Origin: Zygnema circumcarinatum SAG 698-1b
Taxonomy: Eukaryota > Plantae > Zygnematophyceae
NCBI GenBank assembly: GCA_037447605.1
Contig: CM074809.1
Location: forward strand, 548,689 to 612,688
DNA: 64,000 nucleotides
Direction: 5' to 3'
The notes under the pieces are model-generated. The model saw nothing but the letters and a program-made list of their open reading frames with translations, searched no databases and had not been told where the DNA came from. Of this stretch, positions 1-64,000 are shown one piece after another. The position numbers were made by a program, and so were the translations under genes. Positions within the stretch are counted from its first letter, which is position 1. Every line of letters begins with the position of its first letter.

Positions 1-790
1 TTGAATTTCTATGAAGGCATATACAGTCAAATAACTTTTTCAAAAAATATGATAAACTTTTGTCCTCCAAAATGAGAGTGATTTATTTGAGATCAAAGTA
101 ACCGTCCAATATAAACGTGCCGCGTGTACACAACCTGACGTTTTCAATTTCATCGGCCAATAAGGAGGGCCCAAGAAACGCGTTGAAATTCTCTTGCCGT
201 TCGTACATTTCGTACTACCGACATTTGACCGTCCGCCGCCCTGCATCCGACGTGGCATCCTCATTTATGGCGCCAGCTAGCTGCCAGAGGGCACCGCCCA
301 GCACAGTCGTCCGATTCCACTTTGTCGCAACCACCAAGTCCCGCCACCAACCAGATCCGATTCTTCAAGATCTTCCTGCTGCGCAACCAGCCGCCTGATT
401 CGTCGATCCACCCGGATCCACTCAGGAATCCACCCATAGATCCACTTCTACTGCTTTGATCCCCCTTAGTTGATCCGGTCCCCTTCCCGCGGTCCCGCGA
501 TCCGTTTTTGGCAGTTTTCACGCTAGAAACGACACTCTTTCATACGGACGCGCATCCTTCCGTTGGAATTTTCGCTGCCGACGCGGCCCTCGCGGCGGCG
601 GGCCCGGTCGTCCGTACAGTGAGGAGAGAGATGCGCGCGAATCCCGCCGACTGCAGCCGGGGCACACCTTTGAGGCCGAAAGCACGCTAGAAGCACAAGC
701 CCGCCGCCGCACGTTCCCCGCTACCGTTTGTCGTTTTGTGACCCCGCACCCCCGCCTTTGTCGGCCGGTCTCGCTTCACTCCGCGACACC

Positions 791-1190
<400 letters not shown>

Positions 1191-1211
1191 TTTCTCCCTC
1201 CAGAGGCGGCG

Positions 1212-4200
1212 ATGAAGCGCCCCTTTTGTCTCGCGGCAGCCGTGTCGCTGCTGCTCCTCCTCCTCTCCCCATCCCTTGCCCTCCCAGCTGCTGCCACGTG
1301 TCCCTCCAGCATCTCCTCCTCCGACGCCGCCGTCCTCACTGGGGTCATCTCTTTCCTCGCCAGCCATGGCTCCCCCCTCCCCGACGGCTGGAAGGCCTCC
1401 AACGTCTCCCAGGCGTGCTGCTGGGACCACTCCGTCTCCTGCTTGAACGGAACCGTCACCTCTCTCTCTCTCTCTTCGCAGAACCTCACAGGCCCTCTCC
1501 CTCCCCTCCTCTCCAACTTCGCCTCCCTGCAGACTCTCGACCTCTCCCTCAACAGCTTCAATGGCTCCATTCCCTCCAGCTGGGCCTCTCTCACCTCTCT
1601 CACAACCCTCAACTTGTTCACAAACTCGCTCTCCGGGTCGCTTGAGCCTCTCGGTTACATGAAGAACTTGACTTACCTCGACCTCAGTGTCAACCTTTTT
1701 GCGGAAGATCTGAGATCGGTGCCTTTGGGGAACTTGACCCAGCTCACTATCTTAAATTTGTTCCAAAACTCCTTCACTGGAGGGTATCCGACATGGCTGG
1801 GATCCCTGACAAGCCTCACTACTCTCTTCATGTCAAGCATTCCGACCCTTCCTCCTTCCACTCTTCCTACAGATATTTCAGGTTGGCCTCCCAATATCCA
1901 GCATTTGGACATATCTAACATGAATTTGGTGGGTAGTCTTCCCGGAGTGCTGGCGGATCTCTCCTCCCTTCAGGACGCCAAATTGAGCTTTAATAACTTG
2001 ACGGGCAGTCTTCCGAAGGAGTTCAGCAACTTTTCATATGTTGAGGGAGTAGCACTCGATATTTCTGCAAACAATTTGTCAGGGGAGATTCCCGTAGAGC
2101 TCACGAAAGGGCTCTTTTATTCTTTGGACCTTCACGACAACAGTCTTTCTGGGAACATTTCCACCTTCCTTATGAATCTTTGTGGGAGCAAAGGGAAAGA
2201 CATACTCAGCACAATTGATCTTCACAGAAACCAGTTAACTGGAGAAATCCCTCCTCGCATTAGCAACTGCACCTCCCTTAGAAATTTATACGTGAGCGAG
2301 AATCAGCTCTCGGGAGAGATCCCCTCGGAACTCAGCTCACTGGAAAACTTGGCGAATTTGGCACTGGAATCGAACTCGTTTTCAGGGGAAATCCCTGCAG
2401 AGTTCTCTTTGCTGACGAAATTTGAGTCTTTAACTTTCAACAACAACAATTTTACCGGAGCTCTGCCGCTATTGAACTGCTCCAAATCAGTGCCTGGTTT
2501 AGCCCTTAGAGGATACAACAACCGCATTGCAGGACCCCTCCCCTCCTTCGACGATTGCCCCCTTTACACTTTCGAAATGGCTAACAACCTTCTCAATGGA
2601 AACCTTGAAGCTCTGGTCGACATGCCTACTCTCGTAAACCTCTCCATTTCAGGAAACCAATTCAACGGAATTCTACCCGCAATCAAGAACTTGACTCTCC
2701 TTAAGACTCTCGACATTTCTCTGAACAACTTCAGCGGCGAAATTCCCGCCACTTTGGGCACGAATGCAGAAAGTTTGACCAGCATAAATATGAGCAAAAA
2801 CTCCTTCAGTGGGGCATTTCCCGAGAATCTCTTTCTCGTGGAAGAGCTTCTCTCCATCGATTTGAGCTTCAATAGTCTCTCAACTCCCCTTACCTCTCTC
2901 TTTCAGATAGGCCCTTCTCTTACAAACTTGGACATTCGGGGAAATAGCATCTCTGGACAGCTCCCAGAGAGCTCCTTCCTTAATGCGATCAACATGCTAC
3001 AATTAAACTTAGCAGGCAACCAATTTTCAGGCCCTCTCCCTTCTAATTTCAGCGATATGACCAGGATAATAGAACTCCGCTTTGAAAACAACGCTTTCAA
3101 CGGCTCCATTCCCCAAACTCTCGCGAATACTGAATCCCTCATAACCCTAAATTTCTCAGGGAACGAGTTTAGCGGTTCGATTCCGAACCTCCAGTCTCAA
3201 AGTTTGGGAGTCATCGACTTTAGTTCGAACAAACTTAGCGGAGAATTGCCTCTTCTTGATGGATTCAGCTTCCTTTCGTATCTTGACCTCTCATCTAACG
3301 AGCTTTCAGGAACTATTCCCGGAAATTACTCTGCTTTAGCATCCCTTCAATACCTTGATCTTTCCCAAAATTCACTTGGTGGCAGCATTCCTGCAGAGCT
3401 TGGTAGTCTTTCCAACCTCACTTTTTTCAATGTATCGGGTAACAGTCTTTCCGGAGCAATTCCTGCAAACTTGTCTCGATTTGGACCTTCGTCTTATAGC
3501 AATACCGAACTTTGTGGAGATTTTCTCTCCTCTCCCTGTGCTCCCTCTCCTCCTCCTCCTTCCAGTAATTCTGGAAGTGGTAGTGATAGCGGATTATCGA
3601 CAGGGGCTATTGTCGGAATCGCTGTGGGAGCATCTCTTGCTGTGCTCCTATTAGCAATGTTGTTGATTTGGCTCTTCTTTTTCAAGCCGAAGGAGGATGA
3701 TCTTACGGATATTGAGAAGGCGAAGTCGATGGAGGGACTAAATGAGGGCTCCTTTACGACTTCCAGTGAAGGGAGATTCCTGGTCTTCCAAAAACTTGAT
3801 TATGGGCTCACGGTGGAAGAGATTGTTATGGCAACGGAAAATTTCAGTGACAACTGTCTGCTTGGAAGGGGAGGATTCGGATCAGTGTACAGGTATGGAA
3901 GTATTCCGCAAAGATTTGACCTTGTTTTCCTTTGCAGTTGAAGGAAGAGATGTTCAGTATATGTATATTCTTGAATAGGTCCTGTAATATTCTCTTTTCC
4001 CTCATTTTTAAGTGGATTTCAGTAAAGGAGAGAATGGTATGCCTCTGTTAGGGTTACGAAGGGAAAGCACATTGGAGTTCTCACCTGTTCTGAAGGGGCC
4101 TGCTCATTTCTTTTTTTGATATCTTTGGTTTTCCTTCAAAATCTCTTGCTCTCCAGCTCTTCGTGATGATTTCTGCATTTTTTGGAAAGCAAGCTATGTA

Positions 4201-5138
4201 CTATAAGGAGGGTTGGTGACAGAACGCATGCTTAGGCGTCCAATTCAAGAATTTCTCTGTAAATCTCTATAAAGAAAGCAAACTAACTAACTAGTTCGTC
4301 AGTCAGTTAGCTTGATAACGACTAACATAAAGGATTGCCGAACCGAAATATGTGATGCAGAGCAACACTTCCGAACGAGCAAGTGTTTGCAGTGAAACGA
4401 CTCACGCAGGGAAGCTCCCAAGGAGACAACGAATTCAGAGCAGAAATGGAAACATTGGGCAAAATTCGACACAAGAATCTTGTGACTCTTGTTGCGAGCT
4501 ATAACGACCCCACTTCAAAGGAATGTCTCCTCATCTACAACTTCCTCCCAGGGGGAAACCTCGACTCGCTGCTCAAGAAGGGAGTGGAGTGGCCGACTCG
4601 CCTCAATGTCGCCATAGGAGTCGCAAGAGGGCTCAAATACCTCCATCACGACTGCATCCCTTACATCATCCACCGCGATATGAAGCCCGGAAACATCCTC
4701 ATGGATGGTCAAATGGAAGCTCATGTTGCGGATTTTGGGTTGGCTAAAGTTGTGGATATGACAAAGACGCATGTTTCCACAAAATTGTTGGGGACAATTG
4801 GGTATTTGGCTCCGGAGTATGCTGGAAAGGGGCAAGCTTCTACGAAAAGTGATGTGTTTGCATATGGAGTTGTTCTTCTGCAGCTTGTGAGTGGGAAGCT
4901 TCCCACTCAGCCGCAGATGCGTCATGGAATGTCGCAGTGGGCGAAATCGACACCTGCTTCGGAGGTTATTGATGTGAACCTGAATCCGGAGGGAGATGAA
5001 AGGAAGGAGATTTTGGCTGTGTTGAAGTTGGGGATTGCGTGTACTTCTCGGAACCCCTTGGACCGTCCAACTATGGAGGAAGTGCTGCACACATTGGAGA
5101 ATTTGGACGAGTTTGCTGCGGGAGTGAAGGATGAGTGA
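1212..5138 (+). CDS. LRR receptor-like kinase (signal peptide, >20 plant-type LRRs, TM, RD kinase); exons 1212-3892 and 4361-5138
   Basis: MKRPFCLAAAVSLLLLLL signal peptide; LxxLDLSxNxFxGxIP repeats; Cys pairs CCWDHSVSC and LCGDFLSSPC; TM AIVGIAVG...LLIWLFFF. The GT-AG intron 3893-4360 joins GRGGFGSVYR|ATLPNEQVFAVK in frame. Kinase motifs HRDMKPGN, DFG and APE are present. Confidence 0.96.
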
Positions 5139-6415
5139 GAGATTGGAGGGAGTGGGTTGGTAAGAGAGAGGGAGAGAGGGAAGGGGGAGGAGAGAACTGT
5201 CACATCGCTCGAGGTACAGGGGGACCTAGCTTTGCGTTTATTCATGATAACTTATTTTGTTATTTCCTCTCGTTTTTCCTTTCTTTCCCTTTCTTATTTA
5301 GTGGTATCTTGGGCTTTTCTTTTCGCTGCCAATTAGAAATAAATAGTTCGCAGGGTTTTTTGGAACTACAGGAAGGTGAGGGGAAGTGGGAGAGGGGAGG
5401 GTGGTAAGTACTGAACATATTTCCACTGCTTATGATTAGCCGAGTCATTGCTTTACTAGAAAGAATGCTAAGGTTCCCTCAAAACTTGTTACAATATTCT
5501 GCAATAGGCGAATAGTTTATACTTCATGCTGAAAATAGGCGAGCAAGCTGACAATACTATTGACTCTACTGTTCTTTGTTAGGCCCTTCCTCTGGAAAAG
5601 CGCCGCTTGCTATGGGGATGTGCAGGAGATGATGCCTTTAATGTCCATGTCATGTCCATGTCATGTCCTTTCCAACCCTACGAAACTTGGATGGCTGGTG
5701 GTGTATTACCAAAATACTGTGTTAAAGGAACTGGTGATTAGCCTTCTTGCTATATCTTCTTGTCATTTTTGAATGGCAGTTGTACTGTACATCTTGCGCT
5801 TCACTGTGCGTTCGAGAAAGTGTGAATTAGAACGGGGGTGTAGCAGAGATTAATCTCGATCTGCCACGTTCGCATTTTGTGGCGAGCTGTGATTGAGGCA
5901 TGCCTAAGTCAAGGACTGCACCCTCAATGGACTTTCTCCCTACAGAAGAGAAAATCGCACAAATCTGAAGAATGGGTTACCAGCGTGTGCGTAAATCGGT
6001 CAACTGGGGACAATGCAAACTGAGGGAGAAGGGAGAGAGAGAGGAGAGAGCCATGAAGAGGGGGAAGACCCATGAAAGGGAGGGAGAGAGAGCGAAAAGG
6101 ATAGGGCAAGGAGGGAGAGGGAGAGGGAGAGGAAGAGGGGAGAAAGGGAGAGAGGAAGGGGGGGAAGATGTGAAGGCTGGACCCTTAGCCGTTTCAGCTT
6201 TTCAAAAGAGACTCTCATTTTATGCCTGCCTTAAAATGAAAGCAAATTACATAAAACTGCAGCCTTTTTATCGTGCCATCATTTACTGGTCATTCCACCA
6301 AAAACTGGAACTGTGCCCCGACGAAAAGCAGAATGGAGATGTTATTTCGATTTCTAAGGGAAAAAAATGCGGAAGCTCTACGGAAACTAAATATTTTGCT
6401 TGTTTTATTTTAAAC

Positions 6416-7717
6416 CTATGATTGGATCACCTTATTAGGTTTGAGCCTCGCCTTCATCAGAGCCACCGCTGTGTTCAGAGTTTCATCGTCCTTGCAGAAT
6501 GCAAATCTGACGAGATTTTTGCCCTCATCAGGGTCAACATAGAACGAGCTCGGAGGGATCGCCGCCACTCCCACCTCCTCAATGAGATGCTTACAAAAGT
6601 CAACGTCTGATCCGTATCCGAACATCGTATGATTCGCCATCACAAAAAAGGTACCCTGGAACAATTTTTTTTAGAAAAAGATTAGCAGATGCTCTCATTA
6701 AAAGGAGAAGTAATACTGATGATGATCTAAGTTATGACTAACAACTAATCCCATCAATTGCTTGAAATAAAAATAGCTCGGAAAAAGTACCTTGGGTTCA
6801 TACACTTCAAATCCAGCCTCCTTTAATCCTTGCACCAACTTGTCTCTCTTAGCGGAATAGGAGGCAGAAAGTTCTTCATAGTATGAATCCGGAGCAGATA
6901 AAGCCGCAACTGCTCCCCACTGAAGGGGCGTAGAGACGGCAAAAGTCACGTAGCTGTGAGCTTGCCTAATGCCCCAAGTCAAATTAGGGTTAGCAATGGC
7001 CCATCCGATCTTCCAGCCAGTGAGAGAGAAAGTTTTTCCCAAAGAATTTAAAGTGACTGTCCTCTCATACATTCCAGGGAGAGAGGCAATGGAGATGTGC
7101 TCCCCTTCATAGACTAACTTATGGTAAACCTCGTCAGAGACAGCAATTGCGTCGAACTCCTTACACAGAGCGGCGATAAATTCAAGCTCAGACCGCGAAA
7201 AAACCTTTCCAGTAGGGTTGTGGGGTGTGTTGATTAGAATGGCTCGAGTTTTAGGGCTGAAAGCTGCTCTCAATTCTTTCTCAGGAAGAGCATATTCGGG
7301 TGGTCGAAGCGTAACAACCTTTACTTTAGCACCCGCCATGGATAATGTCGCCAAATAAGAGTCATAAAAAGGCTGAAAAAGAATAACTTCTTCTCCGGGA
7401 TTGACCAGCCCCAGCATTGTTGCAGCTGCGGCTTCCGTACATCCACACGTGACTGTAATTTCTGAAGCAGGATCAACTTTTAATCCAGAATCTTTTTCAA
7501 ACTGTGCAGCGATTGCTTTAGTTAAGTCTGGAATTCCGCCCATTGGCGCGTACTGCCCCTTGCCATCCGCAATCGCTTGCATGGCAGCTGCCTTCACAAA
7601 CTCCGGACCATCAAAATTAGGGAAACCCTGACCAAGGTTGACAGCTCCATGCTTTATAGCCAACGCAGTAATTTCAGCGAAAACGCTCGTTCCAAACTGG
7701 GAGAGGCGATCTGCAAT
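6416..7717 (-). CDS. PLP-dependent class I/II aminotransferase (kynurenine/methionine aminotransferase-like); exons 6791-7717 and 6416-6655, 5' exon unresolved
   Basis: NLGQGFPNFDGP, NTPHNPTGK, SDEVY and PLP-lysine motif SLGKTFSLTGWKIG. A GT-AG intron joins VYEPK|GTFFVM in frame; C-terminus VRFAFCKDDETL. Confidence 0.93.
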
Positions 7718-8667
7718 CTGCAGAATGCCAAAATGCGGAATTTGGAAAAAAATGATCCTTGGATTCACAAAAGGAGGACAAAGGGTTCGACATTCTTCTT
7801 GAAGTTGACATGTGTTTGGAGTTAGAGAGCAGGCACACACTGCCCTCGGCAGACGCTCTCCCCCTCATTCCTTCTCTCATCTAATTCTCTCTGTACATTT
7901 AGTTCGGTTTTTCTCTTCAGCTTTCTATCTAACAACTTCTCGATGCTGGTTCCTTAAATAGGGATTCTGGAAAACCCTAAAGCCAGTCACTGAATTTCTT
8001 GTCGCTCCTCTACTCTTCCTCCCATTACACATATCTCTCTCTCGCCCTCCTCTCTTTCTCACTCTCTCTCTCCCGCTGCCTCTCCCTCTCCCTCTCCCTC
8101 CGCTCTCCAAGTTTCATCTTCCTTTGCACTCCTACCTTTTTCTCAATTGCTCCTTTCCTCTGCACCCTCTCGCTCTCTCTCCTATCTCACAACAATGAAA
8201 TAATCAGACCCACACATCGAATTCCTCCTTGAAGCAACGCATACACATCGTTCAGTTAAACATTATTATCTCCCGCACTTTTAAAACCCTTTTTAGACCC
8301 AATAAGTAAACCCACCTCCTGCTTCCGCTTAATGCCTCCAGTGACCTCCCTCTCCCTCTCCCTCGCCGCCGCCTCCCCTCCATTCTCCACTGCAGTCGCC
8401 ATTCTTCCTTTCCTCCAGCAATTGCGCAGACCCAAATACCAAAAACCTCTTCAACTTGCCTATGGAAATGTCAACACGCTCTAGCAGCCTGCTCAATGCT
8501 GCAGCTCAACTCAGCTTGCATTCATTCAACCTAAAATCTGCCTCTCCCTTCGCTTGGGGGGGATGCGGCATTCATTGATCTCACGATGGCGATGATGCAT
8601 GCCATCAAATGTACATGGACAAAATCATCATCATGGGGAAGAGAACCACGAAGAACTGGCTCCAAAG

Positions 8668-9248
8668 TGTTAGTTTGTACAATAGTTAGTGGTACATAGT
8701 TTATGGGAGCATGGGGTTTGCAAGGCTTGAGTACGGCCGGTGTTCAGAGGTGTGCACGAAACCCCCGAGGCCCAAGTCACGGCCGACGGAGTAGAAACTG
8801 AACGCCGGGCAATCGTAGACGTGTGACGTGACGTACGCATGAAATCGCGAAGCGACGGCCAGTGGAGCTGTTAGCCGTCCCCAGTTCGCTAGTATAAGTA
8901 GAAAGGGAGAATGTAGAGATATACCCCGCCTTCAAGGTGAAGCTTGCCGGAATGTGGTGGAGCGTTCACAAGTGAAAGGTGGCAGTCTTGTAGTGGAGTA
9001 GGGTTGCAGTAGAGCTGCCTTTGCTGCACACTTGTACTTCACGTTGAAAGTTAAGAGTTTTAGGCCGTGGTGCTTTCTCTTACTTTTCCTCCTCTCTTCG
9101 ATCTGTTTTTTCATCTCTGTTTGGGGTTTCTTGTAAACTGTGTGTGTGAACTTCTGCTTCCGCTGAGATGGTGTCTCCCGGCTCAAGGCGTAGAGGGATG
9201 TCCTCCTTAGAGGTATCCTCTAGCAGATCCGGAGGCTCCGCATCAACA
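8668..9248. mobile_element. Solo LTR, 581 bp
   Basis: TGTT...AACA termini flanked by an exact 5-bp duplication CAAAG (8663-8667, 9249-9253). Removing it restores a dispersed repeat also seen at 44.2 and 52.6 kb. Confidence 0.8.
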
Positions 9249-10326
9249 CAAAGGACCTACGGACAAAGGGAAAAAAGCTTTAGGAGCTGAAGGCTACGCC
9301 TACGCTCAACGAGGCTTCAAGCCCTCCCTAGCGCAGCAGGAAAGGTCGAGAAAAAGGCTGAATTAACGCAAAACGACCAAAAAAAAAAAAAAAAAAAACG
9401 AAGAACAAGGACGATGATGATGAGATGATCAAAGACAAAGATACACACAAAGATGAGACGAAAATGAACAGCGCCTCGCAACAAGACAAGCTGCGCCAGA
9501 AAATGCCAAAAAATAGAGCGAAAAACGGTAGAAAAACAAAAAACACCGAGCTGAACGGTTTATATTTTTTCCGAGAAACCAAAGGCGTGTTCTGACCAGA
9601 TATCGATTTTAGCAGGATTATTTAGAGACTCGATTTAGTCTCTCAGGTAAAAAATCTACTTGTGCCCTGTGCTTGATTCGCCGGCAGATTATGCTTTCAC
9701 CTATGGGCCACTTCATGGCGCAAAAGCGAGTAACCTTTTATATCGTTATTTGTTATCATCAAATCAACAGCATCAAAACAGAGCAAAGCAAAGAAAAAAA
9801 AGGAACGCAGACAATTATATATAGCGACAGAGCAAAGGCAGAAGGGGAAGGGGTGGGGAAGTCAGGATGGGTGGCCCACCCATCCACCCATCCATCCATT
9901 CATCCATCCATCCATTCATCAAGGCATGACTACATGTCCGTACAGTCTGAACACATGTTTGTTGTTGCTGTGGTTAACATCAAAGAGCACCCAACAATGA
10001 AAGCATGTGCTGTGGAATCATCACTGAACCATGGTCGAGGTCATGCAAGTTGCTTTAGAATCAATGCATCGCCCAACGTCTCTAAAGTACAATGCTGACT
10101 TCCAGCCCAACGAACATCAAGAAGATCCAAATTTTGGGCCACAGTACCCACGCAAACCCAAGCCAAGGAAGTTTTTCGGCAAGAAACTGAACCAAAGGAT
10201 GTCTCCATTATGTACAACAATCAACCAAAACCTGTTCTCCTCGAGAGAAAAGAATTTGCATTGGTCTCTGTTCTCTATGTACTAGCAATCTTTAGCAATC
10301 CCGTTCATCACTCAAAACTGTGGAGG

Positions 10327-11430
10327 CTAAAATTCCCGGTGATTTCGGAGGGCAGCCCGTTCCAATTCTTGCGCAATGTTCAAAGAGAAACAGTGCCTTG
10401 TTGCAGGGAGCAATGCGGTGACTTCGCCTGCATCCCTTCTGGCCCAATATGTGAACAGGACTCCGCTACTTGTGAACACATGGCCTTCACGTGAAACTTC
10501 CACAGCGACAACTCCTGCACAAGAAGGAAGCAAACAAAGGTTTAGTAAGTTCTGGACCACTTTTCCGCTTGCCAAAAGCTATATTCTTGTGCAAAAAACA
10601 ACTTGAATGAGACGTATTGGCAGGTGAATTGAGCAAAGGAATGTGAGAGTGCTGACCAGGTGCATGACCAGGTGCAATGCATTTGGCCACATCGTGTGAA
10701 AGGGGAGTTGCAGGAACCACGAGGACTCCAAATCGTGCTAGGAGGGGCCGAACAGGAGAGACTGAGAAGCCCTGCCCATGGAGGAGGACCTGCAATGCAA
10801 TGCACTTTTGAACTTAGCGGAGACGAGGACGTGATCCTTTCCCTTTTTAAAAAGATGCCTTCAATGTGACGTCAGGGATTAAAGTTGTGTCGCTCTCTAA
10901 CCCTAAAAAAGAAGGACATAAGCTTTGGGCACACCTCAACTCCTCCTGCTTCAGAGCAGGAGGTTGGCATGACTTCATTGAGGGTCAGCTGCCCACGAAG
11001 CACTCCTGCGGTAGCAGAGAGAACAAAGGTCCTCTCCCTTCCCAAGCTGCCAAGTGTTTGGTTCAAATCTTGCAATTCCTGCAACCCCAAAAGGAGCAAC
11101 ACAAGCAACCACACTAACTCAGAGCGATAGTGGGACCTGGACAGCCTGAATCACCTGGAAAAGGAGCCAAGTCGCCGATTATTTCTAGGAAAACCTAGAA
11201 ATAATCGGCGACTTCCGCTCCTTATCTCCTATAAAGCTGCTTTTCCTATTCAAGAAGCTGCATATCAGAATGACTGCCTTATTCAGCGCACAACATTAAG
11301 CAAAAAAGTCAAGTGAGGGTTGGAAGTAAACCTGTCCTAGATGAAACAGCCTCACAGGCGGCGTCTGCGGTTGAGTCCCTTCGCTCTGAAGATCGTCACT
11401 CTCTCTCTCTCTCCTCAAGAGTGCTGCAGT
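10327..11430 (-). CDS. IPT/TIG-domain protein of unknown function; 5' exons unresolved (possibly to ~11750)
   Basis: Phase-compatible GT-AG exons (including an 18-nt micro-exon 11137-11154) splice to ...VMPTSCSEAGGVEVLLHGQGF...ARFGVLVVPA...CIAPGVVAVEVSREGHVFTSSGVLFTY, which fits the IPT/TIG consensus pattern. Confidence 0.62.
11161..11223. other. Perfect 21-bp-stem hairpin (4-nt loop, extendable to ~28 bp)
   Basis: AAGTCGCCGATTATTTCTAGG-AAAA-CCTAGAAATAATCGGCGACTT, with outer AAGGAGC/GCTCCTT pairing. Confidence 0.92.
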
Positions 11431-12539
11431 CACTGCATGCACACAACACCCAATGATTAGATAAATTGTGGGGTCCCATGCTTCCTTTCAGAACCACTCA
11501 ATCCGCGTCCTTTGCCTCATTCATCAAGATTTTTCCGTATGCAACAATTCATTACTCCTTACGCACCTCGCTCAGCAAGCAGCCCTATGCTCATCCCTCG
11601 CCCTGCATGCATGCTGACCTCCGCCGGGCCGTCCTTCCGCCTGCTTTCGCCGCCATAGCCATGTCCGGGCAAGGAACGGAGCACCACTCGTACAGACACG
11701 CTCTCGCCTTCTTCCTCCTCCTCCTCCCTCTCCTCCCGCCCGCCATGGCTGAAGTCCACGCCTCCTCGCCTTTCCTGCTCCTCCCCCTCTTCGGGTCTCA
11801 AACTAGCTGCGCCTTGCATTCCTCAATGGGCTCTTAGGGTTAGGGTTAGAATCAGGGTTAGGTTTTTATTCAAAAGTAAGGAAAAAAAATGTCTATATTA
11901 AAGTACTACCTCCCCACTTCCTTTTGCATAATCTTAGAGGGGAGATTATCAGGGATGTAATCATAGTTTGAGCTTTCTTTCTTATTCATCTTATTTTTTT
12001 TGTTTTAATGTACGCGACACTGCTAACAGGGAGGCGGAAACCCATTGCCTCCATCCATGGCATGCATGCATACACATTGGAGCTTCGCGTTTCCATGTCT
12101 AAATTTCCTTGTCCCACGCGCCGTTCCGTCACGCGTTCCGTGTCACCTGCTCTATGCCAACATAACAGCTTCCCGGCCTCTCGTTTTAGATTCCGTAAGA
12201 CAAATCTTACACATACGCTAGAGACAAGGACTGTGCGTTAGCATCACAACGAGAAAAACCACACAGCGCGGCTCTCAAAAGAGAAATTTGTAACCACCAC
12301 CGACCACCGGCGGTTCTATAACGACAAGATCAAGATAGGCGCGTCATCCAAAGCGACAAACGGCGCGTTCCGGCGGTCCTTACAGCAAACTGAATCTTCC
12401 AAATACGACAAAACATACCGCCACAGCTGGCAATTTTGGCGGCTCGTGTAGGAGCTGTACGAAATGCATGCTGACAGCTTTTTTGCCAGTTGGCAATATC
12501 CGATTGGATATTGTTTAGAAAAATGCTTATACTGTTTCG

Positions 12540-14110
12540 TACGAATTGTCGTTCTTACAGTAGGACCCCATCATATTCTCCACCTGGTTTTAGCAAATAT
12601 CCGGCGAAAATATTGTTTTTGGCAAATATCAGGTCTGTGTTACCAATAGGCGAACGGAATTATGTTAGAGTTCATGTAGGTTTGTACGTATCGTATCGTA
12701 TCGTTTTATTTCATATCGTACCGCATCGTACAGTATCAGTACAGTTATATGGCTAATAAGGATAGTACGGATAGTACCGTATCGTATCGTATCGAAGCGA
12801 AGATGAAGGGGAGAAGAGCGAGCGCCTCTGACGGCGCCACGTGCGGGGAGAATAGGTGAGTTTTGCGTAAGCCCGTGACGGCTAGTACAGCTAGTACGGC
12901 TAGTACGGTAATACGGGTTGTACGAATTGTACGGGTTGTACGGCTAACACGAAGTTACCGTACAAAAAAGTGGTTTCGGCAAAGGAAAATGATACAGTGG
13001 CCCCACTTTTTGGATATCGGCGCCCCCTTTTGGGAAAAATTGTACTTTTTTTTTGGCTAATCACCCCCCCCCCCCTTGGATCTTTCGGGAGGAGAGATCT
13101 TGTAGACAATCGGACCCCGCGCCTCGCGCGCAGGATCCGACCGTGCACCGACGTACGGCGCCGCGCATCGCGGCGCGGCCCGCGAGATGCGGCGAGCTTA
13201 CGGAAAAGTTGTCCTCACCTGACCCGTTTGGGTCAGAGGTTGCCACGTGGCAGTCTGCCATTGGACAGCCCTGCTGCCGGTCCCCCATGCCGATACAGTG
13301 GACCCCCATAATATTTTCCACCTTGTACAGTGCGTCCCCAAGAAATTTGCCCCGATTTTGCCGAAACCACCTTTTTGTACGGTAACTCAATGTTAACGTA
13401 TTAGGGGTGTTAACCTAACCTGACCTATTCTCCAATACAAAATCTGTTAATCGGAACGGATTTCAAGCATGGGTCACGCTTTAACGCTGTACGGTAAGTA
13501 CGAATAAAATCTCTGAGTCGTACGATATACGTAAAGCACCAATAGGAGCTCTTGTATCTAAATCACGGTACGATACGATACGATACGATACATACGAACA
13601 GACATGAACTCTAACATAATACCGCTCGCCTATTGGTAACACGGACCTTATATTTGCAAATTACGATATTTTCGCCCAGTATTTGCCGAAACCATGGCGA
13701 AAATATTATGGGGGTCCACTGTATCGGCATGGGGGACCGGCAGCAGGGCTGTCCAATGGCAGACTGCCACGTGGCAACCTCTGACCCAAACGGGTCAGGT
13801 GAGGACAACTTTTCCGTAAGCTCGCCGCATCTCGCGGGCCGCGCCGCGATGCGCGGCGCCGTACGTCGGTGCACGGTCGGATCCTGCGCGCGAGGCGCGG
13901 GGTCCGATTGTCTACAAGATCTCTCCTCCCGAAAGATCCAAGGGGGGGGGGTGATTAGCCAAAAAAAAAAAGTACATTTTTTCCCAAAAGGGGGCGCCGA
14001 TATCCAAAAGGTGGGGCCGCTGTATCATTTTCCTCGGCAAAATTGGTGCGAATTTATTGGTGACGCAAATGTTGAGGTGGAAAATATGATGGGGTCCTAC
14101 TGTATTTTGT
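12540..14110. mobile_element. Foldback-like non-coding element, copy 1 (~335-bp inverted arms ~12984-13320 / ~13697-14033)
   Basis: The arms are near-exact reverse complements; (CGTAT)n tracts are present; a related copy lies at 59.4-61.0 kb. Outer boundaries are uncertain. Confidence 0.75.
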
Positions 14111-14355
14111 CGTTCCGTGCAGTGTTGTTCGTACACTATTCGTACGAATAGCTCGCTAAAACCCTAAAACCCTCAATCCTAGGGTTGATTTGGTCCTCCG
14201 CCAAAAGCTGGCAGTCATTGAATCCAACGGTTGAGACCACTGGCAATGGCTGGCTGGGGGTGCCGGCCCATGGTTGGCTAGATCTGGCGCCAGTGGCCAA
14301 AACCATTGGCAATGGTTGGATAAGTTAGCAACCAATGGTTGGCAAATATCCCAAT

Positions 14356-14535
14356 GGTTGATCGAATGGCTGATCCAATGGCTGATCCAATGGCTGATCC
14401 AATGGCTGATTCAATGGCTGATCCAATGGCTGATCCAATGGCCGATTCAATGGCTGATCCAATGGCTGATCCAATGGCTGATCCGATGGCTGACCCAATG
14501 GCTGACCCAATGGCTGATTCAATGGTTGATCCAAC
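14356..14535. repeat. 12-bp minisatellite (GATCCAATGGCT)n
   Basis: About 14 tandem units; produces the MADP/WLIQ repeat ORFs. Confidence 0.92.
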
Positions 14536-16128
14536 CTCTGGTGTGAACGATCCCTAAAAAATGGCGCTGTAGCCAATCGCTTCGGAGGCCTCCGATTGGT
14601 CCATCTCGAACATTTGACGTGGCCGTCAGCCGAATCCTCTGACGACACGTGGCGCGGCGGCGGCCGCCACGGTCGCTTTCGACAGCAGGGAGAGGAGTGG
14701 TCAGGAGGAGGGAAGCCATGGCGAAGGGAGCGGGGGCAGCCATGGCTGCAGCTTTAGGGTTGTGGATGGAGGAGGGTTCTAAGTAATGGAACATGCACTA
14801 GAGAGGTGGGCAGGTGGGTAGTACTGGGAGAGGAGAAGATGAGAGGGAGAGAGTGAAGGTGGGAGGTAGCGGGAGTGAGGGGGGGTGAGCAGCGAGGGAG
14901 AGAGCGGAGAGGCGGAAGAGAAAGAAAGAAAGAAGGAGGTCTATGTCGGCGGGATATGGGTTATGATTGGACCACTGCGTGCAGTTTCTGCGGTGTTTCT
15001 GTGCTTGGATTGCGTGATTCTGTTGAACTATGCGCGGGAGAGGAGGTTCTATGGGGGCAGTTGTGCGTATTACGGCCAACGGCTTCTATGGCACGTCGGG
15101 GGGAGCCTCCTCTGCCTCGCAAGCGGCGCCATGGCCATCTTCTTCCATCCATGGCCGAGCCTCGCAGGTGGGAGAGGGAGAGAGAGGGAGAGAGGGAGGG
15201 AGGGAGAGGGAGAGGGAGGAAGAGGGATGGAGAGGGAGGGAGAGGGAGGGAGAGGGATGGAGAGGGAGGGAGAGGGAGGGAGAGGCTAAATTGACTTTGT
15301 CGTTTTAATTTAGACACAGCTTAAAGCAGCTAAATCTGCTTACCATTGGACAAAGCTCCACTTCCAACCAACTTCATGTTCTGAAAATTAGTTTAGTTCA
15401 AGTTTCAATTCATTAAAAGATATTTTTTTCGGTAAACCAAAATTTCCTCGAAGGAGACTCTCATTTAAGTCAGTTTCCCTGCCTCTCTCCCTCTCCCTCT
15501 CCCTCTCCCTCGCTCTCCCATTCTCCCTCCCTATCCCTCTCCCACTCTCCCTAATTGTTCTTTCTTGTTCCTTCGAGCAGTAATTCACGGAACATCAGCT
15601 GTCCTATTCTGCGCGCCTTCCGCGATCCTTCTCGCGCGGTATACTGCAGGTATTTCTCTTTGACATTTTTTGTGTTAGTGTGATATTTTACGTACCCTAA
15701 AATCCCTAAAACCTAATATATCTTGAGTCTTGAATTCTAAATTCTTCCTGAAATCTGGAACTCTAAATCCTTGACGTAACCTATGAGCATTTTGCATCCT
15801 CATTTCTGTTTTCTTTTTTTTATCTTTGCAATGGTTAGTCCTATTTGCAAAGGAAAACGAATTACTCCTTTCATATTTGTGTCTCCCCCACCCTTCCCCT
15901 TCCCACACCCCCTCTCTCTGACTCTCTCTCTTCCTCCCCATCTGTCTCTCTCCCGCTCTCTCCCTCTCCCTCTCGTCTCCCCCTCTTTCTCTCTCCCTCT
16001 CCCTCTCCTCTCCCCCTCTCTCGCTCTCGCTCCCTCTGACACTCTCTCTCCCTCTCCCTCTCCCCCCTCTCTCTCTCCCTCTCCCTCTCCCTCTCCCTCG
16101 CTCTCCCTCTCCCTCTCCCTCTCTCTCG

Positions 16129-16163
<35 letters not shown>

Positions 16164-16200
16164 TTGGAACCGACGCGGTTTGGGTTCAGGACGCCATGGC

Positions 16201-16750
16201 ATGATGTTATCTGGGTACGCCATAGCCGGCCTGCTATGGGGTCTCTTCGGGCTCCGGGTGGCTCTGAAACCCTCTGATTTGCAGCGCCTCTTTCAGCTCT
16301 ACATCTTCAGGCAAGAAGGCGAAGAAGACGAAGATGAAGCAATCAAAATGGGAAAGACCAAATGGGTTTTGAGAATTATAAACTCTAATTCTTAGTACAT
16401 TAAGATTCCAATTTTTTTTTTTAAGGTATCTGCACCTTTCTCAACCTCCTCCAGTAACTGTGAAACCACTTGTTTGTTGTTATGGCAGCCACACATTCGC
16501 CATAGTTCGAGCCACATTTTGGGTCTACGCCATGGCGGGTCTCCCAACTGAAGAGAACGATTTGGCCTACACTGTGAACACGTTCTCCGCCCTCCTCTCA
16601 ACCCTAATAATGGCGGGGGGGCGGAGGGGGGCGGCGCTGTGGGCCGTACTGCTGGCCCTCTCTCTGTGGGGGGAGGCCCTGGGACTGGGACGTAGGCTCC
16701 ATGTGCTGAGGGGGGGTGGAAGCCGACAAATGCGTCCAATTCACGCATAG
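16201..16750 (+). CDS. Putative small multi-pass membrane protein (~123 aa), two exons joined by a GC-AG intron 16311-16488
   Basis: Hydrophobic segments YAIAGLLWGLFGL, FAIVRATFWVYAMAG, FSALLSTLIM and AALWAVLLALSLW. The AG|GCAAG donor and TATGGCAG acceptor give a continuous frame. Confidence 0.45.
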
Positions 16751-17468
16751 AAAATGTGGACCGTGGGTAGGAGAGTTATGACATGACATATCTCCCTCTC
16801 CCTCTCCCTCTCCCTCTCCCTCGCCTCTCCTCGCCTCTCTCTCTCCTCCCCTCTCTTTTTTTAATCTCTTTCTCTACGCATAGCTAGGTTTCGATCACTT
16901 TCAGCAGTCTTTAGCATTATTTATCTTGAGAAAATTCGAAGGTGTACATAATTATCCCTCTCCTTTTTTGACAGCTAACTAGTTGTTTGCTGGAAACTAA
17001 GCACAGTACTTGCAGCAGAAATTGAGAGAGTTTTCTCATACGGTTTTTTGGCGTCAAATTCAGCACATATATATGAACTGTTGTCTCTATCAGAAGTCCG
17101 GAATTAAAAATTTCCACTTCATTGTCAAGGCAAGAAGGAGACAAAAGTTGCGGTTTGAACGGAAAAACAAGAAATGGGGCACTTGCTTGTCTTTCAAAGG
17201 AAAAAAAAATATCCTATCGAAAACCAGATCTCTTGCGCTTGTACAAACTTCCGAATGAAGGAAGGAAAAAACGAAGCCCTATCAAAAAAATCCTCCTCCT
17301 CTCCTGTTGCTACGGCAGGGTTTAATGCACGCAGGAAACGAAAAGCATCCCAAACAAAAAAGAACATAGCTCGTACCCTAATAAAAAATACACAGGCAGG
17401 CAGATTGCAACATACCGCTTCCTCCGCAGAAGAAAAAAAAGAAAAAAGAAACGGGCCCTTCCCCCCCT

Positions 17469-18551
17469 TTATTTCAGTAAATCAGCTGCTAATCGTTCAG
17501 CAATTGACACCTTCAAAGAAGGCGAAACTGAATCCTTCCCGAGGTAAACCTGATTGAGAGCGAGCAGAAGATCAGGAGACTTTATAGTCGTGGTTTTTGC
17601 GCCTTCCGGAACCTTCTTATTGCCCTCCGAAGCCGTGACATTTGTCACATGGGTCGACTCGGGAGATTCAAGTCCAAGGTAGACCCGAGCTCCGGAGGAG
17701 AAGGAGGCCCCTTTAAAGGCATCAAGGAAGGACTGAAGGACCTCCTTCCCAACACCCTTTGCTTTAAGACGAGGCTCCAAATTTTCTGCAAGTCCGTTCG
17801 CAAACTGCTGACCGCTTATATCTCGAACAAAGCAAATCTGCAAGAAGACGAAAACGCTTACTTAAGTTTAAGAAAAACGTAGTTTTTTGAAATAAAAGAT
17901 GAAATGCTGGAATGGGGCTTTAGGGTTTGGGTGGACTGCTGCTTCACATAGGGGCGGGGAAGGAAGGAGCAAAAGTGGGGTCAGCAAACGACACCGTCAC
18001 AGTCTTCTGCGAGGATGATTCTGCCAATGCATTGAAAAATTGCTCGTGGTTTGCGAGCTGCCCCTCTGCATTTTATCCCCAAGAAAGCCAAGTTGAAAAC
18101 CCAGTTCACCATTTAGGAGCAAATTAAAATTTGGGTTTTTTTTATGTGTAAAATTCTGTCTTGTACGCTTCGTGGTTTGACTAGAGCGAGATAGAGAGAG
18201 AGAAAGCGAGAGAAAGAGAGAGAGAGAGAGAGGGGGACCGAGAGGCTCGTTCCTCTTATGGGTCACTCCAAGCTTCCTTTTCTGCTCATGAACAGAGCCA
18301 AACCGAAGGTATTTAAAAACGATCTTATAAAAAAAAAAAAAAAAAAGCCTACTCGATAATCCCTTAAAGGCCGCCAGCGCCTCCACAACGCTCGACTGCG
18401 CATAGAACGCCACCGCGTACACCTTCACTCCCACAAAGCCGATCTTCTTCTCGCGCAGGCCCGCGCCCAACAGCTGGACCTCCTGCATGGCGGGTGACGT
18501 CACGCTGCTGGGAAACATCACGCCGGTCGATGGCTCTCGCACCTCCTCCAT
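17469..18551 (-). CDS. Chalcone-isomerase-fold (fatty-acid-binding protein-like) protein, 3 exons; an upstream transit-peptide exon is possible
   Basis: EPSTGVMFP, LLGAGLREKKIGFVGVKVYAVAFY and C-terminal ALNQVYLGKDSVSPSLKVSIAERL are typical CHI-fold motifs; a middle exon lies near 18.0 kb. Confidence 0.85.
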
Positions 18552-19669
18552 GGCTCTGATCTGCACTCTCTTTCCCTCTCTCCCTCTCTCCCTCTCTATC
18601 CCTCTCTCTCTCCCTCTCCCTCCCTCACTCTCTCCCTCTCCCTCTCCCTCTCCCTCTCCCTCACTCTCTCTCTCGCTCCCACTCTCTCCCTCTCCCCTTT
18701 CTCACACTCTCCTTCACTCCTCTCCCTCTGGACTCCCTTCCTCTCTAAGGAATATGTTTACCTTTGCTCTCTCTCTCCCTCTCTCTCCCTCTCCCTCTCT
18801 CTCTCTTTCTCTCCCTCTCTCTCCCTCTCCCCTATCTCACACTCTCCTTCACTCCTCTCCCTCTGGACTCCCTTCCCTCTCTAAGGAGTATCTTTACCTT
18901 TGCTCTCTCACTCTCTCTCTCCCCCTCTCTCCCTTTCCCCCCCTCTCTCTCTGTCTCTCTCTTCTTTCAGGCGGCTCTCCCCCTCTCGCTTCCTCTCCCT
19001 CTGTCTTTCAGGACATGGCCTGTCTCCACGCTCGCTTCCTCCCCCGTGGGCGGACTCGACAGGAAACCAGAAACCGGGGAGCGAGCAAATTGAAAAACGT
19101 GCTGACGTATGGGAAAGAATGACTGACGCCAGCACAAAAAAGGTTGCCCGCGAGAAACTCAGAAATTGCGCAGATAGCAAACAAAAACCTTGTTGATGTA
19201 CAAATAATGACGTCATCAAAAACTGGTTTGCCAAGTGGCAGGTGCTTAGGCAAGTGCGCGTTCGTTTGTCGTTTTATTACACGACGCGTTACCGTACACA
19301 ATCGCAACGACAAAACTACCGTCCGTCCCATACCATATCCCTGAAGGAAAAAAATGATCTGTGTGAACTCTCGTCAAATTATCGTTGTCAAAAAATATGA
19401 CGGGCGGCGAGCCCTGCTGACGTGGTATGCGGACACGGCGCCACGTGGCAGAATACTCCGCCGCCCGTTGGGCGTGTTGGTGAGTCGCGGCGAAGGATCG
19501 CTTCAAAATGGTGACGCCAGCGTGGCGCCAGCAGGGCGTTTAGTCCACTACGAGGGGGCCACGCGTCATGTAACGTCATATGACACCATGTGACGTTGCA
19601 TGACGTCATCAACGTAACCCTCGGAGCAGCCTCAGTAATGAAGTTCATATGCACACACAAATCGAACTC

Positions 19670-19975
19670 CAGCCAACCAACCAACGAACCAGCCAACCAA
19701 CCAACCCACCCGCCAACCAGCCACCCACTCAACCAACCAACCAACCAACCAACTACGTAACTCATCCAGCCAGCCACCCAACCAGCCACCCAACCAGCCA
19801 ACCAGCCAACCAGCCACCCAATCAGCCAACCAACCAATTACGTAACCCATCCAGCCAGCCACCCAACCAGCCAACCAAGCAGCCAACCAGTCAGGCAACT
19901 AAATAATCACCCAACCAACCAGCCAACCAACCAACCAGCCAACCAACGAGTCACCCTACCAACCAACCAACCAAA
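19670..19975. repeat. Degenerate (CCAA/CCAG)n tandem repeat
   Basis: Repeated AACCAGCCAACC/AGCCACCC units; produces the GWLV-repeat ORFs. Confidence 0.9.
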
Positions 19976-22125
19976 ACCTGCCAACGAGCAACCGACCGCC
20001 AAACCACAAAGACAGTGTGAACGAGAACAATGTAGTTTTTACAATTTAGTTTTTATCTTCACCCCATAGACAACACATGCGGAGTTTATCCGCCTCTTTC
20101 ATTTTTTTGAGAAGCCAAAATCTTTAATTTCCTTTTTTCTCAACCTGTTCGGTTTTACGCTAATCAGTGTCTACCACGTGGAGGTCACGATTGTTCCAAG
20201 CCAAAAGCCAAAAGGATAAAAAAGTGCCCAAATGCTCGAGAACATTCAATCTTTTGACACCCATGACTGCGATTCACAGCCCGCCTCCCTCCCTTGCTCC
20301 TTCAAGTGGGTCAAAAGCAAAGGAGCTGTCCAACGTCCTTCACAACAGGAAATCCGTTCAGCTCTGAGCAACAGGAGCTACAAATAGAGCCTTACATAAC
20401 GGCAAGATTCTTTGTAATACTGCAAATGTGACTACGACTGCTTCCTCCATAACGTGGAAGACAATTTTTCAGGGCCGGAAAGTGAAGAAAAGTTGAAACA
20501 CTAAAAATTCCCCCAACCCTAAATGCATGGTGCTGTATCCATAAAGGCACATCCCTTGCCGTGGCTCCTTCCACGTCCTTGAGAGTCAACCTTTACCCTA
20601 AAAGCCAACCTTCATGACTGGACATAAAGGGGCCTGAAACAGTCCTCGCATTTACTCTGACTGCAGGAATTTTCTTAATCTCAAAATGGACTGAGGATAG
20701 GATAAACTCAAACATCATTCCGGACGGCATGAAGGGGCAGAACTCCCAAGGGCAAACGAAGTCAAAATAAAAGTTGGGACAGTGAAGAGGAAAACAAAAC
20801 AAGAAAAGGGAAATGAACGAGAAGAAGCAAAGTAAAGGAAAGGTAGTCACGAGATTTTGATGCGATGAAGGATCACGTGAATCAGCAAATAAAGAGAAAC
20901 AATTTTATCATCCATGGGACGGCCGCACAAAGGACCAAAGCAGCTCACATGTTTGCAAACTCTGTCTGCACATTGCCAATCTCCTACACCCCTCCAAAAA
21001 AAAACCCAACAAAAAGTCTCAACAGAAAGACAGTCCTCAAGCCATTAAAGTTTTTTATTACCCTATACGGCATGCCCCCACCCCCCCATGCTTTGCATGT
21101 CCATGCATGAAGTGTCCAGCCCTGCACATCCCTTCAAGATTCAAGGTGTGGGGCCGCATTGTATGGGCAGCCGGATAGATGGATGGATGGATGGATGGGT
21201 GAGGGAGAGGCTGCGAGAGAGAGGCACGCCGCGATGTGTCCAATCCCTTTCAGGAAGGCGGATGGCCCGCCACAACATCTGTTCAAGAGGGGGCATGAAA
21301 CAGCAGGGCATGAGCATGCCTCGCCACTAGGGCCACAGCCAATGAGAGGAGAGGGGAGAGGGAGAACAGGGAACGGAAGAGGGACGAGGGGATGAAGGGC
21401 AGTGGAGATGGAGGAGAGGAAGAGAGCAGAGGAGACGAGAGATGGGAGGAGATGGGAAGGAGAGTGGCGAGAGGAGAGGAGCAAACGAAGAGAAGTGGAG
21501 GAAGGTGAGTGGAAAGTAAAGGAGAGAAGAAAGGTGGAGAAAGACAGCACGTGAAAAATTGGGAAGTGTAAGGGTGAAGGAAGAGGAGGAGGATATCCAG
21601 CCCCAAGCTCAAAGGAGTGAGATAAAAAGGGCACGAATGGATAGAGTGGAGCAGCACGTTAATTCTCAACAAGGACTTCAAATTCACCACATAACACACA
21701 GAACTATGTAAATATTCCGTCACCACCAACTCCTCTTTGTCAATTCAAGGCACATTCCAAATGTTCAACCATGAACGAACGTGGAGTTAAACTTGCACAA
21801 CAAAGAAAATGAAGTCATCTGATGGCAGCATATGGCATAATCGTCAACATGAATTGAACAACTCATCAAACCTCCATCTCCGCTTCCAGCAATAACAAAG
21901 GAATAGCAGGAGCAAAGATCTGACAACAAGCTTCATCAACTTCAAGCTTATCACTTCCTGCTATAGCAGAGCACAATACCCTAAACAAGCAGAACCACAT
22001 CGTCCTCTTCCAAAGCAGCAAACCAAACGTCCTCTGCGCAAGCTCCAAACGAGTCCATCACTGTTGCATCGATGTTGGCAGGACAGCATGCAGGACCCAT
22101 TGGACAATTTAACCAGGGCTTTGAC

Positions 22126-24156
22126 TCAGGATAAGGATGGAGAGAAGGAGAGAGAAGGTGTGAGAGAGGTATGAGTCGCACTTGAACCGGCCACTTGTAC
22201 CGCTCCTTGCGACAAAGGGTAAGGCATTCCTTGCGAAGGATACGGAGCCGCTATGAAGTACTGGCCCGGTTGAAGCACAACCCCCTGCTGGACCACTGAA
22301 TGCTGTACAGGCTGCCCCATAGCATGCGAAGAAAATGCCATCTGAGGCTGAGGTTGCTGCTGCTGCTGCTGCTGCTGGTGCATGAAGTTTGGCTGCTGAA
22401 AAGAGAGTTGAATGTTGGAAGGGAGGGGGAGAGGCGAGAGAGGCACAGCAGGAGATGGAGGGTTCATGGGAGACATTTGAGGTTGTGGAGTGGCTGAAGT
22501 GGGGGCTAATGGAGTAGGTCCTGCTGCTTGGGAAATTGCAGGAGGCTGCGGAGTTAGTCCCTGCAAATGATATGTAGTTAAAGTTTGAGCTTGCTGCCCC
22601 ATTGCCGGCCTGAGATGCTGCTGTACGAACATGGTCTGTGCCCCAAACTGACTTGGATGTGGGCCTGGAGGAGGGCGAGGATTTGGTAACAACATCCCTT
22701 GCGCTTGCGTTTGCGTTTGTTGCATTTGTTGGTATTTTTGTTGTTGCTGTTCCTGTTGCTGCTGTTGTTGTGCAAACTGTTTCTGTGCTTCAGCTGTCGG
22801 CTCTGCACCTGCTTGGCTGCTTGATAATGATGGCCTCGGTGTTACAGAAGTCCCCGGGGTCCCTAGTATTGAGGAAGAGGGGGTCCCTGGAGGAGTTTCA
22901 AGCTGAGATCGCTGCTGTTGCTGTCCCGCCGATGACTGCGGAGCTGCATTCGGAATGGAGGGATGCGCGGTAACATAATGAACATTTTGTGCACTGCCCA
23001 CCACATACTGAGGAGGTGTGCCCACAGCGACATACGGCTGCTGTTGGGGCATAACCTGCCCTGAAGGAAATAAAATCTGTGTTCCCACGGGCGCCCCCAA
23101 TATAGAGGCCCCAGTTGAAGCTGGGCCAGCAAGCGCGCTTGAAGAAACAGGCATTTCAGATGCAAAAAAGTTGCCATTAGCAGAAGAGTATGCAGGAGTA
23201 CGCATCATTGTCTGCATTTGCTGCGGCGGTTGAGGATTTAGTGCTTGCGCGGGAGAGGAGAGGGCCATCGGAGACTGTGGTAGAGCAAACTGTCCTTGTG
23301 TCCATAGAGCCTTCCCAAGATCAGTTGAAGGACTACTCACATTTCCAGCTGAAAGCTGCCCCTGTCCCTGCCCTTGATTTTGACCTACCCCCCTCTGCTT
23401 TGAGCCCTCCCCAGCCAGCTTACAATACACCTGATGACCTGCAAGCATTTTGTGGGGCTCCAAAAGCGCCTTTTTTGCAGCTTCCACTGTCTGATACAGA
23501 ATCAACGCATACCCCTTTGACTTTTTTGACGCTCTATCAAACCCTATCGGCGGTTCTTCCAGCGAGCCGTACTCAGAAAACAAAGCTTCAACCTGCTCAA
23601 CTGTGCATTCTGCCGGCACGTTCCCTACATAGATTTTCCTCGGATCCCCTGCCTGCACTGCCCCTAGCTGAGGCCCTGCAGCTGCAAGCTGGAACATCAC
23701 CACCCTCCCATCTATAGTCTTGAAAGGCTCCTCTAAAGCAGCAAGGCACCCATCGATATGGCGGTACGTCACGAATCCGAACCCTCTCGACCTCCCTGTA
23801 TCCTTGTCAGAAATAACCATCCCCTCCTCTATTTCTCCATGCTCTGCAAATGCGGCTTTCAGCGTCTCGCTCACAGTCTCAAACCCTAATCCGCGTACGA
23901 AAAGCTTACGACTTCCCGGCTCCTTCCCTAAAAATGCACGCGCATTCTCCATCACGTCGCTATGCTGCCATGCCGCTTCAAGAAGGAGAGCCTCCAGCTG
24001 CTCCCTCGACAGCAGCGACATCACCTTCTTCATCGTCTCCTTCGACCCCGACCTTGGAGCGCCCTCCTGCTGACACGTGGCACCATTGTGGGCGGCCGCC
24101 ATGGCCGATCCATCCTCCAATTTGCGCTTCTTCACGTCCTCCTCCGCGTCCGCCAT
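22126..24156 (-). CDS. UBP1-associated protein 2 (UBA2)-like two-RRM protein with a long Q/P-rich tail, intronless, 676 aa
   Basis: RKLFVRGLGFET...GRSRGFGFVTY and RKIYVGNVP...KSKGYALILY RRMs; start at GCAGCCATGGCG. Confidence 0.88.
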   Translation of the reverse strand: MADAEEDVKKRKLEDGSAMAAAHNGATCQQEGAPRSGSKETMKKVMSLLSREQLEALLLEAAWQHSDVMENARAFLGKEPGSRKLFVRGLGFETVSETLKAAFAEHGEIEEGMVISDKDTGRSRGFGFVTYRHIDGCLAALEEPFKTIDGRVVMFQLAAAGPQLGAVQAGDPRKIYVGNVPAECTVEQVEALFSEYGSLEEPPIGFDRASKKSKGYALILYQTVEAAKKALLEPHKMLAGHQVYCKLAGEGSKQRGVGQNQGQGQGQLSAGNVSSPSTDLGKALWTQGQFALPQSPMALSSPAQALNPQPPQQMQTMMRTPAYSSANGNFFASEMPVSSSALAGPASTGASILGAPVGTQILFPSGQVMPQQQPYVAVGTPPQYVVGSAQNVHYVTAHPSIPNAAPQSSAGQQQQRSQLETPPGTPSSSILGTPGTSVTPRPSLSSSQAGAEPTAEAQKQFAQQQQQQEQQQQKYQQMQQTQTQAQGMLLPNPRPPPGPHPSQFGAQTMFVQQHLRPAMGQQAQTLTTYHLQGLTPQPPAISQAAGPTPLAPTSATPQPQMSPMNPPSPAVPLSPLPLPSNIQLSFQQPNFMHQQQQQQQQPQPQMAFSSHAMGQPVQHSVVQQGVVLQPGQYFIAAPYPSQGMPYPLSQGAVQVAGSSATHTSLTPSLSFSPSLS

Positions 24157-25840
24157 GGCTGCCTGCTCGCTCACTTCCTGCAAGCCCTCTCCTTCTATGC
24201 TAAAGCTTGACCTTGCAACAAGGCTTGTCTGTATCGTATTGCCAAATACGATATATTCCAATATACTATATCGTATTGTCAAACGATATACTGGAGACGT
24301 ATCGGTAAACAAACCCTAACTGCGGCTGCATGCGCCCATCCGCACGCTCAAGCCGCCCTCGCGCGCCACGTGGCGCCGCCCTGTCCCCTCGGCCCCCCCG
24401 CCTCCCCAGGGTTCAGCGGCGGCCCTTAACCCTAAACCCCCGGGCGGGGGGGGGGAGGGAGGGGAGGCCTCTGCTTTCCCCGCCGCCACGCGCGGTGCCG
24501 CGTGGCATGTGCGCGCTCGGCCCCACAGCGTGCGGGAGGAGACGGAGAGGGAGAGGAAGAGGGAGGGCCCTTCGCCTGCTGCCTGCCGCCGCGCCGCTGG
24601 CCGAGGGGAGGCCCTACGGAGTGCTGGCCATGGCGCCGCATTCGCTGCCCTACGTGCAGCTGCCGGGGAGCTGCTTCCCGGCGGGGGGGGGAGGGGGAGT
24701 GGGAGGGGGGGGGNNNNNNNNNNGGAAGGGAAGGGGGGAGGAGGGGAGTGGGGGTGGGGGGGAGGTGGGGGAGCGGGTGCTTGTGGGGGACCACGTGGCG
24801 AGATGAGAGCCGGAGTTCGTCAAGTTGGGTGACGGAGGAGTGGGGGAGAGGGTCGATGATGCAGCAGAGGCGGCGGACGGGGAGGGGGAGCAGTGTGGTA
24901 AGTAGGAGGGGAGGGAGACGGGGAGGGAGTGAGGAGGGAGGGGGGAGGGGACGGGGCTAGGGAGAGAGGAGGAGGGAGAAGGGGTGAGGAAATAGTGGAA
25001 GGGGAGAGAAGTGTGAGAGTGGGAGGAGGAGGAGGTGGAAGAGGGGAAGGGGTGATGGTGGGGAATTCCTCATTAGCATTGTTGAATTGACCGAGTTAAC
25101 GATGTGAAACAAGTTGCTGCTTTTTGGTAGCTATTGAGGCATTTTTTTCTTTGTGCATGAACGTTAAAAGTCTAGTCGATGCTTAGGGAATAATGGACCG
25201 CCAGTGCGTGAATATATTTACGAATGCTTTTTTTTTTCTTGTTTATGTGGATTTTGGCAGGAACATGCATTCCAAACGAGTTCGCATCGTCATCAGAGGT
25301 TGAGAGACGGCCGAGTTCGTGCAGCCATGCAGAGTGGAAGCGATCCAGCAGTAAGCTGGAGGAGAGAGGGAGATGGAAGGGGAGGGGCGAGGGAGGTACG
25401 GATGGAATATGAGGGGGCTGTGCAAGGGGGTGAAACAAAGCGGGAGAGAATGAGAGGCTTTGGAGGACAGCGGGAGGGTGTGGATTATTCGCTGGAGACT
25501 AAGCTGTTAGAAGAGATTGAGAGTGAGAGGAAAGGGGACAAGGGAACAGAGACAAAGAGGAAGGAGAAGACGGAGCGTGCGGGCAATTCGAAGTCAGAAA
25601 TCGCAAGAAGAAAGAAGCAAGGTTAGTTTAATTATGGAAGCTTAGACCAGACTTTGCCATTTTGGGGAGGCGAGAGTAATTAGCGTTGAAAACGTTTGTG
25701 TTTAAGACAAGGAGTTGGTGGTGTTCCGGGCGAATCGGTAGAACTTTTCCGTAGATACATGTGTATATCTATTTGAATAGAACTTGTTTTGAATATTCAT
25801 GTGTATCTCTATTGAATGTTGAATAGAATTCTCACTGCAG

Positions 25841-27906
25841 TCGCGAGTTTGGGGCGGAAGGGATTCAGAGGATGTGAGTCCTCCGGGAGTGCAGGTTTGG
25901 GTGGGGAATCTTCCTCGAAAAAGAAATGTTGCGAGGGACCTCCGAGCAGCCATAGATGGAGTTGGGGGGCTTTTACATATTCGCGCAGTGGAGAAGGGTT
26001 CAGAAAAGACCAGGGAACCAACCTGCGTTGGATTCGCCTTTCTTACATTCTCGGATGACGGAAGCGCTAACAGGTAAAATGCTTGAAATGGATAAATGGT
26101 GTGTAAATCTTGCTTATCTATCTCCACAAAACTTCACGTAGTCTGCTTTCGAGACGTTTCGATAGTGATTGAGTAGTGGTAGTTATGTCCACGTAAGAAT
26201 CATGAGAACACACTTGAAATGGAGTGGATTCGTGTCGTTGTTCTTAATCCAATGCGCGTGTTGTTTGAACAGATCATCAGGAAGAGAGAATGAGAGAGGG
26301 CCTGAGGGTTTCGTCTTCCAAAAAACTTCTGCCATATTGACAAGCTGTTGGCCCCTGAAATTGCTGCAGATTCATTTCGGCGTTTAACGGATACAAGGTT
26401 CAATTTGGCAAAGTCGAAAAGCCCCTCATTTGCCAGCTCGCAGAATCATTAGGGGGGGGGGGGGCTCCGCCAGCTGGCGGAGGTCGTCCCTCTGTTCTCG
26501 ATGGATTTCGAGAGGCAGAAGAAGGGAAGTATGTTGCTGGAAGTTCAAGAGCAAGAAAGGTTCAAAGAGGGGAGATAAAGTCAGCTGAAGCCTATAACAT
26601 GCCTATGTCAGTTCCAGGGGGACGCACTGTTTCGAGGCTTTCAGTGAGGGAAAAAACAAAGGAGCTTCCTATCGCCCCTGTTTTGGAAGCTCCAAGTGAT
26701 ATACGGCTATCTGGTAGAGTAGTAGAAGAAGTTCAGGAGGGAGTGTATGCAGGGAGAGATGAGGTAGGGTTAGGGAAAGCTCTGGAGACTGTAAAGAAAG
26801 CAGTGAGAGAGGCGGAAGAAGACATACGGAAGGAGATTGCTTCAAAGAGGCGGCAGCAAGAGGGTTTTGGAAGCAATGGGCAAACGGCAGTATGGAACAA
26901 TGTAGAGTTTGAGGATGATGATGCGGTTGACGCGGAGCTCACTCGACAGAAACGCAGTGGGAGGAGATTTGCAAACTTGGAGGTAGTAGAGGAGGAGGAT
27001 GATGGGGCAGAAGGGGATATTGAGGAAGGTCTGGAAGAGGACGATGCAGAAGACGATGGATGGCTGGGGTCTGAAGTGGGATCAAGTTCTGCCACACCTG
27101 CGGATTTCAATGCTTTTGAGCCAATGGAGGAAAATGAGAAGAGAGAGAGGGAGGGATTGGTGAAGGGAAAGGAGGTGTTTGGTAGTGGGAAGAAGGGGAA
27201 GGGAAGTCGGAATAAGCAGTTAGGAGAGGAAGGTGAGGAAAGAAGAATCAAGTCAGGAAATGCCAATGGAAGAGCTAAGAAAGAAAGGCCGAAGAGAGCA
27301 CCTATTGACGATGAGGAGTCATCATCAGAGCAAGTGACAATTCTAGTGAACAGAAAAGTAACGGGAGAGGAAGTCAGGGTGAGGCGCAAAGAATCTTTGG
27401 AGGATGAAGGGGATTCAAGAAGTGAAGGAGACGACGGAGAAGGTGCTGTAGGCTCACGTGCAGGGAATCGTGAGAATTCGCTGCGAGGTAGGGAAGTAGA
27501 AGTCAGTGGAGTGAATAGGTCAGGGGAAATTGAGATTCAAGCAGGAGAGGAAGAGGATGAGAAAGAAGGGAGACAGTCTGTACAACAAGGAGAGGAAGAA
27601 GGAGATGAAATAAGCAGGCGAATAGCTGCGTTGGAGTTGCGTTTGGCTGCCGCGTTGAAGACCAAACGTTTTGTGGATGATGATGAGGATGACGACGAGT
27701 CGGATGATGATGAAGATGAAAGTGCTCCTAATGAGAAGGCTTTGGCTAGGAAGTCAAGGAGGAAGGCGGCTGTGAAGGTGCCCCGAAGCAAGGCAAATGA
27801 GGCGAAAGAAGGGAAGAAAGACAGCGTTGGGACTTCCAAGGAGGGGAGTTCCAAAGCCACTTCAAAACCTCGGTATTACCACTTTACGATAACTAACTCT
27901 GAATGA
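25841..27906 (+). CDS. Single-RRM protein with a long acidic low-complexity C-terminus (resembles plant plastid RBD1-type proteins); 5' exons unresolved
   Basis: VQVWVGNLPRKRNVARDL...KTREPTCVGFAFLTF splices via a GT-AG intron (donor near 26073, acceptor at 26369) to RFISAFNGYKVQFGKVEKPLICQL. That exon is in frame with the 26599-27906 ORF. Confidence 0.7.
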
Positions 27907-28860
27907 GATCAAGTCAATGAAGGATGGCGTCTTAATAGAACTGTCACGTAAAAATTGGGTCTTCCTCTTTCAGTTTTTAATCATGATAAACTGTTAAGAG
28001 ATCGTTTCAGCTGTATCAGGGCGAGAGACTGACTGTGGAAATTCCCGTTGTTTGTCTCCTCAGGAAGCAGAAGTCCAATCAGCAACTCCTCGGCCAGGTT
28101 CTGGCAAAATATGGAAACCGAAGTGAGGACTGAATTCCATGAGGCGCAAAGCAGGCCTTTCTTTTCAGTCTTTGATGGAGTCAAGGCCTTCGTCCTCATG
28201 CCTCGAGGCTCCATGTGCCATGTTTCCGCTCCATCCGTACAATTTTTGCAAGCGGCAACCTTTGTTTTACATGTTGTTTCGATTGGAGGAACGGCTGCGT
28301 GTTGTACAATGAATAAGCAGCACGCGGACGGGAGGCTCGAAAGTTTGCCATTTCACGCAGCCTTTTCATGTAAATTCTTGCTCTTTGTGCTCGCTAAAGT
28401 GTAGGCAATGCTGTATTTGTACGCAAACATTCCTCCATGCCTGGATGCCCTTTGGCTAGGAGGGGGATGCATTTAACTCAGAGGAGGTTGCCTTTAGCTC
28501 AGCGGGTGCTTTCAGGTGTTTCAGAGACAACCACCAAGCAGCTCTTCTTATCTGCCTTAAAACCCAACATACTAAGAAGCATGAAATGCCTTCGTATTCA
28601 AATTTACATCCATCAGTGCTGCTGCTCCCGACTCCATGTCTGTTACTGTCAAAGCTGATGTTCTCATGCTGCCAACCTCAATAATAGCTGAACACTTAAC
28701 AGAATTCTACTGAAAGGATGAAGTCATTTTTTTAAAAGAGAGCCTCCTTAGTACATCCCTTCTTCACTGCCACACTGAAGACTATTGCTTGTTTGCTTCG
28801 CAAACTGTACCAGCTGCTCCCTCCCTCCTCCCTCGCTCCCTCCCTCACTCATTCCCTTAG

Positions 28861-31084
<2,224 letters not shown>

Positions 31085-32144
31085 GGCTGCGACTCCACCC
31101 ACGCACTCGCCCCTGCCTGAGAGAGAGACAGCTGCGCAGCAGAAAAATCTCACAGTAGAAGACCCGACAGCTCCAAAAAAATATGGGTGATGGGCACAGA
31201 GAAAGCAGAGAGAGAGAGGGAGAAAGAGAAAATGAGAGAGCGCCACTCCCTGTGATCTCCGTACGTTCGATACACTCATGTACGGACTACATGCCCTTCC
31301 AGTTTGACGGATTTCTTTAAGTATTTAGATGCACAGCAAACTGCGCAGAGATAACTAATGCTTCCATGTGAGTCGTTGAACTTCTCACATGGAAATGTGT
31401 TGAGTTGATGAGTCACGTGACACGTGTCAATCTGTGCCGAGTCAGCAGAGATGCTGCCAGCAGGGAGAGGGAGAAAGGGAGAGCGAGAGGAAGAGGATGC
31501 TCTCTCTCCCTTTCTTCCTCAATAGGGCGAGGTTTGCAACTCTCATTTTTCCCAATTGTTTCCGCAGCGATTGCAGTGCTGCTGCGCCCGCGTCCTCCTC
31601 CAGTGGGCTCAGCTTTGTTTTGGAGCCAATTCTTGGCGGGCACTCGGACGAGAGGAGAAGAAAGAGCGTGTTTTTTTCGTTGAGCGTGAAACCCTCTGCA
31701 ATCACAATTCTCTGTCAGTAGGACGGCTCTGGAGCCAATCAGCTGAAGGTGGGAAGCAAGTGACCGCCCCGTTCCCTCTCTCTCCTCTCTCACTCTCTCT
31801 CCCTCTCTCGCCCTCTCTCTCTTTCTCACTCTCTCCCACAGACTTTCTTTCAGAAGCATTCGTTTCTCCTCTCGTTTTCATTCTATTTTGTGCTGTCACT
31901 TTCTCTCCATACGAAGAAATTGATACTGCTCGTAAAGAAGTTACAAGAAGAAATAGCGTTCGCAATTCTGTATTCCATCAATTTTAAGTTCGTTTATTTT
32001 TCTCAGCACTTACAGCTTGCTTAAAATTTATAAAAACTCAAAAAATTAGCTTCTATAAGCAGGCTTGTCCAGAATTCATCCATCCATCTACTATCCATAT
32101 TTCTCCCTTTCTCCCCGAAGAGAATTGACCTCCCGCTCCTCTAA

Positions 32145-32176
<32 letters not shown>

Positions 32177-32315
32177 CTCCTCGCCCTCCCCCCCTCCTCT
32201 TCTCTTTCTCTCTCCTCGCCCCCTCTCCTTTCCTTGTCCGTGCTGAAGTTTACTCAGCTGCTTATCTGTTCTACTGCTTTTCCAGGGCGGCGGAGGCCCT
32301 TCCGTCTCCTCCTCG

Positions 32316-33220
32316 ATGTCGGCGATGGCTCAGACTTTGATGACCACAACTTTGGGAGCGCTTGTTGCGAGCAAGCGTGACCTCATTTCTATTCCCGATA
32401 CTTCCACAGTCAGAGAAGCGCTGAAGGTATGAGGTTGAACTCAACAAAAGTTTTGATTTCTGAATGGTTTGTGAGGTTTTTGCACTCTGACAAAAGCATT
32501 GACATTGACTGGGAGTAAAGAAAGGAAAGAGTGAAAGTAAGAAAAAAAGAGAGAAGAACGTTTGGAGAGAAAAGAAATAAAATGAAAGCAGATTTTACTC
32601 ATTTTCTTCTTTAAAATATCTCATGTGCGCACCAGACTCTTTAAGCTAGTATTCTAAAGTACGAAAATTGTACAAACGACATCCCCCCACGACTCTCTTT
32701 ACCTGCGAGGCAATTCGACTAAATCAGATGCAAATCGAAGATCTCTATACGCTAGCAATTTTTTGCGAATCTCGTTGTAAGGAGACTGGGCACCATATGT
32801 TGCTTTCTATATATGGAAGACCTATTCGAGAATGAAGGCTAATTTTTTTCTGACACCTCCTCCTCTGGGAGAATGGCTTCTTCTTCAGGTGATGCAGGAC
32901 AACAATATTTTGGCAGTACCTGTGTCAGCTCCTGTGGGCAAGTGGTTGGGGGCGGGGGGCTCTACTGTGGTGGAAGGAAACCGACAATACATTGTGAGTT
33001 TTAGGACTTTTTGTTTCACCTGACAGGAAATTTTGTTTGTGTTTTGGCAATGTTGTGGTGTACACTGACGTGTTTTATGGTGGAAGATGAGAAGTTTCCA
33101 TCTCCTTCTGCCCTATCTGAGCTGGTGCTCCTTGTCTTGCTGCAATTGATATCCTCTGATGCATGATTGATGTGAATACGTCGCATGATCTGTCATCTGA
33201 TGTGTGGTGGTATGCGTATG

Positions 33221-33288
<68 letters not shown>

Positions 33289-34484
33289 TTGATGATGATG
33301 TTGATGATGTGCTGTAATGTGATGGAGGATGCCTTGTGCTGCAGGGCTTTCTCAGCGCCTTGGACCTTGTGCTGCATCTGGGAGAAGGAAATGGTGTTTT
33401 GGAGCATTCGCTATCACTACCAGTAACGCATCTTATTGGGCACTCAAATGAAGGAATGTCTCTTTGGGTTATGGGCTCTGAAACATTGTAAGTTGTGTTC
33501 GTCCCATTCGCTCATTCGACGATCGTCTCCTTCTTCTTAGGCGTATGCATTCATGCTCACATTGACATTGACTATGTGCAAGTGAAAACTGGAGGAGTTC
33601 ACTCCTATCTCATTTGTGCGAAACGTTTCACCTTCAATATATGCACCAATTGTAGTTCAGATTCTGAAGGTTTACACGTTGTGTTACAGGTTGTTCGATG
33701 CAATGGAGCCCATGAGCAAAGGAGTGCACCGGATATTAGTGTCCACAACTCCCCCGGGCTCATCTCTCTCTAAGCTGCGACTCCTCTCACAGACTGATGT
33801 TGCCCGATTTCTGCTCCAATGCATCGATGACTTGGGCCCAGGAACAGGTCGGCCTTTACAGGAATTGGGTCTGGCCAGTACCATGCTGCCACCTGTCAGC
33901 GTCACGCCCTCCACCCCCATTCTGCAGGCTTGTCGGGTAATACGACAAATGGGAAAAGCCAATGCTGTGGCTGTTGTGTTGCCAAAGGAGGGGGAGGAGG
34001 AGGAGGAGGAGGGAGGAGCAGGCGGGAGAGTGGGAGGGAAACTCGTTGGGACTTTGTCTGCGAGTGATTTTCGAGGGGTCAACGAGTCGATGTTGGGGAG
34101 GTTGCCTCGGATGCAGGTGAGGCGAGGCCGCCCCTGAGGGAGGTAGGGAGGTAGGGAGGGAGGGAGGGAGGGAGGGAGGGGATCGTAGGAGAAGGAAGCA
34201 GAAGTTTGGCTTTGTGGGTTCTTTTTTTCTCAATTGGGTTCTTGTGCTTTGTTTCTGATCAGGTGATGGATTTCTTGAGAGAAGTTTCCGGTGTAGACGT
34301 GGTACGGCCTCCCGTGACTTGTCGGCCATCCGCTCCTCTAGCAGAGGTTCTGGCCAACGCCATCACAACAAAGGTCCACCGCGTGTGGATCACAGATCAA
34401 GGTGGATCCGCGATTGGTGTTGTCACGCTCACTGACATCATAAGTGCGGCGCGTGCGCTCATCTCGCAATCCGCAACTTCTTGA
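32316..34484 (+). CDS. CBS-domain protein (SnRK1 gamma-like / PV42-type), 5 exons
   Basis: Exons: ...LISIPDTSTVREALK | VMQDNNILAVPV...NRQYI | GFLSALDLVLHL...LIGHSNEGMSLW | ...MEPMSKGVHRILV...KLVGTLSASDFRG | ...KVHRVWITDQGGSAIGVVTLTDII. Confidence 0.87.
33221..33309. repeat. (GAT)n microsatellite in an intron
   Basis: About 29 units; produces the poly-M and poly-I ORFs. Confidence 0.97.
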
Positions 34485-35828
34485 ACCCAATTCAAAAAGA
34501 CGGCCTTTACGGTCTCCACTTGCAACTCTAAATTTTGCCTCGCAGGGAGAAACTACGGCGAGTGTGAGTGAGTCAAAGCGAAAAATATCAACTTAGGCAT
34601 GAATTTGTACAGCGGCTTGAGAGTAGGACAGATGTTGGTTGATATCTGTACGGTCCTTTACAAGAAGCAATCTCCTCTAAGGCTCGCTTTGTCCTTGGCG
34701 GATCTCATGATGCTTCATAAAAGGATTTCTGTAATTTCTATATGAGTTTAAGCTAACCATGTGAGCCATGCATGACGCTCGCAAGCTGTTACCATGTTGA
34801 GAATTCCATCCACAAATCGAGCGTTACGATGCCCGCAAACCCACACAGCGGAAAGTTGGACCCACCGAATTCAGCCCGTTTGCGGCATTCAAGGCTTGGC
34901 CAGCGTGGCATTCGTAGCCCACGTGGTTGCCACGTGGTTGCCACGTGGTATCGCGCAATTGGCACACGTGTTTTCTAGTCAACGTTTTGCAAGAGGGGGT
35001 TGTTCGGGAGAGATTTGAAACCTCTCTCGTTACGCCACGTCGTCTTGGCAATGGGCTTTATCTCATGGTCCACTTGCAAACAACCCGTGTCCTTCAAGCA
35101 CCTCAACCCTTCAAGCTACGTGAAAATAACACCCCACTACAAGCCCAACACTTCCCACTATCTTTTAGGCCCAAAGAAAGGTAGCCACTTTGCAATGCGA
35201 GTCACGATAAGGTTAATGACCTACCAAAACTATTCCCCTTTTATAATATGAGTATGTGATGTCACATTCTCATGTTGACAGGCCATACCAAGGCATATGA
35301 GGAAAATGGCATTGAACTCACATTGCCGAGGCCATCAAATGTACATGGACAAAAGCAGCATGGGGAACCACGAGGGACTGGTCGCCAAGGCAGCCCCTTG
35401 CAGGTGCATGCATTCAACCGCCAGCCATGCAATGCCCCGTAAACCTACGCTTCTGCACCGACCTATTTCTTAGCAGTCGTACAGTTCCGCCGCCCGGCCG
35501 TCGCCATGCAAGGCCTGACCTGGTCCCCGTCGCAGTGCACCTCGTCCAGCCGCCAAGTGGACCAACTAAAGGTCCGCGTGGCGTCTCCTCATTCGCGAAC
35601 GTACCTCACGTTTTTCGCGCGCTCCGCGCCTTGCACTCTCGCCGCGACCAATCACAGCACATCGACCAAAGTCCGTATCGCGCCAAATTCTTCGCGACTT
35701 CCGTATCATGAGCCGTAAAGTCAGTACAGTACTGCTTTCGTGCGAGTGTTCGTACAGCGCGTCCGCGCCTTCCCCCTCGACCAATACTGTACGGTCTCTA
35801 ACATGTACGCTCATACATTGGGACCACT

Positions 35829-35987
35829 AGGGGGTGTCAGACTTAAAAAATTTCAGTACGCGTGTTCGTAAGTTTGACATCAGAACGAGTACTCCAGTAT
35901 AATCGCGATCCTCCTGCGGCGGAGTACTTTCGTAACCTTTTTTTTCGTAACGCTTTTCGTAAGATTTTGTTAAGTCTGACACCCCCT
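35829..35987. mobile_element. MITE-like element, ~160 bp
   Basis: Perfect 18-bp TIR AGGGGGTGTCAGACTTAA / TTAAGTCTGACACCCCCT flanked by ACT on both sides (or TA if the termini are GGGGG/CCCCC). Confidence 0.8.
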
Positions 35988-36221
35988 ACTATGAGCACCC
36001 CTGAACTTAGTACCAACAACTTAAGGCGCCGGGGCGTAGTTCTCCGCTCTTAGCTGCGTTCTTTTTTGCTTAGGTCCTCCGCGACAAGTTTGTTCCTCGT
36101 GGTTCGCCATGATGACCTAGTCCATGTACATGTGATGGCCTCGCCATCGTGAGATCAATGCCATTTTCCCCACTTAGTGTATTACAAATTCCTAACTCCT
36201 ATACACTAACACCAATAACAG

Positions 36222-36612
36222 ACCAAACACGTCGATATTCAATTCCATTTTACCTGGGAGAAAGTTGAAGACGGCACCCTTACTTCCCTCTACTGCCCTA
36301 CCTTGCAAACAGCCGATATCCTTACCAAGGCTTGGCATCGGCCAGCCTTTGAACTTCATCGCTCCTTTGCAAAACTCCAACTTTTTGAATGAGAGGGAGT
36401 GGTGCAAATGTAGCATTCTTATGTTGCCGTATATGTATTTGTATTTTGTTTTAATTAAACCTTGTCTTTTGCGGCCATGTGAATAACACCTCGTCGCCCT
36501 TTCCTCAGGCTAGATATATGCTGCCACTTACTTTGTCCCCTACCTCTAACTGCATTGTATATAAGCAAGCTTAGAACATTGTATAAGCACCTCATTGAAT
36601 AAACACTTTCAT
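36222..36612 (+). mobile_element. Ty1/copia 3' remnant: RNase H C-terminus, polypurine tract and start of the 3' LTR
   Basis: Frame 36222-36392 reads TKHVDIQFHFTWEKVEDG...ADILTKA...*, then GAGAGGGAG and TG at 36400. The LTR end is uncertain. Confidence 0.78.
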
Positions 36613-36854
36613 TTTGTTTGCGTTGTTGATTTTGGAATTATTGAAATGGAAGGAGTGGACATTGTGTGCACACAATGAAAATGGAGAACAAATGACAAGA
36701 AAGCATTGATCAGGGGCTTCATGACCCACCGCACTGCAAATTCAGATCTTTGAGTTGCCTGCGCAGACCAAATCCACATCTTGAGAATGAAGCGTGCCAT
36801 AGAATCCGCGCCATGTGCAGCCATAGATAGGATTGGTCAAAAGCGCAGTAGTCT

Positions 36855-39800
36855 TTAACCGACGCAGTTTGGCACCCTCGAATTGTTATAAAAGCACCCC
36901 GCCGGCCGCTTCACGCAGAGGACGAAGCCGACGGGCCACTGCACCGACCCAACGCACAGGCTCGTGGAGGGGCCCATGCACTGCTGCCACGTGGCCTGCG
37001 ATCTCGCCCCACAAAATCGCTGAATCACACTTCGACACGTGTCTGCCTTCTGCCACGTGTAATACGGTCGGCATGCGCCCGAAGGCACCACCTGATAGCC
37101 GGTGCAGATCTGCCCTCACAGCAACACACAAAAGAGCCCGTGATTTCCTTCACCGTCTTGTACCCTGTCAGTGACGGACCTACGTATTCAAGTTGGGGGG
37201 GCTTATCCCCCCCTCAGATTTTTGAATATTCAACTTTTTTTATTTTATCTGAAGTATTTTATGATGAAAGAAGGCTTAGCCGCCCCTCAACAAAAATCCT
37301 GGAATCAATAGGGTAACCGTGCTGCTGTATGATGTCAGGGAAGAAAGACGAGAGCCAGGTTGAGCCATGGTGGGTGCTAGTGAATCCCATGCATGCATGT
37401 ACACACATGGAGCTTGATGCGTGTACGCATGCATGCATGCATGGGATGAGCGTGCCGTACCCTTTGCCCCGCGTAGAGGTTCCCGCAGTTGATGCCGCGA
37501 TTGATCTCGAGGAAGTCGAAGCGCGACAAAGAGCGGGTCCTCCCGAGGATGGCGGCGCAGCTCTTGCTGCCGCGGTCGCTCTCGAGGACCGTGACGGCGC
37601 TCGTGCACACCTTCGTGTTGTCGGGGGACCCCGCCACCAGGCACACCTGCAGGGGGGGGACTCGCCCTCGCTCGTTCAGGGGAGGGGAGGGGAGGGGAGG
37701 GGAGGGGAGGGGAGGGGAGGGGAGGGGGACACAGGGCGGGTGGTATTAGCGCTTTTGGTGGTGTTCATAGCGTCCTACTGCACCTGCTGGCCAGGCTGAA
37801 TGCCGATGGGAGTGCCATCAGGCGCTCTGGTGACGTCACATACGAGTCCTGGATTCAGCTTGACGAGGGAGCCTACAGCGAGGCCGAAAGCGGTTTCAAT
37901 CGCCCAGCACGAGTCGTCCTGCATTCACACATTTGACCTCTGTCACTTAGAGTAGGTCAAGAACATCGTGAACAAAACGAACAAGATAAAGAAGCGAATT
38001 GCTTTCTTTGTCACAATGGAGGTGGGGTCTCCGAATGTTGACTGCGTCTGGTTGGTTTGGCTTGGCCATACAGATTGCAATTCGTACATCCTATTTTAAA
38101 AAGAGAAGCAGTTTCAGCATTTTCGGCATGAAGCGGACCTGCTGAATGCTGTAGAGAACCTTGCAGGTTTTTGCTGCTGTATTTCGAATGTTTAGGACAT
38201 CACCAATCCACAACGGATTACAAAGATCCTGCACATTGACATGAGAGAGAACACGAGAAGATAATAAATGAATAACAAATATAAAATGAATGAAGATGAA
38301 TAGTAGGTTGTGGCTCTGTCGAAGAACATCGATTGAAGAGAGTGAGCATGTGCAAAATCATCCTAATGAATTTTCCTTTCACGGCAGCAGCCACACGTAC
38401 CCGATTGGCCCTCGTGTTTTGACTTTTCAGTTGCATTATTGTTAATCCAGAAGCGTAAGCGATAATATAGCAATAATCTCCCGCTTTGACAGTGTACTTC
38501 TGCGGCGATGGCGAGTTCGCTTGCACCGCTGCACAGAAGCATTCAATATTTCAATATAGCACGCTACGAAGACCACGCAAGCTGAAAAGAGGCGGCAAGA
38601 AGAGAGGAAAGAGGTGTTCCCAAATTCAATATTTCCAGATAGAACCGAGAACTACATTGTCGTTGATGTGCGATGGGTCCAAAGTCCAAACAACGCGAAC
38701 ACACACACACACACATTGGAGCTGTGTGCAGTGCAAGTACTTACGCGGAACACAGAGCGGCCTGCCGTCACTGTTGACCGCACTGACATATCCTACAAAG
38801 CAGACGCAATGGTAGTAGCCGTTGTTCTCATTCACGCAGTTGCCCGCCCCGCACGGGTTCAAGCTTGTGGCGCTACACACGTCCACTGCCACAAGCGCGA
38901 TAGCGCAACAACGGACATTCGATAAAGGCACATGGAAGTTGGATCGGACGGCTTGTCTTAAAAAGGGTTGAGCCTAGTGGGCACTGAAGGTTAGAAGAAA
39001 GTTATACACAATGCAAAATCCGTATTGACTATCGGAACAATAACAAAAGCAAAGCGATTGTTTCTATGATATGCAAGTACTTACCGAGGGCGCAAGTCTG
39101 CGTGTTGTCGGTATTCTGAGCAGCGACATACTTGCTTGGGCATTGGCACGTGTAGGAACTCCCAGAGTTTATGCAGGTGCCCCTCCCACAAGGGTTGATT
39201 CTCACATTGCAGGGGTTGCCGTCAGGCGCTGCACATGCAGGGAGAGGGGCCTTGAGATAACCAAAGCGACTATCGGGACAAGGTTGTATGAGTTTCGTCA
39301 GCAAGCATGATCATGAGCTTTCAAGGCCGGGAGGAGCATATCATTTGCGAATTCAACTTTTTGTCATGAAAACTCCGTTTGTAACATCTGGTTGTCGTTG
39401 TCCGAAAAATAGTAACTTGGAATGTCCTATGGTTGCGTTGCTACGCAGCATCCAAACAGAGAGGCCGTACCACCAGCAAGGCTTCAATCCTCAATACCAA
39501 AAACAACTACAATAAGAATATTTGGAAGACCTTGTTTGAGGAACGTGCGCGAGCAAGTACTACTCACGGGCGATGACTGGGTAGAGGGCCGGCAGGGCGG
39601 TGACCCCGCAGATTCCCTGCTTGATGCGCGCGTACCCGCTGCGGCCCCACGCGGGGCCGAACGAGTTCCGTACGATCCAATACGCGACGCCGCTCTCGCT
39701 GCCGTACCCGACGAGGGCGAGGGCGTGGCTCAGCTGCGAGTCGTCCTCGCAGGCTCCCTCTGAATCGGTGAATATGTCCCACTTCACAGCGTTCACACAC

Positions 39801-42800
39801 ACACACAAGCAGAACAACAGGGTATGCTTTAAACATTTTTAAACATAATCTCAATGAAGTGATTCTCAATGAGCAGCACGGAATTCTATTTTATACTACA
39901 TACAGCCTGGTAATGCAAGCAGAAATGGTGACTTGAACCGTTCATTTGCCGGAGAAGCGACTTGTTCAAAAGGCATATAGCATATCCCTGATCGCTTTAA
40001 CCCGCATACCAGAGGTTCAAAGTAATTGCTATTTTCTCACCGTGTTCCACACCATGAGCTCCTGTGTGAGAGTTATGAACGCTGTGACGGGCTGTCGGCT
40101 GACAGCAGCTTTGAGGGCCAAAACATTGGACGCAGGAACCTGCTCATAGCTCAGCACATACACTGTCCGCTGTACGGACGCAGCCTGCTCAGCATCCGCA
40201 CAAGCTCAAAAAGTACATATCAGCACTCGCGGAGTCCCCGCCCCCAAAGTGACTTCAGGACAGACGCCTTCCATGCTCCAAACCCTTGAGATTGCGCAAA
40301 CCCTAAAACTCCTGAAGGCCACGATCTAACCTTCGACCGTGGCCAACGGAGAGGCTCGCATCAGCACGAGTGCACGCCACGACGAACCACCTCAATAAAG
40401 TCAGACATTGAAATTTGACACCTGACGAAGTCATGTTAAAAGTCAATGGACCCAATAAAGTCAACAAACACGACAGACGCATCCACAAAGGCCGCCACAT
40501 CTCAGCAAGTCACGTTCGCGTAAAGTCAAGTGTCTACGCCTACCCACCCGGCAGGCGGCCTCGGTGTTCGGTCCGTACGGTCCGTACGCCGTCGCCGTGG
40601 CGAGGCCGCCCGAGGCGGCCGCGAGCCAGTAGAGGACTCGCGCGGGCCACCCGCCGAGGCACGAACCGACCCCGGAGCAGTCCCGGACCTGCGCCTCCGC
40701 GAGCGCGACCGCCGCGGGGGGGGGCCCGCGCCACACGCCGTACGCGCCCTCCACCGCGGCCACCGCCGCGAACACCGCGCACGACCCTGCGGGATGCCGG
40801 GCAGGGGTTAGGGTTAAACGTGTGAGGGTGAAGGGTGTATGTTTGAGAGTTTAGGGTTAGGATGTGACGGTGGAGAGTGTAGAGTTTAGGGTTGAGGGTT
40901 GAGGATCGAGGGTTGAGGGTTTAGGCACCGCATGCGCCCTGGTCCTTGGCGGGGCCGAAGTACGGGGACCAGTCGACGGCGGGCGGGAGGGCGTCCGTCC
41001 AGCTCGCGTGCCGCGACAGCACGTTCAGGCGCGTCGTGCCGATATCGCTGCCTGCGGGCGGTGCCGCCAGCCCGGACGGGGCTGCACGCACAGGGCAGGG
41101 ACAGGGACGAGCGCTCAAGGGGCAGGGCAGGCGGTGCAAGCAACACTCCCGCCATGCTCACTCAAAGCCACGGGGACACTCACAGGCTAAGTTGTTGACA
41201 AGTGTACGGCGAAGAGGCAGGAAAAGCTGGTTGGCGTTGTCGGGAGTATCGCTAGACTTGCAATGCCACTGAATTAGATAATCGCCATTGCGGGACCCGG
41301 TAGCGTCGAGGCACAGGCCGGAGTTTACGTTCTGCCATTGAACGGAGAAATCCACAGAGCTGCTGTAGATGGGCATCCACAGCTGATTGTTACCGCCATT
41401 GCATGCTGCAACCCATCCGGCCACCCCATATAGACATCAAACACAGCGATTTGAGAATAATGCCAGCGTCTAAGACTAGTCAACAAGAATAAAAGAATCG
41501 TTATGAAACGCATCTGGACGATTCTTCCACTGCTCACGTGTTATCCTTTCCGTATCTTAAAGTTGTTTCAGGTCCTAGTGATCAACTCAAATATCCAGAT
41601 AGCGTAAACTCTGTATAGGACGAAGAGAGCTCAATTATGTCGTGTGTATTCATTTTAACCAGGCGGGAGCTCACTCCATATAAACAAGATTTCGCCAGCA
41701 TCTGTGCTCGACCATGGAACATCCAAACATGTTCCCCGCGTTTGCTGAAAAGAGTAAGCGCTTCCGACCTTGTTGAGAAACCACAGGGCTCCGACGTTAC
41801 CATCAAATCCGTTAGGATCTGCAATCGCAACAGAGCTTCTTTGTTCAGAAACAATGATTTATATGCGTCGAAAGCGAGCCAAGGAAATGCATGTAGAAGA
41901 AATCGCTTGCATGCTGCATGCTAAGGGGCGGAAAAAGTTGTCGCCACTTAAAGAGTGGTTCGAAAATATTGTGAAAGTTGCATTGGCAGAAACAGGTTAA
42001 GGATGTCTCAAGGGATAATCCCACTAAGCTGTGCGGCAATACGTACAGTCAGAAAACTGAACATTTGTTCCGATATCAGGACTGTTTCCCTCGGCAGACC
42101 ATGCGTTGAACGAATTCGAGGGCACGACGAGGAAGTTCCCTATTGAGGGATCGGTCCAGAGCTTCAGATTCACTGCAAGCAAAGCGACATGGAATTGATG
42201 TGTGTGCATGTGCACAGGAGCGAGTAAGGCAAAAAGCGGGCGAGGAGAGAAAAAGGGAGAGAGGGAGAAGGAAGGGGGAGAGGAGAAAAAGAGAGTTTGC
42301 GCACGGGAGAAAGTGGGGAAAGGAGGAAGAATTTAGTGAGCGAGAAAGCAAGGAGAACGAGAGACAAAAAAAAAGCCAAGTGCAACAGTGTGTCAAGTGA
42401 CTGTCATTTGAAACAACCAAAGTCATCGCAGTCTGCTCTTGAGGTGTGTATGTACTCAGGCCACAAAGAGTACCTGCTGAAGGCGACTGAGGTGGTGGAG
42501 GCGACGGAGGAGGTGGAGAGGGTAGATCTGCACCGTAGCGCACATCGCAACTTGTCACAAAGAAATATAGCAAGAATCGTCAACTTCCATTGCGCAAAAG
42601 TGTAATTCATGTGTGCGGATAGCCTCTTCCTGTGATTACAATAACCTTTTTACTCTCTCTCTTTTGAAGCAGAAAATCTTCAGTCGATTCCAACAATCAT
42701 GTGATCCCTCAAAGCATGAAGACGCCAATAGCACCTTCCTGCAGTCGCCAAAGCTCAATTTGCTAAAGAAATAGACTTCGACATTGCAGAGAGAAGGGAG

Positions 42801-44154
42801 GAGTGAGAAGCTCCCACCGCATCTTCCGAACGCTGTTTTACATCCAGACCCGCAATGGTCATTTGTGTAGCCGCACCAGTTATATTGAGAGCAGCATGAG
42901 TTACGGGGACAGAAGAGATTCACCGAGGGTCCGCAAGTACCTGAATTGGCAGACTTATGAAACATCAGCAACTCTGACAAGGTGTAAATTTTACGGTTTC
43001 AAAGGTCGGCTGAGACCAAAGCCTCCCCTGACTACTGCGAAGTATCCATCCACATATGCCTATGCAAGAAGATAGCTGATGGAATGTGAGACGGAAACGT
43101 ATCTCAAGGAAGTGAACTTCTCAACAGACGACTGCAAGAAGTTGCGGCTGCCTGACTGTGCAGCATCGCAGGAAAGCCGTGCCAAAGATTGTGATGGGCA
43201 TGCCTCTTGGGAACCCTAAAATTTTCTTCTTCGATTGAACAAACTTAGGCATAGCTATGCATGCACATCGACCCGCATAGGTCCTGAGTATAGCTTGAGA
43301 TGCATCAAATGTGTTCAGAACGCTGCAACACTCCGGCAAATTCACAGAACGTAAACGTCGGATGGTAAGCAGACGCTCAACACGAGCCATTGTCATTATT
43401 ATTTAGTCCTTATTATTAACTAATAGCTCGAAAAGTTGATTGGAAAGGTAATTACCATCTGTGGAGACTGCAGAGGTTTGCGGAACGCCGACGAAAAAAA
43501 GAACAACATAGTGGAAGATTTGTCAGTGTCTCGACTCCAATAGCAAGTGAATCGTGCGAAGGATTCATCCCGTTCATGCTTAATCTAATCAACTTCAACG
43601 GTCTGAAATGGGTTGTAGTACTTTTACGTCGCGCCGATACATGATTTGACAAGAATACCATGATTAACCGAACACCGAACGACATTCAATTTGTCATTTT
43701 GGAGTACAGACCCTTATTTTGTAAACGCTTCTATGCGAAGACCCATCTGTCCTTTAGTCCTGCGAGCACTGCTCTCAGCTCACTTCACACATGTGCAGCC
43801 TTCGTGGTTATTGTAAAGCAGAGGGGTCACTATACAAAACTTGCGATGGCACAGCCGTCGACCAAGTACCAAAAAGCAAAAGGACCTTCACCCTCGCCTG
43901 CATGCAGGACAAGACAGGACAGGACAGAACAGGGCAGGATAGGACAGAACAGGACAGGACAGGACAGAACAGGACAGAACAGGACAGCCTTTGGACGCGG
44001 TCGGTTGGTTGGTTGCCCTCGGCTCACTCACTGCATCGTCCGTACGCGGTCTGGCATCCTGCCAAGCAGTACTCGTCCGTGTAGCCGCACCAGTTGTACT
44101 GAGAGCAGCACGAAGTGTCGGGGCATCGCCGCTGCGCCGCGGACCCGCAACTGC
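36855..44154 (-). CDS. Modular protein copy 1: hevein x2 - Pro linker - ricin-B lectin - papain-family C1A protease - EGF x2 - LysM x4; 17 visible exons, first (signal) exon not located
   Basis: Hevein CCSQYNWCGYT (44032-44154 and ~42810-42940). Ricin NVNSGLCLDA and NNQLW. Protease LPPAVDW, DQGACGSC, SHALALVGYG, WIVRNSFG. EGF NPCG.G.C...Y.C.C. LysM YTVKAGDYCYIIA, DDSCWAIE...LVKLNPGL, FLEINRGINC. All checked junctions are GT-AG and phase-compatible. Confidence 0.85.
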
Positions 44155-44227
44155 CTGAAAGAAAACGAGCGACACAGCAACACGCAAATACGACACGCAC
44201 GCAAAAGAAAACAAACANNNNNNNNNN

Positions 44228-44400
44228 CCACGAAGGACTGGTCACAAAGGACCGAAACACAATAAAACGAAGCTAGGAGCGGAAAACTACGCCTAGGCAC
44301 AACAACGCAGCCCTAGAAGCAGCCGCGAAGGTCACCGATGTGAGGCACGTCGCGAGGAGGGAGCGGCGGAAGTCCACCAGTGAGTTTTCCGTTCTTAAGC
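44228..44400 (-). mobile_element. Dispersed repeat (probable retroelement 3' end) with a conserved ORF terminus
   Basis: Homologous segments at 8570-9330 (split by the solo LTR), ~35300-35400, ~36020-36170 (inverted) and 52530-52790. Confidence 0.55.
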
Positions 44401-46516
44401 CTTTTTAAAATCTGCCCGGCCGGGAAGGGCTGTTTTGATCCAAGAAAGGGGTGAATAACATTACCCTATTTTGAGGACCTTGTCCCCTCCCAAGATTAAG
44501 GCTATTGCCTTCAACTGGATCTCCACTTGCAGTCCAGTTTTGCTACTCAGGGAGGACTGAAGGTGACAAGTAAGTTGAGTCAGAGAGAAGGAGATCGACT
44601 TCGTTAAAAAAATCTACGACAGCTGTAATGAGGGCAGATGTGAAAATCTGTACATGTCGCGTTACAAGGAAAATTTTAACATATATGAATACAAAATAGT
44701 ACAGTACAACCACACTGCGCTTGATTTGAAAAGCCTACAGAGATTCTTATAAAGAATGGATTGCATTTTTCAAGCCTCCTCTGCTTCATACATCCAACAT
44801 CCATTAAAGACTAGAAACGAACAGGAAATATTGCTATCAATACCAGAACAGGTGACACCTACACTGATACTCATGCTGCCTCTGCAAAATCCTGAGATTG
44901 ATGCCTTATGATATTGACAATGGCACTACATCTAATACTGGCACTAACATCCACGCTGAACTAAAACCTGTCGGCGGTCTCAAGAGGCAGAGACCGGAAG
45001 CTCACAACCTACCTTCCCTACGACTACCCTCACACTACATTAACTTCTTCTCTGCACGGAAGCATTACACAGCTCGACAGTCAGTATTACGCTTTCATTG
45101 AGTCATCATGACATGCATAGAAACCATCGATGGCTTGGAAACCCTCAACTCCCGAAAGGCCGTGGTCCAAGGTCTTGCATGTCGATGCGTATTTAATGTG
45201 ATGCAAGTAGACAGTGAACTTTACCTGTACAGAAAAGGACCAGCCTCTTGAGACCCAATACTGGCTTATCTATAATAGAACCGTTTGCTCCCTGCCAAAA
45301 TGGAGTACAGCCTGAGAGAGTTTGTTAGAAGAAGGGGAGACAATGCCCCAGGAGTCATTTCTACACTGCATCGATCCTCAATACAAAACAGAGGGAGGGA
45401 GAGGGGGGGGGAGGGGAAGGGGGAGGGTGGGGGGAGGGCGAGCCTAGCCTTCCTTTCCAAAGCAATGGAGACCGAACAAGGACGGTAAAGCAAAAGGACA
45501 CAAGCAACGCGACGACACGCTACAAAGGGCTAAGAAGGAAGAATAGAGAAACGGGGGCCAGGGAGGGAAGAGGAAGGGAGGGAGGGAGAGAGGGAGGGAG
45601 GAGGGGCAATGGACGGGCGAAGGGAGGTCGAGTAGAAGCGGGGGATTGGGAGCCGGGGAGGGCGAACGGATAGAAGAAAGTCACGGGGGACGAGCAGAGA
45701 GGTAAGGAAGGGAGAGGGAACAAGAGAGGAAGCCGGAAGAAAATGGTAAAATATGAGTAAACTTCAAAAAAAATATCAAGAAATGGTGGAAAAGGTTGGA
45801 GGAGGGAAGGGGAAGAGGGGTGCGGACACAGCGGAGACCGAAAGCCCCCAGAGAAGAGCCGATAGAAAAGGAAAGAATCGACGCAAAACCGCTGCGCACC
45901 CTCAACCAAGACACCTTCATTACGACCCTTACAATGAATGTTGCAACCATGCATGAGAGCATGGAAGCACCATGCGGCGAAAACGCATGAATAAAATAAT
46001 CGGAAAATAGGTGTACTGAGCATAATTCATATTTTCCCCATTTAAATTTTTTGCGACTAACTTGACCAATTCAAATTGACCTCCTCGACCACTGGCTATG
46101 ACTAATGCATGCGTTTTATACACAAAGTACGAATATTACTCAATCCTTGGAATTTCACGCGTAATAAACGAAAAAAAGAGTAACGGTGCTTCTATGCATG
46201 AGAGTCTGATGAATTCAGAAGATCAACTTCATCTTGGTTAAGAAATATTTTTTTCCTTTCTTTGGTAATATTTAGTTGTTACTTCTATAAGTGACAGTTA
46301 CTCCCATACTCATGAACACATCGTGCACAGTTGCATTTGAATAAATCTGTGATAAAATTCGCTACTCAGAGACATACATGAAAAAATAAATATCACACAA
46401 ACATCTTGCCCCTTGAGTCCCACCCAATTTTCTCTCTTTAATCCCCAAAGCCCAAACCTCCCCAATCATAGAGAACGGGTCTCTCTCTAGAGGATTGGTC
46501 AGTCGCGCAGTAGTAT

Positions 46517-49500
46517 TTAGCCGACGCAGTTTGCCACCCTCGCATTGTTATAAAAGCACCCCGCCGGCCGCTTCACGCAGAGAACGGTGCCCGTGGGCCA
46601 TCCCGACCCGAGGCACAGGCTCGTGGAAGGGCCCATGCACTGCTGCCACGTGGCCTGAGATGTCGACCCGCAAAATCGCTGAATCACACCTCGACACGTG
46701 TCTGACTTCTGCCACTTGTAATAGGGTGTGCATGCGGCAGGAGGCACCACCTGGAAGCCGGTGCAGACCTGCCCTCCCCAGCAGCACACACAAACGAGCC
46801 CGTGATTTCCTTCCCCATCCTGTACCCTTTTGCTGCATAATGTCAGGGAAGAGAAGCAGGAGCCATGTGATTGGGTGCTTTGTGCATCCCATGCATGATC
46901 CGTGTACGCAATCATGCATGCATATGCATGGGATGTGCGTGCCGTACCGACTGCCCCACGTAGAGGTTCCCGCAGTTGATGCCGCGGTTGATTTCGAAGA
47001 AGTCGAAGCGCGCCAAGGAGCGCGTCCTCCCGAGGATGGAGGCACAGGTCTTGCTGCCGCGGTCGCTCTCGAGGACCACATCGGCGCTCGTGCACACCTT
47101 CGTGTTGTCGGGGGACCCCAACACCAGGCACACCTGCAGGGGGGGGACTCGCCCTCGCTCGTTCAAGGGAGGAGCGGGGAGGAAAGGGGGAGGNNNNNNN
47201 NNNGGGAGGGGAGATGAGGGGAGATGAGGCGGAGTCAGGGCTTGTGGTATTAGCGCTTTTGGGCGTGGTCATAGCGTCCTACTGCACCTGCTGGCCAGGC
47301 TGAATGCCGATGGGAGTGCCATCAGGCGCTCTGGTGACGTCACATACGAGTCCTGGATTCAGCTTCACGAGGGTGCCTATAGCGAGGCCGAAAGCGGTTT
47401 CAATCGCCCAGCACGAGTCGTCCTGCATTCACACATTTGACCTCTGTCACTTAGAGTAGGTAAAGAACATCGTGAACAGCAAGAACAAGATAAAGGAGTG
47501 ATTTGCATTCTTTATCAAAATGGAGGTGGGGTCTCCGACTGTTAAATGCGTCTGGTTGGACCGGTTTGGCTGTAGAATTATGCTTCCGTTCGTTCTATTT
47601 GAATGAAAGAAAGCATTGGGAACATTTTCGAAATGAGGCCGACCTGCTGAATGCTGTAGACAACCTTGCAATTTGTTGCTGCTTTATTTTGAACGTTTAG
47701 GACATCACCAATCAACAACGGATTGCAGAGATCCTGCACATTTACATGATAGCGAACACGAGAAGATAAAACGAATCAATGAGGTTGAATAAAAGGTTGT
47801 GAAGGACATCGATTGAAGAGAGTGAGCATAAGCAAAAATCACTCTAATGAAGTTTCCTTTCACGGCAGCAGCCACACGTACCCGATTGGCCCTCCTGTTT
47901 TGATTTTTCAGTCGCGTTATCGTTAATCCGTATGCGTAAGCGATAATATAGCAATTATCACCCGCATTGACGGTGTACGTCTGCGGAAATTGCGAGCTCG
48001 CTTGCACCGCTGCACATCAGAAGCATTCAATATTTCAACATAGCACGCGCTTCAATAGAACCACAGCTGAAAGTAGCGAATGAGGTGTTCCCAAATTCCC
48101 TATTTCCAGATAGAACCGAGAACTACATTGTCGTTCATGTGCGATGAGTCCAAAGTCCAAACAACGCGAACACACACACACACACATTGGAGCTGTGTGC
48201 AGTGCAAGTACTTACGCGGAACACAGAGCGGCCTGCCGTCACTGTTGACCGCGCTGACATATCCGACAAAGCAGACGCAATGGTAGTAGCCGTTGTTCTC
48301 ATTCACGCAGTTGCCCGCCCCGCACGGGTTCAAGCTTGTGGCGCTACACACGTCCACTGCCACAAGCGCGATAGCGCAACAACGGACATTCAATAAAGGC
48401 ACATGGAAGTTGAATCGGACGGCTTGCCTTTAAATAGGGTTGAGCCTAGTGAGCACTGAAGGTTTGAAGAAAGTTATACACAATGCAAAGTCTGTAATGA
48501 CTATCGGAACAATCGAAAAACGAAAGCAAAGCGATTGATTCAATGAAATGAGAGCAACTTACCGAGGGCGCAAGTCTGCGTGTTGTCGGTATTCTGAGCA
48601 GCGACATACTTGCTTGGGCATTGGCACGTGTAGGAACTCCCAGAGTTTATGCAGGTGCCTCTCCCAAAAGGGTTGATTCTCACATTGCAGGGGTTGCCGT
48701 CAGGCGCTGCACATGCAGGGAGAGGGGCCTTGAGATAAGCCCACGCGACTATCGGGACAACAACGGGACAGGAACACATCGTTCAACTTTTTGTCATTAA
48801 AGTCTGTTTGTAACAACTGGTTTTCGTTGTCCGAAGGATTGTAACTTGGCATACTCTATAGTTGTGTCGCTACGCAGCATCCAAACAGTGTACACAGAGG
48901 CTGTACCTCCTTGATAGCTTCTATATTCAATATAAACAATAACATTAACTTTGGAGAACGTGCGCGAGAAACTTACGAGAGATGACTGGGTAGAGGGCCG
49001 GCAGGGCGGTGACCCCGCAGATTCCCTGCTTGATGCGCGCGTACCCGCTGCGGCCCCACGCGGGGCCGAACGAGTTCCGTACGATCCAATACGCGACGCC
49101 GCTCTCGCTGCCGTACCCGACGAGGGCGAGGGCGTGGCTCAGCTGCGAGTCGTCCTCGCAGGCTCCCTCTGAATCGGTGAATATGTCCCACTTCACAGCG
49201 TTCACACACACACACAAGCAGACCAACAGGGTATGCTTTAAACATTTTTAAGCATAATCTCAATGAAGTGATTCTCAATGAGCAGCACGGAATTCTATTT
49301 TATACTACATACAGCCTGGTAATGCAAGCAGAAATGGTGACTTGAACCGTTCATTTGCCGGAGAAGCGACTTGTTCAAAAGGCATATAGCATATCCCTGA
49401 TCGCTTTAACCCGCATACCAGAGGTTCAAAGTAATTGCTATTTTCTCACCGTGTTCCACACCATGAGCTCCTGTGTGAGAGTTATGAACGCTGTGACGGG

Positions 49501-52500
49501 CTGTCGGCTGACAGCAGCTTTGAGGGCCAAAACATTGGACGCAGGAACCTGCTCATAGCTCAGCACATACACTGTCCGCTGTACGGACGCAGCCTGCTCA
49601 GCATCCGCACAAGCTCAAAAAGTACATATCAGCACTCGCGGAGTCCCCGCCCCCAAAGTGACTTCAGGACCGAAGCCTCCCTTCCATACTCTAAACCCTA
49701 GAGATTGCGCAAATCCTAAAAGTCCTGAAGCACGTCATCAAACTGTCAGCGTACGGATAGCCGTACAGCTGAGAGTTGTGGGATTTGGACGAAGTATACG
49801 AACTGTACGGATGTACGGACAATAGTACTGAACGCTTATTGTATGGCGGGTGGTGCGGTATACCACCGGTTGGCTAGGCCGAAGGGGCAGCCAATCGGGG
49901 GCCGTCACTTGGCAATTAGGGTTACAGGAATTGCAAGGAGGCAGCGCAGGAATGGCGAGCTCCCAGGCTCATTGGGCGGAGGACATGGCCTGCCGGGCAG
50001 CCAGCTAGCACAATACGGTGGCCAGGGCGGGAGCCAGGGCGGGATCCAGGGCGGGAGCCAGGGCGGGCGTCGAAGCGAGCAAGGCGCGGCAGACATGGAG
50101 GCTTATTGGAGCGGTGGGAGTGCGGCCGAATGAGGAGCTGCGGCTCCCTTCAGTGCTTAGGCATTTATAGTGCTTAGTGCTTAGCTTAGAATTACTCTCT
50201 GTAGTTTACAGTGTCTGACAGGCCTTGTGTAGGCTGTTTAGAGACTGTGTGTTGAACCGAGAGAAGGGGGGGGGTGTTTAAAGAGTAGTGCTAGGCTTAG
50301 TGCTGAATATACTCTATGTAATCATCCTGCCTTTTATTTAATGGAGTTTTAGGCCTGAGAGCTTTCTCCATATTTTTCAGCGTGTTTCCCTTGTGTGTTC
50401 TCTCAGTCTGTAATGTCTTCCGCTGTGAGTGAGGGCACATCCGAAGGGGGAACTAACTCTGACACAAACAGGCTCGCATCAGCACGAGTGCACGCGACGA
50501 CGAAATACCCCGGTAACGTTAAACCTTGAAATATGGCATCTGATCAAGTCATGTACAAAGTCACTGGACTCCATAAAGTCAATAAGACGACAGAGGGTGG
50601 GTTTCCATCAGCCCGTTATTCCGACGTGGCGTCGTAATGGAGGACGACCCATGGGTTCCATGAGGCCGTTTCCGCCAACGTGGCGCCGACGTGGCTGCCA
50701 CGTGGTAACGAGGCACCGTTCCACAGGATGCTGCTCCGGAGGTGGTGTAACGCCATTACGACCATTCGCGTGCCGCCGCGTGGCTACCAAAGATCCGCAA
50801 GCGTGCGACTGCCACGCTGGCCAACGGCGTTCTGATGGAACTCGTCGTTCCATCTGAAAACGGCATCCTACGTGGACCGTAACGAGCTCGTTACGAAACG
50901 GGCTGATGGAAACCCACCCAGAGTCGTATCCGCAAGGTCATCTCGAGCAGGCCGCCATATCATCATCTCATCAAAGTGACGTCCGGTAAAGTCACACGTG
51001 TGCGCGTGCCCACCCACCCGGCAGGCAGCCTCGGTGTACGGCCCGTACGTTCCGTACGCCGGCGCCGTGGCGAGGCCCTCCGAGGCCGCCGCGAGCCAGT
51101 CGAGGACGCGCGCGGGCCACCCGCCGAGGCACGAACCGGTCCCGGAGCAGTCTCGGACCTGCTCTTAAACAAGACTGTGAAATTAGCATTTGACTTTCAT
51201 GTTGGAATTTATGACTTTCTTGAAGTTGGGCGAAGAGAAGTAGGGTAAAGAAACTGCATTTGTCTCACGATGGCGATGCCATCAAATTTACNNNNNNNNN
51301 NGCCAGGGCGGGATCCAGGGCGGGAGCCAGGGCGGGCGTCGAAGCGAGCAAGGCGCGGCAGACATGGAGGCTTATTGGAGCGGTGGGAGTGCGGCCGAAT
51401 GAGGAGCTGCGGCTCCCTTCAGTGCTTAGGCATTTATAGTGCTTAGTGCTTAGCTTAGAATTACTCTCTGTAGTTTACAGTGTCTGACAGGCCTTGTGTA
51501 GGCTGTTTAGAGACTGTGTGTTGAACCGAGAGAAGGGGGGGGGTGTTTAAAGAGTAGTGCTAGGCTTAGTGCTGAATATACTCTATGTAATCATCCTGCC
51601 TTTTATTTAATGGAGTTTTAGGCCTGAGAGCTTTCTCCATATTTTTCAGCGTGTTTCCCTTGTGTGTTCTCTCAGTCTGTAATGTCTTCCGCTGTGAGTG
51701 AGGGCACATCCGAAGGGGGAACTAACTCTGACACAAACAGGCTCGCATCAGCACGAGTGCACGCGACGACGAAATACCCCGGTAACGTTAAACCTTGAAA
51801 TATGGCATCTGATCAAGTCATGTACAAAGTCACTGGACTCCATAAAGTCAATAAGACGACAGAGGGTGGGTTTCCATCAGCCCGTTATTCCGACGTGGCG
51901 TCGTAATGGAGGACGACCCATGGGTTCCATGAGGCCGTTTCCGCCAACGTGGCGCCGACGTGGCTGCCACGTGGTAACGAGGCACCGTTCCACAGGATGC
52001 TGCTCCGGAGGTGGTGTAACGCCATTACGACCATTCGCGTGCCGCCGCGTGGCTACCAAAGATCCGCAAGCGTGCGACTGCCACGCTGGCCAACGGCGTT
52101 CTGATGGAACTCGTCGTTCCATCTGAAAACGGCATCCTACGTGGACCGTAACGAGCTCGTTACGAAACGGGCTGATGGAAACCCACCCAGAGTCGTATCC
52201 GCAAGGTCATCTCGAGCAGGCCGCCATATCATCATCTCATCAAAGTGACGTCCGGTAAAGTCACACGTGTGCGCGTGCCCACCCACCCGGCAGGCAGCCT
52301 CGGTGTACGGCCCGTACGTTCCGTACGCCGGCGCCGTGGCGAGGCCCTCCGAGGCCGCCGCGAGCCAGTCGAGGACGCGCGCGGGCCACCCGCCGAGGCA
52401 CGAACCGGTCCCGGAGCAGTCTCGGACCTGCTCTTAAACAAGACTGTGAAATTAGCATTTGACTTTCATGTTGGAATTTATGACTTTCTTGAAGTTGGGC

Positions 52501-52786
52501 GAAGAGAAGTAGGGTAAAGAAACTGCATTTGTCTCACGATGGCGATGCCATCAAATTTACATGGAAAAAAAGAACGTGGGGAACTACAAAGAACCTGTCA
52601 CAAAAGACCTTAGGACTCATTGACAGAAAAAAAAGCAAGCTATGGGGTAATATCTACTTATAGGCTCAACCATGCTCCTCTAGAAACAGCCTCGAAGGTC
52701 GCCGATGTGGGGCACATTACGCAGAGGGAGAGGGGGGAGAGCACCGGACAGTCGCCAACAACCGTGGCACGTCGACTGAGAAGAGG

Positions 52787-52831
<45 letters not shown>

Positions 52832-55800
52832 NNNNNNNNNNGAGAGGGGGAGAGGGGGAGAGGGAGAGAAGGAGAGAAGGAGAGAGGGAGAGAGGGAGAG
52901 AGGGAGAGAGGGAGAGATGGGAGTAAGTAAGGTGTGTATGTAATGAGTGTGGAAATGGTGTGGCATTGATCTCACCCTCTAATGGTTGCCAACCATTCCA
53001 TTGGAATGGTTGGCAAGCATTCGATCATAGCTATTGGACCCAATGGTTACCAACCATTGAATTCAAGGTTACCAATGATTGGTAACCCACCAACATACAC
53101 ATACGACACAATCTTGAACCCACCAATGGTCCCGGATCATTGGAATGGTTGGCAACCATTGGATCCAATGGTTCCAAACCATTCGAATGGTTGTTTCGTT
53201 CTGGCGCTATTGGTTCGGAACTACTTTCATGTCTGCCAAGTATTGGTACCAAAGGTTGGCAATGGTTGGCAACCATTGGCGTAGAATGGTTCCAAACCAT
53301 TCGAATGGTTGTTTCAGTCCAGCGCCAATGGTTGGCAACCATTCGAATGGTTCCTCTTATGGACCGACCTGTAAATATGTTCAATTCCTGTAGCGCGTGC
53401 TACAACAGTGCTACAGCCACCATGGTGCATGCACCTAGTGTCTCAGCCGTACAGCTAATTGTACAGCCAGTTGTACGAACCGTACGGTCGCCCGTCCCTA
53501 GCGCCTCTGCGCTTGGACGGACGTGCGGCGACCTCTGACACCTCTGACAAGCGGCAGAGGTCGGCCAACCCGCGCCACATGGCGCTTCCCATTGGCTGGC
53601 CCCCCTCCCTGATCAACAAAGGGTTGGAGGGGGGCCGTCGTGGGGCCTCCACGGGGGGCTCACTCGGAGCTCGCCGGAAGTCATGTCCAGCATCGCATTG
53701 CATTCAGAGAAAGAGAGGAGGAAGGGCGGGCTGAGGAGCCTCCTCGCAGCAATGCCCGTGGAAAGGCCATGCCCACCTGCGCCTCCGCGAGCGCGACCGC
53801 CGCCGGGGGGGGGCCGCGCCACACGCCGTACGCGCCCTCCACCGCGGCCACCGCCGCGAACACCGCGCACGACCCTGGGGGATGCCGCGCAGGGGTTAGG
53901 GTTAAAGGTGTGAGGGTGAAGGGTTTATGTTTGAGAGTTTAGGATTAGGATGTGACGGTGGAGGGTGTAGAGTTTAGGGTTGAGGGTTGAGGATCGAGGG
54001 TTGAGGGTTTAGGCACCGCATGCGCCCTGGTCCTTGGCGGGGCCGAAGTACGGGGACCAGTCGACGGCGGGCGGGAGGGCTTCCGTCCAGCTCGCGTGCC
54101 GCGACAGCACGTTCAGGCGCGTTGTGCCGATATCGCTGCCTGCGGGCGGCGCCGCCAGCCCGGACGGGGCTGCACGCACGCGCGCACAGGGGCAGGGCAG
54201 GGACAGGGACGAGCGCTCAAGGGGCAGGGCAGGGCAGGGCAGGGGCAGGGACAGGGACAGGGACGAGCGCTCAAGGGACAGGGCAGGCGGTGCAAGCACC
54301 ACTCCCGCCATGCTCACTCAAAGCCACGGGGATACTCACAGGCTAAGTTGTTGACAAGTGCACGGCGAAGAGGCAGCCACAGCTGGTTGGCGTTGTCGGG
54401 AGCATCGGCAGACTTGCAATACCACTGCTTCGAATACTCTCCACTACGGTATCCGGTAGCGTCGAGGCACAGGCCGGAGTTCACGTTCTGCCATTGAACG
54501 GAGAAATCCACAGAGCTGCTGAAGATGGGCGTCCACAGCTGATTGCTACCGCCATGGCATGCTGCAGCCCATCCGGCCACCCCATATAGACATCAGACAC
54601 AGAGATCAGAGATTTGAAACTAGTCAGCCAGAGTCTAAGAAATGTCTATGGCATTCGGAGAATCGTTGAGAGAAGCATCTGGACAAATCTGCCGTTGCTC
54701 ACTTGCTATGCTTTCTTATTTTGAAGCTGTTTCAGGTCCAAATAGTCAACACAAGTATTCAGCTAACGTCGACTCTGTTTAGGACCACGAAAGCTCAATT
54801 ATGCAGTGTGCATTGGTTTTAACCAGGGTGGGAGCTCACTCAATATAACCAACAGTTCGCCAGCAGTCTTGCTACCGCCTGGGATGGCCAAACACGTTCC
54901 TCTCGTCTGCTGAAAGGAGTAAGCGCTTCCGACCTTGTTGAGGAACCACAGGGCTCCGACGTTACCATCAAATCTGTCAGGACCTGCAATCCGCAACAGA
55001 TTTTCTTTGTTCAGAAAGAGAGAACTATATGTGTATCTAAAGTAAGCCAAAAGAAATGCAACTCATGGAGAAAAAATCAGCAGTGCTTGGGGCGTGCATG
55101 CTGCATGCTACATGGGCTAAATAAATTGTAGCCACTTGAACAAGTTAGAAACTATTGTGAAAGTTGCATTGGCAGGAACAGGTTAAGGATATTTCAAGAT
55201 AATTCCACTCATCTGTACGGTAATACTTACAGTCAGAAAACTGAACGCGAACTCCCAAAGCAGAATTGTTGCCTTCGGCAAACCACACGTTGAACGAATT
55301 CGAGGGCACGATGAGAAAGTTCCCTATTGAGCGATCGGTCCAGAGCTTGAGATTCACTGCAAGCACAGAAACATGGAATTAATATGTGTACATTTGCACA
55401 GGGCGAGAATAATGTAGAGAGAGGACGAGGAGAGAGAAAGGGGGGCGAGAGGGAGAGAGCGGGAGAGAGAGGGAGAGAGAGAGGTAAAGAGAAAAGGTGT
55501 GCGAGATTGAGGGAGCAAGGAGAACGAGAGACAAGGAGAGAGCCAAGTGCATCAGTGGGTCAACTGACTATCATTTGAAACAACCGGAGTCAATGTAATG
55601 TGTTCTTCAGGTTTGTATGTACGCAGGCCACAAAAGAGTACCTGGCGGCGGAGGTGGTGGAGATGGTAGACCTGCACAATGAAGGTACACATGTTAACTT
55701 TCAAGCCTCAGGGCCGGATCCAATATTTTAGTTCAGGGGGATGAGATCCAAGATTTCAGTTGAGGGACGGCTGACTAAGTTGGGAAAAGAAAACTCATAT

Positions 55801-56327
55801 TCGAGCTAGTGGCTAACAACTTTTGAAACCCGAGGGGCGCTAAGCGCCCCTTAAAGCGCAACCTTGAATCCGCCACTGTCAAGCCCTTAAGCAGAGCAGC
55901 TTCAAACGATTTTGAAATCACCTTGATCCCTCCAAAGGAAATAAAACGCCAATGCCACATTCCTGCTGTTTCCAAAGCTGTGGTCAATTTGCTGAAGAAA
56001 GAGAGACGTAGACATTGCAGAGAGAAAGGAGGAAGTTGAGAGCGACCGCACCTTCCGAACCCTGTTATTGGTAACAGAGAGAGAGTGGAGAGTGGAGAGT
56101 GGAGAGTGGAGAGTGGAGACTGGAGACTGGAGAGTGGGGAGTAACTGGTGTAGCCGCGCAGAAGTTTCCTATTTCCCTTTCGACCATCCCTCCCCCTTCC
56201 TCCTTTCCTCCCTTCCTCCCTTCCTCCCTTCCTCCCTCCCCTCCCCCCTCCCCCCTCCCCCCTCCCCCTCACCTCCAACGCCGCGCCACAGCGCTACCAG
56301 GAGCGCCCATAGGAGCAGCGCCGCCAT
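46517..56327 (-). CDS. Modular protein copy 2: signal peptide - Pro linker - ricin-B lectin - papain C1A - EGF x2 - LysM x4 (hevein reduced to a relic)
   Basis: Exon-by-exon paralog of copy 1. First exon 56273-56327 encodes MAALLLWALLVALWRGVG with a phase-1 GT donor. There is an extra intron 52428-53776, and one EGF Cys is changed to Phe. Confidence 0.8.
49744..50464. mobile_element. Solo LTR, 721 bp, in a protease intron of copy 2
   Basis: TGTCAG...CTGACA termini with an exact 5-bp TSD CAAAC (49739-49743, 50465-50469); absent from the equivalent intron of copy 1. Confidence 0.85.
50033..52560. repeat. Apparently identical 1259-bp direct duplication (50033-51291 = 51302-52560) across a 10-N gap
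   Basis: Constant 1269-bp offset with identical ORF translations in the track; probably a scaffolding artefact. Confidence 0.85.
50596..50918. mobile_element. MITE-like element, 323 bp (duplicated at 51865-52187)
   Basis: Perfect 22-bp TIR GGTGGGTTTCCATCAGCCCGTT; flanking duplication CAGAG (or AGA with a 23-bp TIR); absent at the paralogous site of copy 1. Confidence 0.85.
52981..53360. repeat. Array of 17-bp palindromes AATGGTT-NNN-AACCATT
   Basis: At least 6-7 copies, for example at 52981, ~53145, ~53167, ~53262, ~53286 and ~53326. Confidence 0.85.
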
Positions 56328-57210
56328 CGGCGTTAGCTCTGACGCGTGGCAGCTGCTGCTCCTCCTTTACCTCCTCCTCCTGCTGCTCCTCCTTTACCTC
56401 CTCCTCCTGCTGCTCCTCCTTTGGCCCTCTCTAGAGCTCAGTAAGAGGATGCTTCATTTGCCATTGGCCTTCCCTGCCTTTATCCCCATACTGGGCCTGC
56501 TGCCAAGTAGAACGGACAGCGGTTGCTGGTTGGCCGATTCCAGGCGGCGGCGTCCGCACCCGCTAGCTGCCAAAATGGCTCGCTTCGTCAACCCGGGTCT
56601 TGCGTGCTCACGGCACTAGGCCGTACAGAGATGACGGCCGCCGCTGCGCGCGGTGGCTGTACTCGTGGCGCGGCGACGGCTGTACACGTGGCAGGCGGCC
56701 GTACACGCTGTCCTTGCCCCTGGCAGACCAACGGACGTCATTGGTCCACCTGGCGCGCCGGTGGCTGTACACGTGGCAAGGTCGGATGGCCTTCGGCCGT
56801 CCACGCGTGTACGAATTCCCGCCCTTGCACGTGCCATGTCATCATCCACGTCAGCATCTGCTTTTTCATTCTCTTGTAAGGTGCCTGTGCTTGTATTGTG
56901 GACTTGGACAGAAGAAGTTCTAATGCACAGCTTTTGGAGAATCGCAAAAGCTTGCAGATAACAGAAAACGTCCTCTACTTGGTGTATCGATCTGTCCTAT
57001 GTGTTTGGCCCGATATGTAGCCAATGAATTCACATAGGTACAGCCCTCGGAGGGCAGTTAATACTCCAATGTATTTCTTTTATTGTTCCTTGTCATTCCT
57101 TGTGTGTCTATTATATTTCAACAGTCTGGCGAGATTACCCCCTGCTACCAGTATTAAGCTGATCCATGAATTAAAAACCTTCCCTCCTCTTTTCAGGACT
57201 GCTTATTCAG

Positions 57211-57990
57211 GATGTGGCCGGAGTTGAAGAAGAATGTCGATGGTGTGCCCAAAGCAAGACTCTCGTTCTTAGTGATAATTCAACATTGCAAAAGCATTGG
57301 AAAAGCATTGGAAAAGCATTGCAATTTCGTTTTTTGTGTACAATGCATGAAGAGAAACTTCGGCTTAAAGCAAATTAGTTGGCTTTCGAGGATTCTTTGA
57401 TCTCCACTCCATGGCCTCTGCATGTCCTGAAACTAGATGGTGGTGGGATAGCTATTCTTCTAATGCTGGGAGCCATACATTGGGAGCATGACAGGTCCAA
57501 CAAGAAGAGGCTGAGGAAAATAATGGATCAGAGTCAGAGTCAGGAGGTGCACTTGAAAGAGCCACTGGAAGAGGTACACTACCTACCCTTTGCCCTTGTT
57601 TCTATTGCCCTTAACTTATTCCTCTGAAATATAAATCTATGCAGGTCAGAGGGGGCATAATTACTCCGAATGAGAGGTCACTGACTCGAATATCTTTCTC
57701 CTTGTCGGTTTTCCTTTGTGCCTGGCAGGAACGACGAGAGAGAATCGCTTTTCGCACAGCTGAGGCAGCAGAACGTGCGATTAGAGCGAGGAAAAGGGCG
57801 GCGAATCCCTCTGTTCAGGGTGATGATTAGGAAGTGTATGACGAGGAAGAAGGCGATCTGCAGAAAGGAATCTCCGTCAACAAGGCTCGAGACGATAATG
57901 AAGAGCGCATCAGAATCGATCCCCTGCTCTCGAAGCAGCTGAAGCGTCATCAGAGCTCCCATTTTTCAGAAAACGTTCTCCAAAACAAGG
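57211..57990 (+). pseudogene. ATRX-like SNF2 chromatin remodeller fragment
   Basis: DVAGVEEECRWCAQSKTLVL resembles the ADD-domain D..G.E..CRWC motif. ISVNKARDDNEERIRIDPLLSKQLKRHQ...ENVLQ resembles the entry to the ATRX helicase domain. There is an in-frame TAG at 57828-57830 and no helicase motif I follows. Confidence 0.5.
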
Positions 57991-58216
57991 TCGTCTGGCG
58001 GTCGTGCAAACCTTGTTGTGCCGGCCATGTCAGCGCCACGTCGGCGCCACGTAGGCAGAACGCGCCCCGATGAAGCCTCCGTCAAATCTCTGAACCCCTC
58101 ATTCCTTCGGACCATAAACCCCGATGAAGCCCACAGGGACCAGTCAGCGCCGAACGAGTGAGTGCCAAAGACACGCATGGGTGCATAGATAGGATTGGTC
58201 AGTGGCGTAGTAGTCT

Positions 58217-58537
58217 TTAGCCGACGCAGTTTGCCACCCTCGAATTGTTACAAAAGCACCCCGCCGGCCGCTTCACGCAGAGGACGGTGCCCGCGGGCCA
58301 TCCCGACCCGAGGCACAGGCTCGTGGAGGGGCCCATGCACTGCTGCCACGTGGCCTGCGATGTCGCCCCGCAAAATCGCTGAATCACAACTCGACATGTG
58401 TCTGACTTCTGCCACGTGTAATAGGGTGTGCATGCGGTCGGCATCACCTGCGGTGCAGACCTGGCGCAGACCACAGTGCGGACCTGCCCTCCCCAGCAGA
58501 GCACGCAAAGGAGAACGAGGAGGCGCAGCACCTCCAT
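58217..58537 (-). CDS. Small secreted Cys-rich LysM-like protein, 106 aa, single exon (copy 3)
   Basis: MEVLRLLVLLCVLCWGG signal-like peptide fused in frame to ACTPYYTWQKSDTC...CVKRPAGCFCNNSRVANCVG, a close homolog of the last exon of copies 1 and 2. Confidence 0.7.
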   Translation of the reverse strand: MEVLRLLVLLCVLCWGGQVRTVVCARSAPQVMPTACTPYYTWQKSDTCRVVIQRFCGATSQATWQQCMGPSTSLCLGSGWPAGTVLCVKRPAGCFCNNSRVANCVG

Positions 58538-59359
58538 CTGCGTTAGCTCTGACGCGTGGCAGCTGCTGCTGCTCCTCCACGAGAAGAACCAACCGCCTGC
58601 AGCTGCTCCCCCTCCTCTTGGCGCCTTCACACACACACACCGCCACAAGCAGGAGCTCGGAGGGCCTCTTTAGAGCTCAGTAAGAGAATGCTTGATTTGC
58701 CATTGCTTTTCACTACCTTGATCCCCATATTGGGCCCTGCCAACTGGACGGGACAGCGGTTGCTGTTTGGCGCAGCTTCCAGGCTCCGCCGCACCAGAGG
58801 AAGGAAGGAAGAAAGGTCGCTTTCTCAAACCGCGTAAAACCGAGTCTTGCCGGTCAAACGACGGTCAGGGCCTGGCGAAGCTGACGGCCGCCGCCGGCCG
58901 GTAACAAAATGACACAGAACCGTATGGCACAGGCTGGCCGGGGCCAGCCAAAGAATGTCAGGTCCACATGGCGCGCCGATGGCTGCACACGTGGCAGACA
59001 GGTACACGCGGTTTTCGCCAGGCAGGTCCAACGAATGCCATTGATCCACGAGGCGCGTCGAGGGCTGTACACGTGACAAGTGGCGGGACAGGCGTTAACG
59101 TGTCCCCCGCGCAACATCCATATGGACCGCTTTTAGGGTTTTTTTAGATCCTAAAACCCTTAAACCACATTTGTCGTGACTCTAGTTCCACTTTTTGCTA
59201 CCAACCGACGCGCACACGCGGCTGTCGGTGCCGCTTGTCTTTTTCACCATCACGCGGTTCTGACGACATTAGTATACGTCAGCGTCAGCATTGTGCTGAC
59301 GATTACTGACGTACAAACCGACACACCAATTTCCACCGACATTGCACCGACATTTACCT

Positions 59360-61010
59360 TGCGTTTCGTATCGTATCGTATCGTATCGAAACCAAGAACA
59401 AGGGAGAAAGAGTGAGCGCCTCTTACGGCGGCACGTGCGGGGAGATTAGTTGAGTTTTGCGTACAGGGGGTCCTCGTCATATTTTCCACCTTCAACAGTG
59501 CGTCACCAATAAATTCGGGAAAATGATACAGGCGCCCCACTTTTTGGATATCCGCGCCCCTTTCGTGAAAAAACTGTACTTTCATTTTGGCTAATCACGC
59601 CCCCCCCCCTTGGATCTTTTGGGAGGAGAGATCTTGTAGACAATCGGACCCCGCGCCTCGCGCGCAGGATCCGACTGTGCACCGACGTACGGCACCGCGT
59701 ATCGCGGCGTGGCCCGCGAGATGCGGCGAGCCTACGGAAACGTTGTCCTCACCTGACCCTTTTGGGTCAGAGGTTGTGACGTGGCAGTCTACCATTGGAC
59801 AGCCTTGCTGCCGGTCCCCCATGCCAATACAGTGGACCCCCATAATATTTTCCACCTTGTACAATGCGTCCCCAAGAAATTCGCCCCGATTTTGCCGAAA
59901 CCACCTTTTTGTACGGTAACTCAATGTTAACGTATTAGGGGTGTTAACTATAGATCCGTATTATACACTTTGAAACAGTAACGCAAACTTTCATTGAACT
60001 CGCGAACTTTGAGGTTCGATACAATGTATAATACAGTATTAATACAGTGTTAATATTGTATAATACCTTAACGCAACTGTTAACAGCCGTACAATCGGAA
60101 CATAGATCCGTACGAAAATTATGTACGGGAGGGGTGTACAAACATGTACGGACAAGTCACACGTGTTGAGTGTTTGGCAAGTGACGTGACTTGGAAAGTG
60201 CTGGAATTTCAATATTATAATCAAATTTTGTTCAACTAACCACGAAAATAAAAAAAATACGTTAAATACATTAAAAATACACTGTATTTTTAAAATGTTG
60301 TATAATACGCATGTAGTATACAGTGTATTAATACACGCGTTTGATACATACGGATCTATAGTGTTAACCTAACCTGACCTATTCTCCAATACAAAATCTG
60401 TTAATCGAAACGGATTTCAAACATGGGTCACGCTTTCACGCTGTACGGTAAGTACGAATAGAATTTCCAAATCGTACGGTATAGGTACGGCACCAATAGG
60501 AGCTCGTGTATCTAAAGCACGGTACGATACGATACGATACGATACGTACGGACATACATAAACTCTAACATAATACCGCTCGCCTATTGGTAACACGGAC
60601 CTTATATTTGCAAATTGCAATATTTTTGCGCAGTATTTGCCGATACCATGGCGAAAATATTATGGGGGTCCACTGTATCGGCATGGGGGACCGGCAGCAG
60701 GGCTGTCCAATGGTAGACTGCCACGTAGCAACCGCTGACCCAAATGGGTCAGGTGAGGACAACGTTTCCGTAGGCTCGCCGCATCTCGCGGGCCGCGCCG
60801 CGATGCGCGGTGCCGTACGTCGGTGCACAGTCGGATCCTGCGCGCGAGGCGCGGGGTCCGATTGTCTACAAGATCTCTCCTCCCGAAAGATCTAAGGTGG
60901 GGGCGTGATTAGCCAAAATGAAAGTACAGTTTTTTCCCGAAAGGGGGCGCGGATATCCAAAAAGTGGGGCGGCTGTATCATTTTCCAAATAAAAAAGAAA
61001 AAAACTCGTT
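59360..61010. mobile_element. Foldback-like non-coding element, copy 2 (inverted arms ~59519-59850 / ~60655-60988)
   Basis: Colinear with 12770-14033 apart from a 414-bp insertion in the spacer. Confidence 0.75.
59948..60361. mobile_element. AT-rich MITE-like insertion, 414 bp, nested in the foldback element
   Basis: 14-bp TIR CTATAGATCCGTAT with TGTTAA duplicated on both sides; the empty site GGGGTGTTAACCTAACC is visible at ~13405 in copy 1. Confidence 0.88.
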
Positions 61011-61236
61011 CCACAATTTCTCAACCTGTTCGTTTGTCGCTTTTAGCTTGTTCCGGCCACGGGAGCGGCTTGTGTCCAATCAGCACCTGCCACGTGGCAC
61101 GCCATGGCGGGCCTGAAGGGGCTCCTGCGAGCCGCCGTCGCTCCCCCTCTGGCTCTGAACCCTAATCTGAGGTCCCCGGGAAGGGGTGCTGAACCCTGCG
61201 CCTCCCGCCTCCTCTCCCTCCTCCTCCGCGGAAGCC

Positions 61237-63973
61237 ATGAATGGTGGGGCCCCTTCGGTAAGGCTCAGGAGCTGTGTTCAGGGTTCAGGGTTCAGGGGGC
61301 AGGGTTCAGGGTTCAGGGGGCAGGGGGCAGGGGGCAGGGGCAGGGGGCAGGGTTCAGGGTTCAGGGGGCAGGGGGCAGGGGGCAGGGGCAGGGGGCAGGG
61401 GGCAGGGGCAGGGGGCAGGGGCAGGGGGCAGGGGCAGGGGGCAGGGGGCAGGGGCAGGGGGCAGGGGGCAGGGGGCAGGGGGCAGGGGGCAGGGGGCAGG
61501 GGGCAGGGGACAGGGGGCAAGGGGCAGGGGGCAGGGGGGCACTTCTAGGGTTTATGATTGAAAGTCTCAGAGATGCGGGCCACTAGGTTCAGGGTTTAGG
61601 TAGGGTTCAAGAGTTCAACCCTACAGGGTTTTGGAACAGGATTTAGGGTCTAAGGTTTAAAGGTTCAAGGTGGAACTTCTAAGGTTTCTGAACAGGATTT
61701 AGGGTTTATGGTTTAGAGGTTAAAGATGGAGCTTTGAAGGTTTCTGAACAGGATTGAGGGTTTGTGGTTTAGAGGTTCAAGTCGGAGCTTTAAGGCTTCT
61801 GAACAGGATTTAGGGTTTATGGTTTAGAGTTTCAAGGTGGAGCTTTTAAGGTTTCTGAACAGGATTTGGGGTTTATGGTTTAGAGGTTCAAGGTGGAGCT
61901 TTGAAGGTTTCTGAACAGGATTGAGGGTTTGTGGTTTAGAGGTTCAAGTCGGAGCCTTTAAGGCTTCTGAACAGGATTTAGGGTTTATGGTTTAGAGGTT
62001 CAAGGTGGAGCTTTTAAGGTTTCTGAACAGAAATTCAGGGTTTATGGTTTTAGGTTCAGGGTCCAGGATTTAGGGTTCAGGTCGTTAGGGTTCAGGAAGG
62101 TGTAGGCAATCATTGGTCACTTCCAGACTCAGGGTTCAGAGTTTTGCCCTGACGCTGACGTGGCTGCTTACGTCAGGTGGCGTCCATGGGCCGCTGGCGT
62201 GGCGAATGTCGATTGGCCGGAAGGGATGGCGCATGAAATCCTCGGTGGTGACGTGTGCGGAGGTATTCTATGACGTAAGATAACTGTGCGCTGTTCAGTT
62301 TTGTTCGGGCTCTAGAAGAAGTCAATTTATTGATTTGTTTGACTTGTTTGCTTGACTTGACTTTTTGGACTTGGTTGACTTTGTTGACTTGACCGTGAGG
62401 CTTGGTTTACTCGACTGACTTAACTTGACTTTGCAGGGCGCATTTGTTGTTGTTGCTGTTTTTTTTTTTTTTTTCACACAAATTGTTGTCGATGATGACA
62501 TATTTGACTTACATGAACTTGAAATTGGCATTTTTTTTTTTTCTCTCTTATCTTTAGATTATGACCCATCTTTTCTTTTTTTTTCTTTCTATTTCTTCCG
62601 TCGCCATTGCCTGCAGGATGTTTTCTATTCGACAGTGGAGTTAGATCGAGCAGCTGAAAAGAGGTCCGATGAAGCATGGCAAACTGAAGTGCTTTCTAAT
62701 CCGGAAACTGCAGTAAGAACTTTCAAACCACCTTTTCTTTTTAAGTCTTTTCTTTTTCGGAAGTTGGAAGTTGTACATTTCATTTTCAAAGCTAACTCGG
62801 AAGGGTTCAAGCATCGTCCCGTTTCTTTCTCTCCTGCAGATTATTCCAGTTTGGAAGGGAAAGAGTTTGGTGAGCAATGAAGGGAGTGGTGTTTTTCTCA
62901 ATGGAGAGGAGACTCAGAGCATGCTCAAAGAGGGCCTGCTCTCCTCTCCCATCTTTTTGGGAATAAAGCGCGGAACAGATGCGGCAATTTTTGTTTCTGA
63001 GGTCTGCTGGAATGAAAGGTGCAGAACAGCTTACTCTCTCTCCGGTTTCGCTTCTCCTTTTCTCGTCTACCTTCTCCCACCTACTCCATCTCCCTCTACT
63101 GTCGCCTTCCTCGCTCCTCACTCCCTTCCCTTCCCCTAAGAATCGCCCACTTTAATGCCCCTCCCTTTTCCCTCCTCTCACCTCGCACTCCCCCAACCTC
63201 TCACCCATCTCCTCCTCATCCCACCCTCCCCGCTCTCCGTCATCCTTCCCCTTTCTCCCTCTTGTCCCGCCTCTTCCACCCCCTCCCCCTCGTCCTGCCT
63301 GTACCCCCTTCCCATTCCCCTGCCGCGCTTTCCGTACTCCTCCAGCGCACTTCCCCTCCCTTCCTCTCTTCTCCCTCGCTCCCAGCTTCCCTCCTACCCC
63401 CACCATTCTCCCCCCCTTTCCTCTCCCTCTGCCCTCTCCATTTTTCCCCCACTCCCCCTCTCCCCGTCTACCCCTCTCCCCTTCTCCCCTTCTCCCCCTC
63501 CCTTCCCATCTTCCCCTCTTCCCCTCTCCCCTTCTTCCCCTCTACTCCCCCTCCCCTCTCCCCATCTCCCCCTCTTCCCTCTTCCCCTCTCCTCCCCCTC
63601 CCCTCTCCCCGTCTCTCCCTCTTCCCTTATCCCATTCTCCCCTTCCCTCCCCCTCTCCCCCTCTCCCCCCCTCTCCTCCCCCTCCACTCTCCCCGTCTCT
63701 CCCTCGTCCCTTATCCCATTCTCCCCTTCCCTCCCCCTTTCCCCCTCTCCCCTTCTCNNNNNNNNNNCCTCCCTCCCCCTCCCCCTCCCTGCCCCCCTGA
63801 CAGGCCTCCCGCTGTGCCCGGCGCAGTGCAGTGCAGGCGGCTCGGAGCCCCCCCTCTCCCTCTCTTCGGGGCGCGTCTGGGCGGACCTCCGCCGCGCGGG
63901 GCCGGCGCTGCCGCCCGGGGAGGCGGCGCTGCTCGCGTACGGACGGGGGCTGGGGGAATGGCACGCGCGGAAT
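61237..63973 (+). CDS. NudC/NUDT12-type NADH pyrophosphatase (Nudix), N-terminal exons; continues past the window edge
   Basis: Exons 62617-62712 (ELDRAAEKRSDEAWQTEVLSNPETA), 62840-63001 (IIPVWKGKSLV...) and ~63827-63973 (WADLRRAGPALPPGEAALLAYGRGLGEWHARN) are all phase 0. The first exon 61237-61257 (MNGGAPS) is tentative. Confidence 0.72.
61310..61540. repeat. G-rich (GGGGCA/GGGGGCA)n tandem repeat
   Basis: More than 30 G4-5 runs separated by CA. Confidence 0.95.
61634..62070. repeat. 56-bp satellite, ~8 units
   Basis: GAACAGGA unit starts at 61634, 61690, 61746, 61801, 61857, 61913, 61969 and 62025. Confidence 0.93.
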
Positions 63974-64000
63974 GTGAGGAGGGGGCATGCATGCATGCAT

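Follow-up and report, generated by a model that had tools for sequence, protein, structure and literature searches.

A predicted hevein–trefoil–papain–EGF–LysM protein of Zygnema circumcarinatum: a new variant in the head region of an unstudied family of algal proteases

The window analysed here is a stretch of 64,000 nucleotides from Zygnema circumcarinatum SAG 698-1b (assembly GCA_037447605.1, contig CM074809.1, positions 548,689 to 612,688 of the forward strand). On its minus strand, from 44154 down to 36855, lies a gene whose 17 GT-AG exons, as rebuilt here, splice into one open frame of 862 codons (table 1). At 44154 the model opens with a phase-1 acceptor, and it closes with a TAA stop at 36857–36855. 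Its product, which contains 56 cysteines, carries in order two hevein modules, an SPPPP linker, a ricin-B-type trefoil, a C1A papain domain, two EGF-like modules and four LysM-type modules, and then stops. It has no kinase and no membrane segment; the highest Kyte–Doolittle mean over 19 residues is 1.5, at the active-site helix. The original prediction had placed 17 in-frame GT-AG exons at 36855–44154, with neither membrane segment nor kinase, and the rebuilt model agrees with it in coordinates and strand. Its further claim, that three carbohydrate-binding families are grouped around a papain domain, is borne out by Pfam matches on single exons and by an end-to-end alignment with another species.

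Table 1. Exons of the gene model in order of transcription, and the neighbouring assembly gap. Positions are those of the window; scores are Pfam bit scores unless stated otherwise.
Feature	Position	Strand	Content	Evidence
assembly gap	44218..44227		10 N, in intron upstream of first modelled exon	missing signal-peptide exon expected in or beyond the gap
hev1	44032..44154	-	hevein/CBM18 module 1 (aa 1-41), phase 1 both ends	Chitin_bind_1 39.3 bits
hev2	42818..42940	-	hevein/CBM18 module 2 (aa 42-82), phase 1 both ends	Chitin_bind_1 35.4 bits
pro	42474..42527	-	Pro-rich linker, SPPPP twice (aa 83-100), phase 1 both ends	shorter counterpart in paralog B, same borders
ricA	42047..42172	-	conserved N-terminal part of the head	aligns with P0040, P0001, L001
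ricB	41675..41818	-	ricin-B-type beta-trefoil, part 1	RicinB_lectin_2 16.5 bits, E 0.014
ricC	41184..41405	-	beta-trefoil, part 2 (QLW, QLF motifs)	RicinB_lectin_2 31.4, Ricin_B_lectin 28.3 bits
papA	40929..41081	-	linker with SPSGL and LNxxSRHAS, then start of mature protease	oxyanion Gln codon 40941-40939
papB	40548..40786	-	Peptidase_C1 with catalytic Cys, motif CGSCA	Cys codon 40781-40779; 37.8 bits
papC	40041..40169	-	middle of papain domain	100% identical to paralog B
papD	39568..39781	-	Peptidase_C1, C-terminal lobe	His 39727-39725, Asn 39667-39665; 57.4 bits
egf1	39085..39228	-	six-cysteine EGF-like module 1, phase 1 both ends	EGF 19.7, hEGF 21.1 bits, both below cut-off
egf2	38745..38885	-	six-cysteine EGF-like module 2, phase 1 both ends	Cys pattern; aligns with EGF-annotated stretch of P0016/P0039
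lys1a	38401..38528	-	first half of LysM1	LysM 27.0 bits
lys1b	38139..38228	-	end of LysM1, start of LysM2	rebuilt model and homolog alignment
lys2	37784..37918	-	LysM2	LysM 26.3 bits
lys3	37461..37646	-	divergent LysM3	LysM 12.7 bits, below cut-off
lys4	36855..37091	-	Cys-rich, LysM-derived C-terminal module and TAA stop	profile matches 5bum, E 5e-4

If the protein is exported, where is its signal peptide? The first exon, which would encode it, is absent from the assembly: the model opens beside an assembly gap, and the locus lies among assembly gaps together with one evident gap-flanking duplication. In 44228–46520, the interval from the gap to the upstream gene, no exon was found that starts with ATG, encodes a hydrophobic stretch and ends in a phase-1 donor. 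Since the first exon is missing, secretion has to be judged from the relatives. Signal peptides were found in the tandem paralog B and in P0001 and P0045, and these, taken with the SPPPP linker, the 56 cysteines and the lack of a membrane segment, make it plausible that the product of the window gene is secreted.

Both hevein modules have eight cysteines and exceed the cut-off of Chitin_bind_1 (PF00187, 27.8 bits). In the first, the chitin-site pattern S-x-Y-x-W...Y is complete, its Ser, Tyr, Trp and Tyr all being present, and among solved structures the module comes closest to pokeweed lectin-C and wheat germ agglutinin; the second has His at the last position of the site. The linker that follows is of the extensin type, typical of wall-resident proteins, and Pro-rich stretches also lie upstream of the heads of P0040 and P0039. 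Exon ricA has no Pfam match, and the stretch homologous to it is modelled by AlphaFold at a pLDDT of only 30–40. The trefoil itself falls on the next two exons. Exon ricC passes the cut-off of RicinB_lectin_2 (PF14200, 25.6 bits) and lies just under that of Ricin_B_lectin (PF00652, 29 bits); the region of the homolog P0001 equivalent to ricB scores 43.1 bits with Ricin_B_lectin. The first repeat is degenerate, while QLW and QLF are kept. For the homologous head, an AlphaFold model of the core (pLDDT 78–87), whose Foldseek matches are ricin-B-like trefoil lectins, confirms the fold at the level of predicted structure.

Might the hevein exons belong to a gene of their own, a small lectin joined only on paper to a trefoil–protease–LysM gene? 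The hev1–hev2 intron is the longest of the model, at 1,091 bp, and paralog B works on paper without hevein modules. However, hev1, hev2 and the linker exon are all in phase 1 at both ends and have no start or stop of their own, the transcript contig P0040 unites a hevein-like module (below the Pfam cut-off), trefoil, papain, EGF and LysM in one ORF, and paralog B still carries, at the homologous place, a remnant of the final 20 nt of hev2. A division into two or more genes is scarcely credible. The frame, the intron phases, the constraint relative to the paralog and the transcripts of another species support the reading as one polypeptide.

Is the papain domain that of a working enzyme? Peptidase_C1 (PF00112, cut-off 20.7 bits) is matched on two separate exons, and homologs compared over the full domain reach 128–133 bits. 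The catalytic set is intact: Gln312, Cys318, His457 and Asn477 of the model correspond to Gln19, Cys25, His159 and Asn175 of papain, and neither paralog B nor any of four transcripts from another species has lost one of them. When aligned with the papain pattern, the six cysteines of its three disulfide pairs are all at the corresponding positions. The choice of acceptor for papD is backed by P0016 (WTSWNIFTD versus WNTWDIFTD); the acceptor of papC, at 40169, is a less certain border, with an alternative at 40204. C1A enzymes normally need an N-terminal prodomain of the inhibitory I29 type, with its ERFNIN and GNFD motifs, for folding and latency. No match to Inhibitor_I29 was obtained at E up to 0.1–1, in the exons or in the full homologs; the mature N-terminus is preceded by the trefoil and a 45-residue linker.

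The absence of the prodomain, and the replacement of Trp26 by Ala and of Trp177 by Phe beside the active site, would suit a papain fold that serves for binding or as a scaffold, the protein then being a multivalent lectin, an adhesin or a decoy. Relatives in Mesotaenium point the same way: in these the catalytic Cys is replaced by Ser, which means that not every member of the family depends on catalysis. On the other hand, the four catalytic residues are intact in every one of the copies and transcripts just named, and the papain domain is under stronger constraint than the lectin modules. We hold the loss of protease function in the window gene to be quite improbable, and its product to be a candidate cysteine protease.

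The remainder of the body is less uniform in its matches. The first EGF-like module falls short of the EGF cut-off (PF00008, 21.5 bits) and the second has no Pfam EGF match; the homologs P0005 and P0016 exceed that cut-off, at 28.4 and 25.1 bits. With the family profile of LysM3, the divergent third module, 4pxv was matched at E 1.5e-7 and 5bum at E 9e-7; these solved chains, each deposited under the name ‘Chitinase A’, we take to be LysM domains of plant chitinases. Exon lys4 aligns with the canonical fourth LysM of Mesotaenium proteins. It has no Pfam match of its own and its fold is not confirmed, the AlphaFold model being weak (pLDDT 65) and Foldseek giving no match. A fourth LysM followed by a stop had been predicted originally: the TAA stop after the C-terminal module stands, the module itself being divergent. 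Among the Pfam domains then expected, Chitin_bind_1, Peptidase_C1, RicinB_lectin_2 and, for the first two modules, LysM (PF01476, cut-off 20.9 bits) were recovered, whereas EGF, LysM3, LysM4 and PF00652 were below cut-off or without a match.

How does the gene compare with its tandem paralog? Of the 13 exons compared, 12 have exactly the same length, the exception being lys4 with a difference of 3 nt, and no splice site has been lost, whereas the introns have accumulated 54 indels over 2.2 kb. Ka/Ks has an overall value of 0.50; for the papain domain it is 0.31 and for the EGF modules 0.09, and the binding modules exceed both the protease and the EGF modules in this ratio. Exon papD is 99.1% identical between the two copies, its two differences lying in the last four bases, and the intron between papC and papD is 99.2% identical.

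Such near-identity over papC, papD and their intron suggests gene conversion, and raises the question of whether this copy is alive at all. It could be a 5′-truncated member of the array, without promoter or signal exon, whose frame is still open through recency or conversion. Neither a signal exon nor a homolog of the 5′ region of B was found upstream, and three probable RNA runs of the species contain almost none of the gene's words. Yet exon 1 is expected in the very intron that contains the run of 10 N, none of the 32 splice dinucleotides is damaged, and the 862 codons are free of stops. The hevein exons, moreover, have no donor copy in B from which they could have been repaired, and still show a Ka/Ks of about 0.16 between hev1 and hev2, whose silent sites are almost saturated. 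In one run, guessed to be RNA, 17% of the stretch's words occur, a figure below the exonic share of about 38%. A dead or broken copy is improbable.

Is the architecture peculiar to this gene? The product of splicing can be aligned over its whole length, at about 42% identity, with transcript contigs of another alga that each hold a single ORF, the scores being 570 bits with P0040, 577 with P0039 and 497 with P0016 (these, and P0001, are Logan transcript proteins). The three contigs have the same domain order and bear adapter and poly-A/T ends; the C-terminal end of P0016 and P0039 falls on the same residue as that of the window gene. A profile search found further members in Mesotaenium endlicherianum, and the papain–EGF–LysM body is present in both Mesotaenium and Closterium. 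All these Zygnematophyceae relatives (P0040, P0039, P0016, P0001; ME000065S09001, ME000065S09004; Closterium sp. CAI5502628.1) have the same body in the same order, have the linker motifs SPSGL and LNxFSRHAS in common with the window gene and, like it, lack an I29 prodomain. It is the heads that differ. Against the two canonical hevein modules of the window gene, P0040 shows a single weak one, and the Mesotaenium and Closterium members have LRR heads; hevein and trefoil are combined in one other species, that of P0040. On the sequence evidence, then, the window gene belongs to a lineage-wide but unnamed Zygnematophyceae family of head–papain–EGF–LysM proteins, of which we know of no characterised member. 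It is not unique; what it adds to this unstudied algal protease family is a new variant of the head. The original statement that no characterised protein with this architecture is known is strictly true; the papain–EGF–LysM body is nevertheless recurrent and visible in the databases in Zygnematophyceae, and mosaics of C1A with LysM, and in part EGF, were catalogued for green algae in 2019 (PMC6362431).

How might such a protein work? We think it probable that this is one real gene, 5′-incomplete as assembled, and that its product is most likely an extracellular, glycan-tethered cysteine protease that acts on GlcNAc-rich microbial walls as a defence effector. A constant body of prodomain-less C1A papain, two EGF-like and four LysM modules would be combined with variable N-terminal heads exchanged through phase-1 exons, the head in this case being two canonical hevein (CBM18) modules, an extensin-type SPPPP stalk and a ricin-B-type beta-trefoil. 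Entering the secretory pathway by way of the short signal exon that the assembly lacks, the protein would be Hyp-glycosylated on its stalk. The hevein and LysM modules would hold it on GlcNAc polymers (chitin, chitin-like or peptidoglycan-type glycans), the trefoil would provide a second glycan specificity, and the Cys-His-Asn protease would cut proteins in or beside the glycan surface.

The same protein could, however, be directed at the alga itself, anchored in its glycoprotein-rich matrix and employed in wall remodelling, cell separation or conjugation; nothing in the analysis separates the two targets. The extensin-type linker would fit such a role, the alga's own glycans could be ligands of the trefoil and LysM modules, and the family is specific to conjugating algae in the searches made. 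A chitin-binding protease of Volvox, reportedly induced by wounding and by pheromone, also ties enzymes of this kind to developmental cues. But the canonical chitin-site residues of the hevein modules point to GlcNAc polymers, and to our knowledge these have not been described as wall components of these algae; and the varied heads (hevein, LRR, trefoil), the tandem duplication and the higher Ka/Ks of the binding modules are more like a recognition repertoire. A self-directed wall enzyme is possible but unlikely, and the microbial wall remains the target that we favour.

Which known proteins does the predicted protease resemble? Amon, Haas and Sumper are said to have described, in 1998 (Plant Cell 10:781), the Volvox carteri enzyme, a secreted cysteine protease induced by wounding and by the sex pheromone, in which chitin-binding repeats are joined through a Hyp-rich, extensin-like spacer and for which a role in defence was suggested. 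Volvox is a chlorophyte, not a streptophyte, and the binding modules of its protease are reportedly N-terminal, with no hevein, trefoil or EGF. Class I chitinases (hevein and GH19) and the chitinase-A of ferns and horsetails (LysM and GH18; PDB 4pxv, 5bum), whose solved chains are those matched by the LysM3 and LysM4 profiles, use the same two chitin-binding families to tether a secreted hydrolase, but their catalytic module is a glycosidase rather than a protease, and hevein and LysM are not known to occur together in one such protein.

The C1A-peptidase/LysM mosaics of Chlamydomonas reinhardtii, known from the catalogue of Van Holle and Van Damme (2019, Suppl. Table 3; PMC6362431), join C1A to two or three LysM modules and, in some cases, to EGF-like and further lectin-type domains. 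According to the authors such combinations were not retained in vascular plants (PMC6362431). As partner domains, the passages on these mosaics give SRCR, galactose-binding-like, C-type lectin, WSC and fucolectin domains, and list no hevein or ricin-B partner (PMC6362431). In fungi, the chimerolectins Marasmius oreades agglutinin (MOA) and PSL1a fuse a ricin-B-type trefoil to a papain-like cysteine protease, the lectin aiming the protein and the protease adding to its toxicity against predators (PMC4717121, PMC5256987). MOA is among the Foldseek matches of the homolog's head, but hevein, EGF and LysM are all lacking from it, its location in fungi is the cytoplasm and its origin is unrelated. 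Its protease is a small dimerisation domain that depends on calcium, and is not known as a C1A enzyme. The likeness to MOA and PSL1a is an analogy of design, not kinship.

As the sister group of land plants, the conjugating green algae have extracellular recognition proteins that bear on the origin of plant immunity and wall sensing. Land plants carry LysM and hevein modules on receptors and chitinases; in the family of the window gene these modules are wired to a papain-type protease, with heads that appear to be exchanged like cassettes. One could imagine a combinatorial repertoire of ‘pattern-recognition proteases’, in which a protease–EGF–LysM chassis acquires swappable heads (hevein, ricin-B trefoil, LRR and others) by phase-1 exon shuffling and tandem duplication, and which served as an extracellular immune effector or sensor that predated vascular plants and was lost in them; this is speculative, and we think it doubtful. 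The window gene is a well-supported prediction within an unstudied family, and its function, too, is a predicted one; were the protein active and guided by glycans, it would represent a lost branch of defence in the plant lineage and a natural example of lectin-targeted proteolysis. On a variant of the repertoire reading, itself speculative, the trefoil would have a second part to play. Fungal trefoil inhibitors act on papain-like proteases, and by analogy the beta-trefoil, standing in place of the missing I29 prodomain, might double as a built-in inhibitor or chaperone.

If the modules of gene A, the gene studied here, are recognizable in stop-free segments of three different minus-strand frames, do they belong to one polypeptide? 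All 17 rebuilt exons have AG/GT borders, and spliced together they form an open frame of 862 codons. It was originally predicted that 17 GT–AG exons would join in frame into one protein, that a stop would close it after the fourth LysM-like module and that it would lack a transmembrane segment. The rebuilt model matches that exon count and those coordinates, ends at a TAA (36857–36855) directly after the fourth module and contains no membrane segment. Ten of the 16 introns are in phase 1 and six in phase 0. Every exon that holds a whole module (the two hevein exons, the Pro-rich linker, the three head exons and the two EGF exons) is bounded by phase 1 on both sides, so that adding, losing or skipping one leaves the frame intact. 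One border is uncertain: the acceptor of exon papC may lie at 40169 or, alternatively, at 40204; use of the latter would lengthen the protein by 13 residues, 12 of them through the shifted acceptor and one through a matching shift of the papB donor. The chosen papB donor is supported by P0001, a homologous transcript protein, in which a retained intron begins exactly behind the same Cys-Arg. Several introns of gene A open with an extended motif, GTAAGTACTTGC (minus strand, 39070–39084, 38730–38744 and 39550–39567), in one case as GTGAGTAGTACTTGC; the motif exceeds the usual donor consensus in length. Among sequencing runs compared with the stretch, one guessed to be RNA contained 17% of the words, and four of unknown type contained 61–66%.

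We aligned the spliced product with proteins encoded by another alga's transcript contigs (runs SRR8128902-08; contigs with adapters and poly-A/T ends), and the match extends from end to end. P0040 (812 aa) spans model residues 53–860 at 41.8% identity, P0039 (744 aa) residues 116–862 and P0016 (664 aa) residues 192–862; the final residue of the model is also the end of P0016 and P0039. A single frame of P0040 encodes Pro-rich sequence, a module resembling hevein (below the Pfam cut-off), the trefoil, the papain domain, two EGF and four LysM modules. The joined architecture is thus present as mRNA in a second species. The tandem paralog B keeps all the splice sites of gene A, and its exon lengths agree exactly in 12 of the 13 compared, lys4 differing by 3 nt. 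Across 2.2 kb of intron the pair differs by 54 indels, and 47 of these have lengths not divisible by three. Overall, the two genes differ with a Ka/Ks of 0.50; the value falls to 0.31 for the papain domain and 0.09 for the EGF pair, and lies at 0.50–0.56 for the trefoil and LysM parts. The hevein exons have no counterpart in paralog B; compared with one another, hev1 and hev2 give a Ka/Ks of about 0.16 with silent sites near saturation, which argues that both have remained coding for a long time. Transcript alignment, conservation of splice sites and exon lengths, and Ka/Ks all support the predicted gene model, and at the level of sequence the architecture is confirmed.

How typical are the individual modules? 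Pfam was run on single exon pieces (cut-offs: Chitin_bind_1 27.8, RicinB_lectin_2 25.6, Ricin_B_lectin 29, EGF 21.5, LysM 20.9 bits). Of the families expected, Chitin_bind_1 (two matches, 39.3 and 35.4 bits), RicinB_lectin_2 (31.4 bits), Peptidase_C1 (two exons, 37.8 and 57.4 bits) and LysM (two exons, 27.0 and 26.3 bits) were found, whereas Ricin_B_lectin (28.3 bits) and EGF (weak, one exon, 19.7 bits) fell below their cut-offs. Each hevein module contains the eight-cysteine knot, and its chitin-site residues are present as Ser, Tyr, Trp and a last position held by Tyr or His. Among solved structures, pokeweed lectin-C, wheat germ agglutinin and hevein itself match the pair best. By its sequence, QLW and QLF motifs included, the trefoil belongs to the ricin-B type. 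For the homologous head in P0040, AlphaFold predicts a β-rich core with confidence (pLDDT 78–87) but models the equivalent of exon ricA poorly; every Foldseek match of this model is a β-trefoil (CdtA, ThreeFoil, MOA, MPL and an Entamoeba lectin). Of the LysM modules, the first two are canonical. LysM3 is recognized only by a family profile, through the solved chains 4pxv and 5bum (E 1.5e-7 and 9e-7), both deposited as ‘Chitinase A’ and representing LysM domains of fern and horsetail chitinases. LysM4, a derived module rich in Cys, has a profile match at E 5e-4 and aligns to the canonical fourth LysM in the Mesotaenium proteins described below; its AlphaFold pLDDT is only 65 and Foldseek found no match to that model.

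The protease of gene A keeps Gln312, Cys318, His457 and Asn477, together with all six papain disulfide cysteines. Its nearest solved relatives, in a search run on a homologue, are ananain, ficin, bromelain, actinidin and cathepsin H. Papain-like enzymes commonly carry an I29 prodomain, with roles in folding and latency; a profile search gave no match to it. The trefoil is joined to the mature protease N-terminus by 45 linker residues, which include two motifs found across the family, SPSGL and LNxFSRHAS.

How unusual is this protein? Among 1.84 billion representatives, a search with exon papB found only 30 relatives, the best a trefoil–papain fragment at 49% identity; with a best match as distant as this, the product of gene A itself must be absent from the library. 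A search with the head of P0040 alone returned only P0040. Profile searches located the same papain–EGF–LysM body in Mesotaenium endlicherianum, where it carries LRR heads (ME000065S09001 and ME000065S09004, P0045 and P0046), and also in the Closterium protein CAI5502628.1; all these family members are unnamed. The Mesotaenium members have Ser in place of the catalytic Cys, reading CGASWAF where papain has CGSCWAF, and could be either serine-nucleophile variants or inactive proteases. In Chlamydomonas, C1A + LysM mosaics, some of them including EGF and additional lectin domains, have been catalogued by Van Holle and Van Damme (2019, PMC6362431), according to whom vascular plants did not retain such combinations. 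A literature search for Zygnematophyceae, LysM and papain together found nothing. The claim that no characterized protein has this architecture stands in so far as the relatives are unnamed and unstudied, but the family is already visible and the head is seen in at least one other species. We conclude from these comparisons that the hevein–hevein–trefoil head on a papain–EGF–LysM body is a new variant, present in at least one other species, and no one-off. As a new head variant of an unstudied family gene A is well supported, its N-terminus and expression being predicted.

Is the protein secreted? The model opens at a phase-1 acceptor (44154) behind a typical pyrimidine tract, with a 10-N assembly gap upstream (44218–44227). 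One alternative, that the T-rich sequence directly before 44154 encodes a signal peptide running on into hev1, was considered and rejected. We take this sequence as an intron end, since it is a pyrimidine tract followed by CAG, the phase-1 border fits the donor of paralog B's signal exon and no ATG occurs in it on the near side of the gap. That signal exon (55 nt, 56327–56273, MAALLLWALLVALW...) ends in phase 1, exactly what the hev1 acceptor needs. A search from the gap to the stop codon of the upstream paralog (44228–46520) for a hydrophobic exon that starts with ATG and has a phase-1 donor found none, and nothing there resembles the 5′ regions of paralog B or of the 106-codon mini-gene, including by local blastn of 44228–46490 against the window. 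Exon 1 therefore lies within the gap or has been lost. Secretion is plausible, given the signal peptides of paralog B, P0001 and P0045, the two extensin-type SPPPP motifs, the 56 cysteines and the lack of a membrane segment.

What might such a protein do? On our best reading it would be a protease outside the cell, docked by its hevein and LysM modules on GlcNAc-rich glycan surfaces; the trefoil would contribute a second specificity, and the protease would cleave proteins at that surface. The main rival places its action in the alga's own wall. We favour a microbial target, to which the canonical chitin-site residues, the variation of heads among paralogs and the faster evolution of the binding modules than of the protease and EGF core all point. 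The original interpretation, a secreted protease docking on microbial walls or on the alga's own matrix, is partly supported. The fungal chimerolectin MOA combines a ricin-B lectin with a papain-like protease and is toxic to predators (PMC4717121); its likeness to gene A is an analogy of design, without kinship.

Features of the array and its surroundings (window positions)
Feature	Position	Strand	Remarks
Gene A	44154–36855	minus	hevein ×2, SPPPP linker, trefoil, papain, EGF ×2, LysM ×4
Paralog B	46517–56327	minus	same body, every splice site kept
Exact 1,259-bp repeat	50033–51291 and 51302–52560		flanks N gap 51292–51301; doubles one protease exon of B
Single-exon ORF, 106 codons	58220–58537	minus	signal peptide joined directly to last LysM-derived module
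Neighbouring gene, CBS-domain-like sequence	about 33600–34500	plus	unrelated to protease array

Of the hevein exons, paralog B retains only the last roughly 20 nt of one (about 56047–56066), flanked by satellite repeats; since all junctions there are in phase 1, it reads in frame without them. In its first EGF module one cysteine has been replaced by Phe, and an extra intron (52428–53776) splits, between CAG and GT, the catalytic-cysteine exon that is continuous in gene A. The 1,259-bp repeat looks like a gap-flanking assembly artefact, which makes the assembly of the tandem array unreliable. Similar sequence, with matching translated stretches, lies beside two different N gaps (44228–44470 and about 52683–52760) and is possibly an assembly-breaking repeat. 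The 5′ flank of the 106-codon ORF resembles that of paralog B, and unequal exchange within the array seems to have produced the ORF.
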